Positions 1 to 64,000 of a DNA stretch of 64,000 nucleotides are shown here, piece after piece. The stretch lies in NCBI GenBank assembly GCA_021735685.1, contig JAIPGN010000001.1, forward strand, positions 202,678 to 266,677, read 5' to 3'. Positions within the stretch are counted from its first letter, which is position 1, and each line of letters begins with the position of its first letter. The stretch comes from Patescibacteria group bacterium. GTDB lineage: Bacteria; Patescibacteriota; Patescibacteriia; UBA2591; UBA6264. The position numbers and the translations under genes were made by a program. Below the pieces are notes generated by a model. It saw only the letters and a program-made list of their open reading frames with translations, did not search any database and was not told the origin of the DNA.

Positions 1-2156
1 CTAAAAACCAATCAAAGTCACAAAATTGGATTGTCGCTATTGTTCTAATTACTTTAGCGATTGTTTTATTTTTAGGATTGTTAGATTCGGCTGGGTTAGT
101 TGGTAATTTTTTAGGACAAAGTTTAACTTTACTCTTTGGTTGGGCTAGCTGGATTTTACCGATTTTCTTCTTGCTTTTTGCTTATCTTTTCTTAAATTAT
201 TTTAAGATTCAAGAAAAAGGACGCAGTTTTAACGTTCGCTTAATTAGTTTAATTTTTTGTTTTTTAATTTGTAGTGCCATTTTTCACCTCTTTGTTTTAA
301 CTGATGCTGACGCCTTAACTAATCACAGAGGAGGAGGTTATGTTGGTTATGCTTTAACTTATTTTTTGGTTAATAGTTTTGGTTTTTGGGCTGCTTCTTT
401 GATTTTTGTTTGTATCTTTTTGGTCACTTTAATTATATCCCTAGAAGGGATTTTTAGTTTTAAGAAAAAAGAAAGCAAAAAAGAAGAGGAAATCGAAGAA
501 GAAGGTTCTGAACAGGAGTTACCTTTAAAAAAGACTAGAAGGTCTCGTTCTTCAAAAATTGGCAAAAAAATAGCCGGTTCTTGGAAAAAGGTTTCTCAAA
601 AAATAGATCAAGCTGATTCAGAGCTAGAGCAAGAATTATCAATTCCAGAAAAAGAATTGTCTTCAGATTCAAAGAAAGATGATCAATCAGGAATCAAGAT
701 TCCTTCTCCGCGTAAATTTTCTAAAGTTGATTTACCTTTAAATCTCTTAGAAGGGGATTCTACCCGAGCTCAAGGCGGAGACACAAAGGCCAATGCCTTG
801 ATTATTGAAAAGACATTGAAAAATTTTTCTATTCCTGTAGAAATGAGGGACGTCAAAGTGGGACCGACTGTCACTCAATATACTTTAAAGCCCGTCCAAG
901 GAGTAAAACTTTCTCAAATTACTAGTTTAGGCAATGATTTAGCTTTAGCTTTGGCAGCTCACCCTATTCGTATTGAGGCTCCGATTCCGGGGCAATCTTT
1001 AGTTGGGATTGAGGTTCCTAATCAGAAAACAGCCATTATTCGATTACGAGAAATTCTAAGTAGTAAGGCTTTTAAACAAAGATCTAATAATTTAACTTTA
1101 GGTTTAGGAAGAGATGTGGCTGGTGATATTCGTTTAGCAGATTTAGGGCGAATGCCTCATTTATTAGTGGCTGGATCTACAGGTTCAGGAAAAACTATCT
1201 TTTTAAATACTATTATTCTTAGCCTCCTTTATCAGAATTCAATTAATGATTTGAAATTTATTTTTGTAGACCCGAAAAGAGTAGAATTAACCCTTTACGA
1301 AGGTCTGCCTCATCTTTTAACTCCGGTAATTACTGATGTTACTAAAACTGTTAATGCCTTAAAATGGGCGGTAGGAGAAATGGATCGTCGTTTTGATGTG
1401 ATGGCTGAGGCTAAAAAAAGAGATATTGGTAGCTATAATAAGGCTCATCCAGATGAAAAAATGCCTTATATTGTGATTGTAATTGATGAGTTAGCGGATC
1501 TAATGGCTGTGGCTGCTCAAGATGTGGAGGCTTGTATTATTCGATTAGCGCAGATGGCACGGGCCACCGGCATTCATTTAGTGATGGCCACTCAAAGGCC
1601 TTCAGTTAATGTTATTACTGGTTTAATTAAGGCTAATATTACAGCTCGAGTTTCTTTTTCTGTGGTTTCTTCGGCAGATTCTCGTACTATTTTAGATTTT
1701 TCTGGAGCAGAAAAATTATTGGGTCGCGGAGATATGCTTTTCACTTATGCTGAACTTTCTAAACCAAAGAGATTACAAGGAGCTTATGTCTCTGACCAAG
1801 AGATTAAAAAAATTGTCAATTATTTAAAAGAAGTCGCTGAGCCAGAATATGAAGAAGGGGTAGTAGAGTCTCAATCTCGTTCTATTGTTGATTCTCATTT
1901 TGGTGGAGACATGGAAGAAGAAGATGAGCTAATGCCTCAAGCTCGAGAAATGATTATTCGGGCAGGAAAAGCTTCTGCTTCTTTTTTGCAAAGAAGATTA
2001 AGAATTGGTTATGCTCGGGCGGCGCGCATTTTAGATTATTTAGAAGAAGAGGGGACTATTGGACCTTCACAAGGATCTAAAGCCAGGGAAGTTTTTAAAA
2101 AACCTTATGAAGAAGACGGAGAAGCAGAAGAGCGAACTTATGATAATGATCTCTAG
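1..2156 (+). CDS. ftsK: DNA translocase FtsK/SpoIIIE (5' partial; the frame is open to the window start, and the first in-frame ATG is at 78)
   Basis: Walker A GSTGSGKT and Walker B VIVIDELADLM are present, with the FtsK alpha/beta/gamma domain order and a C-terminal winged-helix gamma domain. The frame is open upstream of 78 and encodes hydrophobic N-terminal TM segments. Confidence 0.9.
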   Translation, partial: KNQSKSQNWIVAIVLITLAIVLFLGLLDSAGLVGNFLGQSLTLLFGWASWILPIFFLLFAYLFLNYFKIQEKGRSFNVRLISLIFCFLICSAIFHLFVLTDADALTNHRGGGYVGYALTYFLVNSFGFWAASLIFVCIFLVTLIISLEGIFSFKKKESKKEEEIEEEGSEQELPLKKTRRSRSSKIGKKIAGSWKKVSQKIDQADSELEQELSIPEKELSSDSKKDDQSGIKIPSPRKFSKVDLPLNLLEGDSTRAQGGDTKANALIIEKTLKNFSIPVEMRDVKVGPTVTQYTLKPVQGVKLSQITSLGNDLALALAAHPIRIEAPIPGQSLVGIEVPNQKTAIIRLREILSSKAFKQRSNNLTLGLGRDVAGDIRLADLGRMPHLLVAGSTGSGKTIFLNTIILSLLYQNSINDLKFIFVDPKRVELTLYEGLPHLLTPVITDVTKTVNALKWAVGEMDRRFDVMAEAKKRDIGSYNKAHPDEKMPYIVIVIDELADLMAVAAQDVEACIIRLAQMARATGIHLVMATQRPSVNVITGLIKANITARVSFSVVSSADSRTILDFSGAEKLLGRGDMLFTYAELSKPKRLQGAYVSDQEIKKIVNYLKEVAEPEYEEGVVESQSRSIVDSHFGGDMEEEDELMPQAREMIIRAGKASASFLQRRLRIGYARAARILDYLEEEGTIGPSQGSKAREVFKKPYEEDGEAEERTYDNDL

Positions 2157-2235
2157 TTACAGAACCAAACGGATTAATAATTTAATACAAAATTCCAATT
2201 TTCAATTACCTTCAGTGCCCAATTAACCATCCTCT

Positions 2236-2886
2236 ATGTTTTTATCAAAATCAATTGCACAAAATACTATTGGCAGCATCCTAAAAGAAGCTCGCCAGAA
2301 GAATAAATGGACCTTAAAGCAAGCTGAAAGAAAAACTGGCATTGCTCAAAAATATTTAGAATGTTTAGAGGCCGATGATTTTTATAAATTACCGGGGACT
2401 ACTTATACCCGCGGTTTTTTAGAAAGATATGCTGAATTTTTAAAACTTAAGCCAGAGGTTATTATTGAAAGGTGGCGAAAAGAATTTAGCCAAGCTACTA
2501 AACCGAAAGTTCCTGAAAAAATGGGGATTAAAAATAAGCCTCATACTTTTGCTGAAATTAGTGTTTATTTTGTTATTTTTGCGGTTTTGTTATTCCTGGT
2601 TTATCTTGGTCTTACTATTAGAGACACTCTTTTTACCTCTAATTTAGAAGTTTCTAGTCCGGCTGAAAATATCATTACTCAAGATTCTCATTTAACTATT
2701 GAAGGAAGCGCTGACCCAGGAGCTGATATTTTTATCAATGGCCAACTTTTAGAAAATGTTAGCGCGGACGGTACTTTTCAGCAAGAAATTAATTTATTTC
2801 CTGGCCTTAACGTTATTGAAGTGGCAGCCCAAAAGAAACATTCACAAAAAAAAATAGTGTCGCGTCAAGTGATTTTAGAAAAATAA
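2236..2886 (+). CDS. RodZ-like membrane protein with an N-terminal XRE-type HTH
   Basis: The N-terminus has an HTH (TLKQAERKTGIAQKYLECLE) followed by a single TM segment and an extracytoplasmic C-terminal domain, which is RodZ-like architecture. It sits between ftsK and recA. Confidence 0.5.
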   Translation: MFLSKSIAQNTIGSILKEARQKNKWTLKQAERKTGIAQKYLECLEADDFYKLPGTTYTRGFLERYAEFLKLKPEVIIERWRKEFSQATKPKVPEKMGIKNKPHTFAEISVYFVIFAVLLFLVYLGLTIRDTLFTSNLEVSSPAENIITQDSHLTIEGSADPGADIFINGQLLENVSADGTFQQEINLFPGLNVIEVAAQKKHSQKKIVSRQVILEK

Positions 2887-2901
2887 TATAATATAAAAAA
2901 T

Positions 2902-3954
2902 ATGGCTTCAAAAAAAACCAGCAAAAAAGTAGACAGTAAGCCAGAGGTTAAAAAAGAGCTTACTGATCGTCAAAAAGCCACGGAAGTGGCGATTAATCAA
3001 ATTAAAGAAAGGTTTGGCGAAGGTTCTATTATGATGCTTCGCGAGGCCAAAAAAATGGAAGTAGAGGCTATCTCTACTGGTTGTTTATCCTTGGATTTAG
3101 CTTTAGGGATTGGCGGTTTACCCCGCGGCAGAGTTATTGAGATTTTCGGTAAAGAAATGAGCGGAAAAAGCACTTTAGCTCTCCATGTTATTGCTGAGGC
3201 TCAGAAAAAAGGCGGAGTAGCCGCTTTTGTTGATGCTGAGCATGCTTTGGACCCAGAATATGCTAAAAGAATCGGGGTAAAAGTCAATGATTTATTGATT
3301 TCCCAGCCGGATACGGGAGAGCAAGCCTTAGAAATAGTAGAAACTCTAGTGCGTTCTAATGGAATAGATGTAATTGTAATAGATTCTGTAGCGGCCTTAA
3401 CTCCGAAAAAAGAAATTGAGGGCGAAATGGGAGATTCGCACATGGGCTTACAGGCTCGTTTAATGAGTCAGGCCTTGCGCAAGCTAACCGCCATTGTGAG
3501 CAAGAGTAAGGCTTCGGTGATCTTCATTAATCAAGTAAGAATGAAGATTGGTGTATTTTTTGGTAATCCGGAAACCACTACTGGAGGATTAGCCCTTAAA
3601 TTCTACTCTTCAGTAAGGGTGGAGTTAAAACGTTTGGCTCAAATTAAAAAGAAAGATGATGTAATTGGTAATAAGGTTAAGGCTAAGATTGCTAAAAATA
3701 AGGTAGCTCCTCCTTTCAAGACTTGTGAGTTTGAAATTATGTATAATCAAGGAATTTCTTGGGAAGGGGACTTATTGAACTTAGGAGCTAAATATGATTT
3801 AGTTAAAAAATCTGGTAATACCCTTAGTTATGAAGAAACTAAACTTGGCGTAGGTTGGGAAAATTCTAAGCAAGCCTTGCGTGATAATCCCAAATTAGCT
3901 AAAGAACTGAAAAAGAAAATCCTAAAAGCGATCAAAGAAGAACAAAAATCCTAA
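2902..3954 (+). CDS. recA: Recombinase RecA
   Basis: P-loop GKEMSGKST is present and the RecA core ([13 protein letters not shown]...IVIDSVAAL...) shows full-length colinearity. Confidence 0.95.
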
Positions 3955-3960
3955 AAAAAT

Positions 3961-4037
3961 ATGTACGAGGTTCGACCTCGTACATTTGCCCCTAAAACGT
4001 CTCAACCATGCTATGTACGAGGTTCGACCTCGTACAT
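3961..4037 (-). repeat. Paired-palindrome repeat element, family P1 (two 25-bp perfect palindromes ATGTACGAGGT-CGA-ACCTCGTACAT separated by a 27-bp spacer), inverted copy
   Basis: Palindromes occupy 3961-3985 and 4013-4037. The loop reads TTCGA, the reverse complement of the TCGAA loop in the copies at 47115 and 47808. The spacer is the reverse complement of the spacer in those copies. Confidence 0.75.
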
Positions 4038-4060
4038 GGATAGTAGATAAAATAAAAAAA

Positions 4061-4093
4061 TTGCGGAGAAATTATTCTTCGCAATTTTTCTTT
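4061..4093. terminator. Stem-loop plus T-run between convergent recA and the wzz-like gene (candidate intrinsic terminator)
   Basis: TTGCGGAGAA-atta-TTCTTCGCAA hairpin (one mismatch) followed by TTTTTCTTT. It lies in a convergent intergenic region. Confidence 0.45.
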
Positions 4094-4112
4094 ATTCTAT
4101 TGTTTTTTGATA

Positions 4113-5126
4113 CTAATAATTAGTTTTTTTAACTTTCAGTTTTTCGATCGGGTCTTCCTTAAAATATTCTGCCCCAAAAGCATAAAGAATTCCTAAAAAT
4201 ATTCCCAGAATGCCAGCAATGATAACATTTTGCTTTCGGTTTGGAGAAATTCTGGTTTCAGGAGCTGTGGCTGGAACTTCAACTTCTGTGGGTTTGGTTT
4301 GATAAACCCTCTCGTATTTTTTAGATTGAATTTGTTGTTCTAGGTTAACTAGTTTATGTTCCAAATTCAGTAGTTGAGATTCTTTGCTTTCTTTTTGGTT
4401 TTTGACTGTGGCTAAAAGATCAATATAGCTTTCGGCAATGCGGCCTTGGCCATCGCTGTAAGCGGCCGAACGGTTATTAATTTCTCTTTGATAATTTTCA
4501 ATATCGCTTTCTAGGCGAGTAATTTCTTCGTTAGTTTTAGTAATATTTTTTTCTGTTTTTTCTTTTTCGCTTACAATGGTAGCTAACTCGGTTTCGTAAT
4601 TTTTTTCTGCTTCACTAAAGATATTGTTGTGATAGGTAAGGAGAATGTCTGAGACTGCTTGCACCACGGTTACTGCTTGTTCTGGAGTATGAGCCCTTCC
4701 TTGAATTTCAATAAATTTAGAAAACTTGTCTTGGTTTTCGCCATTTTCATTTTCTTTGATGTCAAACATTTGAGCTACTTGATTAGTGGTGGCTCCTTCT
4801 GATAATGCTAAAGGTTCCTTAATTTTGTTTTTAACTTGTTGGAGAACGGTTTCTCGAGAAAAAACAGAGTTGATAGTATTAAGGCTTTGAATGGGATCTC
4901 CTTTAATTTTTCCGACTTCAATTAAGTTGCTAGCCTGAAAAACAGGAGTTATTAGAAGACTGATGATAATACTAAAGATTACAATCCCTCCAAAAATACT
5001 GGCAATTTGCCATTTTCTCTTGCAAAGGACTTTAATATAATCTCGTAAGTCAATTTCATCTTCTTCTGAATAATGATGTTCTTCTAAGATTTTTTCTTCT
5101 TGGCTTTGATATTCGTTGTTTTCCAT
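4113..5126 (-). CDS. Polysaccharide co-polymerase / chain-length determinant (Wzz-like)
   Basis: N-terminal Wzz-type motif (IDLRDYIKVLCKRKWQI followed by a TM), a long coiled-coil periplasmic region and a C-terminal TM (IIAGILGIFLGILYAFGAEYF). Confidence 0.55.
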   Translation of the reverse strand: MENNEYQSQEEKILEEHHYSEEDEIDLRDYIKVLCKRKWQIASIFGGIVIFSIIISLLITPVFQASNLIEVGKIKGDPIQSLNTINSVFSRETVLQQVKNKIKEPLALSEGATTNQVAQMFDIKENENGENQDKFSKFIEIQGRAHTPEQAVTVVQAVSDILLTYHNNIFSEAEKNYETELATIVSEKEKTEKNITKTNEEITRLESDIENYQREINNRSAAYSDGQGRIAESYIDLLATVKNQKESKESQLLNLEHKLVNLEQQIQSKKYERVYQTKPTEVEVPATAPETRISPNRKQNVIIAGILGIFLGILYAFGAEYFKEDPIEKLKVKKTNY

Positions 5127-5149
5127 ATTATTTGTGTTTTAAATTTTAT

Positions 5150-5482
5150 TTAAAAATTGCGACGGGCGGCAAAATTAAATGCATAAAAATATTTTTGCCA
5201 CAATTGGTCGGAAGATTCAAATTGATTATTAAATTGGAAGTAATCTATTAAGGCCTCCCGCAATCGAGTTAATTCTTTTAATCGTTTTTTATTTTTAAAA
5301 TCTTGAATGGTAAGACTTAAGAGCTCTAGCCCACGCACAAAGGCTTTTTCGCTATAATCATTCTTATTTTTATTTTTCCAGTTAATCGTTCTTTCTATTT
5401 CACTGCCAACATTAGCCATTTGTTCTATGAAAGGAATTTTTTCCCAGCGGCCGGAAGCTAAACTTTGGTGTTGTGGCTTCAT
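5150..5482 (-). CDS. Hypothetical helical protein (possibly HEPN or four-helix-bundle-like)
   Basis: Real ORF of 110 aa. Its ATG overlaps (ATGA) the stop of a frameshifted upstream reading frame. No diagnostic motif was recognised. Confidence 0.35.
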   Translation of the reverse strand: MKPQHQSLASGRWEKIPFIEQMANVGSEIERTINWKNKNKNDYSEKAFVRGLELLSLTIQDFKNKKRLKELTRLREALIDYFQFNNQFESSDQLWQKYFYAFNFAARRNF

Positions 5483-5757
5483 TTTTCAATAATATTATTT
5501 ACTATTTCAATAATTGATTTTTGAATTTGAGAATCATTTACTCCTCGGCTTCTATTTCCCTGAGATGGCCGGAAGTTAATCATAGAGTCAAATTCAATCA
5601 TTTTCTGGCCTTGGTCATATGGATAGATATTTATTCCCCAAAGATTGTTTTGCTTTGACCCATTTTCTGCAATTCTTGAATTGATATTTTGTCTTTAATA
5701 ATTTTCATAAATTGATTTTGATTTCTTGATTTAATTTAACAAAAAAAGAGACTTTTG

Positions 5758-6465
5758 TCAATTTACGATTTGCCCATAAATTAAACCAAGATACTCGTGA
5801 ATAGCTAAATCTACGTTTCTTAAATTTTGAGCGCAAGGAAAAAAATCTAGGAGATCATATTTTTCTTTTTGAACTTTAAAATCAGCTGGAACTGGAAAAG
5901 GGGATAGACCTTGTTGGTGAAAAAGGAAAACCGAACGAGGGAGATGATAGGCAGAAGTGATTAAATAAAAGCATTGATCTTTTAGTATTTCTTTCAAATT
6001 TTGTGCACTTTCTCCAGTAGTGCGTGATTTATTTTCTAAAATTATTTTATCAGGATCAAGGCCTTGACTGATTAGATGATTTTTTAATTTCAAGGCTTGG
6101 GTATCTTCGGGGTTTAAAAAGTATTGACCACTAACGATTATTTTTGTTTCTGGCTTAAGGTTAGCTATTCTTGTCGCTTCTGTGGCCCGCAGGCGGTCGC
6201 TTTCCGCTCCGCCCAGTAAAATTACAGCTTGAGTTATTTCTTTGGGCAGAGGCCCTTCTAGGGCCGAGAATTGATTTTCTAGGGGGGCGATAATAGTATC
6301 TGGAAAGGGAGTAATACTAAAGAGATAATAGATAATTAATCCTAAAATTAAAAGTCTAGTTCCTCTTTTTTTCTTTTTTAAAAGCAATAAAAACCCGAGA
6401 AGGGTAATTAAAAGGATAAAAACACTGGGTGTTAAAAATTGTTGAATAACTTTAAACCAAATCAT
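5758..6465 (-). CDS. DUF218 (YdcF/ElyC/SanA family) membrane-anchored protein
   Basis: N-terminal TM, then ILLGGAE...IVSGQ and a TSAYHLPRS motif that matches the DUF218 TSxYHMPR signature. Confidence 0.7.
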   Translation of the reverse strand: MIWFKVIQQFLTPSVFILLITLLGFLLLLKKKKRGTRLLILGLIIYYLFSITPFPDTIIAPLENQFSALEGPLPKEITQAVILLGGAESDRLRATEATRIANLKPETKIIVSGQYFLNPEDTQALKLKNHLISQGLDPDKIILENKSRTTGESAQNLKEILKDQCFYLITSAYHLPRSVFLFHQQGLSPFPVPADFKVQKEKYDLLDFFPCAQNLRNVDLAIHEYLGLIYGQIVN

Positions 6466-7064
6466 AATTTTTTTAAAATTTTATTTTTTATTTTAGAAAA
6501 TTGGTGCTGGTTAAGATTTATTTCCGGCACTTCTTTGGTTGTTTCTAAGATTTTTTTTAGTTCTTTAATAAAGTTTTCTTTTTTTTCTTTTTTTAAAAAA
6601 TTAAGATAAAATTTAAAATTAAAGTTTTGCCTCAGGAGACTAATGATGTCAATTTTATCTTTTTCTCCTTTAATAGAGCCGGATCTATTTTGAAAAGCAT
6701 ACTGTTTTAAAATCATTAATATTTCTATTTTTGGCAAAACAAATCCAGAGTAAAGAATGGTATTCTTTTCTATTTTCTCTATAGGAAGGCCGAGGTCAGA
6801 AAAAAAGGGAAGGTAGATGTCAATATCAGAATGATCAGTTTTGATTTCATATTTTTTCAATCTTTGATTTTTGATTAAATCGTGTTCTTGTTTTAATTTT
6901 TCTAACTCTTGGTAATCGCAAATAAAGTCAATATCTTTTGATTTTAATCCCTGAGTATAAAGAAAAACGGCCCATCCACCAATTAAAATAAAATGATGTT
7001 TTCTTTTTAACTCTTGGAGGAGTTGCCAACTTTTTTTAGTTATTAGGTCGTGATAAAAAGACAT
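6462..7064 (-). CDS. Nucleotidyltransferase-fold protein, AbiEii/DUF1814-like
   Basis: N-terminal ILIGGWAVFLYTQGLKSKDIDF resembles the AbiEii GGTAL...R.S.DID motif. There is a 4-nt ATGA overlap with the downstream DUF218 gene and a 2-nt gap from the upstream HTH gene. Confidence 0.45.
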   Translation of the reverse strand: MSFYHDLITKKSWQLLQELKRKHHFILIGGWAVFLYTQGLKSKDIDFICDYQELEKLKQEHDLIKNQRLKKYEIKTDHSDIDIYLPFFSDLGLPIEKIEKNTILYSGFVLPKIEILMILKQYAFQNRSGSIKGEKDKIDIISLLRQNFNFKFYLNFLKKEKKENFIKELKKILETTKEVPEINLNQHQFSKIKNKILKKL

Positions 7065-7066
7065 TT

Positions 7067-7657
7067 TTAATTATTAATTTTACTCTTTAAGGCTTCTAGA
7101 AAGTCTTGCGCATACCATTCTTCAGCATTCCAAAGATCAGCAAAGGTTTGACCCCAGGTTGTAATTTTGCCGTAAGAGGGGAGAAAATCATCTGCTTTAA
7201 GAACAATAAGATTGGGATAGCCTTTTTTCTTAGGGAATCTTTTCTTTATTTTTTTCACTTCTTTTTCAAAGGCATAAATATAAATTTTATCATAATCAGC
7301 CGGTTGGTCAGAAAAATGTTGGTTGTAGGCAGCGTAAAGACCATAAATTATTTGAGGAGGCATTAGGGCTTCAATTTTTGAAGAAGGTAAATTTTCAACT
7401 CTAGTTTGATAAACAATGTCTTTCTTTAAATTTCGGTAAGTGCTCCAAAGGTAGAGAAGTTTTTCTTTATTTTTAATTCGGAAATTACGGCTAGTCACCT
7501 CAATTATTTTTAATTGACGAGGCGCTTTCAAGGCGTGAAAAATAGTGCTCAAGGAAACAGAAAACTTTTGAGCCAATTCTTTTTGAGTGAATTGTTCAAT
7601 TTTTTTTTCTATACTTTGATAAAGGATTTCTCTCCAAATAATTTCTTTTTTGTTCAT
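7067..7657 (-). CDS. HTH DNA-binding protein, AbiEi-like putative antitoxin/regulator
   Basis: N-terminal winged HTH (FTQKELAQKFSVSLSTIFHALK). It sits immediately upstream of the AbiEii-like gene in the same operon. Confidence 0.4.
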   Translation of the reverse strand: MNKKEIIWREILYQSIEKKIEQFTQKELAQKFSVSLSTIFHALKAPRQLKIIEVTSRNFRIKNKEKLLYLWSTYRNLKKDIVYQTRVENLPSSKIEALMPPQIIYGLYAAYNQHFSDQPADYDKIYIYAFEKEVKKIKKRFPKKKGYPNLIVLKADDFLPSYGKITTWGQTFADLWNAEEWYAQDFLEALKSKINN

Positions 7658-7667
7658 TTCGATTTTA

Positions 7668-7706
7668 TTTAAGAAAAATAAGCCTCATTTCGATAATAAT
7701 CGAAAT
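7668..7706 (-). terminator. Hairpin CTCATTTCGAT-aataat-ATCGAAATGAG followed by a T-run on the minus strand
   Basis: Perfect 11-bp inverted repeat at 7680-7706 with a T-run on the minus strand side (7668-7678), downstream of the NUDIX gene. Confidence 0.4.
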
Positions 7707-7772
7707 GAGTGCTTTTGTCAAGAAAATAATTGTGGATAATTAGGCCTGCCTGCTGATAGGCAGGGTCAATGA

Positions 7773-8207
7773 TTAAAACAATTCTTTTTTATGCTTTATT
7801 ACAAAATCTCTCTGCTCTTTAATCATCTTCTGAGGCATGTCTTTAAATACCTTGTATTTCTTGTTCTTGCTATTTAATGGGTTCTCATCTTTTGATCTCA
7901 CCAAGAAAGCAATGCCCACGGGTTGGTCAAAATATTCAGGAAAATCATATTCAATCACTCCGATCATTTTTTCAACTTCTATATCTTCTTCCATCTCTTC
8001 TTGAGCTAATCTTTTTACTGCTTTTTCCAGGTTTTCTCCTTTTAGCACGGTTCCCCCGGGAATATGCCATTTGCCAATAGCTGGGGGAATCTCTCTTTTA
8101 GTTAAAGCTATTCCTTTATTGGTTGATAAAATTACCTCAACGCAAAGTCGAGGCACTGTGGAATAGATCTTTTTATATTCTTTAAATGGTAGTTTTTTTA
8201 TTTTCAT
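7773..8207 (-). CDS. NUDIX hydrolase
   Basis: Nudix box-like GGTVLKGENLEKAVKRLAQEEMEED; size 144 aa. Confidence 0.6.
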   Translation of the reverse strand: MKIKKLPFKEYKKIYSTVPRLCVEVILSTNKGIALTKREIPPAIGKWHIPGGTVLKGENLEKAVKRLAQEEMEEDIEVEKMIGVIEYDFPEYFDQPVGIAFLVRSKDENPLNSKNKKYKVFKDMPQKMIKEQRDFVIKHKKELF

Positions 8208-10105
8208 TTTATTTCTAACAGTCCCTTTATTTTTTCTTTATTCATCTCTGATAAAGCTTGTTCAAATTCTTTTAAGATTATTTGAATATCGTCTCCATTT
8301 TTTTCTAAATGAGAGATAAATATTTTTTCATGCTTGGTTGGCGATTCTTTTTCAGTAATAATTTCTTCAAACAATTTTTCCCCCGGCCGAATGCCAGCAA
8401 AAACAATGGGAATGTCAATATCCGGCTTATAACCAGCCAAACGAATCATTTCTTTAGCTAAATCTAATATTTTTACTGGTTGACCCATATCCAGCACAAA
8501 AACCTCTCCATCTTGGCCAATGGCTCCAGCCTGCATAATCAAAAGACAAGCTTCAGCAGTAATCATAAAATATCTTTTCATTTCGGGGTCAGTCACTTCT
8601 ACGGGGCCTCCTTTTTCAATTTGTCTTTGGAAAATAGGGACGACACTGCCTTGACTGCCCAAAACATTACCAAATCTAACTGCGCAAAAACGAGTTGGAA
8701 TTTTTTGTGAGCGGGCTTTTTGATTAAGCCAAACGCAAACTTTTTCCGCCATTCTTTTGCTAGCCCCCATAATAGAAGTTGGATTAATAGCTTTATCTGT
8801 CGAGACCATAACAAATTTTTTGACTTTATGTTTCAAGGAAGCCTCTCCTGTATTAAGAGTTCCTAAAATATTGTTGCGCACGGCTTCATCAGGGTCGTCT
8901 TCCATCATCGGCACGTGCTTGTAGGCGGCCGCATGAAAAACTACATCTGGTTGGCATTTTTGAAAAAGGTGGTCAATTTTGTTCTGGTCACAGATATCAG
9001 CTAAAGCAAAGAATAAAGGATTTTCTGGAAAATTAGAATTTTTCCAAGCTTGATTAAGTTTCTTTTTTAGATAAAAAAGAGCGGTTTCTCTTTGATCTAA
9101 AGCAATTAATTGCCGGGGTTTAAATTTTAATATTTGTTCGCAAAGCACCGAGCCAATAGAGCCGGCTGCACCGGTCACTAAAATTCTTTTGTCGGTAACA
9201 TATTCTTTAATGGCTTGAGTATCTATTTGGACTGGCTCACGTCCCAATAAATCTTCAATAGATATCTCCCGTAGATTATTTAAACTGACTTTTTCTTCTA
9301 GAATTTCTTTAGTGCCGGGTAAGATTTTGATTTTCTTAATTTTAGCTTGCCGGGCTAATTCCACAGTCTTTCTAATGGTTGGGATAGGGGCAGAGGGCAT
9401 GGCAATAATTATTTCCGCAATTTCTCTTTGTTCAATGATTTCAGCTAATTGTTCAATAGTTCCTAAAACTTTAATTCCATGAATTAAAATTCCTTTTTTC
9501 ATCGGACTGTCATCAATAAAGCCTTCTAAAGAGTAGGGGGTCTGAGAATTAGCAATTAAATGCCGAGCTAATTTTTCTCCGGCTTCGCCGGCGCCAATAA
9601 TTAAAACTTTGTTTTTTTTGCCTTTTTCTTTTTTCCAGCTGTTTTTTAATCCGTGTAAATATATTCTTTTGGCAAAGCGCAAGCTGGCTGTAAAAAAGAA
9701 AGCCAAGGCTCCAGAAATAAAGACAATAGAACGGGGGAATCCTTTAAAAAGTTCATTTTCTTTTAAAACAAAAAGAATTGCTCCCAAAGAAGCAAATCCT
9801 AAAATTACAGCTCGTCCAACTTTCAAAATTTCGCGAATGCTAATAAAAGACCAAGAAATAGAATAAAGTCTTTCCAAAACAAAAAAGATAATAGTCAGAG
9901 GGACAGCCAAAGCAATGAATCCCTTAATCATTGTAAAGTATTCAGGCTTAATGTTTCCATCAAAACGAAGCAAAAATCCCAAAAAACAAGCTAAAGCAAT
10001 TAAAAGCACATCAAAGAACAGAAAGAAAGCCGTTCTTTTTAAGCTTGTTTTGTGAAATATCTTTTTTCTTGCTCCGTAGAATAATTTTGAATTATTTATT
10101 CTCAT
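8204..10105 (-). CDS. Membrane-anchored NDP-sugar 4,6-dehydratase/epimerase (CapD/PglF/WbpM family)
   Basis: Four N-terminal TM segments, two Rossmann sites (LIIGAGEAGEKLA and LVTGAAGSIGSVL) and a C-terminal polysaccharide-biosynthesis CapD-like domain. Confidence 0.85.
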   Translation of the reverse strand: MRINNSKLFYGARKKIFHKTSLKRTAFFLFFDVLLIALACFLGFLLRFDGNIKPEYFTMIKGFIALAVPLTIIFFVLERLYSISWSFISIREILKVGRAVILGFASLGAILFVLKENELFKGFPRSIVFISGALAFFFTASLRFAKRIYLHGLKNSWKKEKGKKNKVLIIGAGEAGEKLARHLIANSQTPYSLEGFIDDSPMKKGILIHGIKVLGTIEQLAEIIEQREIAEIIIAMPSAPIPTIRKTVELARQAKIKKIKILPGTKEILEEKVSLNNLREISIEDLLGREPVQIDTQAIKEYVTDKRILVTGAAGSIGSVLCEQILKFKPRQLIALDQRETALFYLKKKLNQAWKNSNFPENPLFFALADICDQNKIDHLFQKCQPDVVFHAAAYKHVPMMEDDPDEAVRNNILGTLNTGEASLKHKVKKFVMVSTDKAINPTSIMGASKRMAEKVCVWLNQKARSQKIPTRFCAVRFGNVLGSQGSVVPIFQRQIEKGGPVEVTDPEMKRYFMITAEACLLIMQAGAIGQDGEVFVLDMGQPVKILDLAKEMIRLAGYKPDIDIPIVFAGIRPGEKLFEEIITEKESPTKHEKIFISHLEKNGDDIQIILKEFEQALSEMNKEKIKGLLEIK

Positions 10106-10367
10106 AATAAAAATATTCTTTAAGTCGGCGTTTTAACAATCTTTGACCTTGGCTTGTTTTTAAATATTTTTCTCTACGTATAGCATCGTTTTTATTTAAG
10201 CAAGCTTCATAATGTATCAATTCCCATGGCCGGTATGGCTTGGTGGATTTAACTAATCCTTTATTGTGTTTTTCTAATCGTTCTTTTAAATTCGTAGTAT
10301 AACCAATATAGAGTTGGTTGTTATTTTTGCTTTGGATAACATAATTATAGAAAAACATAATTTTCAA
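10092..10367 (-). CDS. GIY-YIG nuclease domain protein
   Basis: YNYVIQS...LYIGYTTNLKERLEKHN...PWELIHYE is the canonical GIY-YIG motif, in a 91-aa protein. Confidence 0.8.
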   Translation of the reverse strand: MKIMFFYNYVIQSKNNNQLYIGYTTNLKERLEKHNKGLVKSTKPYRPWELIHYEACLNKNDAIRREKYLKTSQGQRLLKRRLKEYFYYENK

Positions 10368-10383
10368 AATTTCTCTACGGGGT

Positions 10384-11535
10384 TTACAAGCATTCTTTAA
10401 GATTTTTGACTATATATTTAATTTGCTTTTGAGTGAGGTTGTTGTAAAAGGGGAGGGCAATGGTTTGTTGGGAGATTTTTTCAGTTATCGGAAAGTCTCC
10501 TTTTTTGTATTGAAATTTTTTTCGATAGAGAGGTTGAAGGTGGATGGGTTGGAAATAATTACTACAGGCAATTCCTTTAGCTCTTAGTTTTTTTAAAATT
10601 TGGTCGCGATTTTTCTTAATTTGAACCACATAAACAAACCAAGAAATTTTAGCTTGAGGATTACGATAGGGGATTTGAATCTCGGGAATGTTCTTTAATT
10701 CTTGATCATACATTTTAGCCACTTTCTCTCTCTTTTTTAATATTTCTTGGAGACGAGAGAGTTGGGTTAATCCCAGGGCAGCGTTAATATCGCTCATGCG
10801 ATAATTGTAGCCTAAATAAAAATGTTCAAGCCATTTGCCATTTTCTACCTTTCTTCCTTGATTCATTAAGGCTCGGCAATGGTCGGCTATTTTTTTATTA
10901 TTAGTTACAATCAAGCCCCCTTCGCCAGTGGTTATTTGTTTATTGGGGTAAAAAGCAAAAGTGGCTGCATCTCCAAAGCTTCCACATTTACGCCAAGGGG
11001 ATTGTTTCCGAACGGGGACTGCTCCCGATTTATACTCTGCTCCGATAGCCTCGCAAGAATCTTCAATTATTTTCAAATTATACTTCTTGGCGATTTTTGA
11101 AATTTTGTCCCAGTCAGCTGGAAAGCCAAAAACATCTACAATGACCATAGCTTTTAGTTTTTTCCTCTTTTCAGCAGGCAGATTGGTGATTGTTTTTTCT
11201 ATTTTACCAGGATCAATATTCAGCGTTAAGGGATCAATATCCACAAAAATTGGTTTAGCTTTTTCGTATAAAATGCAGTTAGCAGAGGCAATGAAAGAAA
11301 AAGGCGTAGTGATTACTCCATCGCCCTCTTTAATTCCTATTGATTTAATTAATAAATGAAGAGCAGAAGTGCCCGAATTAACTGCTATCGCATATTTGGC
11401 CCCAATATATTGGGCAAATTTTTCTTCAAATTCTTTTAGTTTGGGGCCCAAAGCTAAATTGGGCGTTTTTAAAACATCTAAAACCGCTTTTCTCTCTTTT
11501 TCTGTTATATCTGGATTTGATAAGGGAATTTTCAT
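10384..11535 (-). CDS. DegT/DnrJ/EryC1/StrS family PLP-dependent sugar aminotransferase
   Basis: NSGTSALHL and DVFG motifs are present, and SFGDAATFAFYPNKQITTGEGG contains the family's PLP-lysine region. Confidence 0.9.
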   Translation of the reverse strand: MKIPLSNPDITEKERKAVLDVLKTPNLALGPKLKEFEEKFAQYIGAKYAIAVNSGTSALHLLIKSIGIKEGDGVITTPFSFIASANCILYEKAKPIFVDIDPLTLNIDPGKIEKTITNLPAEKRKKLKAMVIVDVFGFPADWDKISKIAKKYNLKIIEDSCEAIGAEYKSGAVPVRKQSPWRKCGSFGDAATFAFYPNKQITTGEGGLIVTNNKKIADHCRALMNQGRKVENGKWLEHFYLGYNYRMSDINAALGLTQLSRLQEILKKREKVAKMYDQELKNIPEIQIPYRNPQAKISWFVYVVQIKKNRDQILKKLRAKGIACSNYFQPIHLQPLYRKKFQYKKGDFPITEKISQQTIALPFYNNLTQKQIKYIVKNLKECL

Positions 11536-11588
11536 GTAAATAATATATTAGTGATAATAATGGAGATGATTGAAATTGTGGATAAGTT

Positions 11589-11617
11589 TTGACAAAAATT
11601 TCAATTATGTTATATTA
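11589..11617 (+). promoter_or_regulatory. Sigma70-like promoter (TTGACA, 17 nt, TGtTATATT extended -10) reading into a structured element
   Basis: -35 TTGACA at 11589-11594; TG at 11609-11610 followed by TATATT. There is no plus-strand ORF downstream. Confidence 0.35.
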
Positions 11618-11620
11618 ATA

Positions 11621-11714
11621 AATGGTGCTTGGAGGGCTTTGGCCCTGTCACGGCTATCCAAGCTGTAGCCAAGCGCCATTATTAAGACGTTGCGTTTTTA
11701 CGCAACGTTTTTTG
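11621..11714 (+). ncRNA. Candidate small RNA: GGTGCTTG-stem structured element (11621-11680) followed by an intrinsic terminator (11687-11714)
   Basis: Outer stem AATGGTGCTTGG/CCAAGCGCCATT encloses two inner hairpins (AGGGC-tttg-GCCCT and GGCTA-n9-TAGCC). Then ACGTTGCG-ttttta-CGCAACGT followed by TTTTTT. It is plus-strand inside an otherwise all-minus gene block. Confidence 0.3.
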
Positions 11715-11715
11715 T

Positions 11716-12207
11716 TTAATTTATGTTTTCTTCCATACTGCTACCATGCAAAATGCGTTTACCGTTTTTTTTGTCGATTTTCCAATAAGGGATAACGCTC
11801 CAGAAATATTTTTCTCCACCAGCCACGTTTTTAATTATAATTTTCAAGCGAATATTGTCTAGAACGGCAATAAATTCATAAAATGTGACATCTTTTAAAA
11901 TTTTTTTCCATTTTCCATTTGTTTTTTGTTGTTCAAATCGTTTAGTTTGCCAGATGCCTTGTAAGGTGTGAGAATTTTTTAGAACCTGTGGAACAAAAGG
12001 CAAAAGTTTTAATCGGGGATATTGATCAATTTGTGGTCTAGCCTGTTGATCTGTCTTGAACTTTAAGTGTCTTAATCCTTTTGCATTGAAAGCGATTTTT
12101 TCTTTAAAATAAGGGCATTTAATGTTATTTATTCTTTTATAAAAATTTTCAGCATCTTTTCTTATTTGGTCAAAATCATCTTTATTTTTAAGGTTAAATT
12201 TCCCCAT
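11716..12207 (-). CDS. Hypothetical protein
   Basis: 163-aa ORF within the glycan locus with no recognisable motif. Confidence 0.4.
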   Translation of the reverse strand: MGKFNLKNKDDFDQIRKDAENFYKRINNIKCPYFKEKIAFNAKGLRHLKFKTDQQARPQIDQYPRLKLLPFVPQVLKNSHTLQGIWQTKRFEQQKTNGKWKKILKDVTFYEFIAVLDNIRLKIIIKNVAGGEKYFWSVIPYWKIDKKNGKRILHGSSMEENIN

Positions 12208-12272
12208 ATTTTCTTTTTTCTTTTTTGATTTTATGTTTTTGAATTGTCATTTTAATTTTTGATATTTACATT

Positions 12273-13211
12273 TTACATTAAATAAACAATGATCCCTACT
12301 CCTACTATTATAGCTTGAACTCCATAGCAAATCAAGACAGTTTTTTTAGTAGATAATCCCTTTAAGTGTAAACGGTCATATAAATGTCCGCGGTCGCCGG
12401 ATAAAGGTGATTTTCCTTGACTCAATCTTCTAATAATAGCCCAGGTAGCGTCAATAATAGGCCAGCCAATAATCAAAATGGGGCCGATAAACTGGCGGAA
12501 GCTATAGACAGGATGACCTGAGAACATAATAGCTAAAAGCGCTAAAGAAAATCCTAAGAAATGACTACCATTGTCTCCCATAAATATAGAAGCTGGATTC
12601 CAGTTATAAAATAAAAAGCCCAGAATTCCGCCTAGAATTCCTAAACCAATGGTTAAGGCGAATAAATTATTGCCTTGAAAAGATAAAAGAATGAAGCCTA
12701 ATAGAGAAATAGCACTTAGTCCGCCAGCTAGACCATCCATACCGTCTTGCATATTTAAAGCATTCATGGCGCCGACAATATAAAAGCCAGCTATTATTGC
12801 TCCAATCCAAGGATTAATAGAAAAACCAAAATTAACCCCAATCTTAATTAAGATGAGGATAATGGCCACTCCAGCTAAAAATTGGCAAAAAAGCTTGAGA
12901 AGGGGATTGCCAAATTTTTTCCATTTTAAGTCATCCCAAAATCCTAGAAAAAGAATAATAATGCTACCAACTAAGAGCCCGAGAGCTTGCAGGCCGGAAA
13001 CTTGATGAAAAACACGAGAAATTCCTAGCCCGGCGCTTAAGCCAATAAAAATACCAATTCCCCCTAGATAAGGAATTGGTTTTTTGTGTATTTTTAAAAC
13101 ATCCCCCTTGGGGTCATCATAAAGGTGGAGTTTGATTGCTAGTTTTTTGAGAAGGGGAATGGCGACAAGAGAAAAAACAAAAGCGATTAAAAAAGATAAT
13201 AATAAATTCAT
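12273..13211 (-). CDS. Polyprenyl-phosphate sugar-1-phosphate transferase (GT4 family; WecA/MraY-like)
   Basis: Multi-TM protein with FWDDL and the NALNMQDGMDGLAGG motif. Confidence 0.85.
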   Translation of the reverse strand: MNLLLSFLIAFVFSLVAIPLLKKLAIKLHLYDDPKGDVLKIHKKPIPYLGGIGIFIGLSAGLGISRVFHQVSGLQALGLLVGSIIILFLGFWDDLKWKKFGNPLLKLFCQFLAGVAIILILIKIGVNFGFSINPWIGAIIAGFYIVGAMNALNMQDGMDGLAGGLSAISLLGFILLSFQGNNLFALTIGLGILGGILGFLFYNWNPASIFMGDNGSHFLGFSLALLAIMFSGHPVYSFRQFIGPILIIGWPIIDATWAIIRRLSQGKSPLSGDRGHLYDRLHLKGLSTKKTVLICYGVQAIIVGVGIIVYLM

Positions 13212-13215
13212 TTTT

Positions 13216-14049
13216 TTATTTTATATTTTTTTGATAATACTTATAATCTTTCTCTAGGTCAATAAATTCAGCATGAATGGGGTATTTCTTTTTAATTTTT
13301 TCTCCTGGCATCTTCATAAAATCATTCCCATATCTTAGTTTCAAGTATTGTTTCACTTTATTGGGAACAGGAAGAAAGGTGTCGGCAAATTTTATAAATT
13401 TAGGTTTTCCTAGATAATTTTTGGGGAAGGAGGTATGTTTAAATTCTGCTTTTCCGAAAAAATGTCCTACATATTTAGTTTTTTTCTTATTTAGGCTCCT
13501 TACAAATTTAATCAATATTTTTTTTATAGGTTTTTTTATAATTTTCTTTGCTATATGTATTGCTATTTTTTTCTTTTTATTGTTTGTTTTGTATCCTCGT
13601 TCTGCTAATGTTTGGGCAGTAAGTATTCTAGCACAAAGATATTGAAGATAGCGATAAATGTAATTACTAGAAACATTGTTTAGGCACATAATATCAACAT
13701 ATATTCCTTTATGCATTTTTCTGTTTTCGACCCCTTTCTCGATAAATGTTGTGTTGTTCATTCGTATTTTAGTAAAAAACATTGGCCACTCTTCGGTATT
13801 TTCTTCTTGTAGGTGAAAATTTTTAGTATCTAAGTTTACTTTACATGCCTTAATAAATTTTTTGTAGTTTTTGTAAGTCATAAAGACATCAAAATCGTCG
13901 TCCCATGGGATAAATCCTTGATGGCGCATGGCTCCAAGAGCTGATCCTCCCATAAGATAATAAGTTATTTCGTTTTCTTTGCAGAATTTATCTAAATATT
14001 TTGCTATTTCGAGTATTTTAGATTGCAGGTCTTTAATATTTTTTGTCAT
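13216..14049 (-). CDS. LicD family phosphotransferase (phosphocholine/phospho-alcohol transferase)
   Basis: YYLMGGSALGAMRHQGFIPWDDDFDVFM is the LicD/fukutin nucleotidyltransferase-fold motif. Confidence 0.75.
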   Translation of the reverse strand: MTKNIKDLQSKILEIAKYLDKFCKENEITYYLMGGSALGAMRHQGFIPWDDDFDVFMTYKNYKKFIKACKVNLDTKNFHLQEENTEEWPMFFTKIRMNNTTFIEKGVENRKMHKGIYVDIMCLNNVSSNYIYRYLQYLCARILTAQTLAERGYKTNNKKKKIAIHIAKKIIKKPIKKILIKFVRSLNKKKTKYVGHFFGKAEFKHTSFPKNYLGKPKFIKFADTFLPVPNKVKQYLKLRYGNDFMKMPGEKIKKKYPIHAEFIDLEKDYKYYQKNIK

Positions 14050-14056
14050 ATAATTT

Positions 14057-14923
14057 TCAAATTTTTTTAGCTAAATAATAGAAGTTGCTTAAAATTTTTT
14101 TTATAAATTTATTTTTAGCAAAAAAGTTGGTTGTTTTTTTAAGGATTTTAAATATTAAGATTTTAATTTTTGTCTTTAAGTAACATTTATTCCATCTATG
14201 TGGGTGCGTGCTTATTATTAAAGATTTATTTTTCTTGATTAAGTCTAAAAAAGTTTTTTTATTTAATTTTATATTTTGGTTTTTTATTTTTTTCTTGTCG
14301 TCATTTTTTATGTCTTTGACTATTTGCCATTTATAGCCAGTATCAGAAATGTATATATAATTATCTTTATCGTAAATATTTATTACAATGTCTTTTATTT
14401 TTTTGAATTTTTTTTGAATTTTTTTATTTTTAAAAAAATCTTTATTTGATGACCAATTTTTTCTTTTCAAGACAGGATTACCATGTGGGCAAATTGTTTT
14501 TATGGCAAAACCTAATTTTTTAAATTTTTTAATATTTTTAGAGAACTCTAATAATGATTTTTCCCAATTCCCTTTGTTTGAGTCAAGAACGTCATAATGA
14601 TAAGCAATTTCATGTCCCAACTTTTTTATTTTTTCAAGAATCTCAATATTTTTTTTATTGCTCAAGAGATAAGCTTGAATATAAAAAGTGGATGGCAGGT
14701 TGTATCTATGCTCAATTTTGGCTATATCTAAAGCTTTTTTTAAATTTGTCTCAACATCATGTTTTAATATAATATGCTTAGGCCCTCTTTCGTCACAAGC
14801 ATCTCTTGCTTTAATAAAAGGAATATTAGCCCTTGTTTTCAATAATGAACATAGTTGATCCCATTTTTTATGAGTAAACATTAAGTTAATTTTAAAAAAA
14901 ATTTTCTTCTGTAATCTTGTCAA
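14057..14923 (-). CDS. Hypothetical Lys-rich protein (possible carbohydrate esterase/deacetylase-like)
   Basis: ILKHDVE...HEIAYHYD is faintly NodB/CE4-like. The call is weak. Confidence 0.3.
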   Translation of the reverse strand: MTRLQKKIFFKINLMFTHKKWDQLCSLLKTRANIPFIKARDACDERGPKHIILKHDVETNLKKALDIAKIEHRYNLPSTFYIQAYLLSNKKNIEILEKIKKLGHEIAYHYDVLDSNKGNWEKSLLEFSKNIKKFKKLGFAIKTICPHGNPVLKRKNWSSNKDFFKNKKIQKKFKKIKDIVINIYDKDNYIYISDTGYKWQIVKDIKNDDKKKIKNQNIKLNKKTFLDLIKKNKSLIISTHPHRWNKCYLKTKIKILIFKILKKTTNFFAKNKFIKKILSNFYYLAKKI

Positions 14924-15335
14924 TTATTCCTCGTAATTTAGTTGAAGAGATGTTTTTTGTATAAGGAAAATACTCGACTTTTGTTCCGTATTTATTTAAG
15001 GTTTTTTCTACTTGATTGAACAATTTGCTTCCTTTCCAGTCGTCACCAACGAACATTACATCGAAACTTATTTTTTTAAAAGCTTGAATTTTATCACGAT
15101 TTTCTTGAGGCACAACCTTATCAACATATTTTATGGATTTAATTATAGCAACACGTTCTTTAAATGGTATTATTGGCTTTTTGTTTTTATAGCTTAAAAC
15201 TAATTCGTCCGTGCTTACTCCGACTATGAGATAATCGCACATTTTCTTTGCCTTTTTTAAAATATTTAAATGCCCTATGTGAAACATGTCAAACACTCCT
15301 GTAGTGTAGCCAATTTTATATATTTTTTTCGTCAT
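14892..15335 (-). CDS. Cytidylyltransferase (TagD / CTP:phosphocholine cytidylyltransferase fold)
   Basis: GYTTGVFDMFHIGHLNILKKAK contains the HxGH motif. Size 147 aa is typical of glycerol-3-P or phosphocholine cytidylyltransferases. Confidence 0.8.
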   Translation of the reverse strand: MTKKIYKIGYTTGVFDMFHIGHLNILKKAKKMCDYLIVGVSTDELVLSYKNKKPIIPFKERVAIIKSIKYVDKVVPQENRDKIQAFKKISFDVMFVGDDWKGSKLFNQVEKTLNKYGTKVEYFPYTKNISSTKLRGIIDKITEENFF

Positions 15336-15403
15336 ATTTATTAATGCATTAAATTAACAAGTTTGTGTGTTTGTTGTTTTAATTTTTAACCTTTGCGATA
15401 AGT

Positions 15404-16264
15404 TTAAGTTTTCCTAAATAGTTTTCGAAAGATATATTTACGTATATTGTTTGGCAAAAGGATTTGCACGGCGAAACGAGATAAAGCATTAAATAGATAC
15501 TGAAAAGGGTTGATTATTTTATTTTTTAGCATATATTTTTGTAATTTGATTTCGCTTTTGAAGTATTTCCACCCCCCACGCCTTTTGTAGGTTTCTTTAT
15601 CTATTCTTACGTAAACTAAATTGTCAGGCAAATTTTTAAAGTTACAACCGATTTCATGCATTCTGACCCAAAGATAGTAGTCTTCTTCACAATACCAATC
15701 TATATATCCACCAGCTTTCAACGTAGATGATTTTCGCATCATTACAGTTACTTGGTTAAAGGGACATCTTTTTTTTAAATATTTTTTTATTCTAGAATCA
15801 TTTAGCGGAACACATCTTATTCCTATAATATTTTTAATTGAATTGATAAATTCATAAATTTGACCTCCAACTACATCAAGATTTTTATTGTTCTGAAAAC
15901 AAGCAAGTTGTTTTTCAAAACGATCGGAAACGGAAATATCATCGCTATCCATTAAGGCGACCAACTCGTGGTCAGCTGCTTTAATACCTATTTGGCGGGC
16001 GATAGCATGTCCTTTATTTTGGGAAAGTCGAATGAATTTGAAGTTTTTGAGAGAATTTTTGAATTTATCTATAACTTTATTAATATCTTCAGGCACTGGG
16101 CCATCGACCACCAAGATAATTTCAGATGGTTTTATTGTTTGATTAACAATACTTTCAATTGCTTTACGGAAATGTTCAGCATCATCTTTTTTGTAAACGG
16201 AAATGCAAACAGAAAATTTTGTAATCTTATTCTTTTTTATTTTAAAGCTTGATGATTTATTCAT
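15404..16264 (-). CDS. Glycosyltransferase family 2
   Basis: FSVCISVYKKDD...EIILVVDGP...DSDD has GT2 DxD-type motifs. Confidence 0.85.
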   Translation of the reverse strand: MNKSSSFKIKKNKITKFSVCISVYKKDDAEHFRKAIESIVNQTIKPSEIILVVDGPVPEDINKVIDKFKNSLKNFKFIRLSQNKGHAIARQIGIKAADHELVALMDSDDISVSDRFEKQLACFQNNKNLDVVGGQIYEFINSIKNIIGIRCVPLNDSRIKKYLKKRCPFNQVTVMMRKSSTLKAGGYIDWYCEEDYYLWVRMHEIGCNFKNLPDNLVYVRIDKETYKRRGGWKYFKSEIKLQKYMLKNKIINPFQYLFNALSRFAVQILLPNNIRKYIFRKLFRKT

Positions 16265-17405
16265 TGTTAGGAGTGAAAATTCTTTTTATAAATTTATCAA
16301 TAGTATATTTTTGAACTTTTTTAAAAGCATTTATTTTTGTTTTTTTATAAATTTTTTTATTTTGTATTAATTGATCTATTTTTTCAAAAAAACTATCATC
16401 GTTGTTAAATTTTGCAAAAATAATTTCTTTTTTGTCTTCGAAAATTACAGGCAAAGAACCGACTGGCGTACTTACTACTGGCAATCCATTGGCCATGGCT
16501 TCAAGAATTACCCTCGGAGAACCTTCAGAAAGACTAGCAAATAAAAAAATATCATGAGCCCGGTATAATTTGTTTAATTTTTTTCTGCTATCAATATGAC
16601 CCAAGAAGTCTACTTGAGAATCTAATTCTTTCTTTGTGACAATTGATTTCAATTCTTTTTCAAATTCTCCTTCTCCGGCTATTGTCAATTTTGCATTGGA
16701 GTATTTTTTGATTATTTTAGAAAAGGCAGAAATAATAATTTCGACACCTTTTGCCGTTCTAAGACCTCCAACATATAATAATTTAGGTGATTTTGTTATT
16801 TCTTTTTTTATATTAAAACAAAAATCTTTTTTAATCAAAGTAGATGATATAAGTGGAGTAATATTCATTTGGTATTTTTTTAATTTATCGGCTATATGAT
16901 AGCCGTTAGAAAAAACTGTTGCCCCTTTACAGGCCCATATATAGGCCCTGAATTCGAATCTGAAGAAGAATAATAAAAGATTTTTTTTAAGACTATTAAA
17001 ATTGGGGTTATTTTTGATAACATCAATAGGGTCACCTACAAAATGAATAATCCTTTTTTTGTTAGCGAAAAATATTTTAGATAGCCATCCGAAAGGATTA
17101 GGGAATCTAACATAATAAATATCGTATTTTTTTGATAAAACGCTAAAAGCTTTTATATAATAGAGAACTTTTTTTATGGCATTTAGGTAATTTTTATTAA
17201 AAGGCAAATCATAAATAACAATACCTTTGATGTTTTTTAGAGAACGATATTCTGTGTTCAATGTTTTTTTGACGGGAGAAAGTAAACAAATTTCTTCGTA
17301 ATATTTTGATATCTCTTTTAAATATACCAACTGTGTATATGGTATATAATATTCTGATTTAATTTTATGCAGAAGCCATCCTTGTATAACAATTTTTTTA
17401 TTCAT
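16257..17405 (-). CDS. Glycosyltransferase family 4 (GT-B)
   Basis: C-terminal EGSPRVILEAMANGLPVVST is the GT4 signature. Confidence 0.85.
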   Translation of the reverse strand: MNKKIVIQGWLLHKIKSEYYIPYTQLVYLKEISKYYEEICLLSPVKKTLNTEYRSLKNIKGIVIYDLPFNKNYLNAIKKVLYYIKAFSVLSKKYDIYYVRFPNPFGWLSKIFFANKKRIIHFVGDPIDVIKNNPNFNSLKKNLLLFFFRFEFRAYIWACKGATVFSNGYHIADKLKKYQMNITPLISSTLIKKDFCFNIKKEITKSPKLLYVGGLRTAKGVEIIISAFSKIIKKYSNAKLTIAGEGEFEKELKSIVTKKELDSQVDFLGHIDSRKKLNKLYRAHDIFLFASLSEGSPRVILEAMANGLPVVSTPVGSLPVIFEDKKEIIFAKFNNDDSFFEKIDQLIQNKKIYKKTKINAFKKVQKYTIDKFIKRIFTPNNE

Positions 17406-18645
17406 TTTTTTTGTTTTCTATATTAGATAATTTAATACTTAACCCTAGCACGAGAGCGGTGGTGGGCATAAATAGAACTTCGTGAGAGGTAAGGCCACGA
17501 ACCAGGATCATAACGACGGACAAGAGAAAAATCGATGCATATTTATCCTCTTCAATCTCTTTTTTTGCGAGGCGATACTTGTTAAGAGAATTAATAATAA
17601 GAGTTATCATCAAAATAATAACTATAAAACCACTTAAACCTAACTCTGATAATAAAGTTAAATAAATACAATGGGTGTCAAGAAGATCAAATCTTTTTTC
17701 TATTTGCGGGTTATTATTTTTATAATTAACATATCGACCTGAGCTTATTCCTAATAATGGTTTTTTTTGAAATATTATTATTGTTTTTTTAATTTGCGTC
17801 GACCTTCCAGATAAACTTCCGTCATTCATGAGTTCATCTTTTACAAAAATACCGCTGATTCGTTCTTTTATTTTATTAATTGTTGAGGGATTTGAATTTA
17901 TGCCATAAGATAGGCACGCAACCAGTAATATAAGCGTAAAGATTATATGTTTTTTATTTTTAGATAATAAAAAAATGCAAACAATGGATGTAGCCATTAT
18001 TAACCACGCAAATCTGCTCACGGTTAATATTTGAGCCGAGGATATAATTATAAAAATAATAACCCAAAATATTTTTTGTTTTTTTCTCTTTGCAAAAATA
18101 AATAAAAAGGCAAGAGCAAAAGGATAAACGCCGACAGTCCAATTGCTTAGAGAATTTTTGGTGGCGAATGAAAATGGATTCACGTAAAATTTTATTGCTC
18201 CGCAAAAGTATTTAACAAGACCATATAGGCAAATAATACTTACGGCTATAGTTGTGGCCTTTATCACAACAATTACATCTTGTCGGTTTTTGAGCGTAGC
18301 AGCTATAAGAAGGGTTGTGCAAAAAAAGCTTGACCATTTTATTAAAGCATTCATATTAAATGTTCCGTTGGCCAAAAAAGAAGAGAGTATGATAGTTAAA
18401 AAAACGCAAAAAATTAATAAGTATTTTTTTAACCCCTTAAAAGATAGTAGATTGAATGGCAGAGATAGGAGAAATATTATAGGCATTAATAAAAATGCCG
18501 GGTGCACCGACGTGTCTAAGATATTTATTCTTAGTTTCTGCCATAAGGAAAATATCAAGAGTAAAGAAAATAAACACCAAAGCTTCCCCATTAGTGTCAA
18601 AGGTTCCTTTTTTTGCTTGCTACTGTTATAAGTTAAATGATTCAT
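17398..18645 (-). CDS. O-antigen ligase/polymerase-like membrane protein (Wzy_C family)
   Basis: About 10 TM segments and LTVSRFAWL (Wzy_C SRgawl motif). Confidence 0.55.
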   Translation of the reverse strand: MNHLTYNSSKQKKEPLTLMGKLWCLFSLLLIFSLWQKLRINILDTSVHPAFLLMPIIFLLSLPFNLLSFKGLKKYLLIFCVFLTIILSSFLANGTFNMNALIKWSSFFCTTLLIAATLKNRQDVIVVIKATTIAVSIICLYGLVKYFCGAIKFYVNPFSFATKNSLSNWTVGVYPFALAFLFIFAKRKKQKIFWVIIFIIISSAQILTVSRFAWLIMATSIVCIFLLSKNKKHIIFTLILLVACLSYGINSNPSTINKIKERISGIFVKDELMNDGSLSGRSTQIKKTIIIFQKKPLLGISSGRYVNYKNNNPQIEKRFDLLDTHCIYLTLLSELGLSGFIVIILMITLIINSLNKYRLAKKEIEEDKYASIFLLSVVMILVRGLTSHEVLFMPTTALVLGLSIKLSNIENKKNE

Positions 18646-19660
18646 TGATAAATTTTAAAAGTGAACGGGCCATTTCTTCTTCGACTGTTAGGCTTTTTTT
18701 AATTTTGATCCAATTATTATTGTTTTTTGTATAGAAAAAGTCGGCATATAAGATAGTGTATATGCCAAAATATAATGCTTGAAATTCTATGAGATAACAT
18801 TTGTCTTTTTTTATTGCGACATCTAAGGACAAGTAAGGAGATTTTATCGTTTCGTTTATTTTGTGACAGAAATTTAGAAGGTTTTCTGGTGGAGTTTCAT
18901 AGGTAAATTTATAGCTACCGCTGGCCCTGAAGTCATTTTTTTTTACTCCTCGTTTTAGTGCATAGTAATGGTTACTATAAATAAGAATTTTCCAATCATT
19001 TTGAAGTCCAGGAACATATTCTTGTATTACGAATTTATTGGTGTTATTTCTGTAAATTCTCTCCTTATCTCTTATTCCCATCAAGTAAGCCAGCACTGCT
19101 CTTGCAGAGAAGAATGTCTTTTTAAATAATGAATCAAAAATAGAGGATATTTGTTTAGATTTTTTCTTTGCTTGTTTGTGGTTTTCAAGAAGGCAAACTT
19201 TTTTACTTCCGGAACCATCAGGGATTTTGAGCACCAAGGGAAATTTAAATTTTAGAATATTTTCCGAAAATTCTTTAAAGGAGCCGAAGGATTTGCCTTG
19301 TAGGTTGCCAAAATTTAGAATTTTTTTATAGATTTCTTGGAAACATTTATTGTGATGGGCTCTGAATAAATAGAAATTAGGGACCAGAACGCCGCCTTGT
19401 TTTTTTATTCCCAGAAGAATATCTTCTATATAATCTTTGTATTTACCTACCTCGCAGCTTGAATAGAGTACTATTTTATTATTGAAGTTGATTTTTTGAA
19501 AATTTATTTCAGAAAATTTAAGTATTTCGATTTCAATTCCGCTTTCCTTTAAGAGGTGAGCGAATTTATCTAGACTAAATTCATGTTTGTCCCATTCGGA
19601 GTAAAAGCGATTATCATAATCTAATAGAATATAAATTTTTTTTGTTACTTTGTTATCCAT
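18626..19660 (-). CDS. ATP-grasp domain protein
   Basis: PLVLKIPDGSGSKKV...FVIQEYVP...LSLDVAIKKDKCYLIEFQ shows ATP-grasp-like segment order. Confidence 0.45.
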   Translation of the reverse strand: MDNKVTKKIYILLDYDNRFYSEWDKHEFSLDKFAHLLKESGIEIEILKFSEINFQKINFNNKIVLYSSCEVGKYKDYIEDILLGIKKQGGVLVPNFYLFRAHHNKCFQEIYKKILNFGNLQGKSFGSFKEFSENILKFKFPLVLKIPDGSGSKKVCLLENHKQAKKKSKQISSIFDSLFKKTFFSARAVLAYLMGIRDKERIYRNNTNKFVIQEYVPGLQNDWKILIYSNHYYALKRGVKKNDFRASGSYKFTYETPPENLLNFCHKINETIKSPYLSLDVAIKKDKCYLIEFQALYFGIYTILYADFFYTKNNNNWIKIKKSLTVEEEMARSLLKFINESFNL

Positions 19661-20784
19661 CTTTTTATTTTTTTTAGTAATTTAATGGTTTTTTTAAAAA
19701 TTTTAGAAGGGAAAATTACGATTTGTGTTTTGAGGTTTTTTCTTTCCCCGAAGAAATATTTAAATGGTCTTTTAATAATAAATTCCCATAGATTGTATAT
19801 GCGCCAAAATAATTTATAATTCGTGGGTGAAAATTTTAATTTGTTAGATCTTTTTTTTATTATTTTCATCCAAATTATTTTTTTTTCTATTTTCGTCTCT
19901 ATATCTTTAATCGCTGTTGGAATAATTCTCACATTTTTTACCATGCTTTTGTTTTGAACGTCTATATCAATTAGGGCAACTCCACCATGCAATTGATCGT
20001 CGGTCCACAGTACCGGATCTTTCGCAATAACATCAGAGAAGGAGAAATTTCCTAAACTATATAATATATAACCATTTTTGTGTTTTTCTATTCCTTGCAA
20101 AGTGTGAGTGTGGTGTCCATAAATTATATTAGCGCCTGAATCTATTAATAAATGTGCTATATCTCGTTGTTGAGGTGTCGGGTAATGACTAAATTCTTTC
20201 CCCCAGTGAATAGACACTATAACCAAATTTTTCCCGTTATTGGACAGTTTTTTGATTCTTTCTGCTGTTTTTTTAGGTTCTGTTAAAAAATTAAGATACA
20301 TGTTGCCGTTTTTCGGTAGCGAAGGATGGGTGCCTGGAGTAGTATACGAGATTACTTTTATTGTTCTGTTTTTTAATCTTAGCTCAACTATTTTTTCCGC
20401 GTCTTTTTTCTTTAAACCAGCTCCTAGAAACAAGAAGCCATTAGAGTGCAGCCAATCTGTTGTTTTTATAAATCCTTCTTGTAGGTAATCAAATATATGA
20501 TTGTTGCCTATATTAACAATCTGCGGACGTAGGTGATTTAATAGTTTGGCGGTTTGTTGATTGGTATGCAGACTGGGTTCTTTTAGAGGGTTTTTATTTT
20601 TTGCTATTATAGGAGATTCTAGGTTTACAAGCAACAGATCAACCTTTTCTTGTCTTAGAAATTTTTTAATCCTGTAAAATGATTTTTGAGTTGGCTGAAA
20701 ATTTTTACTTATGCAATATTTATTATTTAAAGATATATCTCCTATAAGGGCTATCTTAAAAATTTCTTTATTTTTTTTTATCAT
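19645..20784 (-). CDS. CapA/PgsA family metallophosphoesterase
   Basis: IALIGDISL...VNLESP...NIGNNH...GHHTH follows the CapA-type calcineurin-like motif order. Confidence 0.65.
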   Translation of the reverse strand: MIKKNKEIFKIALIGDISLNNKYCISKNFQPTQKSFYRIKKFLRQEKVDLLLVNLESPIIAKNKNPLKEPSLHTNQQTAKLLNHLRPQIVNIGNNHIFDYLQEGFIKTTDWLHSNGFLFLGAGLKKKDAEKIVELRLKNRTIKVISYTTPGTHPSLPKNGNMYLNFLTEPKKTAERIKKLSNNGKNLVIVSIHWGKEFSHYPTPQQRDIAHLLIDSGANIIYGHHTHTLQGIEKHKNGYILYSLGNFSFSDVIAKDPVLWTDDQLHGGVALIDIDVQNKSMVKNVRIIPTAIKDIETKIEKKIIWMKIIKKRSNKLKFSPTNYKLFWRIYNLWEFIIKRPFKYFFGERKNLKTQIVIFPSKIFKKTIKLLKKIKRWITK

Positions 20785-21551
20785 TTGGTTAATTCGGTAA
20801 AATATTTTTTAAAATTTTCACGATTGCTTTCTTCTAAAAGATGGTAGTGTAGCTTGTGTTTTGATCTGGATTGGTTTGAAAAGATTGAGTTTATCATATC
20901 AGCGTATTTTTTGATAGATGATTTTTTTAGCTTAGTTTTGGAATTTTGTTCGTAACTTGAAATAAATAGATCGGCCATTTTTTTTCTTTTTAGATAATGT
21001 CTCCGTTTCGAGAAAATATTAGAATAAGGTGGCGACACAAAGATGGCATTTACAAAACAGAAAATATCCCAATAGATTGGCCCATGATTTATGCCTTGTC
21101 CCACAACTGGCGTTATATCCCAATCTAATATTATTAAATTGTAGCTTAAATCGTATTGAAGATTGTTAAGATTAAAGTCGCCATGTAGAAATGCGCAAGG
21201 GTCTTCTTTATCTGTATCAAAAAAATTCGAGAATTCTATTGCATTTTTGCTTGAAAGTGTCAAATTCTTATGAATAACCCCCAAAGATCTTCCTGCCATT
21301 TTGATGAGTTTTTCCATCTCTCCTTGTTTTGAATTTAAGAGATTTGATAACGGCTTGATATTTTTAATATACGTTGTTATAAGTATTCCTTTTTCTTTGT
21401 CTATTAATATTGTTTTTGGAATTTTGAACATTCCGCATTCACGAGAGAGTTGATAGGCTTTCTCGGTTTTTATGCCCTCAAGCGAGATTTCTTTTGGCAA
21501 ACCGGTTTTTACAATAATCTTATTTTTAATATCTATAGATTTATTTGTCAT
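20781..21551 (-). CDS. Kinase-like phosphotransferase (APH / choline-kinase fold)
   Basis: FLHGDFNLNNLQYD matches the HGDxxxxN catalytic loop and IILDWDI the Mg-binding Dxx motif. Confidence 0.5.
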   Translation of the reverse strand: MTNKSIDIKNKIIVKTGLPKEISLEGIKTEKAYQLSRECGMFKIPKTILIDKEKGILITTYIKNIKPLSNLLNSKQGEMEKLIKMAGRSLGVIHKNLTLSSKNAIEFSNFFDTDKEDPCAFLHGDFNLNNLQYDLSYNLIILDWDITPVVGQGINHGPIYWDIFCFVNAIFVSPPYSNIFSKRRHYLKRKKMADLFISSYEQNSKTKLKKSSIKKYADMINSIFSNQSRSKHKLHYHLLEESNRENFKKYFTELTK

Positions 21552-21563
21552 ACTTTAACGTTT

Positions 21564-22301
21564 TCATTGACTACATATAAAGATTACATTTCTACTGATA
21601 TATAGCAAAAATTTTAAATGAGAAAAGAAATATTCTATTTTCCGTATAGGGTTTATGGGGAGTATGGTTTTTTCTTTTATAATCGGCAATATTCCTATAT
21701 GATGAGTCTCTAATATTTTTAAGTCTGCTAAGGATAACATTTTTTTCACTTCGCCAATATTCATCGTATTTATCGTTTTTTGCCTTTTTAAAATTAAGTA
21801 ATAGAGGCGTATTATTATCGCAGAGGGGCTAAAGCGATTCATGTGAATATTAAAAACAATGAGACCGTTTGGTTTTAAAAGTTTTTTTAATTCAACTATG
21901 GTTTTATTTTTTAATTCTGGTTGCGCGTTGAGAAAAAAACGAAACGCCGTAATAAGGTCAAATTTTTCACAAAAAAGGGAATTTTCTTTGGTGAGATCAA
22001 TATTTAATAATTTAGTTTTTCTCAATTTTTTTTTCGCAACACTTAACATCTCCTGAGAGACATCAGCTCCGTAGGATATGTTTGTGTAAGGTTCAATCAA
22101 TTCGGTGATTCTGCCGGTACCGCAAGCAAAGTCTAAATAATCTATTTTTCTATTATTAAAATATTTACTTATTGTTTTTTTTAGTATTTTTTGCTCCCAT
22201 TTCCAAATCATTGATCTATAATTATATTCGGTAAAACTTTTAGCATATGACTTGCCTTTGCCGGGAGATTTATGAGATTCTCTATAATCAACGTTTTTCA
22301 T
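21564..22301 (-). CDS. Class I SAM-dependent methyltransferase
   Basis: LDFACGTGRITELI is motif I; size 245 aa. Confidence 0.8.
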   Translation of the reverse strand: MKNVDYRESHKSPGKGKSYAKSFTEYNYRSMIWKWEQKILKKTISKYFNNRKIDYLDFACGTGRITELIEPYTNISYGADVSQEMLSVAKKKLRKTKLLNIDLTKENSLFCEKFDLITAFRFFLNAQPELKNKTIVELKKLLKPNGLIVFNIHMNRFSPSAIIIRLYYLILKRQKTINTMNIGEVKKMLSLADLKILETHHIGILPIIKEKTILPINPIRKIEYFFSHLKFLLYISRNVIFICSQ

Positions 22302-22312
22302 AATTTATTTTA

Positions 22313-23758
22313 TTATTTTTTTAAAAGCCTTTCCAGCAAAGCGAGAACAGAAAAATAGATAGCACCTGATATTAAAATAACTACAATAATATGGATATTG
22401 TATTTTGATATAGCCATGATGGTCAGATACATAAAGGCGCTGGCCAGGATGGAATTAATAGCACGAATTGTAATTTTTTTGGTGATCGGTTTAACTATGG
22501 TATGTCTTTTTACAGCCATAAAATAACAAAACAACATTATCAACATAGAAACAAGGGTGGAGGTTGCTGCGCCGTATAAGCTGTATTTTGGGATAAGCAC
22601 AAAGTTTAAAATAATATTTAGTGCCGCCCCTATTAAAGCTATCCAGAATACTTTGATTTGCTGATCTAAGATAATCAATATTTCGTTATATGATCTTATT
22701 ATTAAAAGTAAGCTCCCCATGGGGATTAAAATTTTTAATGCTAAAATGGATGGACTAAAACTTGATCCGTAAATCAAATTTATTATATCGGGAGCTAGGA
22801 CTATTCCTCCCATCGACAGAGGGATAGCCATTAGTATGGCTATGCTGGTTCTATAGTCACATAATCTTTGCAGGTTTTTGAGATTTTTTTTAGATTTGCT
22901 GATCGCTGGATAAAAGCTTTGAGCAACAAGAGCTCCTGGGATTAATGCCATATCAATTAATCTGTAAGAAGCGTTGTACCAGCCTACTTCTGTTACTTGT
23001 TTCCAAATCCCCATCATAACGGAATCTACCTGGGTATATATTTTACTAAATATTGTAAAAAGCCCAACTGGCCATGCCATTATGAAAAAATTTTTCCAAA
23101 TTTGGTGATCAAACTTAATTTTTAATTTTATGACTTTAAAATTAAAAAACAATAAAAAAGATATTAATGCGATAGCGCTGGCGACGAAATAGCCGCGGCT
23201 TAGATTTAGCGCAGAGGGAGATTTTATTATTGTGATAAATCCAAAACCCGTTATTAGTGCGGATTGGAATATTTTTATTAGAGCTTCATATTGCATTTTT
23301 TCTCTTGCGCGTAGAAATGTGCAAGTCAATATGACAATATTGTTGAATGCGGTATAGAGCATCAGAAACCATATCATTGTTCTAGTGCCAGAATCATCGG
23401 TCGCAAAAAGTGAGAATGCAATTGTAAAGATGATGACTGAAAGACTTAATATAAGTTTTAGGCTTATTATTGAAGAAAAATTTTTTTCTTTCCCTTTATC
23501 TTGAGATAGCTCGCGAGTAGTTATTTTTTCTAAACCGAAATCGGAAAAAACTGCAAATAGAGAAACAAAGGCAAGGGCAAAATTGAATCTCCCGTATTCC
23601 GTTGCTCCTAATATGCGAGCTACATAGATAATTAGTAAAAATTTGAACGCTTTGCTAATTATTTCTGAAAAAGCTAACCAAAAGGTGTTTTTAATAATAG
23701 TTTGTTTGGTGTTTTTATTTTTAAGTAGAAATGACCTAAGTATTGATTTTATGTGCAT
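22313..23758 (-). CDS. Wzx-like oligosaccharide flippase (MOP superfamily)
   Basis: About 12-14 TM segments with polysaccharide-biosynthesis-protein layout, adjacent to an epimerase and glycosyltransferases. Confidence 0.7.
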   Translation of the reverse strand: MHIKSILRSFLLKNKNTKQTIIKNTFWLAFSEIISKAFKFLLIIYVARILGATEYGRFNFALAFVSLFAVFSDFGLEKITTRELSQDKGKEKNFSSIISLKLILSLSVIIFTIAFSLFATDDSGTRTMIWFLMLYTAFNNIVILTCTFLRAREKMQYEALIKIFQSALITGFGFITIIKSPSALNLSRGYFVASAIALISFLLFFNFKVIKLKIKFDHQIWKNFFIMAWPVGLFTIFSKIYTQVDSVMMGIWKQVTEVGWYNASYRLIDMALIPGALVAQSFYPAISKSKKNLKNLQRLCDYRTSIAILMAIPLSMGGIVLAPDIINLIYGSSFSPSILALKILIPMGSLLLIIRSYNEILIILDQQIKVFWIALIGAALNIILNFVLIPKYSLYGAATSTLVSMLIMLFCYFMAVKRHTIVKPITKKITIRAINSILASAFMYLTIMAISKYNIHIIVVILISGAIYFSVLALLERLLKK

Positions 23759-23761
23759 TTT

Positions 23762-24709
23762 TTAAGATTTTATGGATTCTTTGATCCATTTTACTGTTTT
23801 GTTAATTCCAATTTTTATGTCAATCAGCGGTTTGTATTTTATAAGTTTTTTTGCTTTTGATATATCAGCCAAAGAATGCTTTACATCACCATCTCTGTGT
23901 TTTTCGTAGACTGCTTCAATATTTTTAGAAAGTAATTGGTTGATATATTTTAATAAGTCATTCAAAGAAATTTTTTCCCCGCAGGCTATATTCATAACTT
24001 CTCCAGAAATATCTGAATGCATTGCCAAAATATTGGCATTAACTACATTGTCAACATAAGTAAAATCTCTTGATTGCTCTCCATCTCCATAAATTGTAGG
24101 TTGTCTATTGTCTAAGATAGATTTAATAAATATGGGTATTACTGCTGAGTATTCTGAATTTGGGTCTTGTTTTGGACCAAAAACATTAAAATATCTTAAG
24201 CAAATGGTTGGTAATTTATATAATTGAGCGAAAAGTTGACAATATCTTTCTCCCGCGAGTTTAGTTAGGGCATATGGAGATATTGGATTAATTGGATCAT
24301 TTTCTTGCTTGGGCAATTTTACAGAATCCCCGTATATAGAAGAAGATGAAGCATATACTAGTTTTTTAACATTCGCATCCCGAGCCGCAATTAGAACGTT
24401 TAATGTACCGTCTATATTTGCCTTATTACTTGCAAAGGGATTATTGATAGAGCGGGGGACAGAAGGAATAGCAGCTTCGTGAAACACAAAATCTATATTT
24501 TTAACAACTCCTTTAGTCGTTTTTGGATTACTAATATCTCCTTCAATTAGTTCGAAATTTTTGTTATTCAAGAATTCTTCGATATTTTCTTTTTTTCCTG
24601 TAGAAAAATTATCGACCACACGAACATAGTTGTTTGACTCTAATAATTTTTTTACAAGGTTGGAGCCAATAAATCCAGCTCCGCCCGTCACAAGGTATTT
24701 ATTTTTCAT
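23762..24709 (-). CDS. NAD-dependent NDP-sugar epimerase/dehydratase (SDR family; WbpP/GalE-like)
   Basis: YLVTGGAGFIGSNL and the YxxxK catalytic motif (YALTK). Confidence 0.9.
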   Translation of the reverse strand: MKNKYLVTGGAGFIGSNLVKKLLESNNYVRVVDNFSTGKKENIEEFLNNKNFELIEGDISNPKTTKGVVKNIDFVFHEAAIPSVPRSINNPFASNKANIDGTLNVLIAARDANVKKLVYASSSSIYGDSVKLPKQENDPINPISPYALTKLAGERYCQLFAQLYKLPTICLRYFNVFGPKQDPNSEYSAVIPIFIKSILDNRQPTIYGDGEQSRDFTYVDNVVNANILAMHSDISGEVMNIACGEKISLNDLLKYINQLLSKNIEAVYEKHRDGDVKHSLADISKAKKLIKYKPLIDIKIGINKTVKWIKESIKS

Positions 24710-24742
24710 AATTAATTTTTAAGGTAATTTTTATAAAATTTT

Positions 24743-24857
24743 ATTGCTTTTGAGTTATCCCCAGTTCAGGGGTTGTTAATTTTTTAGGATGTGATATATT
24801 TATTCATGGAGCGACTGTATTTCTTCGGAATTACTTTCGCTCCATTTTTATTTCTCC
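24743..24857 (+). repeat. Direct repeat DR-left (~110 bp; contains CCCC-agttca-GGGG and GGAGCGA...TCGCTCC hairpins with T-runs)
   Basis: About 98% identical to 25908-26023. It bracket-flanks the MNT plus partner gene pair. Confidence 0.8.
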
Positions 24858-25294
24858 AGTTTGGGGGTCGCACCTCCAAACTTTTTGTTTTTAAATTTTA
24901 ATTTTGGTTGTTTGACTAGCATTTTTTCCGCTTTTTTAAATATTTGCTTGACCCAGAGAATGTATTCTTGGTTTTGTTTTTGAGAGATAGTAGCGCCTCC
25001 CCCATAAAGCTCCCAATTTCTTTTGGATCGCATTTCGTTAGCTAAAATTTCTATTTCTGGATCTTGGAGAAAAATAGAAAGTTTTTTTATTAGTTCTATG
25101 TGATGGCCCCTTTTTGATTTCACCCTTAAGTCCTTGATGGCACAAATAGCGATAGCTAATTTTAGGAGAGCGTCATAAGAAAAACGGAAAGAAACTTCCG
25201 GGACATTGGAAGAAAAGGCTATTCTAAAATCTTTTTTAGCAGATTCATAGTAACGGTTTATTTGTTTTTCTGAAAATTTGAACTTTTCAAACAT
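24848..25294 (-). CDS. Hypothetical helical protein, putative partner (HEPN-like?) of the adjacent MNT nucleotidyltransferase
   Basis: Start abuts the stop of the MNT gene. No canonical Rx4-6H HEPN motif was seen. The C-terminal 9 aa are encoded by a palindromic repeat. Confidence 0.35.
   Translation of the reverse strand: MFEKFKFSEKQINRYYESAKKDFRIAFSSNVPEVSFRFSYDALLKLAIAICAIKDLRVKSKRGHHIELIKKLSIFLQDPEIEILANEMRSKRNWELYGGGATISQKQNQEYILWVKQIFKKAEKMLVKQPKLKFKNKKFGGATPKLEK
24858..24883. repeat. P2-like palindrome AGTTTGGGGG-tcgca-CCTCCAAACT
   Basis: Close relative of the AAGTTTGGAGG-n5-CCTCCAAACTT palindromes at 61387, 61664 and 61979. It lies in-frame at the 3' end of the 24848..25294 ORF, encoding KFGGATPKL. 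Confidence 0.6.
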
Positions 25295-25840
25295 TTAAAT
25301 AATTTTTATTATTTTTTGAGAAAAAACATTTTTAATAAAATCGTCCTTTTTTTCTTTTCTTTTTTTAAATTCTGCTGGCGAGAAATCAACAATATTTATT
25401 TCTCGGCCAATGTCTTTTTCTAGGGGTAGAACTATTCTTTTGGTAGCCAAAGAAGAGTGGTCGCCGATTAGAAGTAAATCAATGTCACTTTCCGCTTGCA
25501 AGTTATTTTTAGCGTAAGAGCCAAAAATATAGGCCTCTTTTAATTTTTTAATTTTTTGCAATTTATTTTTAAGATTTTCAACAACTCCGTAATTAGAATT
25601 ATAAATTCGTTTCAACTCTTCTAGAAGGGGATAGTCTTGGTTAAGAGAATAGTATTTTTGGTTACCGCGTTTTTCAGAAATTAAAATTTTTTCTTTTTCT
25701 AGTTCTTTTAATTTTCGAAAAAGATTCCCGACATCTAGATTTAATTTTTTGGCTAATTCATTAATATATTTTTCTTTTTGCGGGTTAAGAAAAAAATATC
25801 CTAAAATTTTTTTTGTAATGATTGAACGAAGTTTAAGCAT
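25295..25840 (-). CDS. Winged-HTH plus minimal nucleotidyltransferase (MNT) domain protein
   Basis: YIFGSYAKNNLQAESDIDLLLIG matches the GSxAxG...SDIDL MNT motif. An N-terminal wHTH precedes it. Confidence 0.7.
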   Translation of the reverse strand: MLKLRSIITKKILGYFFLNPQKEKYINELAKKLNLDVGNLFRKLKELEKEKILISEKRGNQKYYSLNQDYPLLEELKRIYNSNYGVVENLKNKLQKIKKLKEAYIFGSYAKNNLQAESDIDLLLIGDHSSLATKRIVLPLEKDIGREINIVDFSPAEFKKRKEKKDDFIKNVFSQKIIKII

Positions 25841-25846
25841 AAAAAA

Positions 25847-25880
25847 TTGTTATTGTAATTATTTACAATAATTATTGTAA
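25847..25880. promoter_or_regulatory. Inverted-repeat operator-like sequence upstream of the MNT gene
   Basis: TTATTGTAA-ttatt-TACAATAA plus a further TTGTAA half-site, immediately upstream of the minus-strand start at 25840. Confidence 0.3.
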
Positions 25881-25907
25881 AACTTAACAATAAATTGTCA
25901 ATTATTA

Positions 25908-26023
25908 ATTGCTTTTAAGTTATCCCCAGTTCAGGGGTTGTTAATTTTTTAGGATGTGATATATTTATTCATGGAGCGACTGTATTTCTTCGGAATTACT
26001 TTCGCTCCATTTTTTATTTTTTA
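25908..26023 (+). repeat. Direct repeat DR-right (copy of 24743-24857)
   Basis: Near-identical to DR-left, with a one-base difference at the 5' end (A vs G) and an extra T in the T-run. Confidence 0.8.
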
Positions 26024-26283
26024 ACAATAAGATTTTTTAAGGTGGAGGAGGCCATTTTTTTAGCCTCCTCCGCGTGCCATCGCATCTTAATGTTCGAACT
26101 GAAACTGAATTTTTCCCAAAGAGGTTTGTGTTTTTCTGCTTTTGTTAGATACATTTTGCAGACTAATGCTTTTTTGAGGATAAGTATCCCGAAGCTCGAC
26201 TAACGACGATTCTCTAGCATTTTCATTAATGGTCCACATTTCATTTTGATAATAAACATATATATCGTTTTTGTTCCCCCTTC

Positions 26284-26310
26284 CTCCTGATCATGTCAGG
26301 AGTTTTTTTG
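26284..26310 (+). terminator. Orphan plus-strand intrinsic terminator (CTCCTGA-tcatg-TCAGGAG followed by T7)
   Basis: Perfect 7-bp stem followed by TTTTTTT with no plus-strand ORF upstream. It lies in the ORF-free stretch 26024-26347. Confidence 0.45.
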
Positions 26311-26347
26311 TCTGCGATGACTTTGTGTATAAAGAACAATGTGACTT

Positions 26348-26593
26348 TTACCAGTTTTTGATTTTCTTCTTGGTTTTTTCTTTAAGGTCGCGATAGACAT
26401 GACGAGTTTCTTCTTCTAGGTCTGGAGAAATTAAACGTAAAATTTCCGAGCCTAAGATTTTATAGCGTCCGCCAATCTTATTAGCTCGGATAATTCCTTT
26501 TTTAAGCCAGCGTTTAATTGTGCTTTTACTGATTTTTAAAAATTCTCTGGTTTCGCCGGTGGTGTAAATTTTATGTGGTTCTATTTTATCCAT
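26348..26593 (-). CDS. Excisionase-family (HTH_17/MerR-type) DNA-binding protein
   Basis: YTTGETREFLKISKSTIKRWLKKGIIRANKIGGRYKI matches the excisionase/AlpA HTH_17 signature. Confidence 0.6.
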   Translation of the reverse strand: MDKIEPHKIYTTGETREFLKISKSTIKRWLKKGIIRANKIGGRYKILGSEILRLISPDLEEETRHVYRDLKEKTKKKIKNW

Positions 26594-26600
26594 AGATATT

Positions 26601-27689
26601 TTATTTTATTTCTACACGCGTATAGCGAGAGTGAAGCAGTTTGGCTACGGCCATATAACTAGGTTTGAATTTAATATTATTGCCTACTTTCTTTTTTAAT
26701 CTTTCGTCTTTAGTTAAATTATGGCCTAGGTCATAAACACTCATATCAGAAGTGGTGCCAACTAGAGAGATATTCTTTTCAGCGGGTTGAAGTTCTTGAG
26801 CATCAACATCTAAGAGGCCGAAGTCTAGAATGGCTCGATAGGTTTGAATATTTTCTTTTTTAATTTTTGAGGTGTGGCCAACGCTGGCTTGACTGATTTG
26901 TCCTTGGGGTCGAGAGTCTTTCTTTTTCATTTCAATAATATTGGCTTGATACTTAAAAGCACTAATGTTTAGGTTTTTAAATTTTTTTCCAGTTAAAGGG
27001 TTAGTTCCCACAAAGGCCGATTCTCCGATCCGAAAATGATTAATATTGTTTGGTATTTTTCTTTTCACTAAAGGAAGGGTAATAGAACTTCCTCCAGAAA
27101 TATATTTAATTTTTTTATTAAATTTTGCTTCGAGTAATTGTTTGTATAAAGAAAGTTGAATCATTTTGTCGCGAGTTGGTTGAATGCCATACATGCAACC
27201 AAGGTTAGCTCCAATCCCTATAATCTTAATATGGGAAAGATTAAAGGTTTGTTGGTAAAAATTGATTAAATTTTTACCTAGAACGCCTTCTCTTAATTCT
27301 CCTAATTCTAGCATAATGATAATGCGATGAATTTTATTTTGTTTTTGAGCTTCTTGATTCAAAGCTTTAATCGTGGAAAGAGAGGTATTAAGAGAAATGT
27401 CAGCATATTTAATAACTTTGGGAACATCGCGCAAAGAAGGAGGTTTGATATAGAGAGTGCTTAGTTTAGGATTTATCTCTTTTATTCTTTTTAGATTACT
27501 TAGACGAGAGTCACCCAAAGAATGAAGTTTTTTCACGGCCGGATATTGGAGGAGTTTTTCTAGAATTTCTTGGTGACCGGATAATAGCTTAGTGACCAAA
27601 GTCCATTCTATTTCTTTTGGCTTTAGTATTTGGTCTATCTTCTCAATATTTTCAATTATTTTTTTAGTGTCGACAATTAGTTTACTCAT
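26601..27689 (-). CDS. Alanine-racemase-domain protein (PLP fold-type III; YhfX-like)
   Basis: N-terminal TLVTKLLSGH resembles the Alr PLP-Lys region (VVKANAYGHG-like). The barrel-domain spacing is consistent. The assignment is weak. Confidence 0.45.
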   Translation of the reverse strand: MSKLIVDTKKIIENIEKIDQILKPKEIEWTLVTKLLSGHQEILEKLLQYPAVKKLHSLGDSRLSNLKRIKEINPKLSTLYIKPPSLRDVPKVIKYADISLNTSLSTIKALNQEAQKQNKIHRIIIMLELGELREGVLGKNLINFYQQTFNLSHIKIIGIGANLGCMYGIQPTRDKMIQLSLYKQLLEAKFNKKIKYISGGSSITLPLVKRKIPNNINHFRIGESAFVGTNPLTGKKFKNLNISAFKYQANIIEMKKKDSRPQGQISQASVGHTSKIKKENIQTYRAILDFGLLDVDAQELQPAEKNISLVGTTSDMSVYDLGHNLTKDERLKKKVGNNIKFKPSYMAVAKLLHSRYTRVEIK

Positions 27690-27783
27690 ATTCTTATTTT
27701 AATTCTTTGTTCATTAAGTGTCAATAGGTGTCAAGGGATTTGGGGGCGAAAAAGTAAATAAAGGGATGGTTAATATTTTTCTG

Positions 27784-27812
27784 TTGACGATAGAAGAGAA
27801 TTTATCTAAAAT
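27784..27812 (+). promoter_or_regulatory. Sigma70-like promoter upstream of ileS (TTGACG, 17 nt, TAAAAT)
   Basis: -35 at 27784-27789 and -10 at 27807-27812. Confidence 0.45.
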
Positions 27813-27855
27813 TAAAAAAGACAAACTTTTATTTATCTATTTATCTATTTTTTTT

Positions 27856-30717
27856 ATGGCTGGAAATACAAACGAAAAAGAAAAAGAGATTTTGAAGTTT
27901 TGGCAAGATAATCAAACTTTCAAAAAATCAATTAGAGATGAAAATTCTTCTAATTTTGTTTTTTACGAAGGTCCGCCAACTGCTAATGCTGCTCCGGGGA
28001 TTCATCATGCTGAAGCTCGTGCTTTTAAAGATGTAATTTGTCGTTACAAGAGCATGAAGGGTTTTCGAGTTTTACGAAAAGCAGGTTGGGATACGCACGG
28101 CTTGCCAGTGGAAATTCAAATCGAAAAAGAACTGGGATTAAAGGATAAAAAGGGGATTGAGAACTATGGTTTAGAGAAATTTAACAAAAAGTGCCGAGAT
28201 TCAGTTTGGCGTTACAAAAAAGATTGGGAAGCCTTAACTAAAAGAATGGGTTATTGGTTGGATATGAATAATCCTTATATTACTTATGAGGATAATTATA
28301 TTGAATCAGTTTGGTGGATTTTAAAGCAAATTTGGGACAAGGGTTTACTTTTTCAAGACTATAAGATTGTTCCTTTCTGCCCGCGTTGTGGAACTACTCT
28401 TTCTAGCCATGAATTAGCGCAAGGCTATCGTTTAGTTAAAGAGCCCTCGGTTTATTTGAAACTTTTAGTGGAAGGTCAAGAAAATACTTATCTTTTGGTT
28501 TGGACTACTACGCCTTGGACCTTGCCGGGTAATGTGGCTGTGGCCGTAAATCCGCACTTAAACTATGTTAAGGTTGAACAAGGAGGAGAAAAATATATTT
28601 TAGCTAAAGACACCTTGGTCTGTTTGGGCGAAGGAGAGCACGAGATTAAGGAAGAATTTCTAGGAAAAGATTTAATTGGGTGGAAATATAAAGCTCCCTA
28701 TGCGGTTAAGCCCGAAAAAAAGGAAAGAATTTATGAAATCCTAGAAGGAGATTTTATTACCTCGGAAGAGGGGACGGGTTTAGTTCATATTGCCCCAGCT
28801 TTTGGTGAGGATGATTATCAATTAATTAAATCACAGGAAAGTCAATTTGCTTTTTTAATGACAGTTGATGGAAAAGGAAATATGAAGACCCCGAATTATG
28901 CTTGGGATCAGATGTTTGTCAAAGAAGCTGACCCTTTAATCATTAAAGACTTAAAAGAAAGAAATATCTTGTTCAGGGAAGAGCTTTATGAACATGATTA
29001 TCCTTTTTGTTGGCGTTGTGACACTCCTTTAATTTATTACGCCCAATCTTCTTGGTTTATTAAAATGACTGAGTTGCGGGAAAAACTAATAGCTAATAAT
29101 GAAAAGATAAATTGGATTCCTCAACACCTGAAAAAGGGACGTTTTGGTGAATGGTTACGCGAAGTTAAAGATTGGAATCTTTCTCGGGAAAGATATTGGG
29201 GTACTCCTTTACCTATTTGGCAATGCGAGAATAAAGAATGTAATCATCAGCAAGTAATTGGTTCAATTCAGGAGTTAAAAGATCTTTCTGGTCAAGATTT
29301 AACTGACCTCCATCGTCCCGCCATTGATGAAGTGATTTTTTCTTGTAAGAAATGTGGTTCAAAAATGCACCGAGTGCCAGAAGTAATTGATTGTTGGTTT
29401 GATTCTGGCTCAATGCCTTTTGCTCAACAACATTATCCTTTTGAAAACAAGGAATTAATTGACCAGGGTCAGGCCTTTCCCGCTGATTTTATTTCCGAAG
29501 GAATTGACCAGACTCGTGGTTGGTTTTATACTCTTTTGGCAATTTCTACTTTATTAGAAAAGGAGCCAGCCTATCGTAATGTAATTACAGTTGGCATTAT
29601 TCTAGATGAAAAGGGGCAGAAGATGTCTAAGTCCAAAGGCAATATTGTGATTCCAAAAGAAGTAATAGAAAAAGTAGGAGCTGATTGCTTGCGTCTCTAT
29701 TTCTATACCCTTAATCAAGTAGATCAATCTAAGAAATTTTCTCAACAAGATTTACAAGACTTGCATCGTAAATTTTTCTTTACCTTAAATAATTGTTTAA
29801 GTTTTTGGAAAATGTACGAAGGCGAAGAAAGCAAACAAGATTTGAATTTAGAAAAAGTAAGTCATGTTTTAGATCGTTGGATTATTTCTCGTTTACAGAG
29901 CGTCATTCAAAAAGTTAACGAAAATATGGATAAATATGACGTGGTTTCTGCAGCTCGTCTTTTTTTGGACTTAGTTGATGATTTGTCTAATTGGTATATT
30001 CGTCGCTCACGTTCTCGGTTCCAAAAACCAAACACTCCCCAAGAAAAAGAAGAGGCGAGTCTGGTTTTGCGCTATTTACTTTTAGAGGTTGCCCGTTTGC
30101 TAGCTCCGTTTACTCCTTTTGTGAGTGAGGAAATTTATCAGATTTTAAAAAAAGAAGAAGATGTAAACAGTATACACTTAACTGACTATCCTCAGGTCCA
30201 AGAAAAATATCCTGATCAAGAGCTAGAGAAAAATATGGCTCAAGTTAAAAACGTGGCCAGTTTGGGTTTGGCCGAAAGGGTTAAGGCCGGAATTAAAGTT
30301 AAGCAACCTCTTTCTCTTTTAAAAGTTTCTGACAAAGAAATAAAAGACTCTTCAGAGTTATTGGATTTGATTAAAGAAGAGATTAATGTAAAGGCAGTGC
30401 AAGTTGATTCAGAATTAAAAGAAGGAGTTTGGTTAGATTTAGAGCTAACTCCCGAGTTAAAAGCCGAAGGGCAAGTGCGAGAAGTGGTGCGAGCAATTCA
30501 ACGCATAAAGAAAGAAGCTGAGGTTTGCCCTCAAGACCAAGTGCAAGTAGCTTATCAAACCGAAGATTTGCAAGAGCTTTTAGAGAAATACCAGGATTTA
30601 ATCAAAAAGGAAACTCGAGTAGAGTTTATTGATTTACAGAAAGGAGAATTTTCCCAAGAAAAGAAAATTAAAATTGATGATAAAGAAATCACTCTTTATT
30701 TAAAGGTTGCGAAATAA
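27856..30717 (+). CDS. ileS: Isoleucyl-tRNA synthetase
   Basis: PGIHHAEARAF is the HIGH-type motif, GWDTHGLPVE is an IleRS signature, and KMSKSKGN is the KMSKS motif. Start chosen at ATG 27856 (MAGNTNEKEKEILKFWQDN); the upstream 46 codons of the track ORF are not IleRS-like. Confidence 0.9.
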   Translation: MAGNTNEKEKEILKFWQDNQTFKKSIRDENSSNFVFYEGPPTANAAPGIHHAEARAFKDVICRYKSMKGFRVLRKAGWDTHGLPVEIQIEKELGLKDKKGIENYGLEKFNKKCRDSVWRYKKDWEALTKRMGYWLDMNNPYITYEDNYIESVWWILKQIWDKGLLFQDYKIVPFCPRCGTTLSSHELAQGYRLVKEPSVYLKLLVEGQENTYLLVWTTTPWTLPGNVAVAVNPHLNYVKVEQGGEKYILAKDTLVCLGEGEHEIKEEFLGKDLIGWKYKAPYAVKPEKKERIYEILEGDFITSEEGTGLVHIAPAFGEDDYQLIKSQESQFAFLMTVDGKGNMKTPNYAWDQMFVKEADPLIIKDLKERNILFREELYEHDYPFCWRCDTPLIYYAQSSWFIKMTELREKLIANNEKINWIPQHLKKGRFGEWLREVKDWNLSRERYWGTPLPIWQCENKECNHQQVIGSIQELKDLSGQDLTDLHRPAIDEVIFSCKKCGSKMHRVPEVIDCWFDSGSMPFAQQHYPFENKELIDQGQAFPADFISEGIDQTRGWFYTLLAISTLLEKEPAYRNVITVGIILDEKGQKMSKSKGNIVIPKEVIEKVGADCLRLYFYTLNQVDQSKKFSQQDLQDLHRKFFFTLNNCLSFWKMYEGEESKQDLNLEKVSHVLDRWIISRLQSVIQKVNENMDKYDVVSAARLFLDLVDDLSNWYIRRSRSRFQKPNTPQEKEEASLVLRYLLLEVARLLAPFTPFVSEEIYQILKKEEDVNSIHLTDYPQVQEKYPDQELEKNMAQVKNVASLGLAERVKAGIKVKQPLSLLKVSDKEIKDSSELLDLIKEEINVKAVQVDSELKEGVWLDLELTPELKAEGQVREVVRAIQRIKKEAEVCPQDQVQVAYQTEDLQELLEKYQDLIKKETRVEFIDLQKGEFSQEKKIKIDDKEITLYLKVAK

Positions 30718-30730
30718 CTGAAAACGTTTA

Positions 30731-30751
30731 CTTGGGAGCCGAGCTTCTAAG
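30731..30751. repeat. Hairpin CTTGGGAGC-cga-GCTTCTAAG (P3 family copy 1)
   Basis: Related to CTTAGGAGC-cga-GCTCCTAAG at 30985-31005. G-U pairs would keep the stem intact in RNA. Confidence 0.5.
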
Positions 30752-30809
30752 TAAATAGTTGTCCACAGGGGAGGGGTTGCTAAAAAATAAAATTTTATTA
30801 AAATAAACT

Positions 30810-30886
30810 ATGGTGCTTGTCACGAACTTCGGTTCTTTGGTTTTCGTAAGGTTCGCCTTTCGTTTACCAAGCAAGCACCATTTTTT
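30810..30886 (+). ncRNA. GGTGCTTG-stem structured element with two internal UUCG-tetraloop hairpins and a T-run (complex terminator or small RNA), copy A
   Basis: ATGGTGCTTG...CAAGCACCAT 10-bp closing stem encloses GAAC-TTCG-GTTC and GTAAGG-TTCG-CCTTTCG, then TTTTTT. It is about 75% identical to the copy at 62983-63059, whose closing-stem bases differ. Confidence 0.4.
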
Positions 30887-30984
30887 ATTTCCGAAAATGG
30901 AATTGTAAGTCGAAAAAATGACGAGAAAAAAGATTTAGCTTGTTAAGCTGCTCAAAACATTTCTGGGCGGCTTCTTTATATCTA

Positions 30985-31005
30985 CTTAGGAGCCGAGCTC
31001 CTAAG
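30985..31005. repeat. Hairpin CTTAGGAGC-cga-GCTCCTAAG (P3 family copy 2)
   Basis: Perfect 9-bp palindrome with a CGA loop in the 390-bp ORF-free region 30718-31106. Confidence 0.5.
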
Positions 31006-31106
31006 AGCTGCCTAGGTCCGACCTCGACAGGAAAGTAAATAAAAAAAAGACGCAAAGAGTAAAATCAAAGCATCTTTTTTATTGATTTAAGTATTTGAAT
31101 TTGTTT

Positions 31107-31805
31107 TTAGCTGGAATTACTATTAGCTTCCATTATTTTTTCATCTTTATCCACAGCTTTTTTGACCTTGTGGCGATAAGCATAAAATTGATAGATAGTG
31201 AAAATAGCCATGGAAGAGATAATAATGCCAATAACATTTAAGCTAAAAAGATAAAGCGATTGACGGGTAATTAAATTATTAGAAGTGGAGAGAGCTAGCC
31301 CCAAAGTACTTAAAGGAGGAATGAGGGCTACAGAGATAGCTACACCTGGCATGGATTCATTCATGTGTGGTCGAACCGTGGCTAAAGTTCCGGCTAAGCC
31401 GGAAATAATAGCAATAATGAAATAAGAGACTAGAAAATCTTCCGAGAAAAGGAAAAAGTTTTCTAAAACTTGAGCTTTTTTTATAAAAATAAAACCAACC
31501 AAAGCGCTAACTGCTACGCAGATGGCAAAGGATTTTACAATTGTAGCCAGAGAACGCAAAGTTAACTTAGGGTCCAGAATTACTATCCCTAGACCTAGGC
31601 TTAGTACGGAATAAAGCAGGGGAGCAACCAACATGGCTCCAACTAGAATAGCGGTATTATTCATAATAATCGCAAAGCTGGCGATTAAACTAGACAAGGC
31701 AGTCATGATAAAAAATTCTCGACGAGGTGAACTGTTTTCAATGAGTCTTTCAATGGTTTCGTTTTGTTCGTTATTGGTAATATTATTAAAAAGTTTCTTA
31801 AACAT
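31107..31805 (-). CDS. DUF389 (TIGR00341) family membrane protein
   Basis: ALSSLIASFAIIMNNTAILVGAMLVAPLLYSV matches the DUF389 NSxAVIIGAMLIxPLM signature. Multi-TM protein. Confidence 0.6.
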   Translation of the reverse strand: MFKKLFNNITNNEQNETIERLIENSSPRREFFIMTALSSLIASFAIIMNNTAILVGAMLVAPLLYSVLSLGLGIVILDPKLTLRSLATIVKSFAICVAVSALVGFIFIKKAQVLENFFLFSEDFLVSYFIIAIISGLAGTLATVRPHMNESMPGVAISVALIPPLSTLGLALSTSNNLITRQSLYLFSLNVIGIIISSMAIFTIYQFYAYRHKVKKAVDKDEKIMEANSNSS

Positions 31806-31856
31806 ATTTTCTTTATTTTAATTGTGATTAGCTTTAATTTATGATAATATATAAGT

Positions 31857-33860
31857 ATGATTAAGGCAAGTTGGGAAAAATTTTTAAGAATTATTATTAA
31901 ATTAGGGAGCGGGGCAATTTTATTTTTGCCTCTTTTTGTTTATCAACCAGTGCTTTATCCTTATATCTTTTCCAAGATTATTGTTTTTCAGATAATTGTA
32001 GAAATTCTTTTGGTGACTTGGCTTTTTCTTTTAATTTATGGCCCTCGAAAATATCGGTTAAATTTTCGCCAGCCATTTTTATTATCTCTAAGTATTTTTA
32101 TTTTAGTTTTAATTATTTCTTCTTTGGCGGGGGTAGATTTGTCCAGAAGCTGGTGGAGTATTCAAGAAAGAATGACGGGGATAATTACTTTGCTCCATTT
32201 TTATCTTTGGTTTTTGATTTTAGCCAGTGTTTTTTCGCAAAAAAAAGATTGGCTTTTCTTAATTAAAACTACTTTAATCTCTTCTTTTTTAGTGGGGCTT
32301 TATGGTTTAGGTCAAAAAATAGGATTTTCTTTTCTTTTGAAAGATGGAGCAACTCGGATGAGTGCTACTTTGGGTAATCCTGATTTTTTAGGAGTTTACT
32401 CCTTGCTTCATGTTTTTTTAGCGAGTATTTTATTTATTGAAACCAAAAAAATCTGGAAATTTTTGGGCGTTTTTCTAGCGCTTTTTAATTTAGTAATTTT
32501 ATTTTTAGCTGCTACGCGGGGAGCTATTTTAGCCTTGGGTTTTGTCATTTTTGCTTTACTTTTTTTCTTATTTTTCTGCGGGAAAACCAAAAAGATTTTG
32601 AAAGTTTTTTTATTGATTCTTTTTTTGATCTTAATTGGAGCTGGTTTATTCTTGCGAGCTAGTCAAGAACAAGAATGGTTCAAAAAAGTGCCTCTGCCTA
32701 TTAAAAGAATGACAAGATTAAGCCCCAGCGAAAATACAACGCGGCTAAAAGCTTGGCAAATTGGCTTACAAGCTTTTCAAGATCGTCCTTTTTTGGGTTG
32801 GGGGGTTGATAATTATAATGTAGCTTTTAATCGGCATTATGATCCTTGGTACTTAACCAAGGGCGATAATGCTACTTGGTTTGATAAAACCCATAATCAA
32901 GTTATTGATCTTTTGGCTTGTACGGGAATTTTGGGGACTTTGGCTTATTTAAGTATTTTCTTTTTTCTCTTATGGTTTTTAAGGAAAAAATATTTAGAAT
33001 CTAAGGCTACAGAGATTCGGGCTGGGCCATCGGCCTTTTCTATTATTACCTTAATCCTTCTTTTTGTTGCTTATTTTATTCAAAATTTATTTGTTTTTGA
33101 TACACCGAGTTCCCTGATTCTTTTCTATTTTGCTTTGGCTTTTAGCTATTTTATTTTGCAATCAAGAACAGCAGAGCCGGTTCAAGACAAGAAAAATGCT
33201 TTTCCCTTGCCGCTGCTTATATTTTTAATTCTTCTCATTATTCCTTGGTTAATGTTTAAAGTTAATCTTGAGCCTTGGCAAAAAAGTAAATTGGGGATAA
33301 GAGGAGTTCATTTCAATAGTCTTGATTTTCCGGCCGGTATGAAATGGTATGGTCAGGCTTTAGAGGGTTCGTCTTTTGTTGATGATGAAATCAGATTGCA
33401 ATTAGCTAAGCAAATTTCTGAAAAGCATGCCGAGGTGGATCAAGAAACCACAGATGCGGATTTACAAGTTTTAGCTCAGGCTACAGAATTAACTATTTTA
33501 GAATTTGAAGAAAGTATTCAGGCTCACCCCCAAGATGTTCGCTATTTTTTGTTTTTAGGACAATTATATAATTTGGCCAGCGTTTATCGTCCGGAATATT
33601 TAGAAAAGGCTCAGAAAATTTTAGAAAAAGCCCAAGAATTATCGCCGCGCCGTCAGCAAATTTATTTTGCCTTGGGTCGCACTCATCTAAGCTTGGGTAA
33701 TTATCAGAAAGCTCAGGAGCTTTTTCAAGAAGCTTATTTATTAGAGCCCGGCGCAGGATTGGCTCGTAATAATCTTATGAAAGTTCTTAGGATTTTTAAA
33801 GAAAATAATGTTGATTTGGCAACAGATTTAGAAAATTTTATAATTGAGGAAAATTGGTAG
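31857..33860 (+). CDS. O-antigen-ligase-like (Wzy_C) polytopic membrane protein with C-terminal TPR repeats
   Basis: About 12 TM segments with LAATRGAILAL (Wzy_C motif), and C-terminal TPR-like repeats (LGQLYNLASVY..., LGRTHLSLGNYQKAQELFQEAYLLEP). Confidence 0.6.
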   Translation: MIKASWEKFLRIIIKLGSGAILFLPLFVYQPVLYPYIFSKIIVFQIIVEILLVTWLFLLIYGPRKYRLNFRQPFLLSLSIFILVLIISSLAGVDLSRSWWSIQERMTGIITLLHFYLWFLILASVFSQKKDWLFLIKTTLISSFLVGLYGLGQKIGFSFLLKDGATRMSATLGNPDFLGVYSLLHVFLASILFIETKKIWKFLGVFLALFNLVILFLAATRGAILALGFVIFALLFFLFFCGKTKKILKVFLLILFLILIGAGLFLRASQEQEWFKKVPLPIKRMTRLSPSENTTRLKAWQIGLQAFQDRPFLGWGVDNYNVAFNRHYDPWYLTKGDNATWFDKTHNQVIDLLACTGILGTLAYLSIFFFLLWFLRKKYLESKATEIRAGPSAFSIITLILLFVAYFIQNLFVFDTPSSLILFYFALAFSYFILQSRTAEPVQDKKNAFPLPLLIFLILLIIPWLMFKVNLEPWQKSKLGIRGVHFNSLDFPAGMKWYGQALEGSSFVDDEIRLQLAKQISEKHAEVDQETTDADLQVLAQATELTILEFEESIQAHPQDVRYFLFLGQLYNLASVYRPEYLEKAQKILEKAQELSPRRQQIYFALGRTHLSLGNYQKAQELFQEAYLLEPGAGLARNNLMKVLRIFKENNVDLATDLENFIIEENW

Positions 33861-33872
33861 AAATGTTATAAT
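33844..33872 (+). promoter_or_regulatory. Sigma70-like promoter upstream of eno (TTGAGG, 17 nt, TGtTATAAT)
   Basis: -35 at 33844-33849; extended -10 TG at 33864-33865 and TATAAT at 33867-33872. It overlaps the 3' end of the upstream gene. Confidence 0.45.
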
Positions 33873-33902
33873 TAATTAAGTTTAATTTTAAATAAATTAA
33901 GT

Positions 33903-35192
33903 ATGAGCAAAATAGCCAAAATAAAAGCACGGGAAGTTTTAGATTCCCGCGGTAACCCCACCGTGGAGGCAACTGTTTTTTTGGAAAATAGTATTCAAGG
34001 AAAAGGTATGGTTCCTTCGGGGGCTTCAACCGGTAAACACGAAGCTGTGGAATTAAGAGATCAAAATCAAAGTCGTTATTCGGGAAAGGGAGTATTGAAT
34101 GCTTGTCAAAATGTAGAAAAAATTATTGCTCCAGTTTTAGTTGGTCAAGATGTAGATTTGATTAAAATGGATCAGAAGATGTTATCTTTGGATAGCACTA
34201 AAGATAAATCTAAGCTGGGCGCTAATGCTATTTTGGCGGTTTCTTTAGCCTTGGCTCGTGCTGAAGCTAAAGAAAAAAAATTACCCCTTTATCAATACTT
34301 AAGAGAAATATATCAATTGCCTTTAGTTGAATATCAATTACCAACTCCTTTATTTAATATTATTAACGGAGGTATTCATTCTGATTCTGGTTTAAGCGTG
34401 CAAGAGTTTATGGTGATTCCTCTTTCTCCAAAAACTTTTCGGGAAAAAATGAGAATAGGAGCAGAGGTTTTTGGAGCCTTGAAAGAGATTTTAAGAAAAA
34501 AGGGTTTGACTTTTGCTGTTGGAGATGAAGGAGGTTTTGCCCCAAAATTAAAAAACACAGAAGCAGCTTTTGATTTATTGGTAGCGGTTTCCGAATTCAC
34601 TAAACATACTTTAGGAGAAGAGATATTTTTTGGAGTTGATGTGGCCGCTTCTGTCTTTTTTCAAGAGAAATCGAAAAAACCTTATTTATTTGAAAATAAA
34701 AAGAGAAGCAGTGCGGAAATGGCTAAAATTTATTGGAAGTGGGTCAAGAAATATCCTTTGCTTTTTATTGAAGATCCTTTTGCTGAAGACGACTGGGATC
34801 CTTGGACTTCCTTAACTGCTAAGATTAATAGCTTGGAACAAGGTATTTTATTGGTTGGTGATGATTTATTTACTACCAATATTGAAAGATTGAGAAAAGG
34901 GATTGAAAAATCTTCGGTTAATTCTGTTTTAATTAAACCCAATCAAATTGGCACCTTAAGCGAGACCATAGATTGCATTAATTTAGCTCGGAAGCATAAT
35001 TACAAAGTGGTCATCTCTCATCGTTCCGGAGAAACCAATGATTCTTTTATCGCTGATTTAGCCGTAGCAGTTAATGCTGACTTTATCAAAGCTGGTGCTC
35101 CGAATAGAGGAGAAAGAATAGCTAAGTATAATCGATTAATGGAGATAGAAGGCGAATTATCTAATTTGTCGCAAGCACCAAAAAGAAAATAA
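33903..35192 (+). CDS. eno: Enolase
   Basis: N-terminal IAKIKAREVLDSRGNPTVEA and C-terminal SHRSGETND are enolase signatures. Confidence 0.95.
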   Translation: MSKIAKIKAREVLDSRGNPTVEATVFLENSIQGKGMVPSGASTGKHEAVELRDQNQSRYSGKGVLNACQNVEKIIAPVLVGQDVDLIKMDQKMLSLDSTKDKSKLGANAILAVSLALARAEAKEKKLPLYQYLREIYQLPLVEYQLPTPLFNIINGGIHSDSGLSVQEFMVIPLSPKTFREKMRIGAEVFGALKEILRKKGLTFAVGDEGGFAPKLKNTEAAFDLLVAVSEFTKHTLGEEIFFGVDVAASVFFQEKSKKPYLFENKKRSSAEMAKIYWKWVKKYPLLFIEDPFAEDDWDPWTSLTAKINSLEQGILLVGDDLFTTNIERLRKGIEKSSVNSVLIKPNQIGTLSETIDCINLARKHNYKVVISHRSGETNDSFIADLAVAVNADFIKAGAPNRGERIAKYNRLMEIEGELSNLSQAPKRK

Positions 35193-35231
35193 AAGAATTG
35201 TATTTAATAATTTTTTAACAAGTTAGAAAAA

Positions 35232-36803
35232 ATGAAAAAACAAGATCAACGAGCTATGTTGATTATCTTAGATGGTTGGGGCGTGGGTCTAAAAAGTAAA
35301 GGAAACGCGATTGAGATGGCCCAAAAGCCCTTTTTTGATAGCTTAAGAGCCAAGTATTCTTATACAGAAATTTGTGCTCATGGTTTAAAGGTTGGTCTTC
35401 CTCAAGGGCAACCAGGCAATTCAGAAGCTGGTCATTTGAACTTGGGTGCGGGAAGAGTTATCGAAAGTGATGCTGTGCATATTGATAGTTTGATTAAGGA
35501 CGGAAGATTTTTCAAAAACCCTGCTTTTTTAGAAGGAATTAGCCATTATCAAAAAAATAAATCGCAAGTGCATTTAATGGGTTTAGTTACTGAAGAAAAC
35601 AGCGCTCATTCTTCGCCAGGTCATTGGTTGGCGATGCTTAATTTTTTAAAAGAAAAAAAGGTGCCAAAGGTTTTTTTGCATCTTTTTACTGATGGTCGTG
35701 ATTCTTCGCAACACGCGGCTATTAGGATTTTAGAAAGATTTGAGGCTAAAATTAATGGCAATGGCTCTCCTTTGAAAGTGGAAATTGTTAGCATTGTGGG
35801 GCGTTTTTATGCCATGGATCGAGTTCAAGAATGGAGTAACATTGAGAAAGCGTATCAGCTTCTTACGGAAGGAGAGGGCTTCCAAGCCAGTAGTGCGGCT
35901 GAAGCGATTGTTAGCGCTTATAACCGGAAAGAAACCGATGAGTTTGTTAGTCCGACGGCAATTGTTGATAAAAAAGGAAAACCTCAGGGTTTGATTAAAG
36001 ACAAGGATTTGGTTTTCTTTATGAATTTACGTTCTGATCGAGCCAGAGAGTTAAGTAAAGTTTTTGTTCAGAAAGATTTTGAAAAGAAAAATTCCAAGGC
36101 TTTTTCACGAAAAAAGTTTTTAGAAAATTTGTTTTTTGTAGCTTTAACTGATTTTGGGCCAGATTTAGGTCGAATTCGAACTGCTTTCCCGAGCCCAAAA
36201 GTTGAAGAAACTTTGCCTTTTTGTCTGTCTTCTCGCCAGCAATTATATGTAGCCGAAAGTGAAAAATATGCCCATATTACTTTTTTCTTTAACGGAGGAT
36301 ATGATCATGTGGTTGCTGGAGAAAAAAGAATAATTGTTCCTTCGCCAGCAGTTGAGTCTTATGACCTTCAGCCAGAAATGAGCGCCGAGAAATTAAGTGC
36401 CAAAGTTATTCAAGAAATCAATGCCAATCAACCTGGTTTTGTGGCCCTTAATTTCGCTAATCCAGACATGGTTGGGCATACTGGTAATTTGATTGCCGCG
36501 ACCAAAGCTGTTGAATGCGTTGATCGCAATTTAAAGAAAGTAGTAGCTTGCGCTCAGAAAAATAAATACTCTGTAATTATTACTGCTGATCATGGAAATG
36601 CTGAAGAGATGATTGATTTAAGGACTGGGGAAATACGTACTACCCACACTATTAATCCCGTTCCTTTTATTTTATTTGGTCCAGATCTTAAGTCGGTTCA
36701 ATTAAAGAAAGACGGTTCTTTGTCTGATGTGGCGCCGACAATTTTAGAAATTTTAAATGAATCAAAGCCGCCAATAATGAAAGGGCGAAGCTTAATTAAG
36801 TAA
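35232..36803 (+). CDS. gpmI: 2,3-bisphosphoglycerate-independent phosphoglycerate mutase, copy 1
   Basis: LIILDGWG, GNSEAGHLNLGAGR (catalytic Ser) and the ITADHGN metal site. Confidence 0.9.
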   Translation: MKKQDQRAMLIILDGWGVGLKSKGNAIEMAQKPFFDSLRAKYSYTEICAHGLKVGLPQGQPGNSEAGHLNLGAGRVIESDAVHIDSLIKDGRFFKNPAFLEGISHYQKNKSQVHLMGLVTEENSAHSSPGHWLAMLNFLKEKKVPKVFLHLFTDGRDSSQHAAIRILERFEAKINGNGSPLKVEIVSIVGRFYAMDRVQEWSNIEKAYQLLTEGEGFQASSAAEAIVSAYNRKETDEFVSPTAIVDKKGKPQGLIKDKDLVFFMNLRSDRARELSKVFVQKDFEKKNSKAFSRKKFLENLFFVALTDFGPDLGRIRTAFPSPKVEETLPFCLSSRQQLYVAESEKYAHITFFFNGGYDHVVAGEKRIIVPSPAVESYDLQPEMSAEKLSAKVIQEINANQPGFVALNFANPDMVGHTGNLIAATKAVECVDRNLKKVVACAQKNKYSVIITADHGNAEEMIDLRTGEIRTTHTINPVPFILFGPDLKSVQLKKDGSLSDVAPTILEILNESKPPIMKGRSLIK

Positions 36804-36811
36804 TATTTTTT

Positions 36812-38383
36812 ATGTCTAATCAGATTCAGCCGGTACTTTTAATTATTCTTGATGGCTTTGGAGTTGCCTCTGTTGGGAACGGCAATGCGGTTACTTCTGC
36901 TAATTTGCCGTCTTTGGAGGGATTGGTTAATAATTATCCCACTACCACTCTTCAAGCTTCTGGCGAATCTGTTGGCCTATCTTGGGGCGAGCCAGGCAAT
37001 TCAGAGGTGGGTCATTTGAATATGGGAGGCGGTCGTATTATTTGGCAAAGTTTACCTCGTATCACTCAGGCCATTAGTGATAATAGTTTTTTTAAAAATA
37101 AAGCTTTCTTGAAAGCAGTCGAGCATGCTCAAAAAAATAATTCGGCTTTACATTTAGCTGGTTTAGTCTCTAGCGGGGGAGTGCATTCTTCTTTTGGTCA
37201 CTTGCACGCTCTTTTGGAATTAGCTGCTCAACAGGGTTTAGAAAAAGTTTATTTACATATTTTTCTAGATGGACGTGACTCTCCGCGAGATAGTGGCCAA
37301 GGTTTTGTAGAGGATCTAATTTCCAAGATGAGGAAATTAGGAGTTGGTCAAATTGCAACTTTGTCAGGACGTTTTTACGCTATGGATCGGGATAATAATT
37401 GGGACAGAATTGAAAGGGCTTATTTGGCTATGACTAAGGGTTTAGCGGAAGAAGAATTTGAAGATCCTTTAGTTGCGATTGAATCTTCTTATCAAAAAGG
37501 AATTTATGATGAGGAATTTGTGCCCGTAGTGATTAAAGAAAAAGATCAAGAGCCAATAGCAGTACAAGATAATGATGCTTTAATTTTCTTTAATTTTCGT
37601 CCAGATCGAGCTCGACAAATCACGGAAGCTTTTACCAAAAAAGAATTTGATGGTTTTCCGCGCGAGAAATTGAATAACTTTCTAATGGTTACTTTGACTG
37701 AATACGAGCAAGGATTGCCAGTAGAAATTGCTTTCCCAGTTGAAGACATTAAAAATCCTTTAGCCGAGACGATTAGTTCGGCTGGACATGGTCAATTTCA
37801 TATTGCCGAAACTGAAAAATATGCCCACGTTACTTTTTTCTTTAATGGCCGACGAGAAAAGAATTTCCCGCAAGAGGAAAGAATTCTAATCCCTTCTCCG
37901 CAGGTCAGTTCTTATGATCAAAAGCCAGAAATGTCTGCTCCTCAGGTTACTCATCAAGTTTTATGGGCCTTAGGAGATAAGAAATATAAGTTTATAGTAG
38001 TTAATTTTGCTAATCCAGATATGGTGGGTCATACGGGTAATTTAGGGGCAGTGATTAAATCTTTGGAAACTTTAGATGGTTTGGTGGGCAAAATTGTTGA
38101 TTTGGCCTTGAAGCAAAATTGGGTTAGTATCATTACTGCTGATCACGGCAATTGTGAAAAGATGATTAATTTAAGAAGCGGAGAGATTAATAAAGAGCAC
38201 ACTAATAATCCGGTTCCTTTTTTGGTCATTAAAAAAGGAGTAGAGGATCGGGGATTTTCTGGAGGTTTAAAAAATTTAAGCGCCTTAACTCCTAGTGGAG
38301 TTTTGGCTGATGTTGCTCCGACGATTTTAAAGATTATGAATTTGCCTCAGCCCCCAGAAATGCAAGGAATTTCTTTGGTTTAA
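36812..38383 (+). CDS. gpmI: 2,3-bisphosphoglycerate-independent phosphoglycerate mutase, copy 2 (divergent tandem paralog)
   Basis: LIILDGFG, GNSEVGHLNMGGGR and ITADHGN. Same 523-aa length as copy 1, with roughly 40-45% identity estimated by eye. Confidence 0.9.
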   Translation: MSNQIQPVLLIILDGFGVASVGNGNAVTSANLPSLEGLVNNYPTTTLQASGESVGLSWGEPGNSEVGHLNMGGGRIIWQSLPRITQAISDNSFFKNKAFLKAVEHAQKNNSALHLAGLVSSGGVHSSFGHLHALLELAAQQGLEKVYLHIFLDGRDSPRDSGQGFVEDLISKMRKLGVGQIATLSGRFYAMDRDNNWDRIERAYLAMTKGLAEEEFEDPLVAIESSYQKGIYDEEFVPVVIKEKDQEPIAVQDNDALIFFNFRPDRARQITEAFTKKEFDGFPREKLNNFLMVTLTEYEQGLPVEIAFPVEDIKNPLAETISSAGHGQFHIAETEKYAHVTFFFNGRREKNFPQEERILIPSPQVSSYDQKPEMSAPQVTHQVLWALGDKKYKFIVVNFANPDMVGHTGNLGAVIKSLETLDGLVGKIVDLALKQNWVSIITADHGNCEKMINLRSGEINKEHTNNPVPFLVIKKGVEDRGFSGGLKNLSALTPSGVLADVAPTILKIMNLPQPPEMQGISLV

Positions 38384-38405
38384 TAAATAATAAATAAAAT
38401 GTTTT

Positions 38406-38753
38406 ATGGAAATAAAGTATTTTGTTCAAAACTTTGAATTAAATTCTGAGGATCAGGAATTTATTGACGAAGCACTACAAAAATTAACCCGTTTTTCAAA
38501 AGAAATTAAGGAAGCGCGGATAGATTTAAGTTATAATCCTAACCATTCTAAGGATGAGGTTTTTAGATTAGAAGTTAATTTACGCTTGCCTCGTAAAACT
38601 TTAAGGGGGGTTCACCGAGCAGGTGAATTACATAGCGCAGTGCATGCAGTGGAAGATATTTTGCAAAGGCAATTAAAAAAATACAAGGCTTATGGTTCTA
38701 CTCGTCGACGTTGGACTCAAAAATTATTTGCTCGTTGGCGCAACAAGGCTTAA
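38406..38753 (+). CDS. hpf: Ribosome hibernation promoting factor / RaiA (S30EA family)
   Basis: 115 aa with N-terminal strands and C-terminal ELHSAVHAVEDILQRQLKKYK (ribosome-associated inhibitor A signature). Confidence 0.7.
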   Translation: MEIKYFVQNFELNSEDQEFIDEALQKLTRFSKEIKEARIDLSYNPNHSKDEVFRLEVNLRLPRKTLRGVHRAGELHSAVHAVEDILQRQLKKYKAYGSTRRRWTQKLFARWRNKA

Positions 38754-38767
38754 TTACATTTTATTTT

Positions 38768-41461
38768 ATGAGTTTTCTTTCTAAAATTTTCTCTAAGGAT
38801 CCTAATGAAAAAGAGATTAATCAGCTTCAACCTTTAGTTGAGGCTATTAATGTTGAAGAGGGGAATCTAGAGAAATTGAGTTTAGCAGAATTAAAAAAGA
38901 AAAGCTTAGGTCTTCAAGAGAAAATAAAAAAAGGTCAGAGTAAGGAAGATTTTTTAGTGGAAGCTTTTGCTTTAGTGCGGGCTGTTGCTCAGAAAACATT
39001 AGGGCAAAGGCATTTTGATGTTCAGTTAATGGGAGGAATTGTTTTACATCAAGGGAAGATAGCGGAAATGAAAACCGGAGAAGGTAAAACGCTGGCTTCT
39101 ACGGCTCCTATTTATTTGAATGCTTTAGAGCAAAAAGGAGTACATGTGATTACGGTTAATGATTATTTAGCTCGGCGAGATACGGTTTGGATGGGTCAGA
39201 TTTATCGAGCTTTGGGCTTAAAGGCTGCTTGCTTAGTTCATGACGGAGCCTTTCTCTATGATCCAGAATATATAATTGATGAAGAGGGAAAAGAGCAAGA
39301 ACAAGGTTCCTCTCGAGATCAACTTAGGGATGCTACGGGCAGTTTTAAGGTAGAGCAAACTTACTTGCGGCCGATTAGTCGAAAAGAGGCCTATCAGGCC
39401 GACATCACTTATGGCACTAATAATGAATTTGGTTTTGATTATTTGCGAGATAATTTGGTGCGAGATTTAAAAGATTGTGTTCAAAGGGAATTAAATTATG
39501 CGATTATTGATGAGGTGGATAGTGTTTTAATTGACGAGGCTCGTACCCCTTTAATTATTTCGGCTCCTGATCGGGCCTCTGGTCAACTTTATTATAAATT
39601 AGCCAATTTGGTTAAATCTTTAAAAAGTGAAAAAGATTATGTGGTGGATGAAAAATTAAGAAGTGTGATTTTAACCGAAGAAGGCATGGCTCAAATGGCT
39701 TCTTTTTTAGGAGAGGATCCTTGGGTTAACAATAATACGGAATTAGCTCATCATATTGATGCCGCTTTAAAAGCTTTAGTTCTTTTTCAAAAAGATCGAG
39801 ATTATGTAGTTCAAAAAGAAGAGATCGTGATTATTGATGAATTTACAGGAAGACTGATGCCGGGCCGTCGTTATTCAGAAGGGTTGCATCAAGCTTTGGA
39901 AGCTAAAGAAAATGTCAAAGTCAAGCAAGAGTCTAAAACCTTGGCGACAATTACTTTTCAAAATTATTTTCGCTTCTATCATAAATTAGCTGGAATGACT
40001 GGAACCGCAGAAACCGAAGCTGAAGAATTTCATAAAATTTATGATTTAGAGGTAGTGGTTATTCCTACTAATAAGCCCATTATTCGTCAGGACTTAGCTG
40101 ACCGAATTTATCGTACTAAAGAAGCTAAATTTAAGGCGATTATTGAAGACGTAAAAGAAAGACATCAAAAAGGGCAACCAATTTTAATTGGTACTGGTGG
40201 ATTTACTATTGGTGAAAAAACAGTAGGAGCAATTGAAAAAAATCAAATTATTAAAAAATTACTTGATCGTCAAGGAGTCTCTTGTCAAGTTTTAGATGCT
40301 AAGAATCACGAGAAGGAAGGGCAGGTTATTGCTCAAGCTGGTCGTAAAGGGTCAGTAACAGTAGCCACGAATATGGCCGGTCGAGGAGTGGATATTGTTT
40401 TAGGGGGCAGTCCTTTTGATCAAGAAAAATATCAAGAGATTATTGATTTGGGTGGTTTGCATATTATTGGTAGTGAGCGGCACGAATCCCGGCGTATTGA
40501 TAACCAGTTGCGAGGACGAGCGGGTCGTCAAGGAGATCCGGGATCTAGTCAATTTTTCTTATCTTTAGAAGATGATCTGATGAGAATTTTTGGCGGTAGT
40601 CGTTTGTCTGGTTTAATGCAAACTTTAAAAATTCCTGAAGATGTGCCGATTGAAAGTAAGATAGTTTCTCGTTCTATGGAGTCAGCTCAGAAAAAAATTG
40701 AAGGTTTTAATTTTGATACCCGAAAACATTTATTGGAATACGATGATATTTTAAACAAGCATCGCGAAACCATTTATCGTTTACGCAAGAGGATTCTAGA
40801 AATGGATTATTCAGCCTTACGAGAAAATTTTTTAGCCAAAACCAAAGAAGAGGTTTTCCGTATTATTGAAAGTAAAACCAGGGAAGGAAAAGTAGATCAA
40901 GAAGCGGTTTTGAAAATTATGGAGTCAATATTCCCTTCTTCTCAAGAGGATTTTCAAGAAAAAGTTAAACCTTCTTTTTCGGCAAGCAAGATGGCTGAAA
41001 AAATAATGGAAGTAGTGGAGAAAGATTTTCAACAAATCGAAAAAGAGATTAAAGAAAAAGAGAAGGAGCTAGGGGATAAGAATTTGATGTCAAAAATTTT
41101 GAGATCTATTCACCTTCAGACTATTGATCGCTACTGGGTTTATCATTTGGACATTATTAATAATTTAAAAGGAGGGATTGGTTTACGTGCTTACGGACAA
41201 CATGATCCTTTAGTGGAGTACAAGAGAGAGTCGCGTCAAAAATTTAGAGACTTATTGATTAATATCGATCAACAAATTATTTACTCGGTCTACAAGATTG
41301 GCTTAGTTAAGAATTTTGCTCCTCGTTTTTCTCAACCGACAATAAATTTAGGAAAGAAAAGTGCTGTTTCTTCCCAAAAAAAGAAAGTGGGACGTAATGA
41401 TCCTTGCCCTTGTGGTTCTGGCAAAAAGTATAAAAAATGTTGTTATCCTAAGTACGAATAA
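38768..41461 (+). CDS. secA: Preprotein translocase ATPase SecA
   Basis: N-terminal LSKIFS, DEAD-box motifs (MKTGEGKTL and the DEVDSVLIDEARTPLIIS motor region) and the C-terminal zinc finger CPCGSGKKYKKCC. Start chosen at ATG 38768. Confidence 0.95.
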   Translation: MSFLSKIFSKDPNEKEINQLQPLVEAINVEEGNLEKLSLAELKKKSLGLQEKIKKGQSKEDFLVEAFALVRAVAQKTLGQRHFDVQLMGGIVLHQGKIAEMKTGEGKTLASTAPIYLNALEQKGVHVITVNDYLARRDTVWMGQIYRALGLKAACLVHDGAFLYDPEYIIDEEGKEQEQGSSRDQLRDATGSFKVEQTYLRPISRKEAYQADITYGTNNEFGFDYLRDNLVRDLKDCVQRELNYAIIDEVDSVLIDEARTPLIISAPDRASGQLYYKLANLVKSLKSEKDYVVDEKLRSVILTEEGMAQMASFLGEDPWVNNNTELAHHIDAALKALVLFQKDRDYVVQKEEIVIIDEFTGRLMPGRRYSEGLHQALEAKENVKVKQESKTLATITFQNYFRFYHKLAGMTGTAETEAEEFHKIYDLEVVVIPTNKPIIRQDLADRIYRTKEAKFKAIIEDVKERHQKGQPILIGTGGFTIGEKTVGAIEKNQIIKKLLDRQGVSCQVLDAKNHEKEGQVIAQAGRKGSVTVATNMAGRGVDIVLGGSPFDQEKYQEIIDLGGLHIIGSERHESRRIDNQLRGRAGRQGDPGSSQFFLSLEDDLMRIFGGSRLSGLMQTLKIPEDVPIESKIVSRSMESAQKKIEGFNFDTRKHLLEYDDILNKHRETIYRLRKRILEMDYSALRENFLAKTKEEVFRIIESKTREGKVDQEAVLKIMESIFPSSQEDFQEKVKPSFSASKMAEKIMEVVEKDFQQIEKEIKEKEKELGDKNLMSKILRSIHLQTIDRYWVYHLDIINNLKGGIGLRAYGQHDPLVEYKRESRQKFRDLLINIDQQIIYSVYKIGLVKNFAPRFSQPTINLGKKSAVSSQKKKVGRNDPCPCGSGKKYKKCCYPKYE

Positions 41462-41463
41462 TT

Positions 41464-41487
41464 GAGGGGACAGTCCCCCTCAAGCAA
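41464..41487 (+). repeat. Hairpin TTGAGGGG-acagtc-CCCCTCAA after secA
   Basis: 8-bp GC-rich stem immediately after the secA stop. A second hairpin TCCGCCAA-n10-TTGGCGGA follows at about 41491-41516. Confidence 0.4.
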
Positions 41488-41701
41488 GTCCGCCAAACTC
41501 GCTTCCTTGGCGGAAAGTAAGGGCAAAAAATTAAAATGGCGAAAAAACAGCTTATTTGAAAATTGAATTTTTAAATCCTCTGACACCCTCAGTGTGTAGT
41601 TCTAATTTTTATCGGTTAAAAAATTTAAAAAAGGGCTTTTTTCTGCCAAATTGAAAAAATGGGCTGGAAAGCTTTTTGGAGAGCTGCTTCTGAGAGGAGA
41701 A

Positions 41702-41772
41702 AAGAAGGGGACTGTCCCCAGTTGTTTTATTTTTTTAAGAAGGGGACTGTCCCCAGTTGTTTTATTTTTTTT
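41702..41772 (+). repeat. Tandem duplication (2 x ~36 bp) of a hairpin-plus-T-run unit, AAGAAGGGGACTGTCCCCAGTTGTTTTATTTTTT, upstream of secD
   Basis: GGGGAC-t-GTCCCC stem followed by a T-rich run, repeated twice head to tail. It lies in the 365-nt secA-secD spacer. Confidence 0.6.
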
Positions 41773-41827
41773 ATTTGTTAGAATATTAAAATTATTAGCA
41801 GTTTTAATTCTTATTTTTTTTATTGAT

Positions 41828-43468
41828 ATGAATCGTAATAAAGTTTGGACTAGTTTTATCTTGATTATTGTTTTAGCTTTTTTGGCTTTAATGGTTGATA
41901 TTCCCCAGCTTCCTGAATGGGTGCCGGGTCATCAATGGTTTTCTCGTCAAAAGGTCCATTTAGGTCTTGATTTGCAAGGAGGCACGCAATTAGTTTATCA
42001 AACCGATACTAGCAATATTCCTAAAGAAGAAAAATTGTCTGCAGTTGAAGGGGCTAGAAATGTTGTTGAAAGAAGGATTAATATCTTTGGAGTTACAGAG
42101 CCAATTATTCAAATAGCTAAGGTGGAGAATGAGTGGAACTTGATTGTGGAATTGCCGGGGATTGAAGATGTGTCCGCGGCAGTAGAAATGATTGGGGAAA
42201 CTCCAATCTTGGAATTTAAAGAAAAGGCTCCTCCTCATGAGTTAACTGAAGAGGAAAAACAAGCTTTAGCTGAATATAATCGTCAGGCTCGAGTTAGGGC
42301 GGAAGATATTTTAAGCGAGACTTTAGCAGGAGAAGATAGTTTTGCTGATTTGGCTCAAAAATATTCCGAAGATGCGGGTACTAATTTAGATGGAGGCGAT
42401 TTAGGGTGGTTCCCGCGAGGAATGATGATTCCTGCTTTTGAAGAAGCTGTTTTTGATTCTTCCTTGAATTCAGGAGAAATAATTCCAGAAATCATTGAAA
42501 CTAGCATTGGTTATCATATTATTAGAAAAACAGATGAAAAAGTGACGGAAGATGGAGAGGTTGAAGAGGTGAAGGCTAGTCATATTTTAATCATGACCCA
42601 ATCTGAGGAAATGATTAGTCAGGACGGTCAGTGGCAGTATACTGGGCTTACCGGCAAACAGCTTAAAAGAGCTATGGTGACTTTTGCTCCCCAAACTGGA
42701 GAGCCGGAAGTTTCTCTAGAGTTTAACTCCGAAGGCGCTAAACTTTTTGGAGAAATTACGGGGAGGAACATAGGTCAACCAGTGGCCATCTTTCTAGATA
42801 ATTATCCTTTGAGCATTCCAGTAGTACGAGAAAAAATAAGCACGGGAGAAGCTGTTATTAGCGGAGGTTTTGCCCTTAATGAAGCTAAGGAATTGGCTCG
42901 TCGTTTGTCGGCTGGTGCCTTGCCCGTCCCTATTAAACTGGTGGGGCAGCAAAATATTGGTCCTAGTTTAGGTAAAATTTCAGTACAAAAAAGTATAGTG
43001 GCCGGCATCCTGGGTTTCTTCTTGATTTGTATTTTTATGCTTGGCTTTTATAAATGGCGAGGCGTTTTAGCGGTATCAGCCTTGATTATTTATGCTTTAA
43101 TTGTTTTAGCTATTTATAAATTAATCCCAGTTACTTTAACTTTAGCTGGAGTAGCTGGTTTCATTATTTCTTTAGGTATGGCTGTTGATGCTAATATTCT
43201 TATTTTTGAAAGAATTAAAGACGAAAACCGGTTGGGAAAAAATTTAGCAGTAGCTATTGATGATGGTTTTAGTCATGCTTGGACTGCGATTCGGGATGGC
43301 AATATTACAACTTTAATTGTTTGTTTTATTTTGTATCATTTTGGTTCGGGTTTAGTGAGAGGATTTGGTTTAACTTTGGGAATCGGAGTTCTTTTGAGTA
43401 TGTTCACTGCTATTGTGGCCACTAAAACCTTCCTAAAAATTACTACTAAAGATTTTTTAAAGGATTAA
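41828..43468 (+). CDS. secD: Protein translocase subunit SecD carrying an inserted parvulin-type (PpiC) peptidyl-prolyl isomerase domain
   Basis: SecD motifs are present in order (LGLDLQGGTQL, RINIFGVTEPIIQ, LPGIEDVSAAVEMIGETPILEFKE, then after the insert ALNEAKELARRLSAGALPVP, then 6 TM segments). The insert (~aa 132-260) carries QARVRAEDIL ... DSFADLAQKYSEDAGTNLDGGDLGWFPRGMMIPAFEEAVF ... SIGYHIIRK, a complete parvulin signature. Start chosen at ATG 41828. Confidence 0.85.
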   Translation: MNRNKVWTSFILIIVLAFLALMVDIPQLPEWVPGHQWFSRQKVHLGLDLQGGTQLVYQTDTSNIPKEEKLSAVEGARNVVERRINIFGVTEPIIQIAKVENEWNLIVELPGIEDVSAAVEMIGETPILEFKEKAPPHELTEEEKQALAEYNRQARVRAEDILSETLAGEDSFADLAQKYSEDAGTNLDGGDLGWFPRGMMIPAFEEAVFDSSLNSGEIIPEIIETSIGYHIIRKTDEKVTEDGEVEEVKASHILIMTQSEEMISQDGQWQYTGLTGKQLKRAMVTFAPQTGEPEVSLEFNSEGAKLFGEITGRNIGQPVAIFLDNYPLSIPVVREKISTGEAVISGGFALNEAKELARRLSAGALPVPIKLVGQQNIGPSLGKISVQKSIVAGILGFFLICIFMLGFYKWRGVLAVSALIIYALIVLAIYKLIPVTLTLAGVAGFIISLGMAVDANILIFERIKDENRLGKNLAVAIDDGFSHAWTAIRDGNITTLIVCFILYHFGSGLVRGFGLTLGIGVLLSMFTAIVATKTFLKITTKDFLKD

Positions 43469-43498
43469 TTTTAATTAATAAAGTTTTCTATTAGCCTT

Positions 43499-44374
43499 AT
43501 GTTTGATTTTATTGCACACGGGAAAAAGTTCCTTGCTCTTTCTGGGATTTTAATCTTGGTTTCTGTTTTAGCTTTGTCTTTTTGGGGTTTAAAAATGGGA
43601 ATTGATTTTGAGGGTGGAGCTATTTCTCAAGTTAAATTCTTGGAAGAAAGGCCAAGTAATGTAGAGATTGTCCAGAAATTAGATTCCCTAGAATTGGGTG
43701 ATGTTAGTGTTCGTCTCAGTGGTTCCAGTTCAGCTATTTTAAGATTTCCGGAAATAGACGAAGAGGTTCACCAGCAAATTTTAGAGTTATTGGGCGAAGT
43801 AGAAGAAGAAAGCTATGAAATGGTGGGGCCAGTTATCGGGAGAGAATCATCACGAAAAGCTCGGTCAGCTATTTTTCTTTCTTTGTTAGCTATTATTTTA
43901 TATGTAACCTGGGCTTTCCGAAAATTATCTCGTGTTTTAGGGAAGGGGGAGTCGTGGCGTTACGGAATTGGGGCTACTTTAGCTTTGGCTCATGATGTTT
44001 TAATTCTATTAGGTTTCTTTGCCGTGTTGGGTCATTTTCAAGGAATAGAGGTCAATGTAGCTTTTATTACCGCTTTATTAACTGTTCTTGGCTATTCAGT
44101 TAACGACACTATTGTTATTTATGATCGGATTCGAGAGAATCTTTTGCTGCATCGGGCCAAAAATTTGAGAGAGACTATTAATTTAAGCTTAAATGAAACC
44201 ATTACTCGTTCTTTGAATACTTCTTTAACTACGCTCTCGGTGCTTTTAGCTATTTATATTTTTGGCGGAGAAGCCATCCAAAGTTTTATCCTAGCGATGA
44301 TGATAGGAGTAATTAGTGGAACTTGGTCTTCTTTGGTAATCGCCAGTCAGTTTTTACTTTGGCGTCGTAAATAA
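43499..44374 (+). CDS. secF: Protein translocase subunit SecF
   Basis: N-terminal FDFIAHGKKF...GIDFEGG and a 6-TM SecF core. Confidence 0.9.
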   Translation: MFDFIAHGKKFLALSGILILVSVLALSFWGLKMGIDFEGGAISQVKFLEERPSNVEIVQKLDSLELGDVSVRLSGSSSAILRFPEIDEEVHQQILELLGEVEEESYEMVGPVIGRESSRKARSAIFLSLLAIILYVTWAFRKLSRVLGKGESWRYGIGATLALAHDVLILLGFFAVLGHFQGIEVNVAFITALLTVLGYSVNDTIVIYDRIRENLLLHRAKNLRETINLSLNETITRSLNTSLTTLSVLLAIYIFGGEAIQSFILAMMIGVISGTWSSLVIASQFLLWRRK

Positions 44375-44387
44375 TAATTTATATTTT

Positions 44388-45479
44388 ATGCGAGTTGCTT
44401 TAGTCCATGATTTTTTGACTCAATATGGGGGGGCGGAAAAAGTCTTGGAAGCTTTTTGTGAAATTTGGCCGCAAGCGCCAATTTTTACTTTGTTTTACGA
44501 TCGAAAAAAAATGGGGGGACATTTTAAAAATCAAGATATTAGAGTTTCTCCAATTCAGAATTTACCTTGGGGCAAGAAAAAATATCGTTGGTATTTACCT
44601 TTAATGCCAAGCGCGATCGAAAGATTTAATCTCAGTGATTTTGATTTAATTATTTCCGATTGTTCTGCTTATAGTAAGGGAGTTTTGACTAGGCCGGGCA
44701 CATTGCATATTTCTTATTTACATACTCCGACTCGTTATCTTTGGTCAGATGCCTATAAATATATTGATTCTTTATCTGGTGCTGAAAAAATGGTTAGTAA
44801 ATTTTTGGCCCCAATTTTAACTCGTTTGCGAATTTGGGATCAAATTGCTAGCCAAAGACCGGATCATTTTATTGCTAATTCCGAATTTATTGCTCAAAGA
44901 ATTAAGCATTATTATCGTCGGGAAAGCACAGTTATTTATCCACCAGTAGAATTTTCTCGGTTTAGGATTGCGCGGAAAATAAAAGATTACTATTTGCTTA
45001 TTTCTCGTTTTCGCCCTTACAAGAAAGTGGATTTGGCGATTAGATCTTTCAATGAATTAAGAATGCCGTTAAAAATTATTGGCACAGGAGATGATAAATT
45101 TTTAAAAAAAATTGCTGGGCCTAATATTGAATTTTTGGGATTTGTTTCGGATCAAGAGAAGGCTAAATATTTATCTCAGTGTCGCGCCTTAATTCATCCC
45201 CAAAAAGAAGATTTTGGCATTACTCCTTTAGAGGCCATGGCCTCGGGTCGGCCGGTCATTGCTTATCAAGCTGGCGGAGCCAAGGAGACTGTGATTGAAG
45301 GATTGACGGGAAAGTTTTTTAAAGAGCAAAATGTAGCTGCACTTAAAGATGCAGTTTTAAAGTTTAAGGCAGAAAAATTTGATTCTCGAAAAATTCGTCG
45401 TCATGCTCAAAGTTTTAGTCAAGCTCAATTTAAGAAAAAAATTAAAAAATTTGTAGAAAAACGTTTAAAGAAAAGATAG
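44388..45479 (+). CDS. Glycosyltransferase family 4
   Basis: FGITPLEAMASGRPVIAYQAGG is the GT4 signature. Confidence 0.85.
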   Translation: MRVALVHDFLTQYGGAEKVLEAFCEIWPQAPIFTLFYDRKKMGGHFKNQDIRVSPIQNLPWGKKKYRWYLPLMPSAIERFNLSDFDLIISDCSAYSKGVLTRPGTLHISYLHTPTRYLWSDAYKYIDSLSGAEKMVSKFLAPILTRLRIWDQIASQRPDHFIANSEFIAQRIKHYYRRESTVIYPPVEFSRFRIARKIKDYYLLISRFRPYKKVDLAIRSFNELRMPLKIIGTGDDKFLKKIAGPNIEFLGFVSDQEKAKYLSQCRALIHPQKEDFGITPLEAMASGRPVIAYQAGGAKETVIEGLTGKFFKEQNVAALKDAVLKFKAEKFDSRKIRRHAQSFSQAQFKKKIKKFVEKRLKKR

Positions 45480-45483
45480 TTTT

Positions 45484-47046
45484 ATGATGGCCAGATTTTC
45501 TAAATTAAAAGGAACAATTACTGGCGGAGCAATGATCATTGCTCTTTTTTCTGTTTTTAGCCGAATTTTAGGTCTTCTCCGAGATAGGTTATTGAGCAGT
45601 AGTTTTGGTGCCGGTCGGGTTTTAGATGCTTATTATGCATCTTTTCGTTTACCCGACTTAATTTTTAATACCCTTATTTTAGGGGCGCTTTCTTCGGCTT
45701 TCATCCCCATCTTTTTAAAATATTGGCAAAAAGATAAAGAAGAGGCCTGGCGAATAACTAATTCGGTTTTAAATATTTTATTACTTATTGTTTTGGGTTT
45801 GGCCACTTTAGCTTTTTTTCTAGCACCGACCTTGATTAGATATTTAGTGCCAGGTTTTGATTTAGAAACTCAGACTTTGACTGTTTCTTTAACTCGGATT
45901 ATGCTGATTGGCATTTTGTTTTTTACTTGCAGCAACATTGCCAGCAGTGTCTTGAATTCTTTTCGTCGTTTTTTAGTTTATAGTTTAGCGCCTTTAATGT
46001 ATAATCTGGGCATTATCTTCGGCATTATGGTTTTAGTGCCTCACACTTCTTTAGGTTTAAAGGGTTTAGCTTGGGGAGTTACTCTAGGAGCAGCTGGACA
46101 TTTTTTGATCCAATTGCCAGCTTTACTAAAAACTGGTTATCGCTGGCAACCGATCATTTCTTCTCATCAAGCTATTAAGAAGATAGTTAAATTAATGCTA
46201 CCTCGTTGTTTCGGCCTAGCAGTGAGTCAATTAAATTTCGTGGTTACCACTTTAGTGGCTTCTACTTTGACGGTGGGAGCGGTAGCAATTTACAGCTTGG
46301 CTTTCAATCTTTTTAATGTCCCTATTGGCATTTTTGGCATTTCTTTAGCTATTGCTATTTTTCCGGTTTTAAGTGGAAGCTTTGCCCAAGGGGATCAAAA
46401 AACCTTTGTTTCTCAAATGTCTAAAACCGTGCAAAGAATTATTTATTTAATTGTTCCGATTACTATTCTTTATTTAAGTTTAAGGGCTCAGATTGTTCGT
46501 TTAATTTTAGGGGCCGGGGTGTTTTCTTGGCGGGATACAGTTTTAACCGCTACTACCTTAGGATTTTTCTCTCTTTCTCTTTTAGCGCAAAGTTTAATTC
46601 CTTTATTTTCCCGTGCCTTTTATTCTTTACATGATACTTTGACCCCAGTTAAAATAGCAGTAGTTAGTTTTGGAGTTAATATTGTTGGCTGTTTTCTTTT
46701 GGGTCGTTGGATTGGAGTAGGGGGATTAGCTTTAGCTTTTTCTTTGGCTTCTTTTATAAATCTAATCTTACTGTATTACTTTTTTCATAAAAAAGCATTA
46801 CCCTTGCCAAACAAAAAGATAAGAATAACATTTTTGCGAGCCTTTGGGCTTTCTGCGATAATGTTAGTAATTGTTCAGCTAAGTAAAGGCTTATTTGGTT
46901 CTTTGGTTAATATGCAAACTTTTGTTGGGGTTTTGATTCAGACTGTTGTTTCAGGTTCAATTGGTCTTTTGTTTTACTTTGTGGCTAGCCTATTTTTGCA
47001 TTTTCCAGAAGTAGACATAATTAAACAATTTTTTAAAAGAAAATAA
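45484..47046 (+). CDS. murJ: Lipid II flippase MurJ (MviN)
   Basis: N-terminal FSRILGLLRDRLLSSSFGAG...DAYYASFRLPDL is characteristic of MurJ. 14 TM segments. Confidence 0.85.
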   Translation: MMARFSKLKGTITGGAMIIALFSVFSRILGLLRDRLLSSSFGAGRVLDAYYASFRLPDLIFNTLILGALSSAFIPIFLKYWQKDKEEAWRITNSVLNILLLIVLGLATLAFFLAPTLIRYLVPGFDLETQTLTVSLTRIMLIGILFFTCSNIASSVLNSFRRFLVYSLAPLMYNLGIIFGIMVLVPHTSLGLKGLAWGVTLGAAGHFLIQLPALLKTGYRWQPIISSHQAIKKIVKLMLPRCFGLAVSQLNFVVTTLVASTLTVGAVAIYSLAFNLFNVPIGIFGISLAIAIFPVLSGSFAQGDQKTFVSQMSKTVQRIIYLIVPITILYLSLRAQIVRLILGAGVFSWRDTVLTATTLGFFSLSLLAQSLIPLFSRAFYSLHDTLTPVKIAVVSFGVNIVGCFLLGRWIGVGGLALAFSLASFINLILLYYFFHKKALPLPNKKIRITFLRAFGLSAIMLVIVQLSKGLFGSLVNMQTFVGVLIQTVVSGSIGLLFYFVASLFLHFPEVDIIKQFFKRK

Positions 47047-47052
47047 GCAAAA

Positions 47053-47199
47053 AATTTCCAGAAAAAATTTGTTCAGCTTCTGCCTAGATCAAACCTAGGT
47101 AAATAATTCCCAAAATGTACGAGGTCGAACCTCGTACGTCGCATGGTTAAGCTGTTCTAGGGGCAAATGTACGAGGTCGAACCTCGTACATGTTTTTTT
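47053..47199 (+). repeat. P1 paired-palindrome element, extended copy B (leader AATTTCCAGAAAAAATTTGT..., then two 25-bp palindromes, then T8)
   Basis: Palindromes at 47115-47139 (one mismatch) and 47167-47191, followed by TTTTTTTT. It lies immediately after the murJ stop. Confidence 0.7.
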
Positions 47200-47268
47200 T
47201 GAATATTGACAAGTTGGCTATTTTTTGCTATTCTCGTAATATCTTTAAAAAATGCAAGGAGGTGCGCC

Positions 47269-47673
47269 ATGCTTTTATTTGCAGACGCAATTCTAGTTAT
47301 TTTTTTGCTTGGTTTAAGTAGAAAAATAACTTCACAGATTCAGATAGCGGAGTCTTTCCGCCGTTGTCGTTGCCAAAAAGAAGAGAATGAGGAAGAAGAG
47401 TCAGCGGAAAATCTATTTTTCTTAATTTTCAGTTGGCTTCTCTTTATTTCTTCTGCGATTTTCCTCCTTTTCTTCCCTAAAGATTTTTCATGGAGGGAAA
47501 CCGCTGTTTTGGTAGCTGCGTTCCAGTTTATTTTGAGTCTTTGTGGAATGTTTTTCCTGGGGCACAAGAAAGCGTTCCATGTAATTCTTAGCGAATATGG
47601 CTTTAAAGCTGTGTTCGCAGCCACGATCATTACTGGGGTTTTTGTTGCTTTTTTGTTAGCTATTTTTTCTTAA
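47269..47673 (+). CDS. Small polytopic membrane protein, hypothetical (134 aa, about 4 TM segments)
   Basis: AGGAGG RBS at 47254-47260, 6 nt before ATG 47269. Bracketed by P1 copies B and C. The TTG start at 47206 in the ORF track is rejected. Confidence 0.45.
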   Translation: MLLFADAILVIFLLGLSRKITSQIQIAESFRRCRCQKEENEEEESAENLFFLIFSWLLFISSAIFLLFFPKDFSWRETAVLVAAFQFILSLCGMFFLGHKKAFHVILSEYGFKAVFAATIITGVFVAFLLAIFS

Positions 47674-47691
47674 TAAAAAAGCATCAAGTAA

Positions 47692-47736
47692 GGGGTCTTT
47701 TTGAACGAAATTTCAAGAAGACCCTCCTTTTTTTTA
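47692..47736 (+). terminator. Intrinsic terminator (GGGTCTT ... AAGACCC stem followed by T8)
   Basis: AGGGGTCTTT-loop-AAGACCCTCC followed by TTTTTTTT directly after the small membrane-protein gene. Confidence 0.5.
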
Positions 47737-47754
47737 TTTAGAAATAAGTAAAAG

Positions 47755-47893
47755 AATTTCTAGAAAAAATTTGTCTAGACTTGTCTAAGCTGGGCTTATC
47801 CAAACAAATGTACGAGGTCGAACCTCGTACATCGCATGGTTAAGCTGTTCTAGAGGCAAATGTACGAGGTCGAACCTCGTACATATTTTTTTT
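47755..47893 (+). repeat. P1 paired-palindrome element, extended copy C
   Basis: Leader AATTTCTAGAAAAAATTTGT..., perfect palindromes at 47808-47832 and 47860-47884, then T9. The 78-bp core is about 97% identical to copy B. Confidence 0.7.
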
Positions 47894-47984
47894 GAGACAA
47901 AAGTTTTGGGGGCGAAATTTCCAAATCTTGTCAGCTCCTAAACTTTATCATTGTCCTGTCTCTTCGGCTTTAGTCTGTCTAAAA

Positions 47985-48013
47985 TTGACAGAAGGGTCAA
48001 AATATCATAAAAT
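47985..48013 (+). promoter_or_regulatory. Sigma70-like promoter upstream of lepA (TTGACA, 17 nt, TAAAAT)
   Basis: -35 at 47985-47990 and -10 at 48008-48013, 40 nt upstream of the lepA ATG. Confidence 0.5.
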
Positions 48014-48053
48014 TAGCTTAAGAAATTCAAAAGATTAAAAAAACAATTTTGGA

Positions 48054-49862
48054 ATGAAAAGAGAAAATATTAGAAATTTTTGCATTATTTCTCATGTAGA
48101 TCACGGCAAGTCAACTTTGGCGGATCGTTTTTTAGAAATTACAAATACTGTTGCTAAGGATAAAATCAATCCACAGTACTTAGATCGGATGCCTTTAGAA
48201 CAAGAAAGGGGAATTACAATCAAGTTGCAGCCAGTAACTATGCGTTATCAAGATCAGGGCGAAGGTTATATCCTGAATTTAATTGATACACCTGGCCACG
48301 TTGATTTTTCTTATGAAGTTTCTCGTTCTCTGGCGGCAGTAGAAGGAGCTATTTTGTTAGTTGACGCCGGGCAAGGCATTCAGGCTCAAACTTTAGCTAA
48401 TTTTTATTTAGCTCAAAAACAAGGTTTGAAAATTGTGCCCGTGATTAATAAGGTGGATTTGCCGAATCTAGACCTTGATTCTATTAAAGAAGAGTTGTCA
48501 GATTTAACTGGAGAGCCAGTTTCTGAAATTCTTTGTATTTCTGCTAAAACTGGTCAAGGGGTTGCAGAGCTTTTAAAGAAAGTAATTGATAAAGTGCCAG
48601 CTCCTTTAATTAATAAAGGTCAGGATTCTTCTTTATCTGCTTTAATTTTTGATTCATATTTTGATGAATATAAGGGAGTGGTAGCTTTTGTGCGAGTCTT
48701 TCAGGGTTTAGTGGAGGCGGAAAAGAAAATTAAATTTATGAGCAATCAAGTTGAATCAATTGCTTTGCAGGTTGGTTTATTTCGTCCAGATTTAACTCCT
48801 CAAGAAACTTTGGCTGCTGGAGAAATTGGTTATATTGTGACTGGCTTAAAAGACATTAGTAAGTGTCGAGTAGGTGATACTATTTTTTTGGCCGGGCAAG
48901 AAACGAAGATTTGTCCCGGTTATCAAGAGCCGCAACCCATGGTTTTTGCTGGAATTTATCCTCAGGATGGTAGCAAGCAAGGTAAACTAAGAAAAGCCTT
49001 AGACAAATTAAAACTCAACGATGCCAGTTTAATTTTTGAGCCGGAAGATTCTTCTGCTTTAGGGCCAGGATTTCGAGCTGGTTTTTTAGGATTGCTTCAC
49101 CTAGATATTGTCCGAGAAAGGCTGAAAAGGGAATATGGCATGAATTTAGTGATCACGCCACCAAGCGTTTCTTATCAGGTTTTCTTAGAAGGGAAGGAGA
49201 TGGAAGTAATCAAAAGCCCTAGCGCTTTTCCTGATCCTTCTCAGATAAAAGAGATTAAGGAGCCTTGGGTGAAAATAGATATTGTTTCTCCGCAGAAATA
49301 TTTTGGGCCTTTAATGGAATACATTGAAAGTTTAGGTAAAGCTCAATTTATTTCTTTAGAATATATAAAATCTTCTCAAAAAGAAAAAAGAGGCTTAATT
49401 CATTATGAAGCTCCTTTATCTTTACTCTTGGTTGATTTTTATGATAAAATAAAGGGGTTAAGTCGGGGTTATGCTTCTTATAGTTATCAGTTTTTAGAAT
49501 ATCGTTTGGCGGATGTAGCTAAGTTAGATATTTTGGTAGCTGGTGATCCAGTAGAACAATTAGCTACCATAGTTTATCGCGATCAAGCCTATTTTTCCGG
49601 TCGGCGTATTGTCAAAAAATTAAAGGAAATTCTTCCTCGGCAGATGTTTGAGATTAAGGTTCAAGCTGCGATTGGAGGCAAAATTTTAGCTTCAGAGAAA
49701 ATCTCTGCTTTAAGGAAAAACGTCACCGCTGGTTTATACGGAGGAGACGTTAGTCGAAAGCAAAAATTACTAAAAAAACAAAAGAAAGGTAAAAAGAAAA
49801 TGGAGCAATTGGGGAAAGTCAATATTCCTCCCGAGGCTTATTTGGCGACAATGTCTAAATAA
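48054..49862 (+). CDS. lepA: Elongation factor 4 (LepA)
   Basis: NIRNFCIISHVDHGKSTLADR is the G1 motif, DTPGHVDF is G3, NKVD is G4, plus a LepA-specific C-terminal domain. Confidence 0.95.
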   Translation: MKRENIRNFCIISHVDHGKSTLADRFLEITNTVAKDKINPQYLDRMPLEQERGITIKLQPVTMRYQDQGEGYILNLIDTPGHVDFSYEVSRSLAAVEGAILLVDAGQGIQAQTLANFYLAQKQGLKIVPVINKVDLPNLDLDSIKEELSDLTGEPVSEILCISAKTGQGVAELLKKVIDKVPAPLINKGQDSSLSALIFDSYFDEYKGVVAFVRVFQGLVEAEKKIKFMSNQVESIALQVGLFRPDLTPQETLAAGEIGYIVTGLKDISKCRVGDTIFLAGQETKICPGYQEPQPMVFAGIYPQDGSKQGKLRKALDKLKLNDASLIFEPEDSSALGPGFRAGFLGLLHLDIVRERLKREYGMNLVITPPSVSYQVFLEGKEMEVIKSPSAFPDPSQIKEIKEPWVKIDIVSPQKYFGPLMEYIESLGKAQFISLEYIKSSQKEKRGLIHYEAPLSLLLVDFYDKIKGLSRGYASYSYQFLEYRLADVAKLDILVAGDPVEQLATIVYRDQAYFSGRRIVKKLKEILPRQMFEIKVQAAIGGKILASEKISALRKNVTAGLYGGDVSRKQKLLKKQKKGKKKMEQLGKVNIPPEAYLATMSK

Positions 49863-49872
49863 AATATTTTAT

Positions 49873-50283
49873 ATGCCTAGAGAAAAGGAAAAAGAAGTTT
49901 CTTCTTTCAAAAGAATAATTTCAGCTAAAGGATCTTTTTATTTTTTAATTTTATTATTATTATTGGCTCTTTTTTATTTAGTTAAAGAGATAAGATATCG
50001 ACAACTTTTAGTGGAGGAATTAAATTATGTTAAGGAGCAAGTTCAAGAGGAAGAAACGGAAAAGCAAAATTTAATTGAGGATTTGGAAAAGATTAAAAGT
50101 GATTATTTTAAAGAGAAGGCGGCCCGTTTGAATCTAGGCCTGCAAATGCCAGGAGAAAAGGCGGTGGTTGTTATTCCACCAGAAGATTATCAGGCGGAAG
50201 AAAAGGATATAACTTCTTCTTCTGAAGGCTCCTGGAATCTTAAATCTTGGTGGGATTATTTTTTCAAAAGATCTAATCATTAG
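49873..50283 (+). CDS. Septum formation initiator family protein (FtsB/DivIC-like)
   Basis: Single N-terminal TM, a coiled coil and a KAARLNLGLQMPGEKAVVV C-terminal motif typical of FtsB/DivIC. Confidence 0.6.
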   Translation: MPREKEKEVSSFKRIISAKGSFYFLILLLLLALFYLVKEIRYRQLLVEELNYVKEQVQEEETEKQNLIEDLEKIKSDYFKEKAARLNLGLQMPGEKAVVVIPPEDYQAEEKDITSSSEGSWNLKSWWDYFFKRSNH

Positions 50284-50871
50284 TTGATGGATTTTATTAA
50301 ATTCTTAGATCATTCTTTATTTTTTTGGGTTAATGATTGGGTGGGTCAGTTTATGCTTTTGGATTTTTTTGCTATTTTCTGTGCTGATTTTTTGATTTTC
50401 TTTGTTATTTTATTAAGTATTCTTTTTTATTTTTTGAAACGAAGAGATCGCTTAGTTTCTGTCTTTTTGAAGATTATCATTGGTGTACTTTTTGTTTATC
50501 TGGTTAGTATTTTTCTGGGATATATTCTCGGATTTTTTTATTTACGACAACGTCCTTTTTTAGCTTATCCTTCCATTATTCATTTAACTGATTTTTTAGC
50601 TTCTGCTCATAAATTTTCTTTCCCCTCTGATCATACAGCTGTTTCTTTAGTGATAGCTTTATTAATTTTTAAAGATTGGCCTCAGTGGGGTCGAGTTTTA
50701 ATTGGCAGTGCAATTTTAATTGGACTGTCTCGTGTTTTTGTAGGCGTGCACTATCCTCTAGATATTTTAGGTGGAGTTTTAAATGCTTTTTTAGCTTTTA
50801 CAATGGTGCGTTTAATTTTTAAAAAAAAGAGAAGCTCTGAAAATAAACAGAACTTCTTGGATAAGGTGTAA
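50284..50871 (+). CDS. PAP2 family phosphatase (undecaprenyl-diphosphatase-like)
   Basis: Carries the three PAP2 motifs (YLRQRP, the PSDH box in SFPSDHTAVS, and SRVFVGVHYPLD) across 5-6 TM segments. Confidence 0.8.
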   Translation: MMDFIKFLDHSLFFWVNDWVGQFMLLDFFAIFCADFLIFFVILLSILFYFLKRRDRLVSVFLKIIIGVLFVYLVSIFLGYILGFFYLRQRPFLAYPSIIHLTDFLASAHKFSFPSDHTAVSLVIALLIFKDWPQWGRVLIGSAILIGLSRVFVGVHYPLDILGGVLNAFLAFTMVRLIFKKKRSSENKQNFLDKV

Positions 50872-50878
50872 GAAAGAA

Positions 50879-50950
50879 TAGCAGGAGCGGGGATCGAACC
50901 CGCGACATGTGCCTTATGAAGACACCGCTCTGCCACTGAGCTATCCTGCC
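50879..50950 (-). tRNA. tRNA with CAU anticodon (elongator Met or Ile2/lysidine type)
   Basis: Reverse complement GGCAGGA-TA-GCTC-AGTGGCA-GAGC-G-GTGTC-TTCATAA-GGCAC-ATGTC-GCGGG-TTCGATC-CCCGC-TCCTGCT-A forms a cloverleaf with a G1-U72 wobble, a CAT anticodon and no encoded CCA. Confidence 0.8.
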
Positions 50951-50951
50951 A

Positions 50952-51026
50952 TGGTTGCGGGGACAGGATTCGAACCTGTATCCTCCAGGTTATGGGCCTG
51001 GCGAGCTGCCATTGCTCTACCCCGCG
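50952..51026 (-). tRNA. tRNA-fMet-like (CAU anticodon, C1:A72 mismatch, encoded CCA)
   Basis: Reverse complement CGCGGGG-TA-GAGC-AATGGCA-GCTC-G-CCAGG-CCCATAA-CCTGG-AGGAT-ACAGG-TTCGAAT-CCTGT-CCCCGCA-A-CCA. The unpaired C1/A72 is an initiator hallmark. One nucleotide separates it from the next tRNA. Confidence 0.8.
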
Positions 51027-51040
51027 TCAGGACATTTCCT

Positions 51041-51068
51041 ATTATAGCAAAGAAATATTTTTTGACAA
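51041..51068 (-). promoter_or_regulatory. Sigma70-like promoter for the tandem tRNA genes (minus strand: TTGTCA, 16 nt, TATAAT)
   Basis: On the minus strand, -35 TTGTCA lies at 51063-51068 and -10 TATAAT at 51041-51046. That is about 15 nt upstream of the tRNA-fMet 5' end. Confidence 0.45.
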
Positions 51069-51132
51069 GGTTTGCCTTAGGAAAGGATTTGTTTTCCCCT
51101 TTCTAATTTGTTAAAATATACAAATAGTTGTT

Positions 51133-52359
51133 ATGAAAAATGTTTCCTTTAATTCTCCTTTAGCTGACCGCATGCGTCCCGTTTCTTTTCAGGAATTTTT
51201 GGGGCAAAAAGAAGTAGTTGGCGAAACTGCTCTTTTGAAATCGGTAATTAAATCAAATCAATTACCTTCTTTAATTTTTTGGGGTCCGCCCGGTAGCGGG
51301 AAAACAACTTTAGCTTTTATTATTGCCGACCAATCGCAAGCTCAATTTGAAAAATTAAGTGCGGTCAGTTCTGGGATTAAAGAGCTAAAATCAGTTTTTA
51401 AAAAGGCTGAGGAGAATGCTCAAAATAATCAAAAAACTATTATTTTTGTTGACGAAATTCATCGTTGGCGAAAAAATCAACAAGACGCTCTTTTGCCTTA
51501 TGTAGAAGAGGGGAAGATTATTTTAATCGGAACTACTACCGAAAATCCGAGTTTTGAAATTACTAGCGCTTTGCTTTCTCGTTGTCGAGTTATTGTTTTA
51601 AAGGCTTTGGAAGAAAAACAAATAGAAAAAATTATTCAAAGAGCTTTAACTGACAAAAAAAGGGGGTTGGGAAAATTAAAGATAGAAATCAAACCAAGAG
51701 TGATTAGTTTTATTGCTCAAATGAGCAGTGGAGACGCACGAACTGCTCTTAATATTTTAGAATACGCTGTTTCTTCTCAATCTCAAAAAGAAAAGGGCAA
51801 AATAAAAGTTACAACAAAAGTAATCAAGGAGACTTTACAAAAATCTCATCTTTTTTACGACAAGAACGGAGAAGAACATTATAATATTATTTCTGCTCTA
51901 CATAAATCTCTACGAGGTTCAAATCCAGATGCAGCTCTTTATTGGTTGGCCCGGATGGTGGAGGCTGGTGAAGACCCTTTGTATATTGCTCGTCGTTTGA
52001 TCCGTTTTGCTGCGGAAGACATTGGTTTAGCTAATTCTCAGGCCTTAGAACAAGCTGTAGCTGCTTACCAAGCTTGTCATTTTATTGGTTTACCAGAAGC
52101 TAATGTAGTCTTAGCTCAGGCGGTTGTTTATTTAGCTAAATGTCGTAAATCTAATTTAATTTACTTAGCTTACAAAAAAGCAGCTCAAGATGTTCAAAAA
52201 TATGGTAATTTGCCGGTACCTCTTCATTTGCGTAACGCCGCTAGTGGTCTAATGGAAGACCTTGGTTATGGAAAGGGTTATCAATACAGCCCAGAGCACA
52301 ATTATCAAGAAAAGCAGGAATATTGGCCGGAAAAATTAAAAAATAAAAAATATTTATAA
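51133..52359 (+). CDS. rarA: Replication-associated recombination protein A (RarA/MgsA AAA+ ATPase)
   Basis: LIFWGPPGSGKTTLA is Walker A, IIFVDEIHR is Walker B, plus a C-terminal MgsA helical domain (YDKNGEEHYNIISALHKSLRGSNPDAALYW). Confidence 0.9.
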   Translation: MKNVSFNSPLADRMRPVSFQEFLGQKEVVGETALLKSVIKSNQLPSLIFWGPPGSGKTTLAFIIADQSQAQFEKLSAVSSGIKELKSVFKKAEENAQNNQKTIIFVDEIHRWRKNQQDALLPYVEEGKIILIGTTTENPSFEITSALLSRCRVIVLKALEEKQIEKIIQRALTDKKRGLGKLKIEIKPRVISFIAQMSSGDARTALNILEYAVSSQSQKEKGKIKVTTKVIKETLQKSHLFYDKNGEEHYNIISALHKSLRGSNPDAALYWLARMVEAGEDPLYIARRLIRFAAEDIGLANSQALEQAVAAYQACHFIGLPEANVVLAQAVVYLAKCRKSNLIYLAYKKAAQDVQKYGNLPVPLHLRNAASGLMEDLGYGKGYQYSPEHNYQEKQEYWPEKLKNKKYL

Positions 52360-52365
52360 AAAAAT

Positions 52366-52626
52366 ATGACATCCGTAAATCAAGAAAAAAATAAAAGAGA
52401 TTTGAGTCTGAGTGAATTGTCTAGATATTTGGGAGTTAATAAAAATAGAGTTCTTAAAAAAATTCGTCAAGAAAATATTAATTTGATCGAAAAAGAAGGA
52501 AGCTTGTTTTGCTCTCTTCAAGATTTGGACAAAATTGTAAAGATTTTTATTTCCCCGCAAAAAATTGCTCAGATTACAAAAAAAATGTTAGATGATTATG
52601 GGTCTCTATTTAAGCGTTTAAGTTAA
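52366..52626 (+). CDS. Small HTH protein, putative antitoxin partner of Doc
   Basis: LSLSELSRYLGVNKNRVLKKI is an HTH. Its stop is 4 nt before the Doc gene start. Confidence 0.4.
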   Translation: MTSVNQEKNKRDLSLSELSRYLGVNKNRVLKKIRQENINLIEKEGSLFCSLQDLDKIVKIFISPQKIAQITKKMLDDYGSLFKRLS

Positions 52627-52630
52627 TCTT

Positions 52631-53056
52631 ATGAAAAGAATTTTTTTAAGTGAAATTGAAATACTTTTTAATGATCTCAACCAAGGACTGAAAGAACGTT
52701 ATCATGAAAAAATGCCGAATTTTGAGACTCGCTATCGCAATGTTTTAGAAAGTTCTTTGGTGGTTCCTTTTGAAGAATTTGGAGGAAAGGCTTTTTATGA
52801 AAGTTTGCCGGAGAAACTAGCAATCATCTTTTATTTGTTGATTAAAAATCACGCTTTCCGAGACGGCAACAAGAGAATGGCTTTAGCTACTCTTTTGTTT
52901 TTCTTGGCTAATAATAACAAGTGGTTAAGAGCAGAAGAAGACGAATTGTATGATTTTATTTTATGGGTTACAGAAAGTAAACCGCAGAATAAAAATTACG
53001 TGTTGGCTGATATTGAAAAATTCATTATTGAACATTTAGTAAGTTATCATCATTAG
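52631..53056 (+). CDS. Doc/Fic-family toxin (death-on-curing)
   Basis: KNHAFRDGNKRMALATLLFFL matches the Doc HxFx(D/N)GNKR Fic-like active-site motif; 141 aa. Confidence 0.75.
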   Translation: MKRIFLSEIEILFNDLNQGLKERYHEKMPNFETRYRNVLESSLVVPFEEFGGKAFYESLPEKLAIIFYLLIKNHAFRDGNKRMALATLLFFLANNNKWLRAEEDELYDFILWVTESKPQNKNYVLADIEKFIIEHLVSYHH

Positions 53057-53065
53057 TTTAAAAAT

Positions 53066-53497
53066 ATGGAGAAAGTAAAATTTCAAGAATTATCCCCAGA
53101 ATATCAGCGATTAGTGGAAGCAGCTGAAGAGGCGCGAACGAAATCTTATAGCCCTTATTCTCAAATTAAAGTAGGGGCTGCTATTTTAAGCCAGGATCAA
53201 GAGGTGATTAAAGGAGCGAATATGGAAAACGCTTCTTTTCCTTTAAGTATTTGTGCCGAAGCTGCGGCTTTAGCTCAAGCCAATACTCGAGGAATATCTT
53301 CTTTTCAAGCCCTTGCTCTGATTAGCTCTTTGGAGAAAATAATCACTCCTTGTGGAGCTTGTCGTCAGATTTTAATTGAATTTTGGCAAAGATCTGGAAT
53401 TGATTTTGAAGTAATTATGAGCGGGCAAAAAAAGGAAGAGGTAAGGTTAGCCAAGGTTTCTGAACTCTTGCCTTGGTCTTTTGGCATTGATGAATAA
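53066..53497 (+). CDS. cdd: Cytidine deaminase
   Basis: SICAEAAAL and PCGACRQ are the zinc-binding CDA motifs; 143 aa. Confidence 0.85.
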   Translation: MEKVKFQELSPEYQRLVEAAEEARTKSYSPYSQIKVGAAILSQDQEVIKGANMENASFPLSICAEAAALAQANTRGISSFQALALISSLEKIITPCGACRQILIEFWQRSGIDFEVIMSGQKKEEVRLAKVSELLPWSFGIDE

Positions 53498-54296
53498 AAA
53501 CAAAATGATTGACACTCACGCCCATTTAAATTTTGAAAATTTCTCTTCTGATTATTCAGAAGTTATTAAACGGTCCTTAGAAAATAATGTCCGTTTAATT
53601 ATTAATGTAGGAACAAATTTAGTGACCAGCCAAAAAGCTGTTGATTTAGCTGAAGAGAATGAAAGTTGTCGGGCGACGGTTGGTTGCCATCCTTTAGAGA
53701 TTGAAGAGGGAAATTTCGATCTAGAGCAATATCGAAATTTGATTATTGAAAATCAGAATAAAGTTAAGGCAGTAGGAGAGATCGGATTGGATTATTACTA
53801 TTCACAGAAGGAAAAAGTTCAACAAAAAGAAATTTTGATTAGGCAAATTAGCTTAGCTCAAGAATTTAAGTTGCCTTTAATTTTACATTGCCGAGGAGAC
53901 AAAGAGAAACCTTTTGAAGCTTATCAGGAATTATTAGAAATTTTAAAGAAAGATTCTTTTTCTGGAATAAAAGGAGTAGCGCATTGCTTTGGGGCAAATT
54001 GGAGCTTAGCAAAAAAATTCTTAGATTTAGGTTTTTTAATTAGCTTTACTGGCATAGTTACTTTTAAAAATGCAGGAGATCAGCTCTTAGAAGTAGTTAA
54101 GAAAGTGCCTTTAGATAAATTTTTATTAGAAACCGATTCTCCTTATTTAGCGCCAGCACCTTATCGCGGACAGCGTAATGAACCATCTTATATTCCTTTA
54201 ATTGCCCAAAGAATAGCGGACTTAAAGGAAGTCTCTCTGGAAGAGGTGAGTAAAGTCACTACGCTCAGTGCTCAGAAATTATTTAACCTTTCTTAA
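53481..54296 (+). CDS. TatD family metal-dependent DNase/hydrolase
   Basis: N-terminal IDTHAHL, then GEIGLDYY, LHCR and the D at the end of ETDSPY follow TatD motif order. Confidence 0.9.
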   Translation: MALMNKNKMIDTHAHLNFENFSSDYSEVIKRSLENNVRLIINVGTNLVTSQKAVDLAEENESCRATVGCHPLEIEEGNFDLEQYRNLIIENQNKVKAVGEIGLDYYYSQKEKVQQKEILIRQISLAQEFKLPLILHCRGDKEKPFEAYQELLEILKKDSFSGIKGVAHCFGANWSLAKKFLDLGFLISFTGIVTFKNAGDQLLEVVKKVPLDKFLLETDSPYLAPAPYRGQRNEPSYIPLIAQRIADLKEVSLEEVSKVTTLSAQKLFNLS

Positions 54297-57232
54297 TGAA
54301 AAAAGACATTTTAAAGGAATTGAACCAAGAGCAAAAAGAGGCGGTTACTTTTCAAGATGGCCCTTGCTTAATTATTGCTGGAGCTGGTACGGGCAAGACC
54401 ACAGTAATTACTAAAAGGATAGCTTGGTTAATTGAGCAAAAATTAGCTCAACCGCATGAAATTCTAGCTCTTACTTTTACCGAAAAGGCAGCCCAAGAAA
54501 TGGAAGAAAGGGTTGATCGACTTTTACCTTATGGTTATTTAGATCTTTGGGTTTCCACTTTTCACTCTTTTTGTCAAAAAATTTTAGAAACTCATGCTTT
54601 AGATATAGGTCTGCCGATTGATTTTAAGCTTTTAGATGAAAGTCAGCAGGCTTTTTTGGTTCAGCAAAATTTTGATCGTTTTCAACTTGATTATTATCGC
54701 CCTCTGGGTAATCCCACTAAATTTATTTCTGCTTTACTTAAACATTTTTCGCGAGCTAAAGACGAATTGATTAGTCCGCAAGATTATTTAGATTATACAG
54801 AAAATTTAAAGTTAAATCATGATTCTTCTATGTCTGATCAAGCTGTTAATACAGAAGTGGCCCGCTTAGGAGAGGTGGCCCAAGCTTTTCAGACTTATCA
54901 ACAAATACTTTTGGATAATAATTCTTTGGATTTTGGAGATTTATTGGCCTATACTATTCGGCTTTTTCAAAAAAGGCCTCAAATTTTAGAAAAATATAGA
55001 GAGCAATTTAAATATGTTTTGATAGATGAATTTCAAGACACAAATTGGGCTCAGTATGAATTAATTAAGACGTTATCTCATCCGAAAAATAATGTAATCG
55101 TGGTTTCTGATGATGACCAAGCTATTTATCGTTTTCGAGGCTCTTCCTATAATAATGTTTTGCAGTTCAAAAAAGATTATCCGCAAGCTAAGCAAATTGC
55201 GCTTTTAAAGAATTATCGTTCTTGTCAGAATATTTTAGACCTGGCTTATGATTTTATTCAGGCCAATAATCCAGCTCGTTTAGAGGCTCAACATAAAGGG
55301 ATAGTTAAAAAATTGGAGGCAGTCAAAAAAAATAAAGCTGAGATCAAATATTTTCAGGCCAAAACCAAAGAAGATGAAATTGGTTTGGTGGTTAAGAAAA
55401 TTATTGAATTAAAGAAGAAAGATTCCGATTCTAGCTGGAATGATTTTGCTATTTTAGTCAGAGCCAATTCTCAAGCAGAGGCCTTTTGTCAGGCTCTGCA
55501 ATTTGCTAATATTCCTTATCAATTTTTAGCTCACCGAGGACTTTTTTTCAAGCCAATAATTATTGACCTTTTGTCTTATTTGAAACTATTAGATAATTAT
55601 CGAGAAAGTTCAGCTATTTATCGTTTATTTTTGTCTCCGATCTTCCGAGAAAAGATTAATCACGAAGATTTATCTAATTTTGTTTATTTTGCTAACAAAA
55701 AAAGTTGGTCTTTTTATCAAGCGATGAAAAAAGCTAATTTAATTCCAGGATTGTCAGAAGGAGCCATAAAAGAGATTTTAAGATTTGCTGATTTAATCGA
55801 AAAGCACACCGCCCTATCTAAGGAAGAAAACGTGAGTAGGGTTATTTATGCTTTTTTGGAAGAGAGTGGTTATTTAAAGATTTTGGCTGAAAAGGAGAAT
55901 GGGCGGCAAAGTATTTTTTGGTTAAATCAATTTTTCAAAAAAGTAGAAAGTTTTGAAGAGGCTAATTTTGACAAAACTCTGACCAATTTTAATAAAATGA
56001 TGGAATTGATGATTGATACTGGTGACACTGGTTCCATGTTAGCAGATGATGAGGCTGGGCCTGAGGCAGTAAAAATTACTACGGTTCACAGCGCTAAGGG
56101 TTTAGAATTTAAATGGGTTTTTATTGTTAATTTAGTGGAACGACGTTTTCCTTCTATTGGAAGGTCTGATCCCATAGAATTGCCTCCTGCGTTAATTAAA
56201 GAAATTATTCCGGAAGGAGACGTTCATCTTCAAGAAGAAAGAAGACTTTTCTATGTGGCTTTAACTCGAGCCAAAGATGGTTTGTTTTTAACTGCAGCTG
56301 AAGATTATGGAGGCAAAACCAAGAAAAAAGCATCTCGTTTTTTGTCAGAATTAAAATTAAACAAAAAGGATCAATTAATTGGCCTTACTTCTGGCGCTCA
56401 TTATGTTCGTCGAGAAGAAAAGAAGGAGAAACCATCACCTTCTTTGAGGCTACCATCCAAGTTTAGTTTTTCTCAGTTAAATGCTTTTTCAAAATGTCCT
56501 CAGCAATATAAGTTTGCTTTTGTCCTTAAGCTTCCGCGCGAAGGTAAGGCTGCTTTTAGCTTTGGGAGTACGATCCATAACACCTTGCAAATTTTTGTAC
56601 AAGAGTGGATGAAAAAAAATCAAGCAGTTCAGAAAAATATTTTTAATCCTTCTGATAATTCGTCAACTCAAGGCAAAGGTTTAAGGTGGGAGGATTTATT
56701 AAAGATTTATCAAAAGTGTTGGATTGAGGATTGGTATGAAAACGAAGAACAGAGAAAAGAATATCAAAAAAAAGGTAAAGTTATTCTGAAGTCTTTTTAT
56801 GAAGATTTTAAAAAGAATCCTCCTCAAGTTTTGGGAGTAGAGCAAGGTTTTGTTTTTAAATTGGGGGATTATTGGCTTAAAGGAAAAATTGATCGAGTTG
56901 ATAGAGTAGAAGGAGGGCTAGAGTTAATAGATTATAAAACCGGTCGTCCTAAAGAAAAATTAAATGCTGAAGACAAAGAACAGCTTTTAATTTATCAATT
57001 AGCAGCTCAATCTTTGCAAAACATTTTTCCTGAAAAGGTTAAAACTTTAACTTATTATTATTTAGAAAATGGACAAAAATGTTCTTTTTCAGCTCAACCC
57101 AAGGAATTGGAAAAAATAAAGGAAAAATTGATAGAGAGAATTGAAAAGATTAAACAGAGTGATTTCCCGGCTCAACCCAGTAGATTGTGTAAATATTGCG
57201 ATTTCTATAACATCTGCGAAGATCGAATGTAG
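54296..57232 (+). CDS. UvrD/PcrA-family helicase fused to a C-terminal PD-(D/E)XK (RecB/Cas4-like) nuclease domain with a Cys cluster
   Basis: AGAGTGKTTVIT (Walker A), DEFQDT (motif II) and VHSAKGLEF (motif VI). The C-terminus has LELIDYKTG (nuclease motif III) and CKYCDFYNIC (Fe-S-type cysteines). Confidence 0.85.
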   Translation: MKKDILKELNQEQKEAVTFQDGPCLIIAGAGTGKTTVITKRIAWLIEQKLAQPHEILALTFTEKAAQEMEERVDRLLPYGYLDLWVSTFHSFCQKILETHALDIGLPIDFKLLDESQQAFLVQQNFDRFQLDYYRPLGNPTKFISALLKHFSRAKDELISPQDYLDYTENLKLNHDSSMSDQAVNTEVARLGEVAQAFQTYQQILLDNNSLDFGDLLAYTIRLFQKRPQILEKYREQFKYVLIDEFQDTNWAQYELIKTLSHPKNNVIVVSDDDQAIYRFRGSSYNNVLQFKKDYPQAKQIALLKNYRSCQNILDLAYDFIQANNPARLEAQHKGIVKKLEAVKKNKAEIKYFQAKTKEDEIGLVVKKIIELKKKDSDSSWNDFAILVRANSQAEAFCQALQFANIPYQFLAHRGLFFKPIIIDLLSYLKLLDNYRESSAIYRLFLSPIFREKINHEDLSNFVYFANKKSWSFYQAMKKANLIPGLSEGAIKEILRFADLIEKHTALSKEENVSRVIYAFLEESGYLKILAEKENGRQSIFWLNQFFKKVESFEEANFDKTLTNFNKMMELMIDTGDTGSMLADDEAGPEAVKITTVHSAKGLEFKWVFIVNLVERRFPSIGRSDPIELPPALIKEIIPEGDVHLQEERRLFYVALTRAKDGLFLTAAEDYGGKTKKKASRFLSELKLNKKDQLIGLTSGAHYVRREEKKEKPSPSLRLPSKFSFSQLNAFSKCPQQYKFAFVLKLPREGKAAFSFGSTIHNTLQIFVQEWMKKNQAVQKNIFNPSDNSSTQGKGLRWEDLLKIYQKCWIEDWYENEEQRKEYQKKGKVILKSFYEDFKKNPPQVLGVEQGFVFKLGDYWLKGKIDRVDRVEGGLELIDYKTGRPKEKLNAEDKEQLLIYQLAAQSLQNIFPEKVKTLTYYYLENGQKCSFSAQPKELEKIKEKLIERIEKIKQSDFPAQPSRLCKYCDFYNICEDRM

Positions 57233-57515
57233 TTTTTTTGGATTGACAAAAGGTCAATTTTGTGATATCTTGATGATATAAGAATGAATAAATTATTAGT
57301 TTAATTTAAAAAAATGGAATTTAAAAAATTAAGTCATCAGGAGAAAGAAGAAGAGCAAGAAGCTTTAATTGCTCGAGAAGAAGAGGAGGAGGAAGAAAAT
57401 GAAGAAGCTTTAATTGCTGAAGAAGAGGCCGAAGAAAAAGAGGAGAGAAAAAGAAAAAAAGCTTTATTTTATAAAAAGATTAAAAAAGACAAAGAACAAG
57501 ATTAGCTTTAACTAT

Positions 57516-60500
57516 ATGGAAATGTCTAAAAAAAATAACAAACCTGAGGAAAAAAAGGCAACAGGTGAAACTAAAGAAGGAAGTAGCTATGAAGCTCAGA
57601 TAAAAAAAGCAGAAAATATTGATGCTTTAATGGCAACTTTAGATGATATTCCTAATTTTTTTGAGGAAGAAAATGAGGATAAAGCTAAAGAAGAATTTAA
57701 GGAAAAATTTGAAATTCTTAAAAAAGAAGTTGAGGCTCGTAAAGAAGATGAAGACGTCGTTGAATATGGCGGCTTTAATTTTTTTACTACAGAATATGGA
57801 TTAAGAAGCAAGATAAGAGAGCTGTTATTGGGAGAAAGCTTTAAAGATGAAATAGAAAATAAAGACGCAGAAGAACAAGAAACAGAAAAGGAGAAAGCAA
57901 ATAATGAAAAAGAAGAAGAGAGAAAAAAAAGGGAAAAAGAGGCTCTAGAAAAGAAAGCTGAGGAAAAAGAAATGCTTTATTCTACTAAAATTGATTTAAT
58001 GGAAGATCTTGATGATAATGAAAAGAAAGAATTAAAAGATAAGGTAAGATTTGTTAATAAAGAAAAAGTAGCTGAAGAGTGTCAAGGAGATTTTGAGGAA
58101 TTGTTAAAATTGTCTGCCCAAGAGGAAGGGGAGATAGTTAAAAAGAAAAAAGAAGACAAAGATGAGAAAGTTGAAGAAGGTAAAGAGGAAGAGGAGAGTG
58201 AAGAGCAAATAGAAATTGATCTTGAAGGATTACCAACAGAAGGGGAAGGTAAGTATCAGGAAAAAATAAAAGAAATGAGCGAGAAATTAGATTTACCTGA
58301 GGAAGAAATTGAGCAAATTGTTAACCAACAAAAAGCTAATTTAGTTGAATTAACAGCTCAGAAATCTAAAAAGAAAGAAAAGAAATGGAAGAAAATAGGC
58401 AAAACTTTGGGAATTTATGCGGTTCTTGGCGGCGGCTTAGGTTTATTAACTGGTGGCTTAGGCATTGGTATTGGTCTTGCGGCCGGAAGAATCATTGATA
58501 CTATTTTTAAAGGAAAGAAAACTAAAAAGGATCAAGAAAAGGCCCAACAAGAAGTTAATGCCATTTTATTAAAAACCAAAGAGGCTGAAGGAGAAGCCGA
58601 TAAAGAAGAAGACGAAGGCACGAAAAGTGTTTTGGATTCTTTTTATGATAATATTTTTACTGAATTGTCTTTGGCTAAGCGCAATCAAATCGAGGGCCAG
58701 AATAAAGAAAAGAGTGAGCTTGGAAAAAAAATTTCTAAACTAGAAGAAAGTTATCGCCCAGAAGATAAAGAAAAATTAGCAGAACTTTATCAAACGAGAA
58801 GGGAACAGCAAAAAGAAAAAATCCAAGATTATTTAATGGCAAAGGGCTTAGAAGGAGAAGAATTAGAAAAAAGAGTGAAATTGTCAGCTCAGTTAGTAGA
58901 ATTAGATGATAATCAAAAAATAATGGAACTTGATTTTGCTAAACGCAAGGCCAGTAAAGTCGCTAAGATCTTTAGCAAACTAGATTCAATTTTAAGTCAT
59001 CCTGCTCTTTTGGGTGGAGCCAAGCAGGCAGAGAGCCAAAATAAAGAAAAGATAATTACTGCTAGTATTTTTGCAGTAGCTGGTGTTTTGGCTCGTTCTT
59101 GCCCAATAGTTAGGAATGTTTTAATGGCTTATGCGGGTATGAAATTAGGCTCTGCTGCCGCTGATTTAATGTTTGGAAAAAACAAAGAACTAAGAGAGGT
59201 TTCTGGCGAACAGCTTAGCCTAGAAAGCAGCGTTGAGGACCTTAATCGAGCTAAGGCCCAACTTTTAGACCCTAAATATAAAGAAAAAAATCCTTTAGAA
59301 CATGCTAAATTACAAGAAAAAATATTTGCTATTGATCGTGCCAGAATGGAGAAAGCCTTAGGAAAGACAGAGGCAACAGAGAGGGAAGATGAGGAGGCTG
59401 AAGGTGAAAAAATTGAAACTGATTCAGAGGAAGAGAAGATAGAGGTAAAAGAAGAAGAGGAAATAAAAGAAGCTGTAGAGGAAAAATATGGTTACATTGT
59501 TCAGGCCAACCAAGAATTAGAAGAAGCAATTAAAAAAAGAAGAGCAGCTCAGGGAGCACATAAAGGAATGAAAATATTTTTAGGAATAGCTGGCGGAGTA
59601 GCAGGTTGGTTTTTGGGAGAATATATGAATAAGCAAAATGAGGCTAAGGAAGCAGAGAAGGCCCAAGCAAAGAAATTAGAAGAAACGCAAAAAGATTTTC
59701 CTAAAGAAAATGTTAATAATGAAACTCCTCTTGACAAGCAAATAAAAATGTCAGCTGCCGAATTAGAAGCGCAAGAAAAGGAGCTGGCTCGAATTGAAGC
59801 AGAAAGAAGAATGGCTGAACTTAATAAGCCCGTTGTAGTAGAAAAGGGAGATACGGTTTGGGGAGTGTGCGAAAAGCAATTAGAAGAAAGAGTAGATAAT
59901 TGGGAAGAATTAAGCCAGGCGGAAAAAGATTATTTGATTGATTGGTATAAAGATAAAGTAGTGGCTAATCCCGCAGAGTATGGAATTGATGGTGGTAATG
60001 CCAGTTCTTTAAAAATTGGCTCGGAAATTAAAGTTGCTAATTTATTTAAAGATCAGGGTGAAATGGTTAAAGCTTTAGCTAAAGCACAGGGCTTAAGTAC
60101 GGAACAAGTCCAAAATATTATGAATAATCGAGAATTGATTGGTAATGTTATGAGTCAAAAATTAGAAGAAGTTCCCGGAGATAAATTATTAGAAGCAGTG
60201 CGAGTGATGGGCGGAACTGATCAAGCGGGGGCTGGCTTTGTGGCTGAAGTTGAAAAAAGAGCCACTGAGGTTTTAGGGGAAGCTGTTACTTCTGATCAAA
60301 CTCAAACTATATTAAATAATCCTGAGGTTTTTGGGAAAATAATGGATTCTGGGGTTGAGAGTCTTGAAGAAGTGGAAAATGAAACTTTGGGTCAAGCCTT
60401 TAGGCTGCTTAAGAATACTGATAGCGTGGGCAAAGAATTACTTCAAGAGGCTCAAGAAGTAGAAGGAGCGATAGGAGAAGAGTTAGTAGAAAGAGCTAGT

Positions 60501-61001
60501 GGTAGTTGGGAAAGGATTAAGAATATTATCGGTGGAGACCCCTATGACAATCAATTTCATGCTGGTTATGACATTGACCCTAATAAGCCCTTGATGAGCG
60601 TTTATCAGAATGATTGGATATCTCAAAAAGCTGACGAGGCTTTAAGTAAAGGAGATGAATTAATTAGTCAAGCTGAAAAAATGCAGGAATTGATTGGCAA
60701 GAGTGACTCTTGGTGGCATAAACTTTGGGGTATTGAGGGTAAAATTGAAAAATTAAAAGACACCTTTGATCAAAATACTGACATCTTTAATCAGGTGAAA
60801 GAAACTTACTATAATGGTTGGCAGCAAGGAAAATCTTCGGCTCAAGAATGGTTTAATCTAACCGGAGATAAAAAGATTCTTGGTGATTATTTTGGAGGAG
60901 ATTTTTTCGAAAAAAATAACTCTCTTTTGAGCGAAAAAATATCAAAATTACAAGAATTAATTAACCAACTAGGCAGTCGATATAGCAATGGAGCAGTATA
61001 A
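57516..61001 (+). CDS. Large (~1160 aa) E/K-rich coiled-coil membrane protein with glycine-zipper TM segments and a C-terminal LysM-like domain, hypothetical
   Basis: Start chosen at ATG 57516 (MEMSKK). Low-complexity charged N-terminal ~300 aa; TM GIYAVLGGGLGLLTGGLGIGIGLAAG; two further hydrophobic segments; VVVEKGDTVWGVCEKQ...IGSEIKV is LysM-like; the C-terminal ~350 aa is globular. Confidence 0.55.
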   Translation: MEMSKKNNKPEEKKATGETKEGSSYEAQIKKAENIDALMATLDDIPNFFEEENEDKAKEEFKEKFEILKKEVEARKEDEDVVEYGGFNFFTTEYGLRSKIRELLLGESFKDEIENKDAEEQETEKEKANNEKEEERKKREKEALEKKAEEKEMLYSTKIDLMEDLDDNEKKELKDKVRFVNKEKVAEECQGDFEELLKLSAQEEGEIVKKKKEDKDEKVEEGKEEEESEEQIEIDLEGLPTEGEGKYQEKIKEMSEKLDLPEEEIEQIVNQQKANLVELTAQKSKKKEKKWKKIGKTLGIYAVLGGGLGLLTGGLGIGIGLAAGRIIDTIFKGKKTKKDQEKAQQEVNAILLKTKEAEGEADKEEDEGTKSVLDSFYDNIFTELSLAKRNQIEGQNKEKSELGKKISKLEESYRPEDKEKLAELYQTRREQQKEKIQDYLMAKGLEGEELEKRVKLSAQLVELDDNQKIMELDFAKRKASKVAKIFSKLDSILSHPALLGGAKQAESQNKEKIITASIFAVAGVLARSCPIVRNVLMAYAGMKLGSAAADLMFGKNKELREVSGEQLSLESSVEDLNRAKAQLLDPKYKEKNPLEHAKLQEKIFAIDRARMEKALGKTEATEREDEEAEGEKIETDSEEEKIEVKEEEEIKEAVEEKYGYIVQANQELEEAIKKRRAAQGAHKGMKIFLGIAGGVAGWFLGEYMNKQNEAKEAEKAQAKKLEETQKDFPKENVNNETPLDKQIKMSAAELEAQEKELARIEAERRMAELNKPVVVEKGDTVWGVCEKQLEERVDNWEELSQAEKDYLIDWYKDKVVANPAEYGIDGGNASSLKIGSEIKVANLFKDQGEMVKALAKAQGLSTEQVQNIMNNRELIGNVMSQKLEEVPGDKLLEAVRVMGGTDQAGAGFVAEVEKRATEVLGEAVTSDQTQTILNNPEVFGKIMDSGVESLEEVENETLGQAFRLLKNTDSVGKELLQEAQEVEGAIGEELVERASGSWERIKNIIGGDPYDNQFHAGYDIDPNKPLMSVYQNDWISQKADEALSKGDELISQAEKMQELIGKSDSWWHKLWGIEGKIEKLKDTFDQNTDIFNQVKETYYNGWQQGKSSAQEWFNLTGDKKILGDYFGGDFFEKNNSLLSEKISKLQELINQLGSRYSNGAV

Positions 61002-61042
61002 TTGATTATTTCATAGTTTTAAAAAATATAAGTTAAATTATT

Positions 61043-61363
61043 ATGAATGAAGAAAAAAATCCAACAGAAGCTTTTGCTGATAGCTTGATTCAGCAAGCCA
61101 ATATTACTCTCCCAGAAGAAGAATTGGAAGTTTATCGCAATAAATTAATGCAGCAGATTGAAAAAAGATTAGGTTTAATATCCTTAGATGCCTTAGATGA
61201 TAAAGGTTTAGAGGATTATGAAAAATTATTAGGAGAAAATCCAGACCCGAATGATCCTCAAGTGCGAGATTTTTTTAGCTCTCGAATTGAAAATTACGAA
61301 GAAAAAATTAAAGAAGCTTTAGATAATTTTAAGGCCGAATTTCTTTCTGCTTTAAATAAATAA
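61043..61363 (+). CDS. Hypothetical acidic helical protein (106 aa)
   Basis: ORF with reasonable context downstream of the large protein. No motif recognised. Confidence 0.4.
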   Translation: MNEEKNPTEAFADSLIQQANITLPEEELEVYRNKLMQQIEKRLGLISLDALDDKGLEDYEKLLGENPDPNDPQVRDFFSSRIENYEEKIKEALDNFKAEFLSALNK

Positions 61364-61386
61364 AATCTTAAAGCTATTTCTGAAAA

Positions 61387-61413
61387 AAGTTTGGAGGCTG
61401 AACCTCCAAACTT
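61387..61413. repeat. P2 palindrome AAGTTTGGAGG-ctgaa-CCTCCAAACTT (copy 1, loop in inverted orientation)
   Basis: Perfect 11-bp arms. The CTGAA loop is the reverse complement of the TTCAG loop in copies 2 and 3. It lies 60 nt upstream of the transposase-like ATG. Confidence 0.7.
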
Positions 61414-61474
61414 TTTCGTTCCTTTTTTTAAAATTATTTCAAAATATGTTTATAATGATTATAATAAAAAACAT

Positions 61475-62185
61475 ATGAGCAAAAGAAAGGTTCAATTTAT
61501 TAATGATGAGTATTATCACGTCTATAATCGAGGAGTTGATAAGAGAATAGTTTTTGAGTCTTCAGAAGATTTAGAAAGATTCTTTTTAAGTATGCAAGAG
61601 TTTAACGATATAAATCCTATTGGCAGCATTTATGAGGAAAAATTAATCAAAAATAGAATAGAAAAGTTTGGAGGTTCAGCCTCCAAACTTTCAGCCTCTG
61701 ATTTTTCCCCGAAAGAAAAGGAGAAATTAGTAGAATTCATTTGTTATAATTTATTGCCAAATCATTATCATTTTTTTCTGAAGCAATTAGTAGATAATGG
61801 GATTCAGAAATTTATGCATAGAATATCAACGGGCTATACGGGATTTTTTAACAGGAAAAATAAGCGCAACGGTTCTTTGTTTCAAGGCAGATATAAAGCA
61901 ATTCATGTTAATTCTAATGAGTATTTGTTGCACTTAAGCACATATATTAATCTTAATCACCAGGTACATAATTTAGAAAAGTTTGGAGGTTCAGCCTCCA
62001 AACTTTTTAAATCTAGTTGGAGAGAATATTTAGGGCAGGATCAAAAAGAAATTTGCGCTAAGGATATTATTTTAGATCAATTTGACTCTAGTAATAATTA
62101 TCAAAAATTTAGCGAAGAAGGTTTAGAAAGAATTAAGGAGAGCAAAGAAATTCAAAAATATTTATTAGAGGAATTAAATAATTAA
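61475..62185 (+). CDS. IS200/RAYT-like HuH (Y1) transposase-family protein with two in-frame palindrome-encoded inserts
   Basis: YHVYNRGVDKRIVF (beta1), LLPNHYHFFL (HuH-type HxH motif) and SLFQGRYKAIHVNSNEYLLHLSTYINLNH (Y-containing helix) are colinear with the Y1 transposase/TnpA_REP fold. The sequence EKFGGSASKL occurs twice and is encoded by P2 palindromes. Start chosen at ATG 61475. Confidence 0.55.
   Translation: MSKRKVQFINDEYYHVYNRGVDKRIVFESSEDLERFFLSMQEFNDINPIGSIYEEKLIKNRIEKFGGSASKLSASDFSPKEKEKLVEFICYNLLPNHYHFFLKQLVDNGIQKFMHRISTGYTGFFNRKNKRNGSLFQGRYKAIHVNSNEYLLHLSTYINLNHQVHNLEKFGGSASKLFKSSWREYLGQDQKEICAKDIILDQFDSSNNYQKFSEEGLERIKESKEIQKYLLEELNN
61664..61690. repeat. P2 palindrome AAGTTTGGAGG-ttcag-CCTCCAAACTT (copy 2, inside the transposase-like CDS)
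   Basis: Perfect arms. Translated in-frame as KFGGSASKL. Confidence 0.7.
61979..62005. repeat. P2 palindrome AAGTTTGGAGG-ttcag-CCTCCAAACTT (copy 3, inside the transposase-like CDS)
   Basis: Identical to copy 2 and 315 bp downstream of it. It is translated in the same frame as copy 2. Confidence 0.7.
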
Positions 62186-62208
62186 TTATTGTTAATAAAT
62201 GAATTACT

Positions 62209-62922
62209 ATGACTAGCCTTCAAAACAAGATTATTGATAAAGTTAGAGAAAGTGGAGTTAAAGAAGGGGAGGATTATTTTTCTTTTCACCAACGCAGATT
62301 TGAGCATTTATTTGAATTATTAGATAAGCAAGAAGAAAGCAAAAGAAATTTATTAGAGGTTGGTTTTGGTTTTTTGCATTCTCTAATAGCAGCTCATTAT
62401 TTGGGTTATCAAAATTTATTTGGAATAGACATAGACATTAACGAAAATATTTTAAATAAGGTAAACAAAAAATTTAATTTTATTCTTAAACAATGCGATT
62501 TGGCAAAAGATAAAATTCCTTTTGAGACATCTTTTTTTAATTTTGTTTTATTGACCGAGACTTTAGAGCACTTTAATTTTCATCCTCGGAGAGCAATTAA
62601 TGAGCTTTATCGGGTTTTGAAACCAGGCGGTCGTTTAATTATCACCACCCCCAACCTTTTTCGACTAAACAATCGGATAAAGTTTTGTCTCCGAAAAAGC
62701 ATTTATGATGACATTAAAAAAGAAGAAATCATCCATTATCGGGAATACTCTTCAAAAGAGATTAAATATTTATTAAGGGAAGCTGGCTTTAAAAATATCA
62801 AAATTAATTATATTGATTTTGGGTATCCAGATAGAAATAAGCTTAATAAATTAGTGAATAAAATTTTTGGCTTTTTCTTTCCTGGATTAAGGCCAAATAT
62901 TTTGGCAATTGCGATTAAATAG
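62209..62922 (+). CDS. Class I SAM-dependent methyltransferase (type 11)
   Basis: LLEVGFGFLHSL is motif I and VLKPGGRLIITTPN the post-motif II region. Confidence 0.8.
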   Translation: MTSLQNKIIDKVRESGVKEGEDYFSFHQRRFEHLFELLDKQEESKRNLLEVGFGFLHSLIAAHYLGYQNLFGIDIDINENILNKVNKKFNFILKQCDLAKDKIPFETSFFNFVLLTETLEHFNFHPRRAINELYRVLKPGGRLIITTPNLFRLNNRIKFCLRKSIYDDIKKEEIIHYREYSSKEIKYLLREAGFKNIKINYIDFGYPDRNKLNKLVNKIFGFFFPGLRPNILAIAIK

Positions 62923-62982
62923 GTTTTTGAGTTATCCACAGACAAAGGGTTGTGTAAAAATAATAATCTGTTAAGATAAATA

Positions 62983-63059
62983 ACGGTGCTTATTTTGAAC
63001 TTCGGTTCTTTGGTTGACGAAAGGTTCGCCTTTCAGATGCCAGATAAGCACCATTTTTT
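62983..63059 (+). ncRNA. GGTGCTTG-stem structured element with two internal UUCG-tetraloop hairpins and a T-run, copy B
   Basis: GGTGCTTAT...ATAAGCACC 9-bp closing stem encloses GAAC-TTCG-GTTC and GAAAGG-TTCG-CCTTTC, then TTTTTT. The closing stem differs from copy A while pairing is preserved. Confidence 0.4.
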
Positions 63060-63318
63060 ATTTTCAGATTTTGAGTATAATTAAAACTATTTTTAATTGA
63101 CGTCAAATTAATTTGGCGTTTTTTTAATTTATAATATTGACGAATTAAAAATAAAGTATTAAATTAAAAACAATAATTTTGGTTATGTTATTCTTAAGAA
63201 GAAATATTAAAAGAGAATTATTTTGTCCTTTTTTAATATTTCTTTTTTTATATGATTTGATTGGGAGAAATAAATTTTGGGAGCGAAGTTTTATCCGATT
63301 ATTAAGCTCTCCTCTTGT

Positions 63319-63345
63319 AAGACCGCCTTAGGGCGGTCTTTTTTG
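63319..63345 (+). terminator. Intrinsic terminator (AAGACCGCC-tta-GGGCGGTCTT followed by T-run)
   Basis: 9-bp GC-rich stem followed by TTTTTTG with no plus-strand ORF upstream (ORF-free stretch 63060-63367). Possibly the 3' end of a small RNA. Confidence 0.45.
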
Positions 63346-63367
63346 TTTTAAAGAATTAATTTTTTAT

Positions 63368-64000
63368 TATGAAAAAAGTAATCAAGAAATTTTTAATTAT
63401 CATTCTTTCCATTATTGCTCTAGGAAGTTTTTATTTGTATTTTACGATTTTGGCCTGGCAAGGATTATCAGCTCAGGAAAAATTGGGAGTAATAGAATAT
63501 GCTTATGAAGAATGTCGTGCTCAGGGAGGGCAGAATTGTGAGCAAAAAATAGCTGAGCAAATTGAAGATTATATTGATACACAGAAAATTGAATTCATTG
63601 ATATTATTCAAGATAAACAAATGCCTGGCGAAAATAGGATTTTAGCTCTAAGCATGTTTTTTAATTTTTGTCGCGGCAATGAAATTCTCCCGATTTCGCC
63701 AGAGACTGATTTTTATTACGCCCTAGCTATTGATCAAGGTAATCCTTTTGATTTACGACAACTTGCTTTTTCTTATTTTTTAGAAGGTCAGTTGGGTGAC
63801 GCAGAAACAGAAAATTTACAAGAATTGATAATTGGTGATCAGGAAGCTCACCCTGACTTTCAGGAAATGGTTGTTAAAAATTTGAACGAAGAGGGAATGG
63901 ATAAAAATAAAGAAAAGTTGTTAGAAAATTTAAAGAATCCAGATTCAGAAGTTCGTTTTGAAATAGCTGAATTTTTAGGTCAAGAGGCTGATCAGAAATG
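63368..64000 (+). CDS. Hypothetical secreted/membrane-anchored helical-repeat protein (3' partial, runs off the window)
   Basis: ATG at 63368 with an N-terminal signal/TM segment (KKFLIIILSIIALGSFYLYF). The frame stays open to position 64000. Possible HEAT/PBS-like repeats (DSEVRFEIAEFLG). Confidence 0.4.

Follow-up and report, generated by a model that had tools for sequence, protein, structure and literature searches.

A large Patescibacteria-specific membrane protein with a LysM-like module and a DUF5663 partner as a candidate envelope-spanning scaffold

FimV, HubP, and TspA, the polar hubs of Proteobacteria, are large proteins with a LysM wall anchor and a single transmembrane (TM) helix; their cytoplasmic region is long, highly acidic, and of low complexity, and it serves to recruit other proteins. 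The LysM domain itself (PF01476; MltD, AtlA, SafA, and LytE) is an extracytoplasmic unit of ~44 aa with a beta-alpha-alpha-beta order, and glycine-zipper hairpins of the Mic10 type oligomerise in membranes. Here, we describe a 1161-aa protein that has likenesses to each of them. It resembles FimV/HubP/TspA, by analogy only, in pairing a putative LysM-type anchor on one side of the membrane with an acidic region predicted to be cytoplasmic. Unlike in FimV/HubP, where the LysM domain is N-terminal, the LysM-like domain is C-terminal here, reversing the orientation. The protein is also predicted to have a pair of additional hydrophobic hairpins and a helical core that is conserved, both lacking in FimV/HubP; its putative partner is a DUF5663 protein, and its gene showed no connection with those for pili or flagella. 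FimV-type models in NCBIfam and Pfam did not match the 1161-aa protein.

The gene was found at positions 57516..61001 on the + strand of the window (the whole stretch of 64,000 nt that was analysed) and encodes 1161 aa, in agreement with the ~1160-aa reading frame of a first-pass annotation made from the sequence alone. The features of the gene and its immediate surroundings are as follows.

57243..57271, + strand: promoter-like site for the operon (TTGACA, 17-nt spacer, TG-TATCTT)
57314..57505, + strand: 63-aa E-rich open reading frame (ORF) in the 5' leader, within a lineage-specific GA-rich insertion
57516..57932, + strand: aa 1-139, variable E/K-rich N-terminal region, predicted to be cytoplasmic
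57933..58403, + strand: aa 140-296, helical domain 1 of module A, preserved in alignments A1 and A6
58404..58487, + strand: aa 297-324, H1, glycine-zipper hydrophobic segment with GxxxG runs (TLGIYAVLGGGLGLLTGGLGIGIGLAAG)
58488..59051, + strand: aa 325-512, helical domain 2 of module A, likewise preserved in A1 and A6
59052..59174, + strand: aa 513-553, H2, predicted 41-aa hydrophobic helical hairpin (alignments and AF2)
59175..59567, + strand: aa 554-684, conserved helical region 3 (alignment and AF2)
59568..59624, + strand: aa 685-703, H3, predicted single true TM helix, inside to outside
59625..59828, + strand: aa 704-771, charged helical stalk or linker from the membrane to the LysM-like domain
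59829..60041, + strand: aa 772-842, divergent LysM-like domain with a predicted beta-alpha-alpha-beta order, opening module B
60066..60242, + strand: aa 851-909, helical repeat 1 (LSxEQxxNIxNNRExIGNVM...), conserved across the superfamily
60264..60440, + strand: aa 917-975, helical repeat 2 (TxxQxQTILNNPEVFGKIM...), identified by hhalign
60441..61001, + strand: aa 976-1161 and stop codon, C-terminal helical tip, an exchangeable cassette
61043..61363, + strand: DUF5663 (PF18908, Pfam) gene for a 106-aa acidic protein lacking a hydrophobic segment
61384..61416, + strand: terminator-like hairpin ending the two-gene operon (14-bp stem, then a T run)

Both the ATG and the upstream TTGACA box are kept in relatives, and the box is preserved with its surroundings at the orthologous loci L001 and L003, from which the ~155-nt GA-rich insertion of the 5' leader is missing. 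This insertion contains a 45-nt tandem duplication, and the 63-aa leader ORF, which does not resemble the small protein conserved in other lineages, is probably not a gene. The giant gene and the DUF5663 gene form a pair with a promoter-like site on the 5' side and a terminator-like hairpin on the 3' side; the hairpin doubles as copy 1 of a repeated palindrome. The purine-rich repeats reported at the start of the gene were purine-rich (GC skew 0.37, AT skew 0.29) but barely repetitive: tandem repeats in the DNA of the gene were short and low-scoring only, including one at 59426-59472 within the region coding aa 554-684.

As the first-pass annotation had suspected, the 1161-aa protein has no characterised homologue, since Pfam, NCBIfam, PHROGs, PADLOC, PDB sequence, and Foldseek PDB/BFVD searches gave nothing significant; the Foldseek search of the PDB was negative for both AF2 models (aa 139-770 and aa 762-1161). 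All of the 17 close homologues were from Patescibacteria (17/17). With clustering at 50% identity, a superfamily profile search found 438 clusters that passed E<=1e-3, 264 of them also passing E<=1e-10, so that the superfamily comprises no fewer than 438 such clusters. The named members belong to Parcubacteria, Kerfeldbacteria, Nomurabacteria, Komeilibacteria, or "Patescibacteria group" only, and the superfamily is restricted to Patescibacteria (CPR). These members are annotated as "hypothetical protein," the sole exception being one called FtsK after an accessory domain. The relatives show two modules that occur independently of each other. Module A (aa ~140-737) forms the helical core and contains three hydrophobic elements; module B (aa 772-882) is LysM-like. 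Relatives carrying A only, B only, and both numbered 41, 87, and 26, respectively.

The N-terminal 305 aa are rich in Glu (24%) and Lys (18%), as had been noted for the first ~300 aa, but the description of this whole region as low-complexity did not extend to aa 140-297, which are conserved family-wide and were modelled by AF2 with a pLDDT of 81-96 outside an insertion. Within the N-terminal and core part, the variable stretches are only aa ~1-139, which share 15-24% identity with all relatives beyond the closest clade, and E-rich lineage-specific insertions at aa ~205-243 (splitting domain 1) and aa ~615-655 (in region 3). Inspection of aa 1-139 revealed neither a signal peptide nor an early hydrophobic segment. 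Domain 1 carries the motifs KEMLYSTKIDLMED...VKFVNKEK and GLPxEEIxxI, domain 2 has a pLDDT of 86-97 across aa ~369-478, and region 3 carries RAKAQLLDxKFKExNPxEHAKLQEKIF and GYIxxxNxxLEExIKKRR. The AF2 model of aa 139-770 was all-helical (pLDDT 79.6, pTM 0.71), and its long helices fit packed helical bundles. From about aa 140 onward, the protein is therefore conserved and confidently modelled rather than only a generic low-complexity protein.

H1 had been read as a TM helix consisting almost purely of a glycine zipper. The glycine zipper was confirmed at aa 297-324, where GxxxGxxxG runs flank a conserved central TGG, while a simple TM helix is at odds with the K/R-rich flanks on both sides (9 and 6 K/R here; means of 5.3 and 5.0 in 64 relatives). 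H1 is probably a hairpin or re-entrant element, with the caveat that its 28 aa (29-37 aa in relatives) are short for a full double-spanning hairpin. Like Mic10-type glycine-rich hairpins and Gly-zipper families, it combines GxxxGxxxG runs with a turn motif in the middle and basic residues on either flank; it differs from them in spanning just 28-37 aa. Of the two further hydrophobic segments that had been noticed, both were found (aa 513-553 and 685-703). The first, H2, is always 41 aa long in relatives, with near-invariant residues (G523, A526, R527, P530, and G541) and symmetrical K/R flanks (3.35 vs 3.35), and AF2 predicted helices at 505-528 and 530-553. It may alternatively be the buried core of a bundle instead of being embedded in the membrane.

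These properties raise the alternative that the protein is a membrane-shaping or pore-forming oligomer, in which the H1/H2 hairpins would drive homo-oligomerisation to bend the membrane (e.g., at division sites) or form a conduit, with the LysM-like domain merely positioning the assembly. The zipper runs, TGG, and basic flanks of H1 are compatible with this idea; H2, whose length never varies and whose G, A, R, and P positions hardly do, is more conserved than a passive anchor would need to be; and AF2 left H1 unmodelled in the monomer (pLDDT ~30), as would be expected if it packs only in an oligomer. However, no Pfam glycine-zipper or channel family matched (Gly-zipper_Omp, Gly-zipper_YMGG, and Rick_17kDa_Anti gave no match at E<=1, though the GxxxGxxxG motif is present), NCBIfam matches in the H1 segment were insignificant (E 0.04-0.07), and many module B proteins retain just one long glycine-rich segment and one TM helix. 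We consider a membrane-shaping or pore-forming oligomer quite improbable.

In contrast to H1 and H2, H3 has an asymmetric charge distribution, with 5-6 K/R upstream and 3 downstream here and means of 5.2 vs 2.3 in 59 relatives. Across 105 proteins, the last helix before module B had a mean of 4.5 K/R upstream vs 2.0 downstream, the upstream side being higher in 91/105 (p=7e-14). The short relatives P0155, P0157, and P0101 consist of a K/R-rich N-terminus, one TM helix, and module B, and P0124 is a lipoprotein (signal MKKLLLSFILLVVLTGC) in which module B follows directly; together with the K/R bias, these layouts place the C-terminus outside. The N-terminal side is placed inside because an FtsK-gamma DNA-binding domain precedes the hydrophobic segments in P0080. 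Since their flanking K/R are symmetrical, H1 and H2 are predicted to keep to one side, an assignment made from charge statistics and parity with H3. Charge asymmetry, the lipoprotein version of module B, and the relative with the FtsK-gamma domain therefore indicate an N-terminus inside, two non-crossing hairpins, one true TM helix, and a C-terminus outside. With both ends of H1 and H2 inside, aa 1-684, and thus most of the protein, would be cytoplasmic. The three-pass protein with interleaved external coiled coils that had been envisaged is not supported by this charge pattern, whereas the proposal of an envelope-spanning scaffold gains support from the topology evidence, the N-terminal side being predicted as cytoplasmic and the LysM-like domain and C-terminus as extracytoplasmic. 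In the AF2 model, H3 continues as a single 67-residue helix (aa 659-725), followed by a helix at 738-769; the linker between the last helix and module B has a median length of 86 aa in relatives.

We then consider the domain carried by this stalk, for which the first-pass annotation had proposed a LysM-like motif. The proposal was upheld at the family level: Pfam LysM was the top match in 32/56 module B segments (E<=1), much the most frequent one, with a best E of 2.6e-6, and a PDB profile search with module B found the LysM proteins SafA (E 0.0016) and LytE (E 0.035), the two halves of the profile matching separately. It was not upheld for the protein's own sequence, as the isolated segment scored 15.4 bits (E 0.018; cut-off 20.9) and matched LysM positions 2-16 only. 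A Pfam scan of the whole 1161-aa protein gave no LysM match at E<=1, 4/52 whole relatives matched at E<=0.01, and Foldseek against the PDB with the whole 400-aa C-terminal model returned no LysM structure. The LysM relationship thus holds clearly at the family level only and is sub-threshold for the 1161-aa protein. Module B and LysM share a GD[ST]hW start, an "...N-P/G...L-x-x-G-Q/x-x-I" end, an extracytoplasmic location (predicted in the case of module B), and, as far as the AF2 model shows, a beta-alpha-alpha-beta order, with helices at 781-792 and 801-817 between strands at 773-774 and 837-838. Unlike the ~44-aa LysM domain, however, the LysM-like part of module B is ~70 aa long, because an insertion of ~20 residues extends the helices and the loop between them, and its invariable fusion to a conserved "LSxEQxxNIxxNN" helix pair yields a ~110-aa module. 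Glycan binding by this domain is compatible with its context, namely its predicted extracytoplasmic position and a genome encoding MurJ; the gene for this lipid II flippase lies within the same window (E 1.3e-93), and peptidoglycan is therefore made in the source organism.

The remaining C-terminal part had been described as globular with internal repeats, and it does appear folded, the AF2 model of aa 762-1161 (400 aa) having a pLDDT of 82.7 and a pTM of 0.69. The repeat was confirmed by hhalign between aa 851-909 and 917-975 (probability 97.2%, E 4e-11), the first half of repeat 1 being part of module B. Beyond the repeats, the tip was modelled as long helices (pLDDT mostly 79-92). In the closest relative, P0002, modules A and B are 81% and 77% identical and the tip is unrelated (BLASTP E 9.5), while aa 976-1161 match the more distant P0004/P0005 at E ~1e-31; by these comparisons, close relatives have exchanged tips. 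Surface parts under diversifying pressure typically behave in this way, which may suggest a host-contact or attachment protein whose extracellular C-terminal region, especially the tip, binds the host cell surface. The predicted extracytoplasmic C-terminus, the confinement of the family to Patescibacteria, and the replacement of the C-terminus by other, unrelated regions of 300-1300 aa in module-A-only relatives also fit. Nevertheless, conservation is highest in the predicted cytoplasmic/membrane core and cytoplasmic partner rather than in the exposed part, the external part here comprises only ~460 aa and is all-helical without adhesin-type domains, the examined loci showed no conserved proximity to pili or secretion genes, and phage pressure could equally explain variable tips. 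In this reading, the LysM-like domain would bind host glycans or host peptidoglycan instead of the cell's own wall. We regard host contact as possible but unlikely; such a role could coexist with that of a scaffold.

The 106-aa neighbour at 61043, which had been suggested for inspection, proved to be a conserved partner: it passed the gathering threshold of DUF5663/PF18908 (27.9 bits vs 23.7, E 3.6e-6). DUF5663 adjoins the giant gene in every examined locus with flanks, even where all other neighbours differ, and a local profile and hhalign (99.4%) confirmed DUF5663 homologues beside all relatives. In other lineages, a three-gene cassette encodes DUF5663, a 55-65-aa helical protein, and then the giant protein. 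We know of no function for the DUF5663 family, and the literature searched contained no mention of it; its constant linkage to the giant protein family is an observation made here. Judging from gene adjacency alone, the DUF5663 protein may bind the giant protein. The loci examined showed no recurrent association with pilus, division, or secretion genes that might reveal what the giant protein organises.

Immediately downstream of the pair, there is a Y1 transposase-like gene accompanied by repeated palindromes. Proteins of the phage tape-measure type are long helical chains that contain glycine-rich hydrophobic segments, and many have a domain that binds the wall. The gross composition of the 1161-aa protein is similar, and the downstream transposase-like gene and palindromes would also suit a prophage tape-measure-like protein or other mobile-element cargo. 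Against this, the best PHROGs match was insignificant (E 0.0053), to a family of unknown function and through no individual stretch, PADLOC gave no match, and Foldseek against BFVD gave nothing at E<=0.001. Moreover, the flanking genes are housekeeping genes (MgsA, cytidine deaminase, TatD, and a UvrD-like helicase) with synteny kept at 44% protein identity, and elsewhere the pair occurs in quite different chromosomal contexts, never with phage genes. Both a tape-measure identity and mobile-element cargo are thus very improbable and effectively refuted; neither a tape-measure family match nor a tail gene cluster was found, and the neighbours are housekeeping genes.

Our tentative best explanation, to which we give slightly less than even odds, is that the protein serves as an envelope-spanning structural scaffold specific to Patescibacteria, tying the cell wall to a helical platform in the cytoplasm. 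It builds on the observed conservation, modularity, topology indicators, family-level LysM relationship, and operon/partner conservation. In this scaffold, aa 1-684 would lie in the cytoplasm: the E/K-rich arm (1-139), which varies, would precede a conserved core made entirely of helices, the hairpins H1 (297-324) and H2 (513-553) would pin this core to the membrane, and H3 (685-703) would make the one true crossing. Outside, the charged helical stalk would bear the LysM-like domain (772-842), the two ~60-aa helical repeats, and the exchangeable tip. Putative binding of the LysM-like domain to the cell's own peptidoglycan would fix the protein in place, and the core, probably oligomerising via its glycine zippers, would form the platform with the acidic DUF5663 partner. 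The variable arm may recruit other components; in one relative, the same region carries a DNA-binding FtsK-gamma domain. Such a hub role would be like that of LysM-anchored FimV/HubP, with reversed orientation and no homology.

This work yields three usable family definitions, namely module A, module B (a LysM-like domain that the Pfam LysM model misses at threshold in the 1161-aa protein), and the DUF5663 linkage, which could annotate hundreds of "hypothetical proteins." Much of bacterial diversity falls within Patescibacteria, a group whose cell biology is barely known. Because it is large, conserved, lineage-specific, and predicted to be envelope-spanning, with a constant small partner and an exchangeable outer tip, the giant protein is a concrete candidate for envelope organisation, machinery positioning, or host/phage encounter in these tiny cells. 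It is conceivable, though doubtful, that the gene pair or three-gene cassette defines an envelope system that extends across Patescibacteria and has so far gone unrecognised. This would be a cortical scaffold of a new kind, based on two folds for which no relatives are known (the helical core of module A with its glycine-zipper hairpins, and the expanded LysM-like module B), and it would couple the wall to the cytoplasm and display an exchangeable outer tip. If so, it could assume landmark, division, or host-interface roles in reduced genomes that lack the usual proteins.

The large gene runs on the + strand from an ATG at 57516 to a stop codon at 60999-61001 and encodes 1161 residues, bearing out the open reading frame proposed in the first-pass annotation. 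It forms a bracketed pair with the adjoining DUF5663 gene:

57243-57271: promoter-like site
57314..57505: 63-aa E-rich ORF
57516..61001 (+): large gene
61043..61363: DUF5663 gene, encoding a 106-aa acidic protein
61384-61416: strong terminator-like hairpin

An in-frame TTG at 57414 is likewise open upstream, but L001, the closest orthologous locus, keeps the ATG and the sequence immediately 5' of it. Both L001 and the more distant locus L003 keep a promoter-like TTGACA box, located about 270 nt 5' of the ATG. Between this box and the ATG lies a GA-rich insertion of ~155 nt, containing a 45-nt tandem duplication, which was found in this genome alone; the orthologous loci L001 and L003 lack it. 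Because the 63-aa ORF was created by this lineage-specific insertion, it is probably no gene. The E/K-rich composition described for the N-terminal region was found as stated (E 24%, K 18% in aa 1-305). The purine-rich repeats said to encode it were confirmed in part: the DNA is strongly purine-rich, but the coding DNA contains only short, weak tandem repeats. Two E-rich insertions, at aa ~205-243 (~58128-58244) and aa ~615-655 (~59358-59480), occur only in the three closest sequences, and a 15-nt DNA tandem repeat (59426-59472) coincides with the second. Taken with the leader insertion, they suggest that GA-rich expansion is still ongoing in this lineage.

A search with aa 290-1161 matched 17 proteins with identities from 75% down to 30%, all from Patescibacteria or Parcubacteria metagenomes and none with a Pfam domain. 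In the family alignment that includes the query (A1), conservation started at about aa 140, leaving only aa 1-139 and the two E-rich insertions variable; the first ~300 residues are thus not low-complexity throughout, as had been annotated. Conservation peaked at the motif KEMLYSTKIDLMED...VKFVNKEK, the glycine-rich segment, the block KEKLITAGIFAVAGxLARSCPIVRNILMAYAGMKLGSAAA, the stretch RAKAQLLDxKFKExNPxEHAKLQEKIF, the third hydrophobic segment and VEKGDTVWG...KDKVVANP...GIDGGNASSLKIGDE. Judged by this alignment, the large protein is a conserved protein and not low-complexity filler. An exhaustive profile search with A1 over 1.84 billion representatives retrieved 438 proteins at E<=1e-3 (264 at E<=1e-10). 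Mapping the matches onto the profile revealed two independently occurring modules, a helical core (module A, aa ~140-737) and a LysM-like module (module B, aa 772-882). Among 161 retrieved proteins, 41 had module A alone, 87 module B alone and 26 both. Even the "module B only" proteins share the general layout: they have a long charged N-terminal region without a signal peptide, a glycine-rich hydrophobic segment of 28-40 aa, a second one of ~17-20 aa, a linker (median 86 aa) and then module B. With one exception, named after an accessory FtsK-gamma domain, the named members are all "hypothetical protein" (Parcubacteria, Kerfeldbacteria, Nomurabacteria, Komeilibacteria, "Patescibacteria group"). 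A locus search with A1 among species representatives gave three loci. Two GTDB species representatives, L010 and L011, hold clear family members plus DUF5663 and were deposited as "uncultured Gammaproteobacteria bacterium" MAGs; since all other members are Patescibacteria, the deposited name probably reflects taxonomic mislabelling or an error in binning.

A Pfam scan of the whole large protein gave no LysM match. The module B segments of 56 diverse relatives (alignment A5) were then scanned singly against Pfam, and LysM ranked first in 32 of them (best E 2.6e-6; runner-up family, 10). The LysM-like motif of the earlier annotation thus held at the family level but not for the query's own segment, which scored 15.4 bits (E 0.018) over LysM positions 2-16 only, under the 20.9-bit cut-off. 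Against PDB sequences, the A5 profile matched SafA (E 0.0016) with the second half of the domain and LytE (E 0.035) with the first, and the order of elements in the AlphaFold2 model is that of LysM (strand 773-774, helices 781-792 and 801-817, strand 837-838). From the Pfam segment matches, the SafA and LytE matches and this element order, we conclude that module B opens with a divergent, expanded LysM-type domain, with about 20 additional residues between and within its helices and a conserved helix pair (LSxEQxxNIxxNN) joined to it. No relevant papers on LysM-type proteins from Patescibacteria or CPR turned up in a literature search.

Hydropathy analysis revealed three hydrophobic elements: a glycine-rich one (H1, aa 297-324), a double one (H2, aa 513-553) and a 19-aa segment (H3, aa 685-703). 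Four independent lines of evidence bear on their orientation. First, the 184-aa relative P0124 has a classical lipoprotein signal, MKKLLLSFILLVVLTGC, with module B immediately after it, and P0155, P0157 and P0101 are made up of a short N-terminus rich in K/R, a single H3-like helix and module B; these architectures make module B extracytoplasmic in all four. Second, across 105 proteins with module B, the final hydrophobic segment ahead of the module was flanked, counting 15 residues per side, by 4.5 K/R upstream versus 2.0 downstream, with upstream exceeding downstream in 91 of them (Wilcoxon p=7e-14). This asymmetry is a positive-inside signature of an inside-to-outside helix. Third, in 59-65 module A proteins, flanking K/R were symmetrical for H1 (5.3 versus 5.0) and for H2 (3.35 versus 3.35; length always 41 aa) and asymmetric for H3 (5.2 versus 2.3). 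Fourth, the module A relative P0080 (2141 aa) carries an FtsK-gamma DNA-binding domain (aa 726-773, Pfam E 7.6e-9) in its N-terminal region, upstream of its hydrophobic segments. P0080 owes its NCBI name "DNA translocase FtsK" to this domain and is without the translocase motor. Together, these lines give a predicted topology with the N-terminus inside, H1 and H2 as same-side hairpins, H3 as the sole true span and the C-terminus outside. The flank charges disfavor a three-pass membrane protein, and H1, being short for a double span, may merely dip into the inner leaflet.

AlphaFold2 with family alignments yielded confident, nearly all-helical models of aa 762-1161 (pLDDT 82.7, pTM 0.69) and aa 139-770 (pLDDT 79.6, pTM 0.71). 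In the core model, H1 was left unmodelled (pLDDT ~30), H2 was a helix-turn-helix (505-528 and 530-553) and H3 lay within a single 67-residue helix (659-725). The high pTM values fit packed helical bundles better than a strict coiled coil. The earlier remark that no characterised homologue came to mind held up: the whole protein had no significant match in Pfam, NCBIfam, PHROGs or PADLOC, and among PDB sequences the protein itself and profiles A2, A6 and A7 drew nothing beyond helical or low-complexity noise (apolipoprotein, CFAP46 and YukC, for instance). Foldseek found nothing at E<=0.001 for either model against PDB (for module A, a single match of E 6.7) or for the C-terminal model against BFVD. 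Databases list the family only as hypothetical proteins; neither module A nor the full module B has a family definition or, by Foldseek, a structural relative. TAL effectors were the top PDB matches of the A2 and A5 profiles (E down to 3e-13), but these scores are sums of 13-15 weak matches to A-x-G-L-S/T-P-E-Q-x-x-x-I-x-x-N. We rejected homology because no single matched stretch was significant (i-Evalues 18-5000), and we judge the resemblance to the start of the TAL-effector repeat to be coincidence or convergence. The short helix motif in question, G-L-S/T-x-E-Q-x-x-x-I-x-x-N, occurs at aa ~855-880 and ~920-945 (module B) and also at aa ~250-274 and ~648-674. A phage tape-measure origin was also rejected, given the lack of significant PHROGs matches, the blank BFVD search and non-phage housekeeping genes on the flanks.

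The internal repeats reported for the C-terminus are real (aa 851-909 versus 917-975; hhalign probability 97.2%, E 4e-11). Beyond them, the tip (aa 976-1161, 60441-60998) departs from the rest of the protein. Identity to P0002, the closest relative, is 81% over module A and 77% over module B together with the repeats, but the tip of P0002 is unrelated to that of the query (BLASTP E 9.5), which instead matches the tip of the more distant P0004/P0005 (E ~1e-31). By these comparisons, the last 186 residues behave as a swapped cassette. Such a tip lends some support to the initial idea of a role in host contact, although the conservation pattern points to the cell interior as the main functional site. 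A membrane-shaping or pore-forming role of the glycine zippers is the second live alternative.

Flanking genes vary by lineage, being housekeeping repair and nucleotide genes in the window and L001-L004 and glycosyltransferases, Lgt, ribosomal protein or ATP synthase genes elsewhere. The DUF5663 gene (PF18908), in contrast to these varying flanks, adjoins the large gene in every locus with an available flank (the window, L001-L009 and L011-L014), so the neighbor singled out at the outset is conserved. In the window's clade it lies 41 nt downstream. Five lineages further away, among them relatives that have just module A and relatives that have just module B, show another arrangement: DUF5663 comes first, followed by a conserved helical protein of 55-65 aa and then by the large gene.

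Helical proteins of 55-65 aa with the motif EKIKRIREIYxxFxxELxKL
L006, 7677-7868
L008, 5832-5999
L009, 5779-5976
L013, 3817-4008
L014, 3832-3999

No Pfam family covers this small protein, and the window and its clade lack it. Comparison rejected the 63-aa ORF as its counterpart; its fusion to the large protein and a relationship of DUF5663 to some part of the large protein were likewise rejected. The DUF5663 protein is acidic, lacks a hydrophobic segment, has no detectable relative in PDB and is not mentioned in the literature searched. A 23-nt palindrome, GTTTGGAGGCTGAACCTCCAAAC, occurs in three copies (0 expected by chance), and these look like REP-type hairpins with a RAYT-like gene, here embedded in the RAYT-like coding sequence. 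Other features of the window were also observed:

61389-61411 (+): palindrome copy 1, the terminator-like hairpin 3' of the DUF5663 gene
61666-61688 (-) and 61981-62003 (-): copies 2 and 3, within a Y1 transposase-like ORF (61391..62185) and encoding a repeated EKFGGSASKL peptide
41651-43468: SecD/SecF-type protein-export subunit with a PPIC-type peptidyl-prolyl isomerase (rotamase) domain (aa 204-296) between the SecD P1 subdomains, an unusual fusion
35232-36803 and 36812-38383: two full-length cofactor-independent phosphoglycerate mutase (iPGM) paralogues in tandem, adjoining enolase (33903-35192)
50878-51026 (-): two tRNA-Met (CAT) genes directly side by side

The best-supported reading of the large protein is a wall-tethered transmembrane scaffold. 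The envelope-spanning scaffold suggested at first is supported by the inside N-terminus and outside C-terminus deduced from charge, the lipoprotein relative and the FtsK-gamma relative. In such a scaffold, the extracytoplasmic LysM-type domain, presumably on the cell's own peptidoglycan, would hold the protein in place; MurJ is encoded in the window. The larger and better conserved part would form a helical platform in the cytoplasm, anchored at the membrane through the glycine-rich hairpins and probably acting with DUF5663, and the variable charged arm would be open to recruit other components. The protein may work like FimV/HubP-type hubs but is not their homologue, given the missing model match, the reversed orientation and the different membrane elements. 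That the family represents a truly new, lineage-wide envelope system is possible, though we consider it less likely than not. Since the divergent LysM is the family's one link to known biology, we file the large protein as a putative variant of the LysM-anchored transmembrane scaffold.

What the first reader, a model, noticed from the sequence alone, without database searches (positions are those of the whole stretch)
61387..62185. 27-bp perfect palindromes sit upstream of and in-frame within a HuH/IS200-RAYT-like transposase gene
The palindrome AAGTTTGGAGG-n5-CCTCCAAACTT occurs three times within 620 bp. One copy is 60 nt upstream of the transposase-like ATG with its loop inverted. Two identical copies lie inside the CDS, 315 bp apart, each translated as EKFGGSASKL. 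They bracket the segment encoding the HuH motif (NHYHFF) and the tyrosine helix. REP/MITE-like hairpins are classically found flanking RAYT/IS200 genes as their substrates, not inside the coding frame. Either the gene is a decayed or mosaic element overrun by its own REPs, or the hairpins are tolerated in-frame inserts, or they mark excisable segments. A near-identical palindrome (GTTTGGGGG-tcgca-CCTCCAAAC at 24858-24883) also supplies the in-frame C-terminal tail KFGGATPKL of an unrelated gene.
Basis: seen in the sequence. Interest (0 to 1): 0.75.

Follow-up and report, generated by a model that had tools for sequence, protein, structure and literature searches.

The report
In-frame palindromes in a transposase-like gene
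A transposase-like gene of a tiny uncultured bacterium carries its own DNA hairpin upstream and twice in-frame inside the coding sequence, and hundreds of related genes do the same with gene-specific hairpins kept alike, which extends a rarely reported arrangement rather than founding a new one.

Summary
GTTTGGAGG-n5-CCTCCAAAC occurs at 61389-61411 (intergenic, loop inverted), 61666-61688 and 61981-62003 (in-frame, both EKFGGSASKL), with a one-mismatch copy at 24859-24881. None is expected by chance.

The gene (61475-62185) is an intact Y1 HUH, RAYT-like gene of Patescibacteria (Pfam Y1_Tnp; best fold match 4ER8).

This is a family trait, not a local accident. In 82 homologous genes, a gene-specific palindrome sits at up to four fixed places:
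- about 40 nt before the start
- two in-frame sites bracketing the HUH and Tyr motifs
- just after the stop

Copies within a gene match in 60-77% of cases, against 2-3% between genes. Stems covary. Loops flip freely unless the flip would create a stop codon. G.T mismatches show no strand bias, and U-tracts are rare. The signal is therefore at DNA level.

The in-frame peptides lie in poorly predicted loops. A syntenic orthologue has a different hairpin at the first two sites. Solitary copies occur elsewhere, some in-frame in other genes.

Best reading: these are cognate REP-like hairpins, tolerated in permissive loops and repeatedly overwritten. In-frame REPs inside RAYT genes were reported once before (TnpAY1 subclass 2.4), so this is a new variant of a known kind.

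The parts
61384..61416 (.). H0: intergenic copy of the palindrome, AAAAAGTTTGGAGG-ctgaa-CCTCCAAACTTTTT. It has a 14-bp stem and its loop is inverted relative to H1/H2. It lies 20 nt after the stop of the DUF5663 gene (61043-61363) and upstream of a promoter-like site at 61427-61456.
   Evidence: An equivalent upstream copy is present in 76 of 80 homologous genes. In the orthologue L081 the same position holds a different hairpin.
61475..62185 (+). Intact gene for a 236-aa Y1 HUH, RAYT-like (REP-associated tyrosine transposase-like) protein.
   Evidence: ORF. Pfam Y1_Tnp scores 31.3 bits against a cut-off of 23. There are 1358 homologues, and those that a source names are Patescibacteria. The profile finds 889 cluster representatives at E<=1e-30. 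The AF2 model has pLDDT 75, and its top Foldseek PDB match is 4ER8, E. coli TnpA-REP bound to a REP hairpin.
61663..61691 (+). H1: in-frame palindrome with a 12-bp stem and loop TTCAG. It encodes K64-L72 (KFGGSASKL) in the loop between helix A and the HUH strand.
   Evidence: Residues 51-81 have pLDDT below 50. A perfect stem of at least 8 bp occurs at this site in 51 of 82 homologues, against 4 of 167 control CDS windows.
61760..61771 (+). Codons for the HUH motif N96-H97-Y98-H99.
   Evidence: Sequence. N96, H97 and H99 are invariant in alignment A1.
61943..61945 (+). Codon of Tyr157, the presumed catalytic tyrosine (family motif Y-[VI]-N-L-N).
   Evidence: Sequence. Y157, N159 and N161 are invariant in A1.
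61977..62007 (+). H2: in-frame palindrome with a 13-bp stem and loop TTCAG. It encodes K169-L177 just after the tyrosine helix, and is followed by TTTTT.
   Evidence: The 10-residue blocks covering the peptide have mean pLDDT 74 and 67. A stem of at least 8 bp occurs at this site in 53 of 82 homologues. It is retained, with one G.T mismatch, in the orthologue L081.
24858..24883 (.). Solitary copy of the same hairpin family, GTTTGGGGG-tcgca-CCTCCAAAC, with one G.T mismatch. It encodes the extra C-terminal tail KFGGATPKLEK of the minus-strand ORF 24848-25294.
   Evidence: None of the 10 homologues aligned carries the tail, and the listed homologues are shorter than the 148-aa query.
30984..31006 (.). 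Solitary copy of a second hairpin family, ACTTAGGAGC-cga-GCTCCTAAG. This is the hairpin found at the H0 and H1 sites of the orthologous gene in L081. A degenerate second copy lies at 30727-30753, just after the stop of the 999-aa ORF 27718-30717.
   Evidence: compared.

Best explanation
The palindromes are the cognate REP-like DNA hairpins of a vertically inherited, RAYT-like Y1 HUH nuclease gene. That gene belongs to a large Patescibacteria clade.

In this clade each gene is associated with its own hairpin sequence, placed at up to four fixed positions:
- about 40 nt upstream of the start
- in-frame in the loop before the HUH strand
- in-frame in the loop after the catalytic-tyrosine helix
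- just after the stop codon

Each in-frame copy is about 27 nt (9 codons) and is always in one codon phase. Both lie in poorly ordered loops, so the protein tolerates whatever peptide the hairpin dictates.

All copies of one gene are kept alike by repeated DNA-level overwriting, in either orientation. Orientation is fixed only where a flipped loop would create a stop codon.

Shown here: the architecture, the covariation, the concerted evolution, the DNA-level (not RNA-level) signature, the replacement of hairpins at fixed positions between orthologues, and the existence of solitary copies elsewhere, some in-frame in other genes.

Inferred, not shown: that the encoded Y1 enzyme itself binds these hairpins in single-stranded DNA and cuts and rejoins at their feet. 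Hairpin cassettes would then be exchanged among sites. Once a hairpin occupies a permissive loop, that site would remain a preferred target and be renewed rather than lost.
For: Gene identity:
- Pfam Y1_Tnp above its cut-off.
- Fold nearest to 4ER8, then IS608 and ISDra2 TnpA.
- HUH residues and Tyr157 invariant.

Fixed four-site architecture:
- Locus-specific hairpins seen at the four positions.
- Of 80 genes: H0 76, H1 53, H2 52, H3 60, and all four in 25.
- Perfect stems of at least 8 bp: 51/82 and 53/82 at the two coding sites, against 4/167 control coding windows.

Gene-specific hairpins, concerted evolution:
- The inner 6-nt arm is identical between sites of one gene in 60-77% of cases, against 2.0-3.5% between genes.
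- Same-genome paralogues are 57-76% identical as proteins. They carry different arms in 8 of 9 pairs and differ only in the loop in the ninth.

Covariation in 68 in-frame hairpins:
- 90.5% paired, against 75.4% in shuffles.
- 140 double-sided changes, against 39.
- Covariation score 0.476, against 0.181; 0 of 500 shuffles reached it.
- Slid controls scored 0.05-0.12.

DNA-level signature:
- Loops are identical or exact reverse complements. Flanking copies have random orientation: H0 31 inverted/27 same, H3 22/22.
- Where a flip would create an in-frame stop, H1 and H2 share orientation in 10 of 10 loci. Where a flip is allowed, 12 are the same and 8 inverted. The loop centre is always at codon position 2.
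- G.T and A.C mismatches on the sense strand number 28 and 28.
- A T-tract follows only 2 of 80 H0 and 3 of 61 H3 copies.

Permissive location:
- H1 peptide in a segment with pLDDT below 50; H2 peptide in blocks of mean pLDDT 74 and 67.
- The encoded peptides vary widely between homologues.

Replacement at fixed positions:
- The syntenic orthologue L081 (70% protein identity, same neighbours) has ACTTAGGAGC hairpins at H0 and H1 but keeps the window-type hairpin at H2.
- A copy of that other hairpin also exists in the window at 30984.

Dispersal:
- Solitary copies lie 6-30 nt after stop codons or in-frame in other ORFs.
- The hairpin-encoded tail at 24859 is absent from all 10 homologues aligned.
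- Of 36 metagenomic contigs carrying the orthologue's hairpin, 32 show no RAYT-like gene in the DNA held.

Precedent: each tnpAREP has its own REP family, and in-frame REPs occur within subclass 2.4 genes (PMC6006769).
Against: - No biochemical evidence links this protein to these hairpins.
- The hairpins lack the 5' GT[AG]G guide tetranucleotide of canonical REPs.
- Copy number away from the gene is low. The window has one further copy in 64 kb. The 1.04 Mb of flanks hold 34 further copies, many of them arrays just upstream of the gene. Classical REP proliferation is therefore not seen.
- The protein falls far below the NCBIfam RAYT equivalog cut-off (25.9 against 80 bits). Its Y motif lacks the class-2 proline.
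- About a third of genes lack a good hairpin at H1 or H2, so the in-frame copies are dispensable.
- Ordinary gene conversion or template switching between nearby palindromes could homogenise the copies without the enzyme.
- The window's own gene has no downstream copy.
Confidence: 0.65

Rival explanations
1. Passive passengers. The hairpins are ancient REP insertions in permissive loops. They are kept alike only by host processes, such as RecA-type gene conversion, replication template switching or cruciform processing between nearby palindromes. The encoded enzyme plays no part and the cell gains nothing.
For: - The copies lie within about 0.8 kb of each other, and their palindromic arms allow pairing in either orientation. 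This alone predicts the loop flips.
- About 35% of genes have lost a good hairpin at H1 or H2 while the ORF stays intact.
- The peptides lie in disordered loops.
Against: - Arms of 9-14 bp are very short substrates for homologous recombination (general knowledge).
- Perfect stems of up to 18 bp or more persist at the same codons in genes that share only 45-70% protein identity with the window's gene.
- In the orthologue, the hairpins at H0 and H1 were replaced by a different family that also exists as solitary copies. That requires import from elsewhere, not only local homogenisation.
- The hairpin sequence differs between same-genome paralogues. This is the pattern established for RAYT and REP pairs (PMC6006769).
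Confidence: 0.22
2. Self-directed switch. The in-frame copies are selected cis-sites that let the nuclease act on its own gene. One form would be excision or deletion of the 315-bp H1-H2 segment, which encodes the catalytic core. Another would be autoregulatory binding at the hairpins. Either would give a self-limiting system.
For: - H1 and H2 are direct, in-phase repeats bracketing the HUH and Tyr motifs, in the window and across the family.
- One 86%-identical gene fragment in L001 stops exactly at the 3' end of H1.
- In-frame copies are retained almost as often as flanking copies: 62-65% against 78-81%.
Against: - No H1-H2 deletion form appeared among the 120 closest homologues or the 150 best profile hits. 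The short proteins listed match contiguous parts of the profile, not 1-65 joined to 170-222.
- Many genes have only one of the two in-frame hairpins.
- H1 and H2 differ in the orthologue L081, which would prevent a precise repeat-to-repeat event.
Confidence: 0.08
3. RNA-level elements. The hairpins act in the transcript as intrinsic terminators, attenuators or mRNA stabilisers.
For: - The window's H0 is flanked by A6 and T5 and follows a stop codon by 20 nt. The consensus scan scored H0 on the plus strand and H1 on the minus strand as terminator-like.
- H2 is followed by TTTTT.
- REPs are known to affect 3' ends of transcripts (PMC3733652).
Against: - Across the family a T-tract follows only 2/80 H0, 0/51 H1, 0/52 H2 and 3/61 H3 copies.
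- There is no excess of G.U-compatible over A.C mismatches on the sense strand: 28 against 28.
- Loop orientation of flanking copies is random.
- H0 in the window lies upstream of the gene's promoter-like site.
- No Rfam family matches.
Confidence: 0.04
4. Protein-level repeat. The duplicated peptide (KFGGSASKL) is selected for a function in the protein, and the palindromy is a by-product.
For: - Both copies encode the same peptide, and the outer residues (K/x-F/L-G ... K-L) recur in homologues.
Against: - Non-coding copies upstream and downstream carry the same nucleotide sequence.
- Peptides differ widely between homologues (KFRSSAPKL, KLRSSASQ, MRGSASH, LGHSMSK) while base pairing is preserved.
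- The H1 peptide lies in a segment with pLDDT below 50.
Confidence: 0.01

Closest known systems
REPtrons: RAYT/TnpA-REP genes flanked by their cognate REPs (E. coli yafM, PDB 4ER8; Nunvar 2010, Ton-Hoang 2012, Bertels & Rainey 2011, from my own knowledge; Quentin et al. 2018, PMC6006769)
   Same: - Y1 HUH protein whose best fold match is 4ER8.
- Low-copy, divergent paralogues, each with its own palindrome.
- Palindromes flank the gene.
- Vertical inheritance, shown by synteny with the orthologue.
- Solitary copies near the 3' ends of genes.
   Different: - No GT[AG]G guide tetranucleotide; the conserved part is the outer stem ACTTGG...CCAAGT.
- Perfect short hairpins without bulges.
- Very low genomic copy number.
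- Y motif is Y[VI]NLN without the proline.
- A roughly 60-aa C-terminal extension.
- Two extra copies at fixed in-frame sites.
TnpAY1 subclass 2.4 (Bertels group 4; Cyanobacteria/Bacteroidetes): REPs inserted in-frame within tnpAREP genes (PMC6006769, Fig. S10)
   Same: - The gene's own REPs occur both flanking it and inside its coding sequence without breaking the frame.
- The hairpins are symmetrical ('double foot'-like).
- The insertions are predicted to be peripheral to the fold.
   Different: [quoted passage not shown] Here there are two sites outside that interval, before HUH and after Y, conserved across the clade.
- Motifs differ: NH[IFV]H/WQ/YIxNNP there, NHYH/FQG/Y[VI]NLN here.
- The foot sequence differs: GT[AG]G...C[TC]AC there, (CC)ACTTGG...CCAAGT(GG) here.
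- Concerted evolution, loop flipping and replacement at fixed positions are not described in the sections of that paper read here.
TnpAY1 subclass 2.1 (Bertels group 1, 'TIRYT')
   Same: Closest motif set and size in the published table: NH[YF]H, FQ, Y[IV]HLNP, an SS motif in the tail, and a median length of 238 aa.
   Different: No REP-like sequences were found for that subclass, by automatic or manual search. Some members are flanked by terminal inverted repeats instead. Membership was judged only from the published motif table, not from a tree.
Intragenic REPs and Rickettsia palindromic elements (Ogata 2000, from my own knowledge; Di Nocera 2013, PMC3733652)
   Same: Palindromic repeats inserted in-frame in functional genes and tolerated in loops or termini. 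The window's tail at 24859 and the in-ORF copies in L010, L017, L033 and L054 fit this pattern.
   Different: - RPEs are longer (about 100-150 bp, from my own knowledge), and no associated transposase is known for them.
- Insertions there are scattered, not at sites conserved across a gene family.
IS200/IS605 insertion sequences
   Same: Y1 HUH transposase fold, and hairpins near the ends of the gene that are recognised as single-stranded DNA.
   Different: - No near-identical copies: same-genome paralogues are 57-76% identical.
- No tnpB or any other conserved neighbour.
- The position is syntenic between species.
- All copies share one perfect palindrome, rather than distinct imperfect left-end and right-end hairpins.

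Membership tests
RAYT / TnpA-REP (Y1 HUH, class 2) | Y1_Tnp domain and fold | tested here: met
   Pfam PF01797 scores 31.3 bits against a cut-off of 23. The top Foldseek PDB hit is 4ER8 at E=1.1e-4, prob 1.00, followed by IS608 and ISDra2 TnpA. A sequence profile alone found no PDB chain.
RAYT / TnpA-REP (Y1 HUH, class 2) | HUH motif plus a single catalytic Tyr | tested here: met
   N96, H97, H99 and Y157 are invariant in 32 sequences.
RAYT / TnpA-REP (Y1 HUH, class 2) | Class-2 Y motif Y-x-x-x-N-P (PMC6006769) | tested here: not met
   The window has Y157-I-N-L-N161-H162 and the family consensus is Y[VI]NLN. More distant paralogues in the fetched loci of related genomes do have YIHLNP.
RAYT / TnpA-REP (Y1 HUH, class 2) | NCBIfam equivalog NF047646 cut-off | tested here: not met
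   25.9 bits against a cut-off of 80. Only residues 77-162 match.
RAYT / TnpA-REP (Y1 HUH, class 2) | Gene flanked by its own palindromes (REPtron) | tested here: met
   Across the family an upstream copy is present in 76 of 80 genes and a downstream copy in 60 of 80. In the window only the upstream copy is present.
RAYT / TnpA-REP (Y1 HUH, class 2) | REP with a 5' GT[AG]G tetranucleotide at the foot | tested here: not met
   The foot is (CC)ACTTGG...CCAAGT(GG), or AAGTTTGG in the window.
RAYT / TnpA-REP (Y1 HUH, class 2) | Cognate REPs dispersed in many intergenic copies | tested here: inconclusive
   The window has one further copy in 64 kb. The 1.04 Mb of flanks hold 34 further copies, many in arrays next to the gene. 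Solitary copies of the orthologue's hairpin occur on 32 of 36 metagenomic contigs. No complete genome could be scanned.
RAYT / TnpA-REP (Y1 HUH, class 2) | Low-copy, divergent paralogues, each with its own palindrome, inherited vertically | tested here: met
   Nine same-genome pairs are 57-76% identical. Eight have different arms and the ninth differs in its loop. Synteny is conserved with the 70%-identical orthologue.
RAYT / TnpA-REP (Y1 HUH, class 2) | Sequence-specific cleavage and rejoining of REP single-stranded DNA | not testable with these tools
   This needs biochemistry.
TnpAY1 subclass 2.4 (in-frame REPs in tnpAREP) | REPs inside the gene without breaking the frame | tested here: met
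TnpAY1 subclass 2.4 (in-frame REPs in tnpAREP) | [quoted passage not shown] | tested here: not met
   H1 lies before HUH (residues 64-72 against 96-99). H2 lies after Tyr157 (residues 169-177).
TnpAY1 subclass 2.4 (in-frame REPs in tnpAREP) | Motifs NH[IFV]H / WQ / YIxNNP and double-foot GT[AG]G...C[TC]AC REPs | tested here: not met
   The window and family have NHYH / FQG / Y[VI]NLN. The foot is ACTTGG...CCAAGT.
IS200/IS605 insertion sequence | Several near-identical copies per genome, often with tnpB | tested here: not met
   Paralogues are 57-76% identical. No neighbour family occurs in more than 8 of 82 loci. The window has a single copy.
Intrinsic terminator | G+C-rich hairpin followed by a U-tract | tested here: not met
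   The window's H0 and H2 fit. Across the family only 2/80, 0/51, 0/52 and 3/61 copies have a T-tract.

The most novel reading that the evidence does not exclude
The two in-frame hairpins are not passengers. They are selected cis-sites through which the Y1 nuclease processes its own gene. They would make the catalytic core (H1 to H2) a cassette that can be exchanged, deleted or restored. Alternatively they would serve as protected master copies from which the gene's hairpin family is renewed. Either way this would be a self-referential nuclease and substrate unit conserved across Patescibacteria.
Probability: 0.12. Interest if true: 0.85.

Novelty: new variant of a known kind. Interest (0 to 1): 0.55.

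Why it matters
How REPs spread, and why RAYTs are kept, is still unresolved; the dissemination pathway is described as unknown in PMC8266576.

This clade offers a compact natural experiment:
- There are only a few hairpin copies per gene.
- They sit at fixed, alignable positions, two of them under coding constraint.
- Turnover between orthologues can be seen directly.

That makes hairpin replacement, orientation flipping and protein-hairpin co-evolution measurable from sequence alone. It also names a small protein and a 27-nt substrate for biochemistry.

The result extends the RAYT and REP association to Patescibacteria. The literature searches made here found no description of it in that group.

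For annotation, it explains several recurring artefacts in these genomes:
- odd 9-residue 'repeats' within proteins
- spurious N-terminal extensions, as in P0021
- hairpin-encoded C-terminal tails

Tried and rejected
- **Chance match.** Rejected: 0 matches expected in shuffles.
- **Site at 44261** (2 mismatches, inside an unrelated ORF). Judged a chance match.
- **Known RNA family.** Nothing at the locus at E<=1 worth keeping. At gathering score the whole window yields only two tRNAs.
- **Sequence-profile search of the PDB.** No hit. The fold search was needed.
- **Conserved operon partner.** None found. The largest neighbour cluster occurs in 8 of 82 loci.
- **Genome-wide census.** It gave only indirect evidence of solitary copies. 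Some hits belong to an unrelated, longer inverted repeat in contigs of 45-49% G+C.
- **H1-H2 deletion alleles.** Looked for by protein length. None was seen, but this is a weak test.
- **Intrinsic-terminator and mRNA-structure readings.** Rejected at family level.
- **Literature on RAYTs in Patescibacteria.** The word search returned only unrelated microbiome papers.
- **Membership of TnpAY1 subclasses.** Judged only from the published motif table. No tree was built.
Full report
**1. The observation**

The pattern GTTTGGAGG-n5-CCTCCAAAC occurs exactly three times, at 61389-61411, 61666-61688 and 61981-62003. It occurs once more with one mismatch at 24859-24881. Dinucleotide-preserving shuffles of the window gave none.

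With their A/T extensions the perfect stems are 14, 12 and 13 bp. Each folds far better than shuffled sequence, at -18.6 to -20.4 kcal/mol.

The upstream loop CTGAA is the reverse complement of the internal TTCAG. The internal copies are 315 bp apart and both encode EKFGGSASKL inside the ORF 61475-62185. They bracket the NHYH codons (61760-61771) and the Tyr157 codon (61943-61945).

The copy at 24859 encodes the last residues, KFGGATPKLEK, of the minus-strand ORF 24848-25294. That ORF has 163 homologues. The ones listed are shorter (119-143 aa against 148), and all 10 that were aligned end before this tail. So the hairpin does supply a lineage-specific C-terminal extension.

**2. The gene**

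The 236-aa product matches Pfam Y1_Tnp above its cut-off. It matches the NCBIfam RAYT model only weakly.

It has 1358 homologues, and those that a source names are Patescibacteria. A profile finds 889 cluster representatives at E<=1e-30 among 1.84 billion.

An AlphaFold model (pLDDT 75) is closest to 4ER8, E. coli TnpA-REP bound to a REP hairpin. IS608 and ISDra2 TnpA follow. The HUH residues and Tyr157 are invariant.

The nearest orthologue (P0002, 70% identity) lies in the same gene order: an 1169-aa protein, DUF5663, this gene, then a methyltransferase. The gene is therefore inherited vertically in this lineage and is not a recent insertion.

**3. A family trait**

The protein alignment shows K-F-G-x-x-x-x-K-L-like peptides at both positions in nearly all homologues. 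The two peptides co-vary within each protein. Examples are KFRSSAPKL twice in P0010, KFSGSATEL twice in P0012, and KLRSSASQ twice in P0023.

I fetched 80 homologous loci from GTDB genomes and scanned 82 genes, counting a second gene in L061 and the window's own. Nearly every gene carries its own palindrome at up to four fixed places:
- H0, 30-60 nt before the start
- H1, at about +170 to +200
- H2, at about +440 to +500
- H3, just after the stop

Of the 80 genes in which a hairpin could be defined, H0 is present in 76, H1 in 53, H2 in 52, H3 in 60, and all four in 25.

In a test that does not select on hairpins, perfect stems of at least 8 bp occur at H1 in 51 of 82 genes and at H2 in 53 of 82. 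Control coding windows show them in 4 of 167.

More distant paralogues, 29-40% identical and of the YIHLNP type, also have their own hairpins at H0 and H3, and often at the H1 position. None has one at H2.

**4. Structure and evolution of the hairpins**

The outer stem is conserved (ACTTGG...CCAAGT). The inner 3-4 base pairs and the loop differ between genes, with pairing preserved.

On 68 in-frame hairpins:
- 90.5% of cells pair, against 75.4% in shuffles.
- There are 140 double-sided changes, against 39.
- The covariation score is 0.476 against 0.181; 0 of 500 shuffles reach it.
- Slid controls score 0.05-0.12.

Within a gene, the inner arm is identical between any two sites in 60-77% of cases. 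Between genes the figure is 2.0-3.5%.

Paralogues in one genome are 57-76% identical. They have different arms in 8 of 9 pairs, and the ninth pair differs only in its loop. The hairpin therefore goes with the gene, not the genome. This is the rule established for RAYT and REP pairs (PMC6006769).

**5. DNA level, not RNA or protein**

- Loops are either identical or exact reverse complements. Flanking copies have random orientation relative to H2: H0 31 inverted/27 same, H3 22/22.
- The centre of every in-frame hairpin is at codon position 2. A 3-nt loop is one codon in 85 of 87 cases, and 5-nt loops are in phase 2 in 16 of 16.
- Where the flipped loop would create a stop (TTA to TAA, TCA to TGA, or the window's TTCAG to C-TGA-A), H1 and H2 share orientation in 10 of 10 loci. 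Where a flip is allowed, 12 are the same and 8 inverted.
- On the sense strand, G.T and A.C mismatches are equally frequent, 28 against 28.
- T-tracts after the stem are rare: 2/80, 0/51, 0/52 and 3/61. The window's H0, with A6/T5 flanks 20 nt after a stop codon, is an exception that may double as a terminator.
- Non-coding copies share the nucleotide sequence of the coding ones, which excludes a purely protein-level repeat.

**6. Tolerance in the protein**

The H1 peptide (K64-L72) lies in a segment with pLDDT below 50 (residues 51-81). The H2 peptide (K169-L177) falls in two 10-residue blocks of mean pLDDT 74 and 67, after the tyrosine helix. The H1 loop is also the most length-variable part of the alignment.

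**7. Turnover**

The syntenic orthologue L081 has ACTTAGGAGC-cga/tcg-GCTCCTAAGT at two upstream sites and at H1. One of the upstream sites follows the DUF5663 stop exactly as in the window. At H2, L081 keeps the window-type hairpin AAAAGTTTGGGGG-gcagg-CCTCCAAACTTTT. The coding sequence around H2 is highly conserved, while the H1 region is replaced and shortened.

The window itself holds a solitary ACTTAGGAGC-cga copy at 30984-31006 and a degenerate one at 30727-30753. Hairpins are therefore replaced at fixed positions from families that also exist elsewhere in the genome.

Three further signs of turnover:
- P0018 has a tandem extra copy at H2.
- Several loci have arrays of copies upstream.
- L001 holds an 86%-identical gene fragment that stops exactly at the 3' end of H1.

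**8. Dispersal**

Beyond the four sites, the 1.04 Mb of flanks hold 34 copies. Some lie 6-30 nt after stop codons. Some are in-frame in other ORFs (L010, L017, L033, L054).

A metagenome scan for the orthologue's hairpin found 36 contigs. Only 4 show a RAYT-like gene in the DNA held. In 35 of 41 copies the stem extends beyond the 9 bp searched for, mostly by the A...T pair of the family consensus. A subset belongs to an unrelated longer repeat.

Copy number is thus low but not zero. No complete genome could be scanned.

**9. Interpretation**

The best-supported reading has four parts:
- The palindromes are the cognate REP-like hairpins of a RAYT-like Y1 nuclease.
- They are arranged as a compact REPtron.
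- Two copies are embedded in-frame in permissive loops.
- All copies are kept alike by repeated DNA-level overwriting.

The step that the encoded enzyme performs this overwriting, by cutting and rejoining at hairpin feet in single-stranded DNA, is inferred from the family's known chemistry. It was not shown here. Host gene conversion or template switching is the main rival.

A self-directed switch, such as excision of the catalytic core, remains possible but has only one anecdotal support.

**10. Comparison with what is known**

Intragenic in-frame REPs are known in various genes, and in Rickettsia as RPEs (PMC3733652). Quentin et al. [quoted passage not shown]

The present clade differs in five ways:
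- The motifs (NHYH, FQG, Y[VI]NLN, SSW tail) are nearest to subclass 2.1, for which no REPs were found.
- The foot sequence has no GT[AG]G.
- There are two sites outside the HUH-to-Y interval, conserved across the clade.
- It shows concerted evolution, flipping and replacement, documented here.
- Its host group is Patescibacteria.

I file it as a new variant of a known kind.

Noticed in passing
window 3961-4037, 47117-47191, 47808-47884: A third hairpin family, ATGTACGAGGT-tcg/cga-ACCTCGTACAT, occurs six times as three doublets about 50 bp apart. The copy at 3961 is in reverse orientation. All are intergenic. The first starts 7 nt after the stop of a 350-aa ORF (2902-3954) that I read as RecA-like. 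The other two flank a 155-aa hypothetical ORF, between a 520-aa ORF (45484-47046) and a 602-aa ORF (48054-49862) that I read as MurJ-like and LepA-like. These gene names rest on reading the translations only; no search was run. The doublets look like REPIN/MITE-like elements of about 77 bp, and each can fold as one long hairpin (-39 kcal/mol, z -6 to -8). No cognate Y1 gene lies in the window.
   Followed up: partly
window 30806-30884: A strongly structured 79-nt segment (-29.1 kcal/mol, z -5.9) lies between the two ACTTAGGAGC-type hairpins, in the intergenic region after the 999-aa ORF 27718-30717, which I read as isoleucyl-tRNA synthetase from its translation only. It has no Rfam match at gathering score. 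It may be a small RNA.
   Followed up: partly
window 24848-25840 (minus strand): A two-gene pair: a nucleotidyltransferase with an N-terminal wHTH (Pfam Polbeta/NTP_transf_2), followed by a 148-aa protein with no Pfam hit. It looks like an MNT/HEPN-type toxin-antitoxin pair. That reading rests on gene order and my own knowledge and was not tested. The second gene carries the hairpin-encoded tail.
   Followed up: partly
L081 5839-5900: The 8-nt unit GTGAATCA is repeated about eight times in tandem in the enlarged intergenic region upstream of the orthologous gene. It is absent from the window.
   Followed up: no
L001 14731-14940: An 86%-identical fragment of the RAYT-like gene, 8.8 kb downstream of the intact copy. 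It runs from the promoter region to exactly the 3' end of the H1 hairpin, so the truncation is bounded by the hairpin.
   Followed up: partly
L017 5602-9947: Two tandem ORFs of about 715 aa. Each is preceded by a copy of the locus hairpin right after the previous stop codon. Each contains a second, in-frame copy about 85 nt into the ORF.
   Followed up: no
L002 1312-2004: One gene carries two hairpin families at once. The flanking copies are TTGAGAGGC-type and both in-frame copies are GTTTGGACAC-type. Homogenisation therefore does not always span all four sites.
   Followed up: no
window 57414-61001: An 1195-aa Lys/Glu-rich ORF with hydrophobic segments lies upstream of the DUF5663 gene. A 1169-aa gene without Pfam hits occupies the same position in the orthologous locus.
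   Followed up: no
window 50879-51026 (minus strand): Two adjacent tRNA genes are the only Rfam gathering-level matches in the 64-kb window. The window's G+C content is 33.8%.
   Followed up: no
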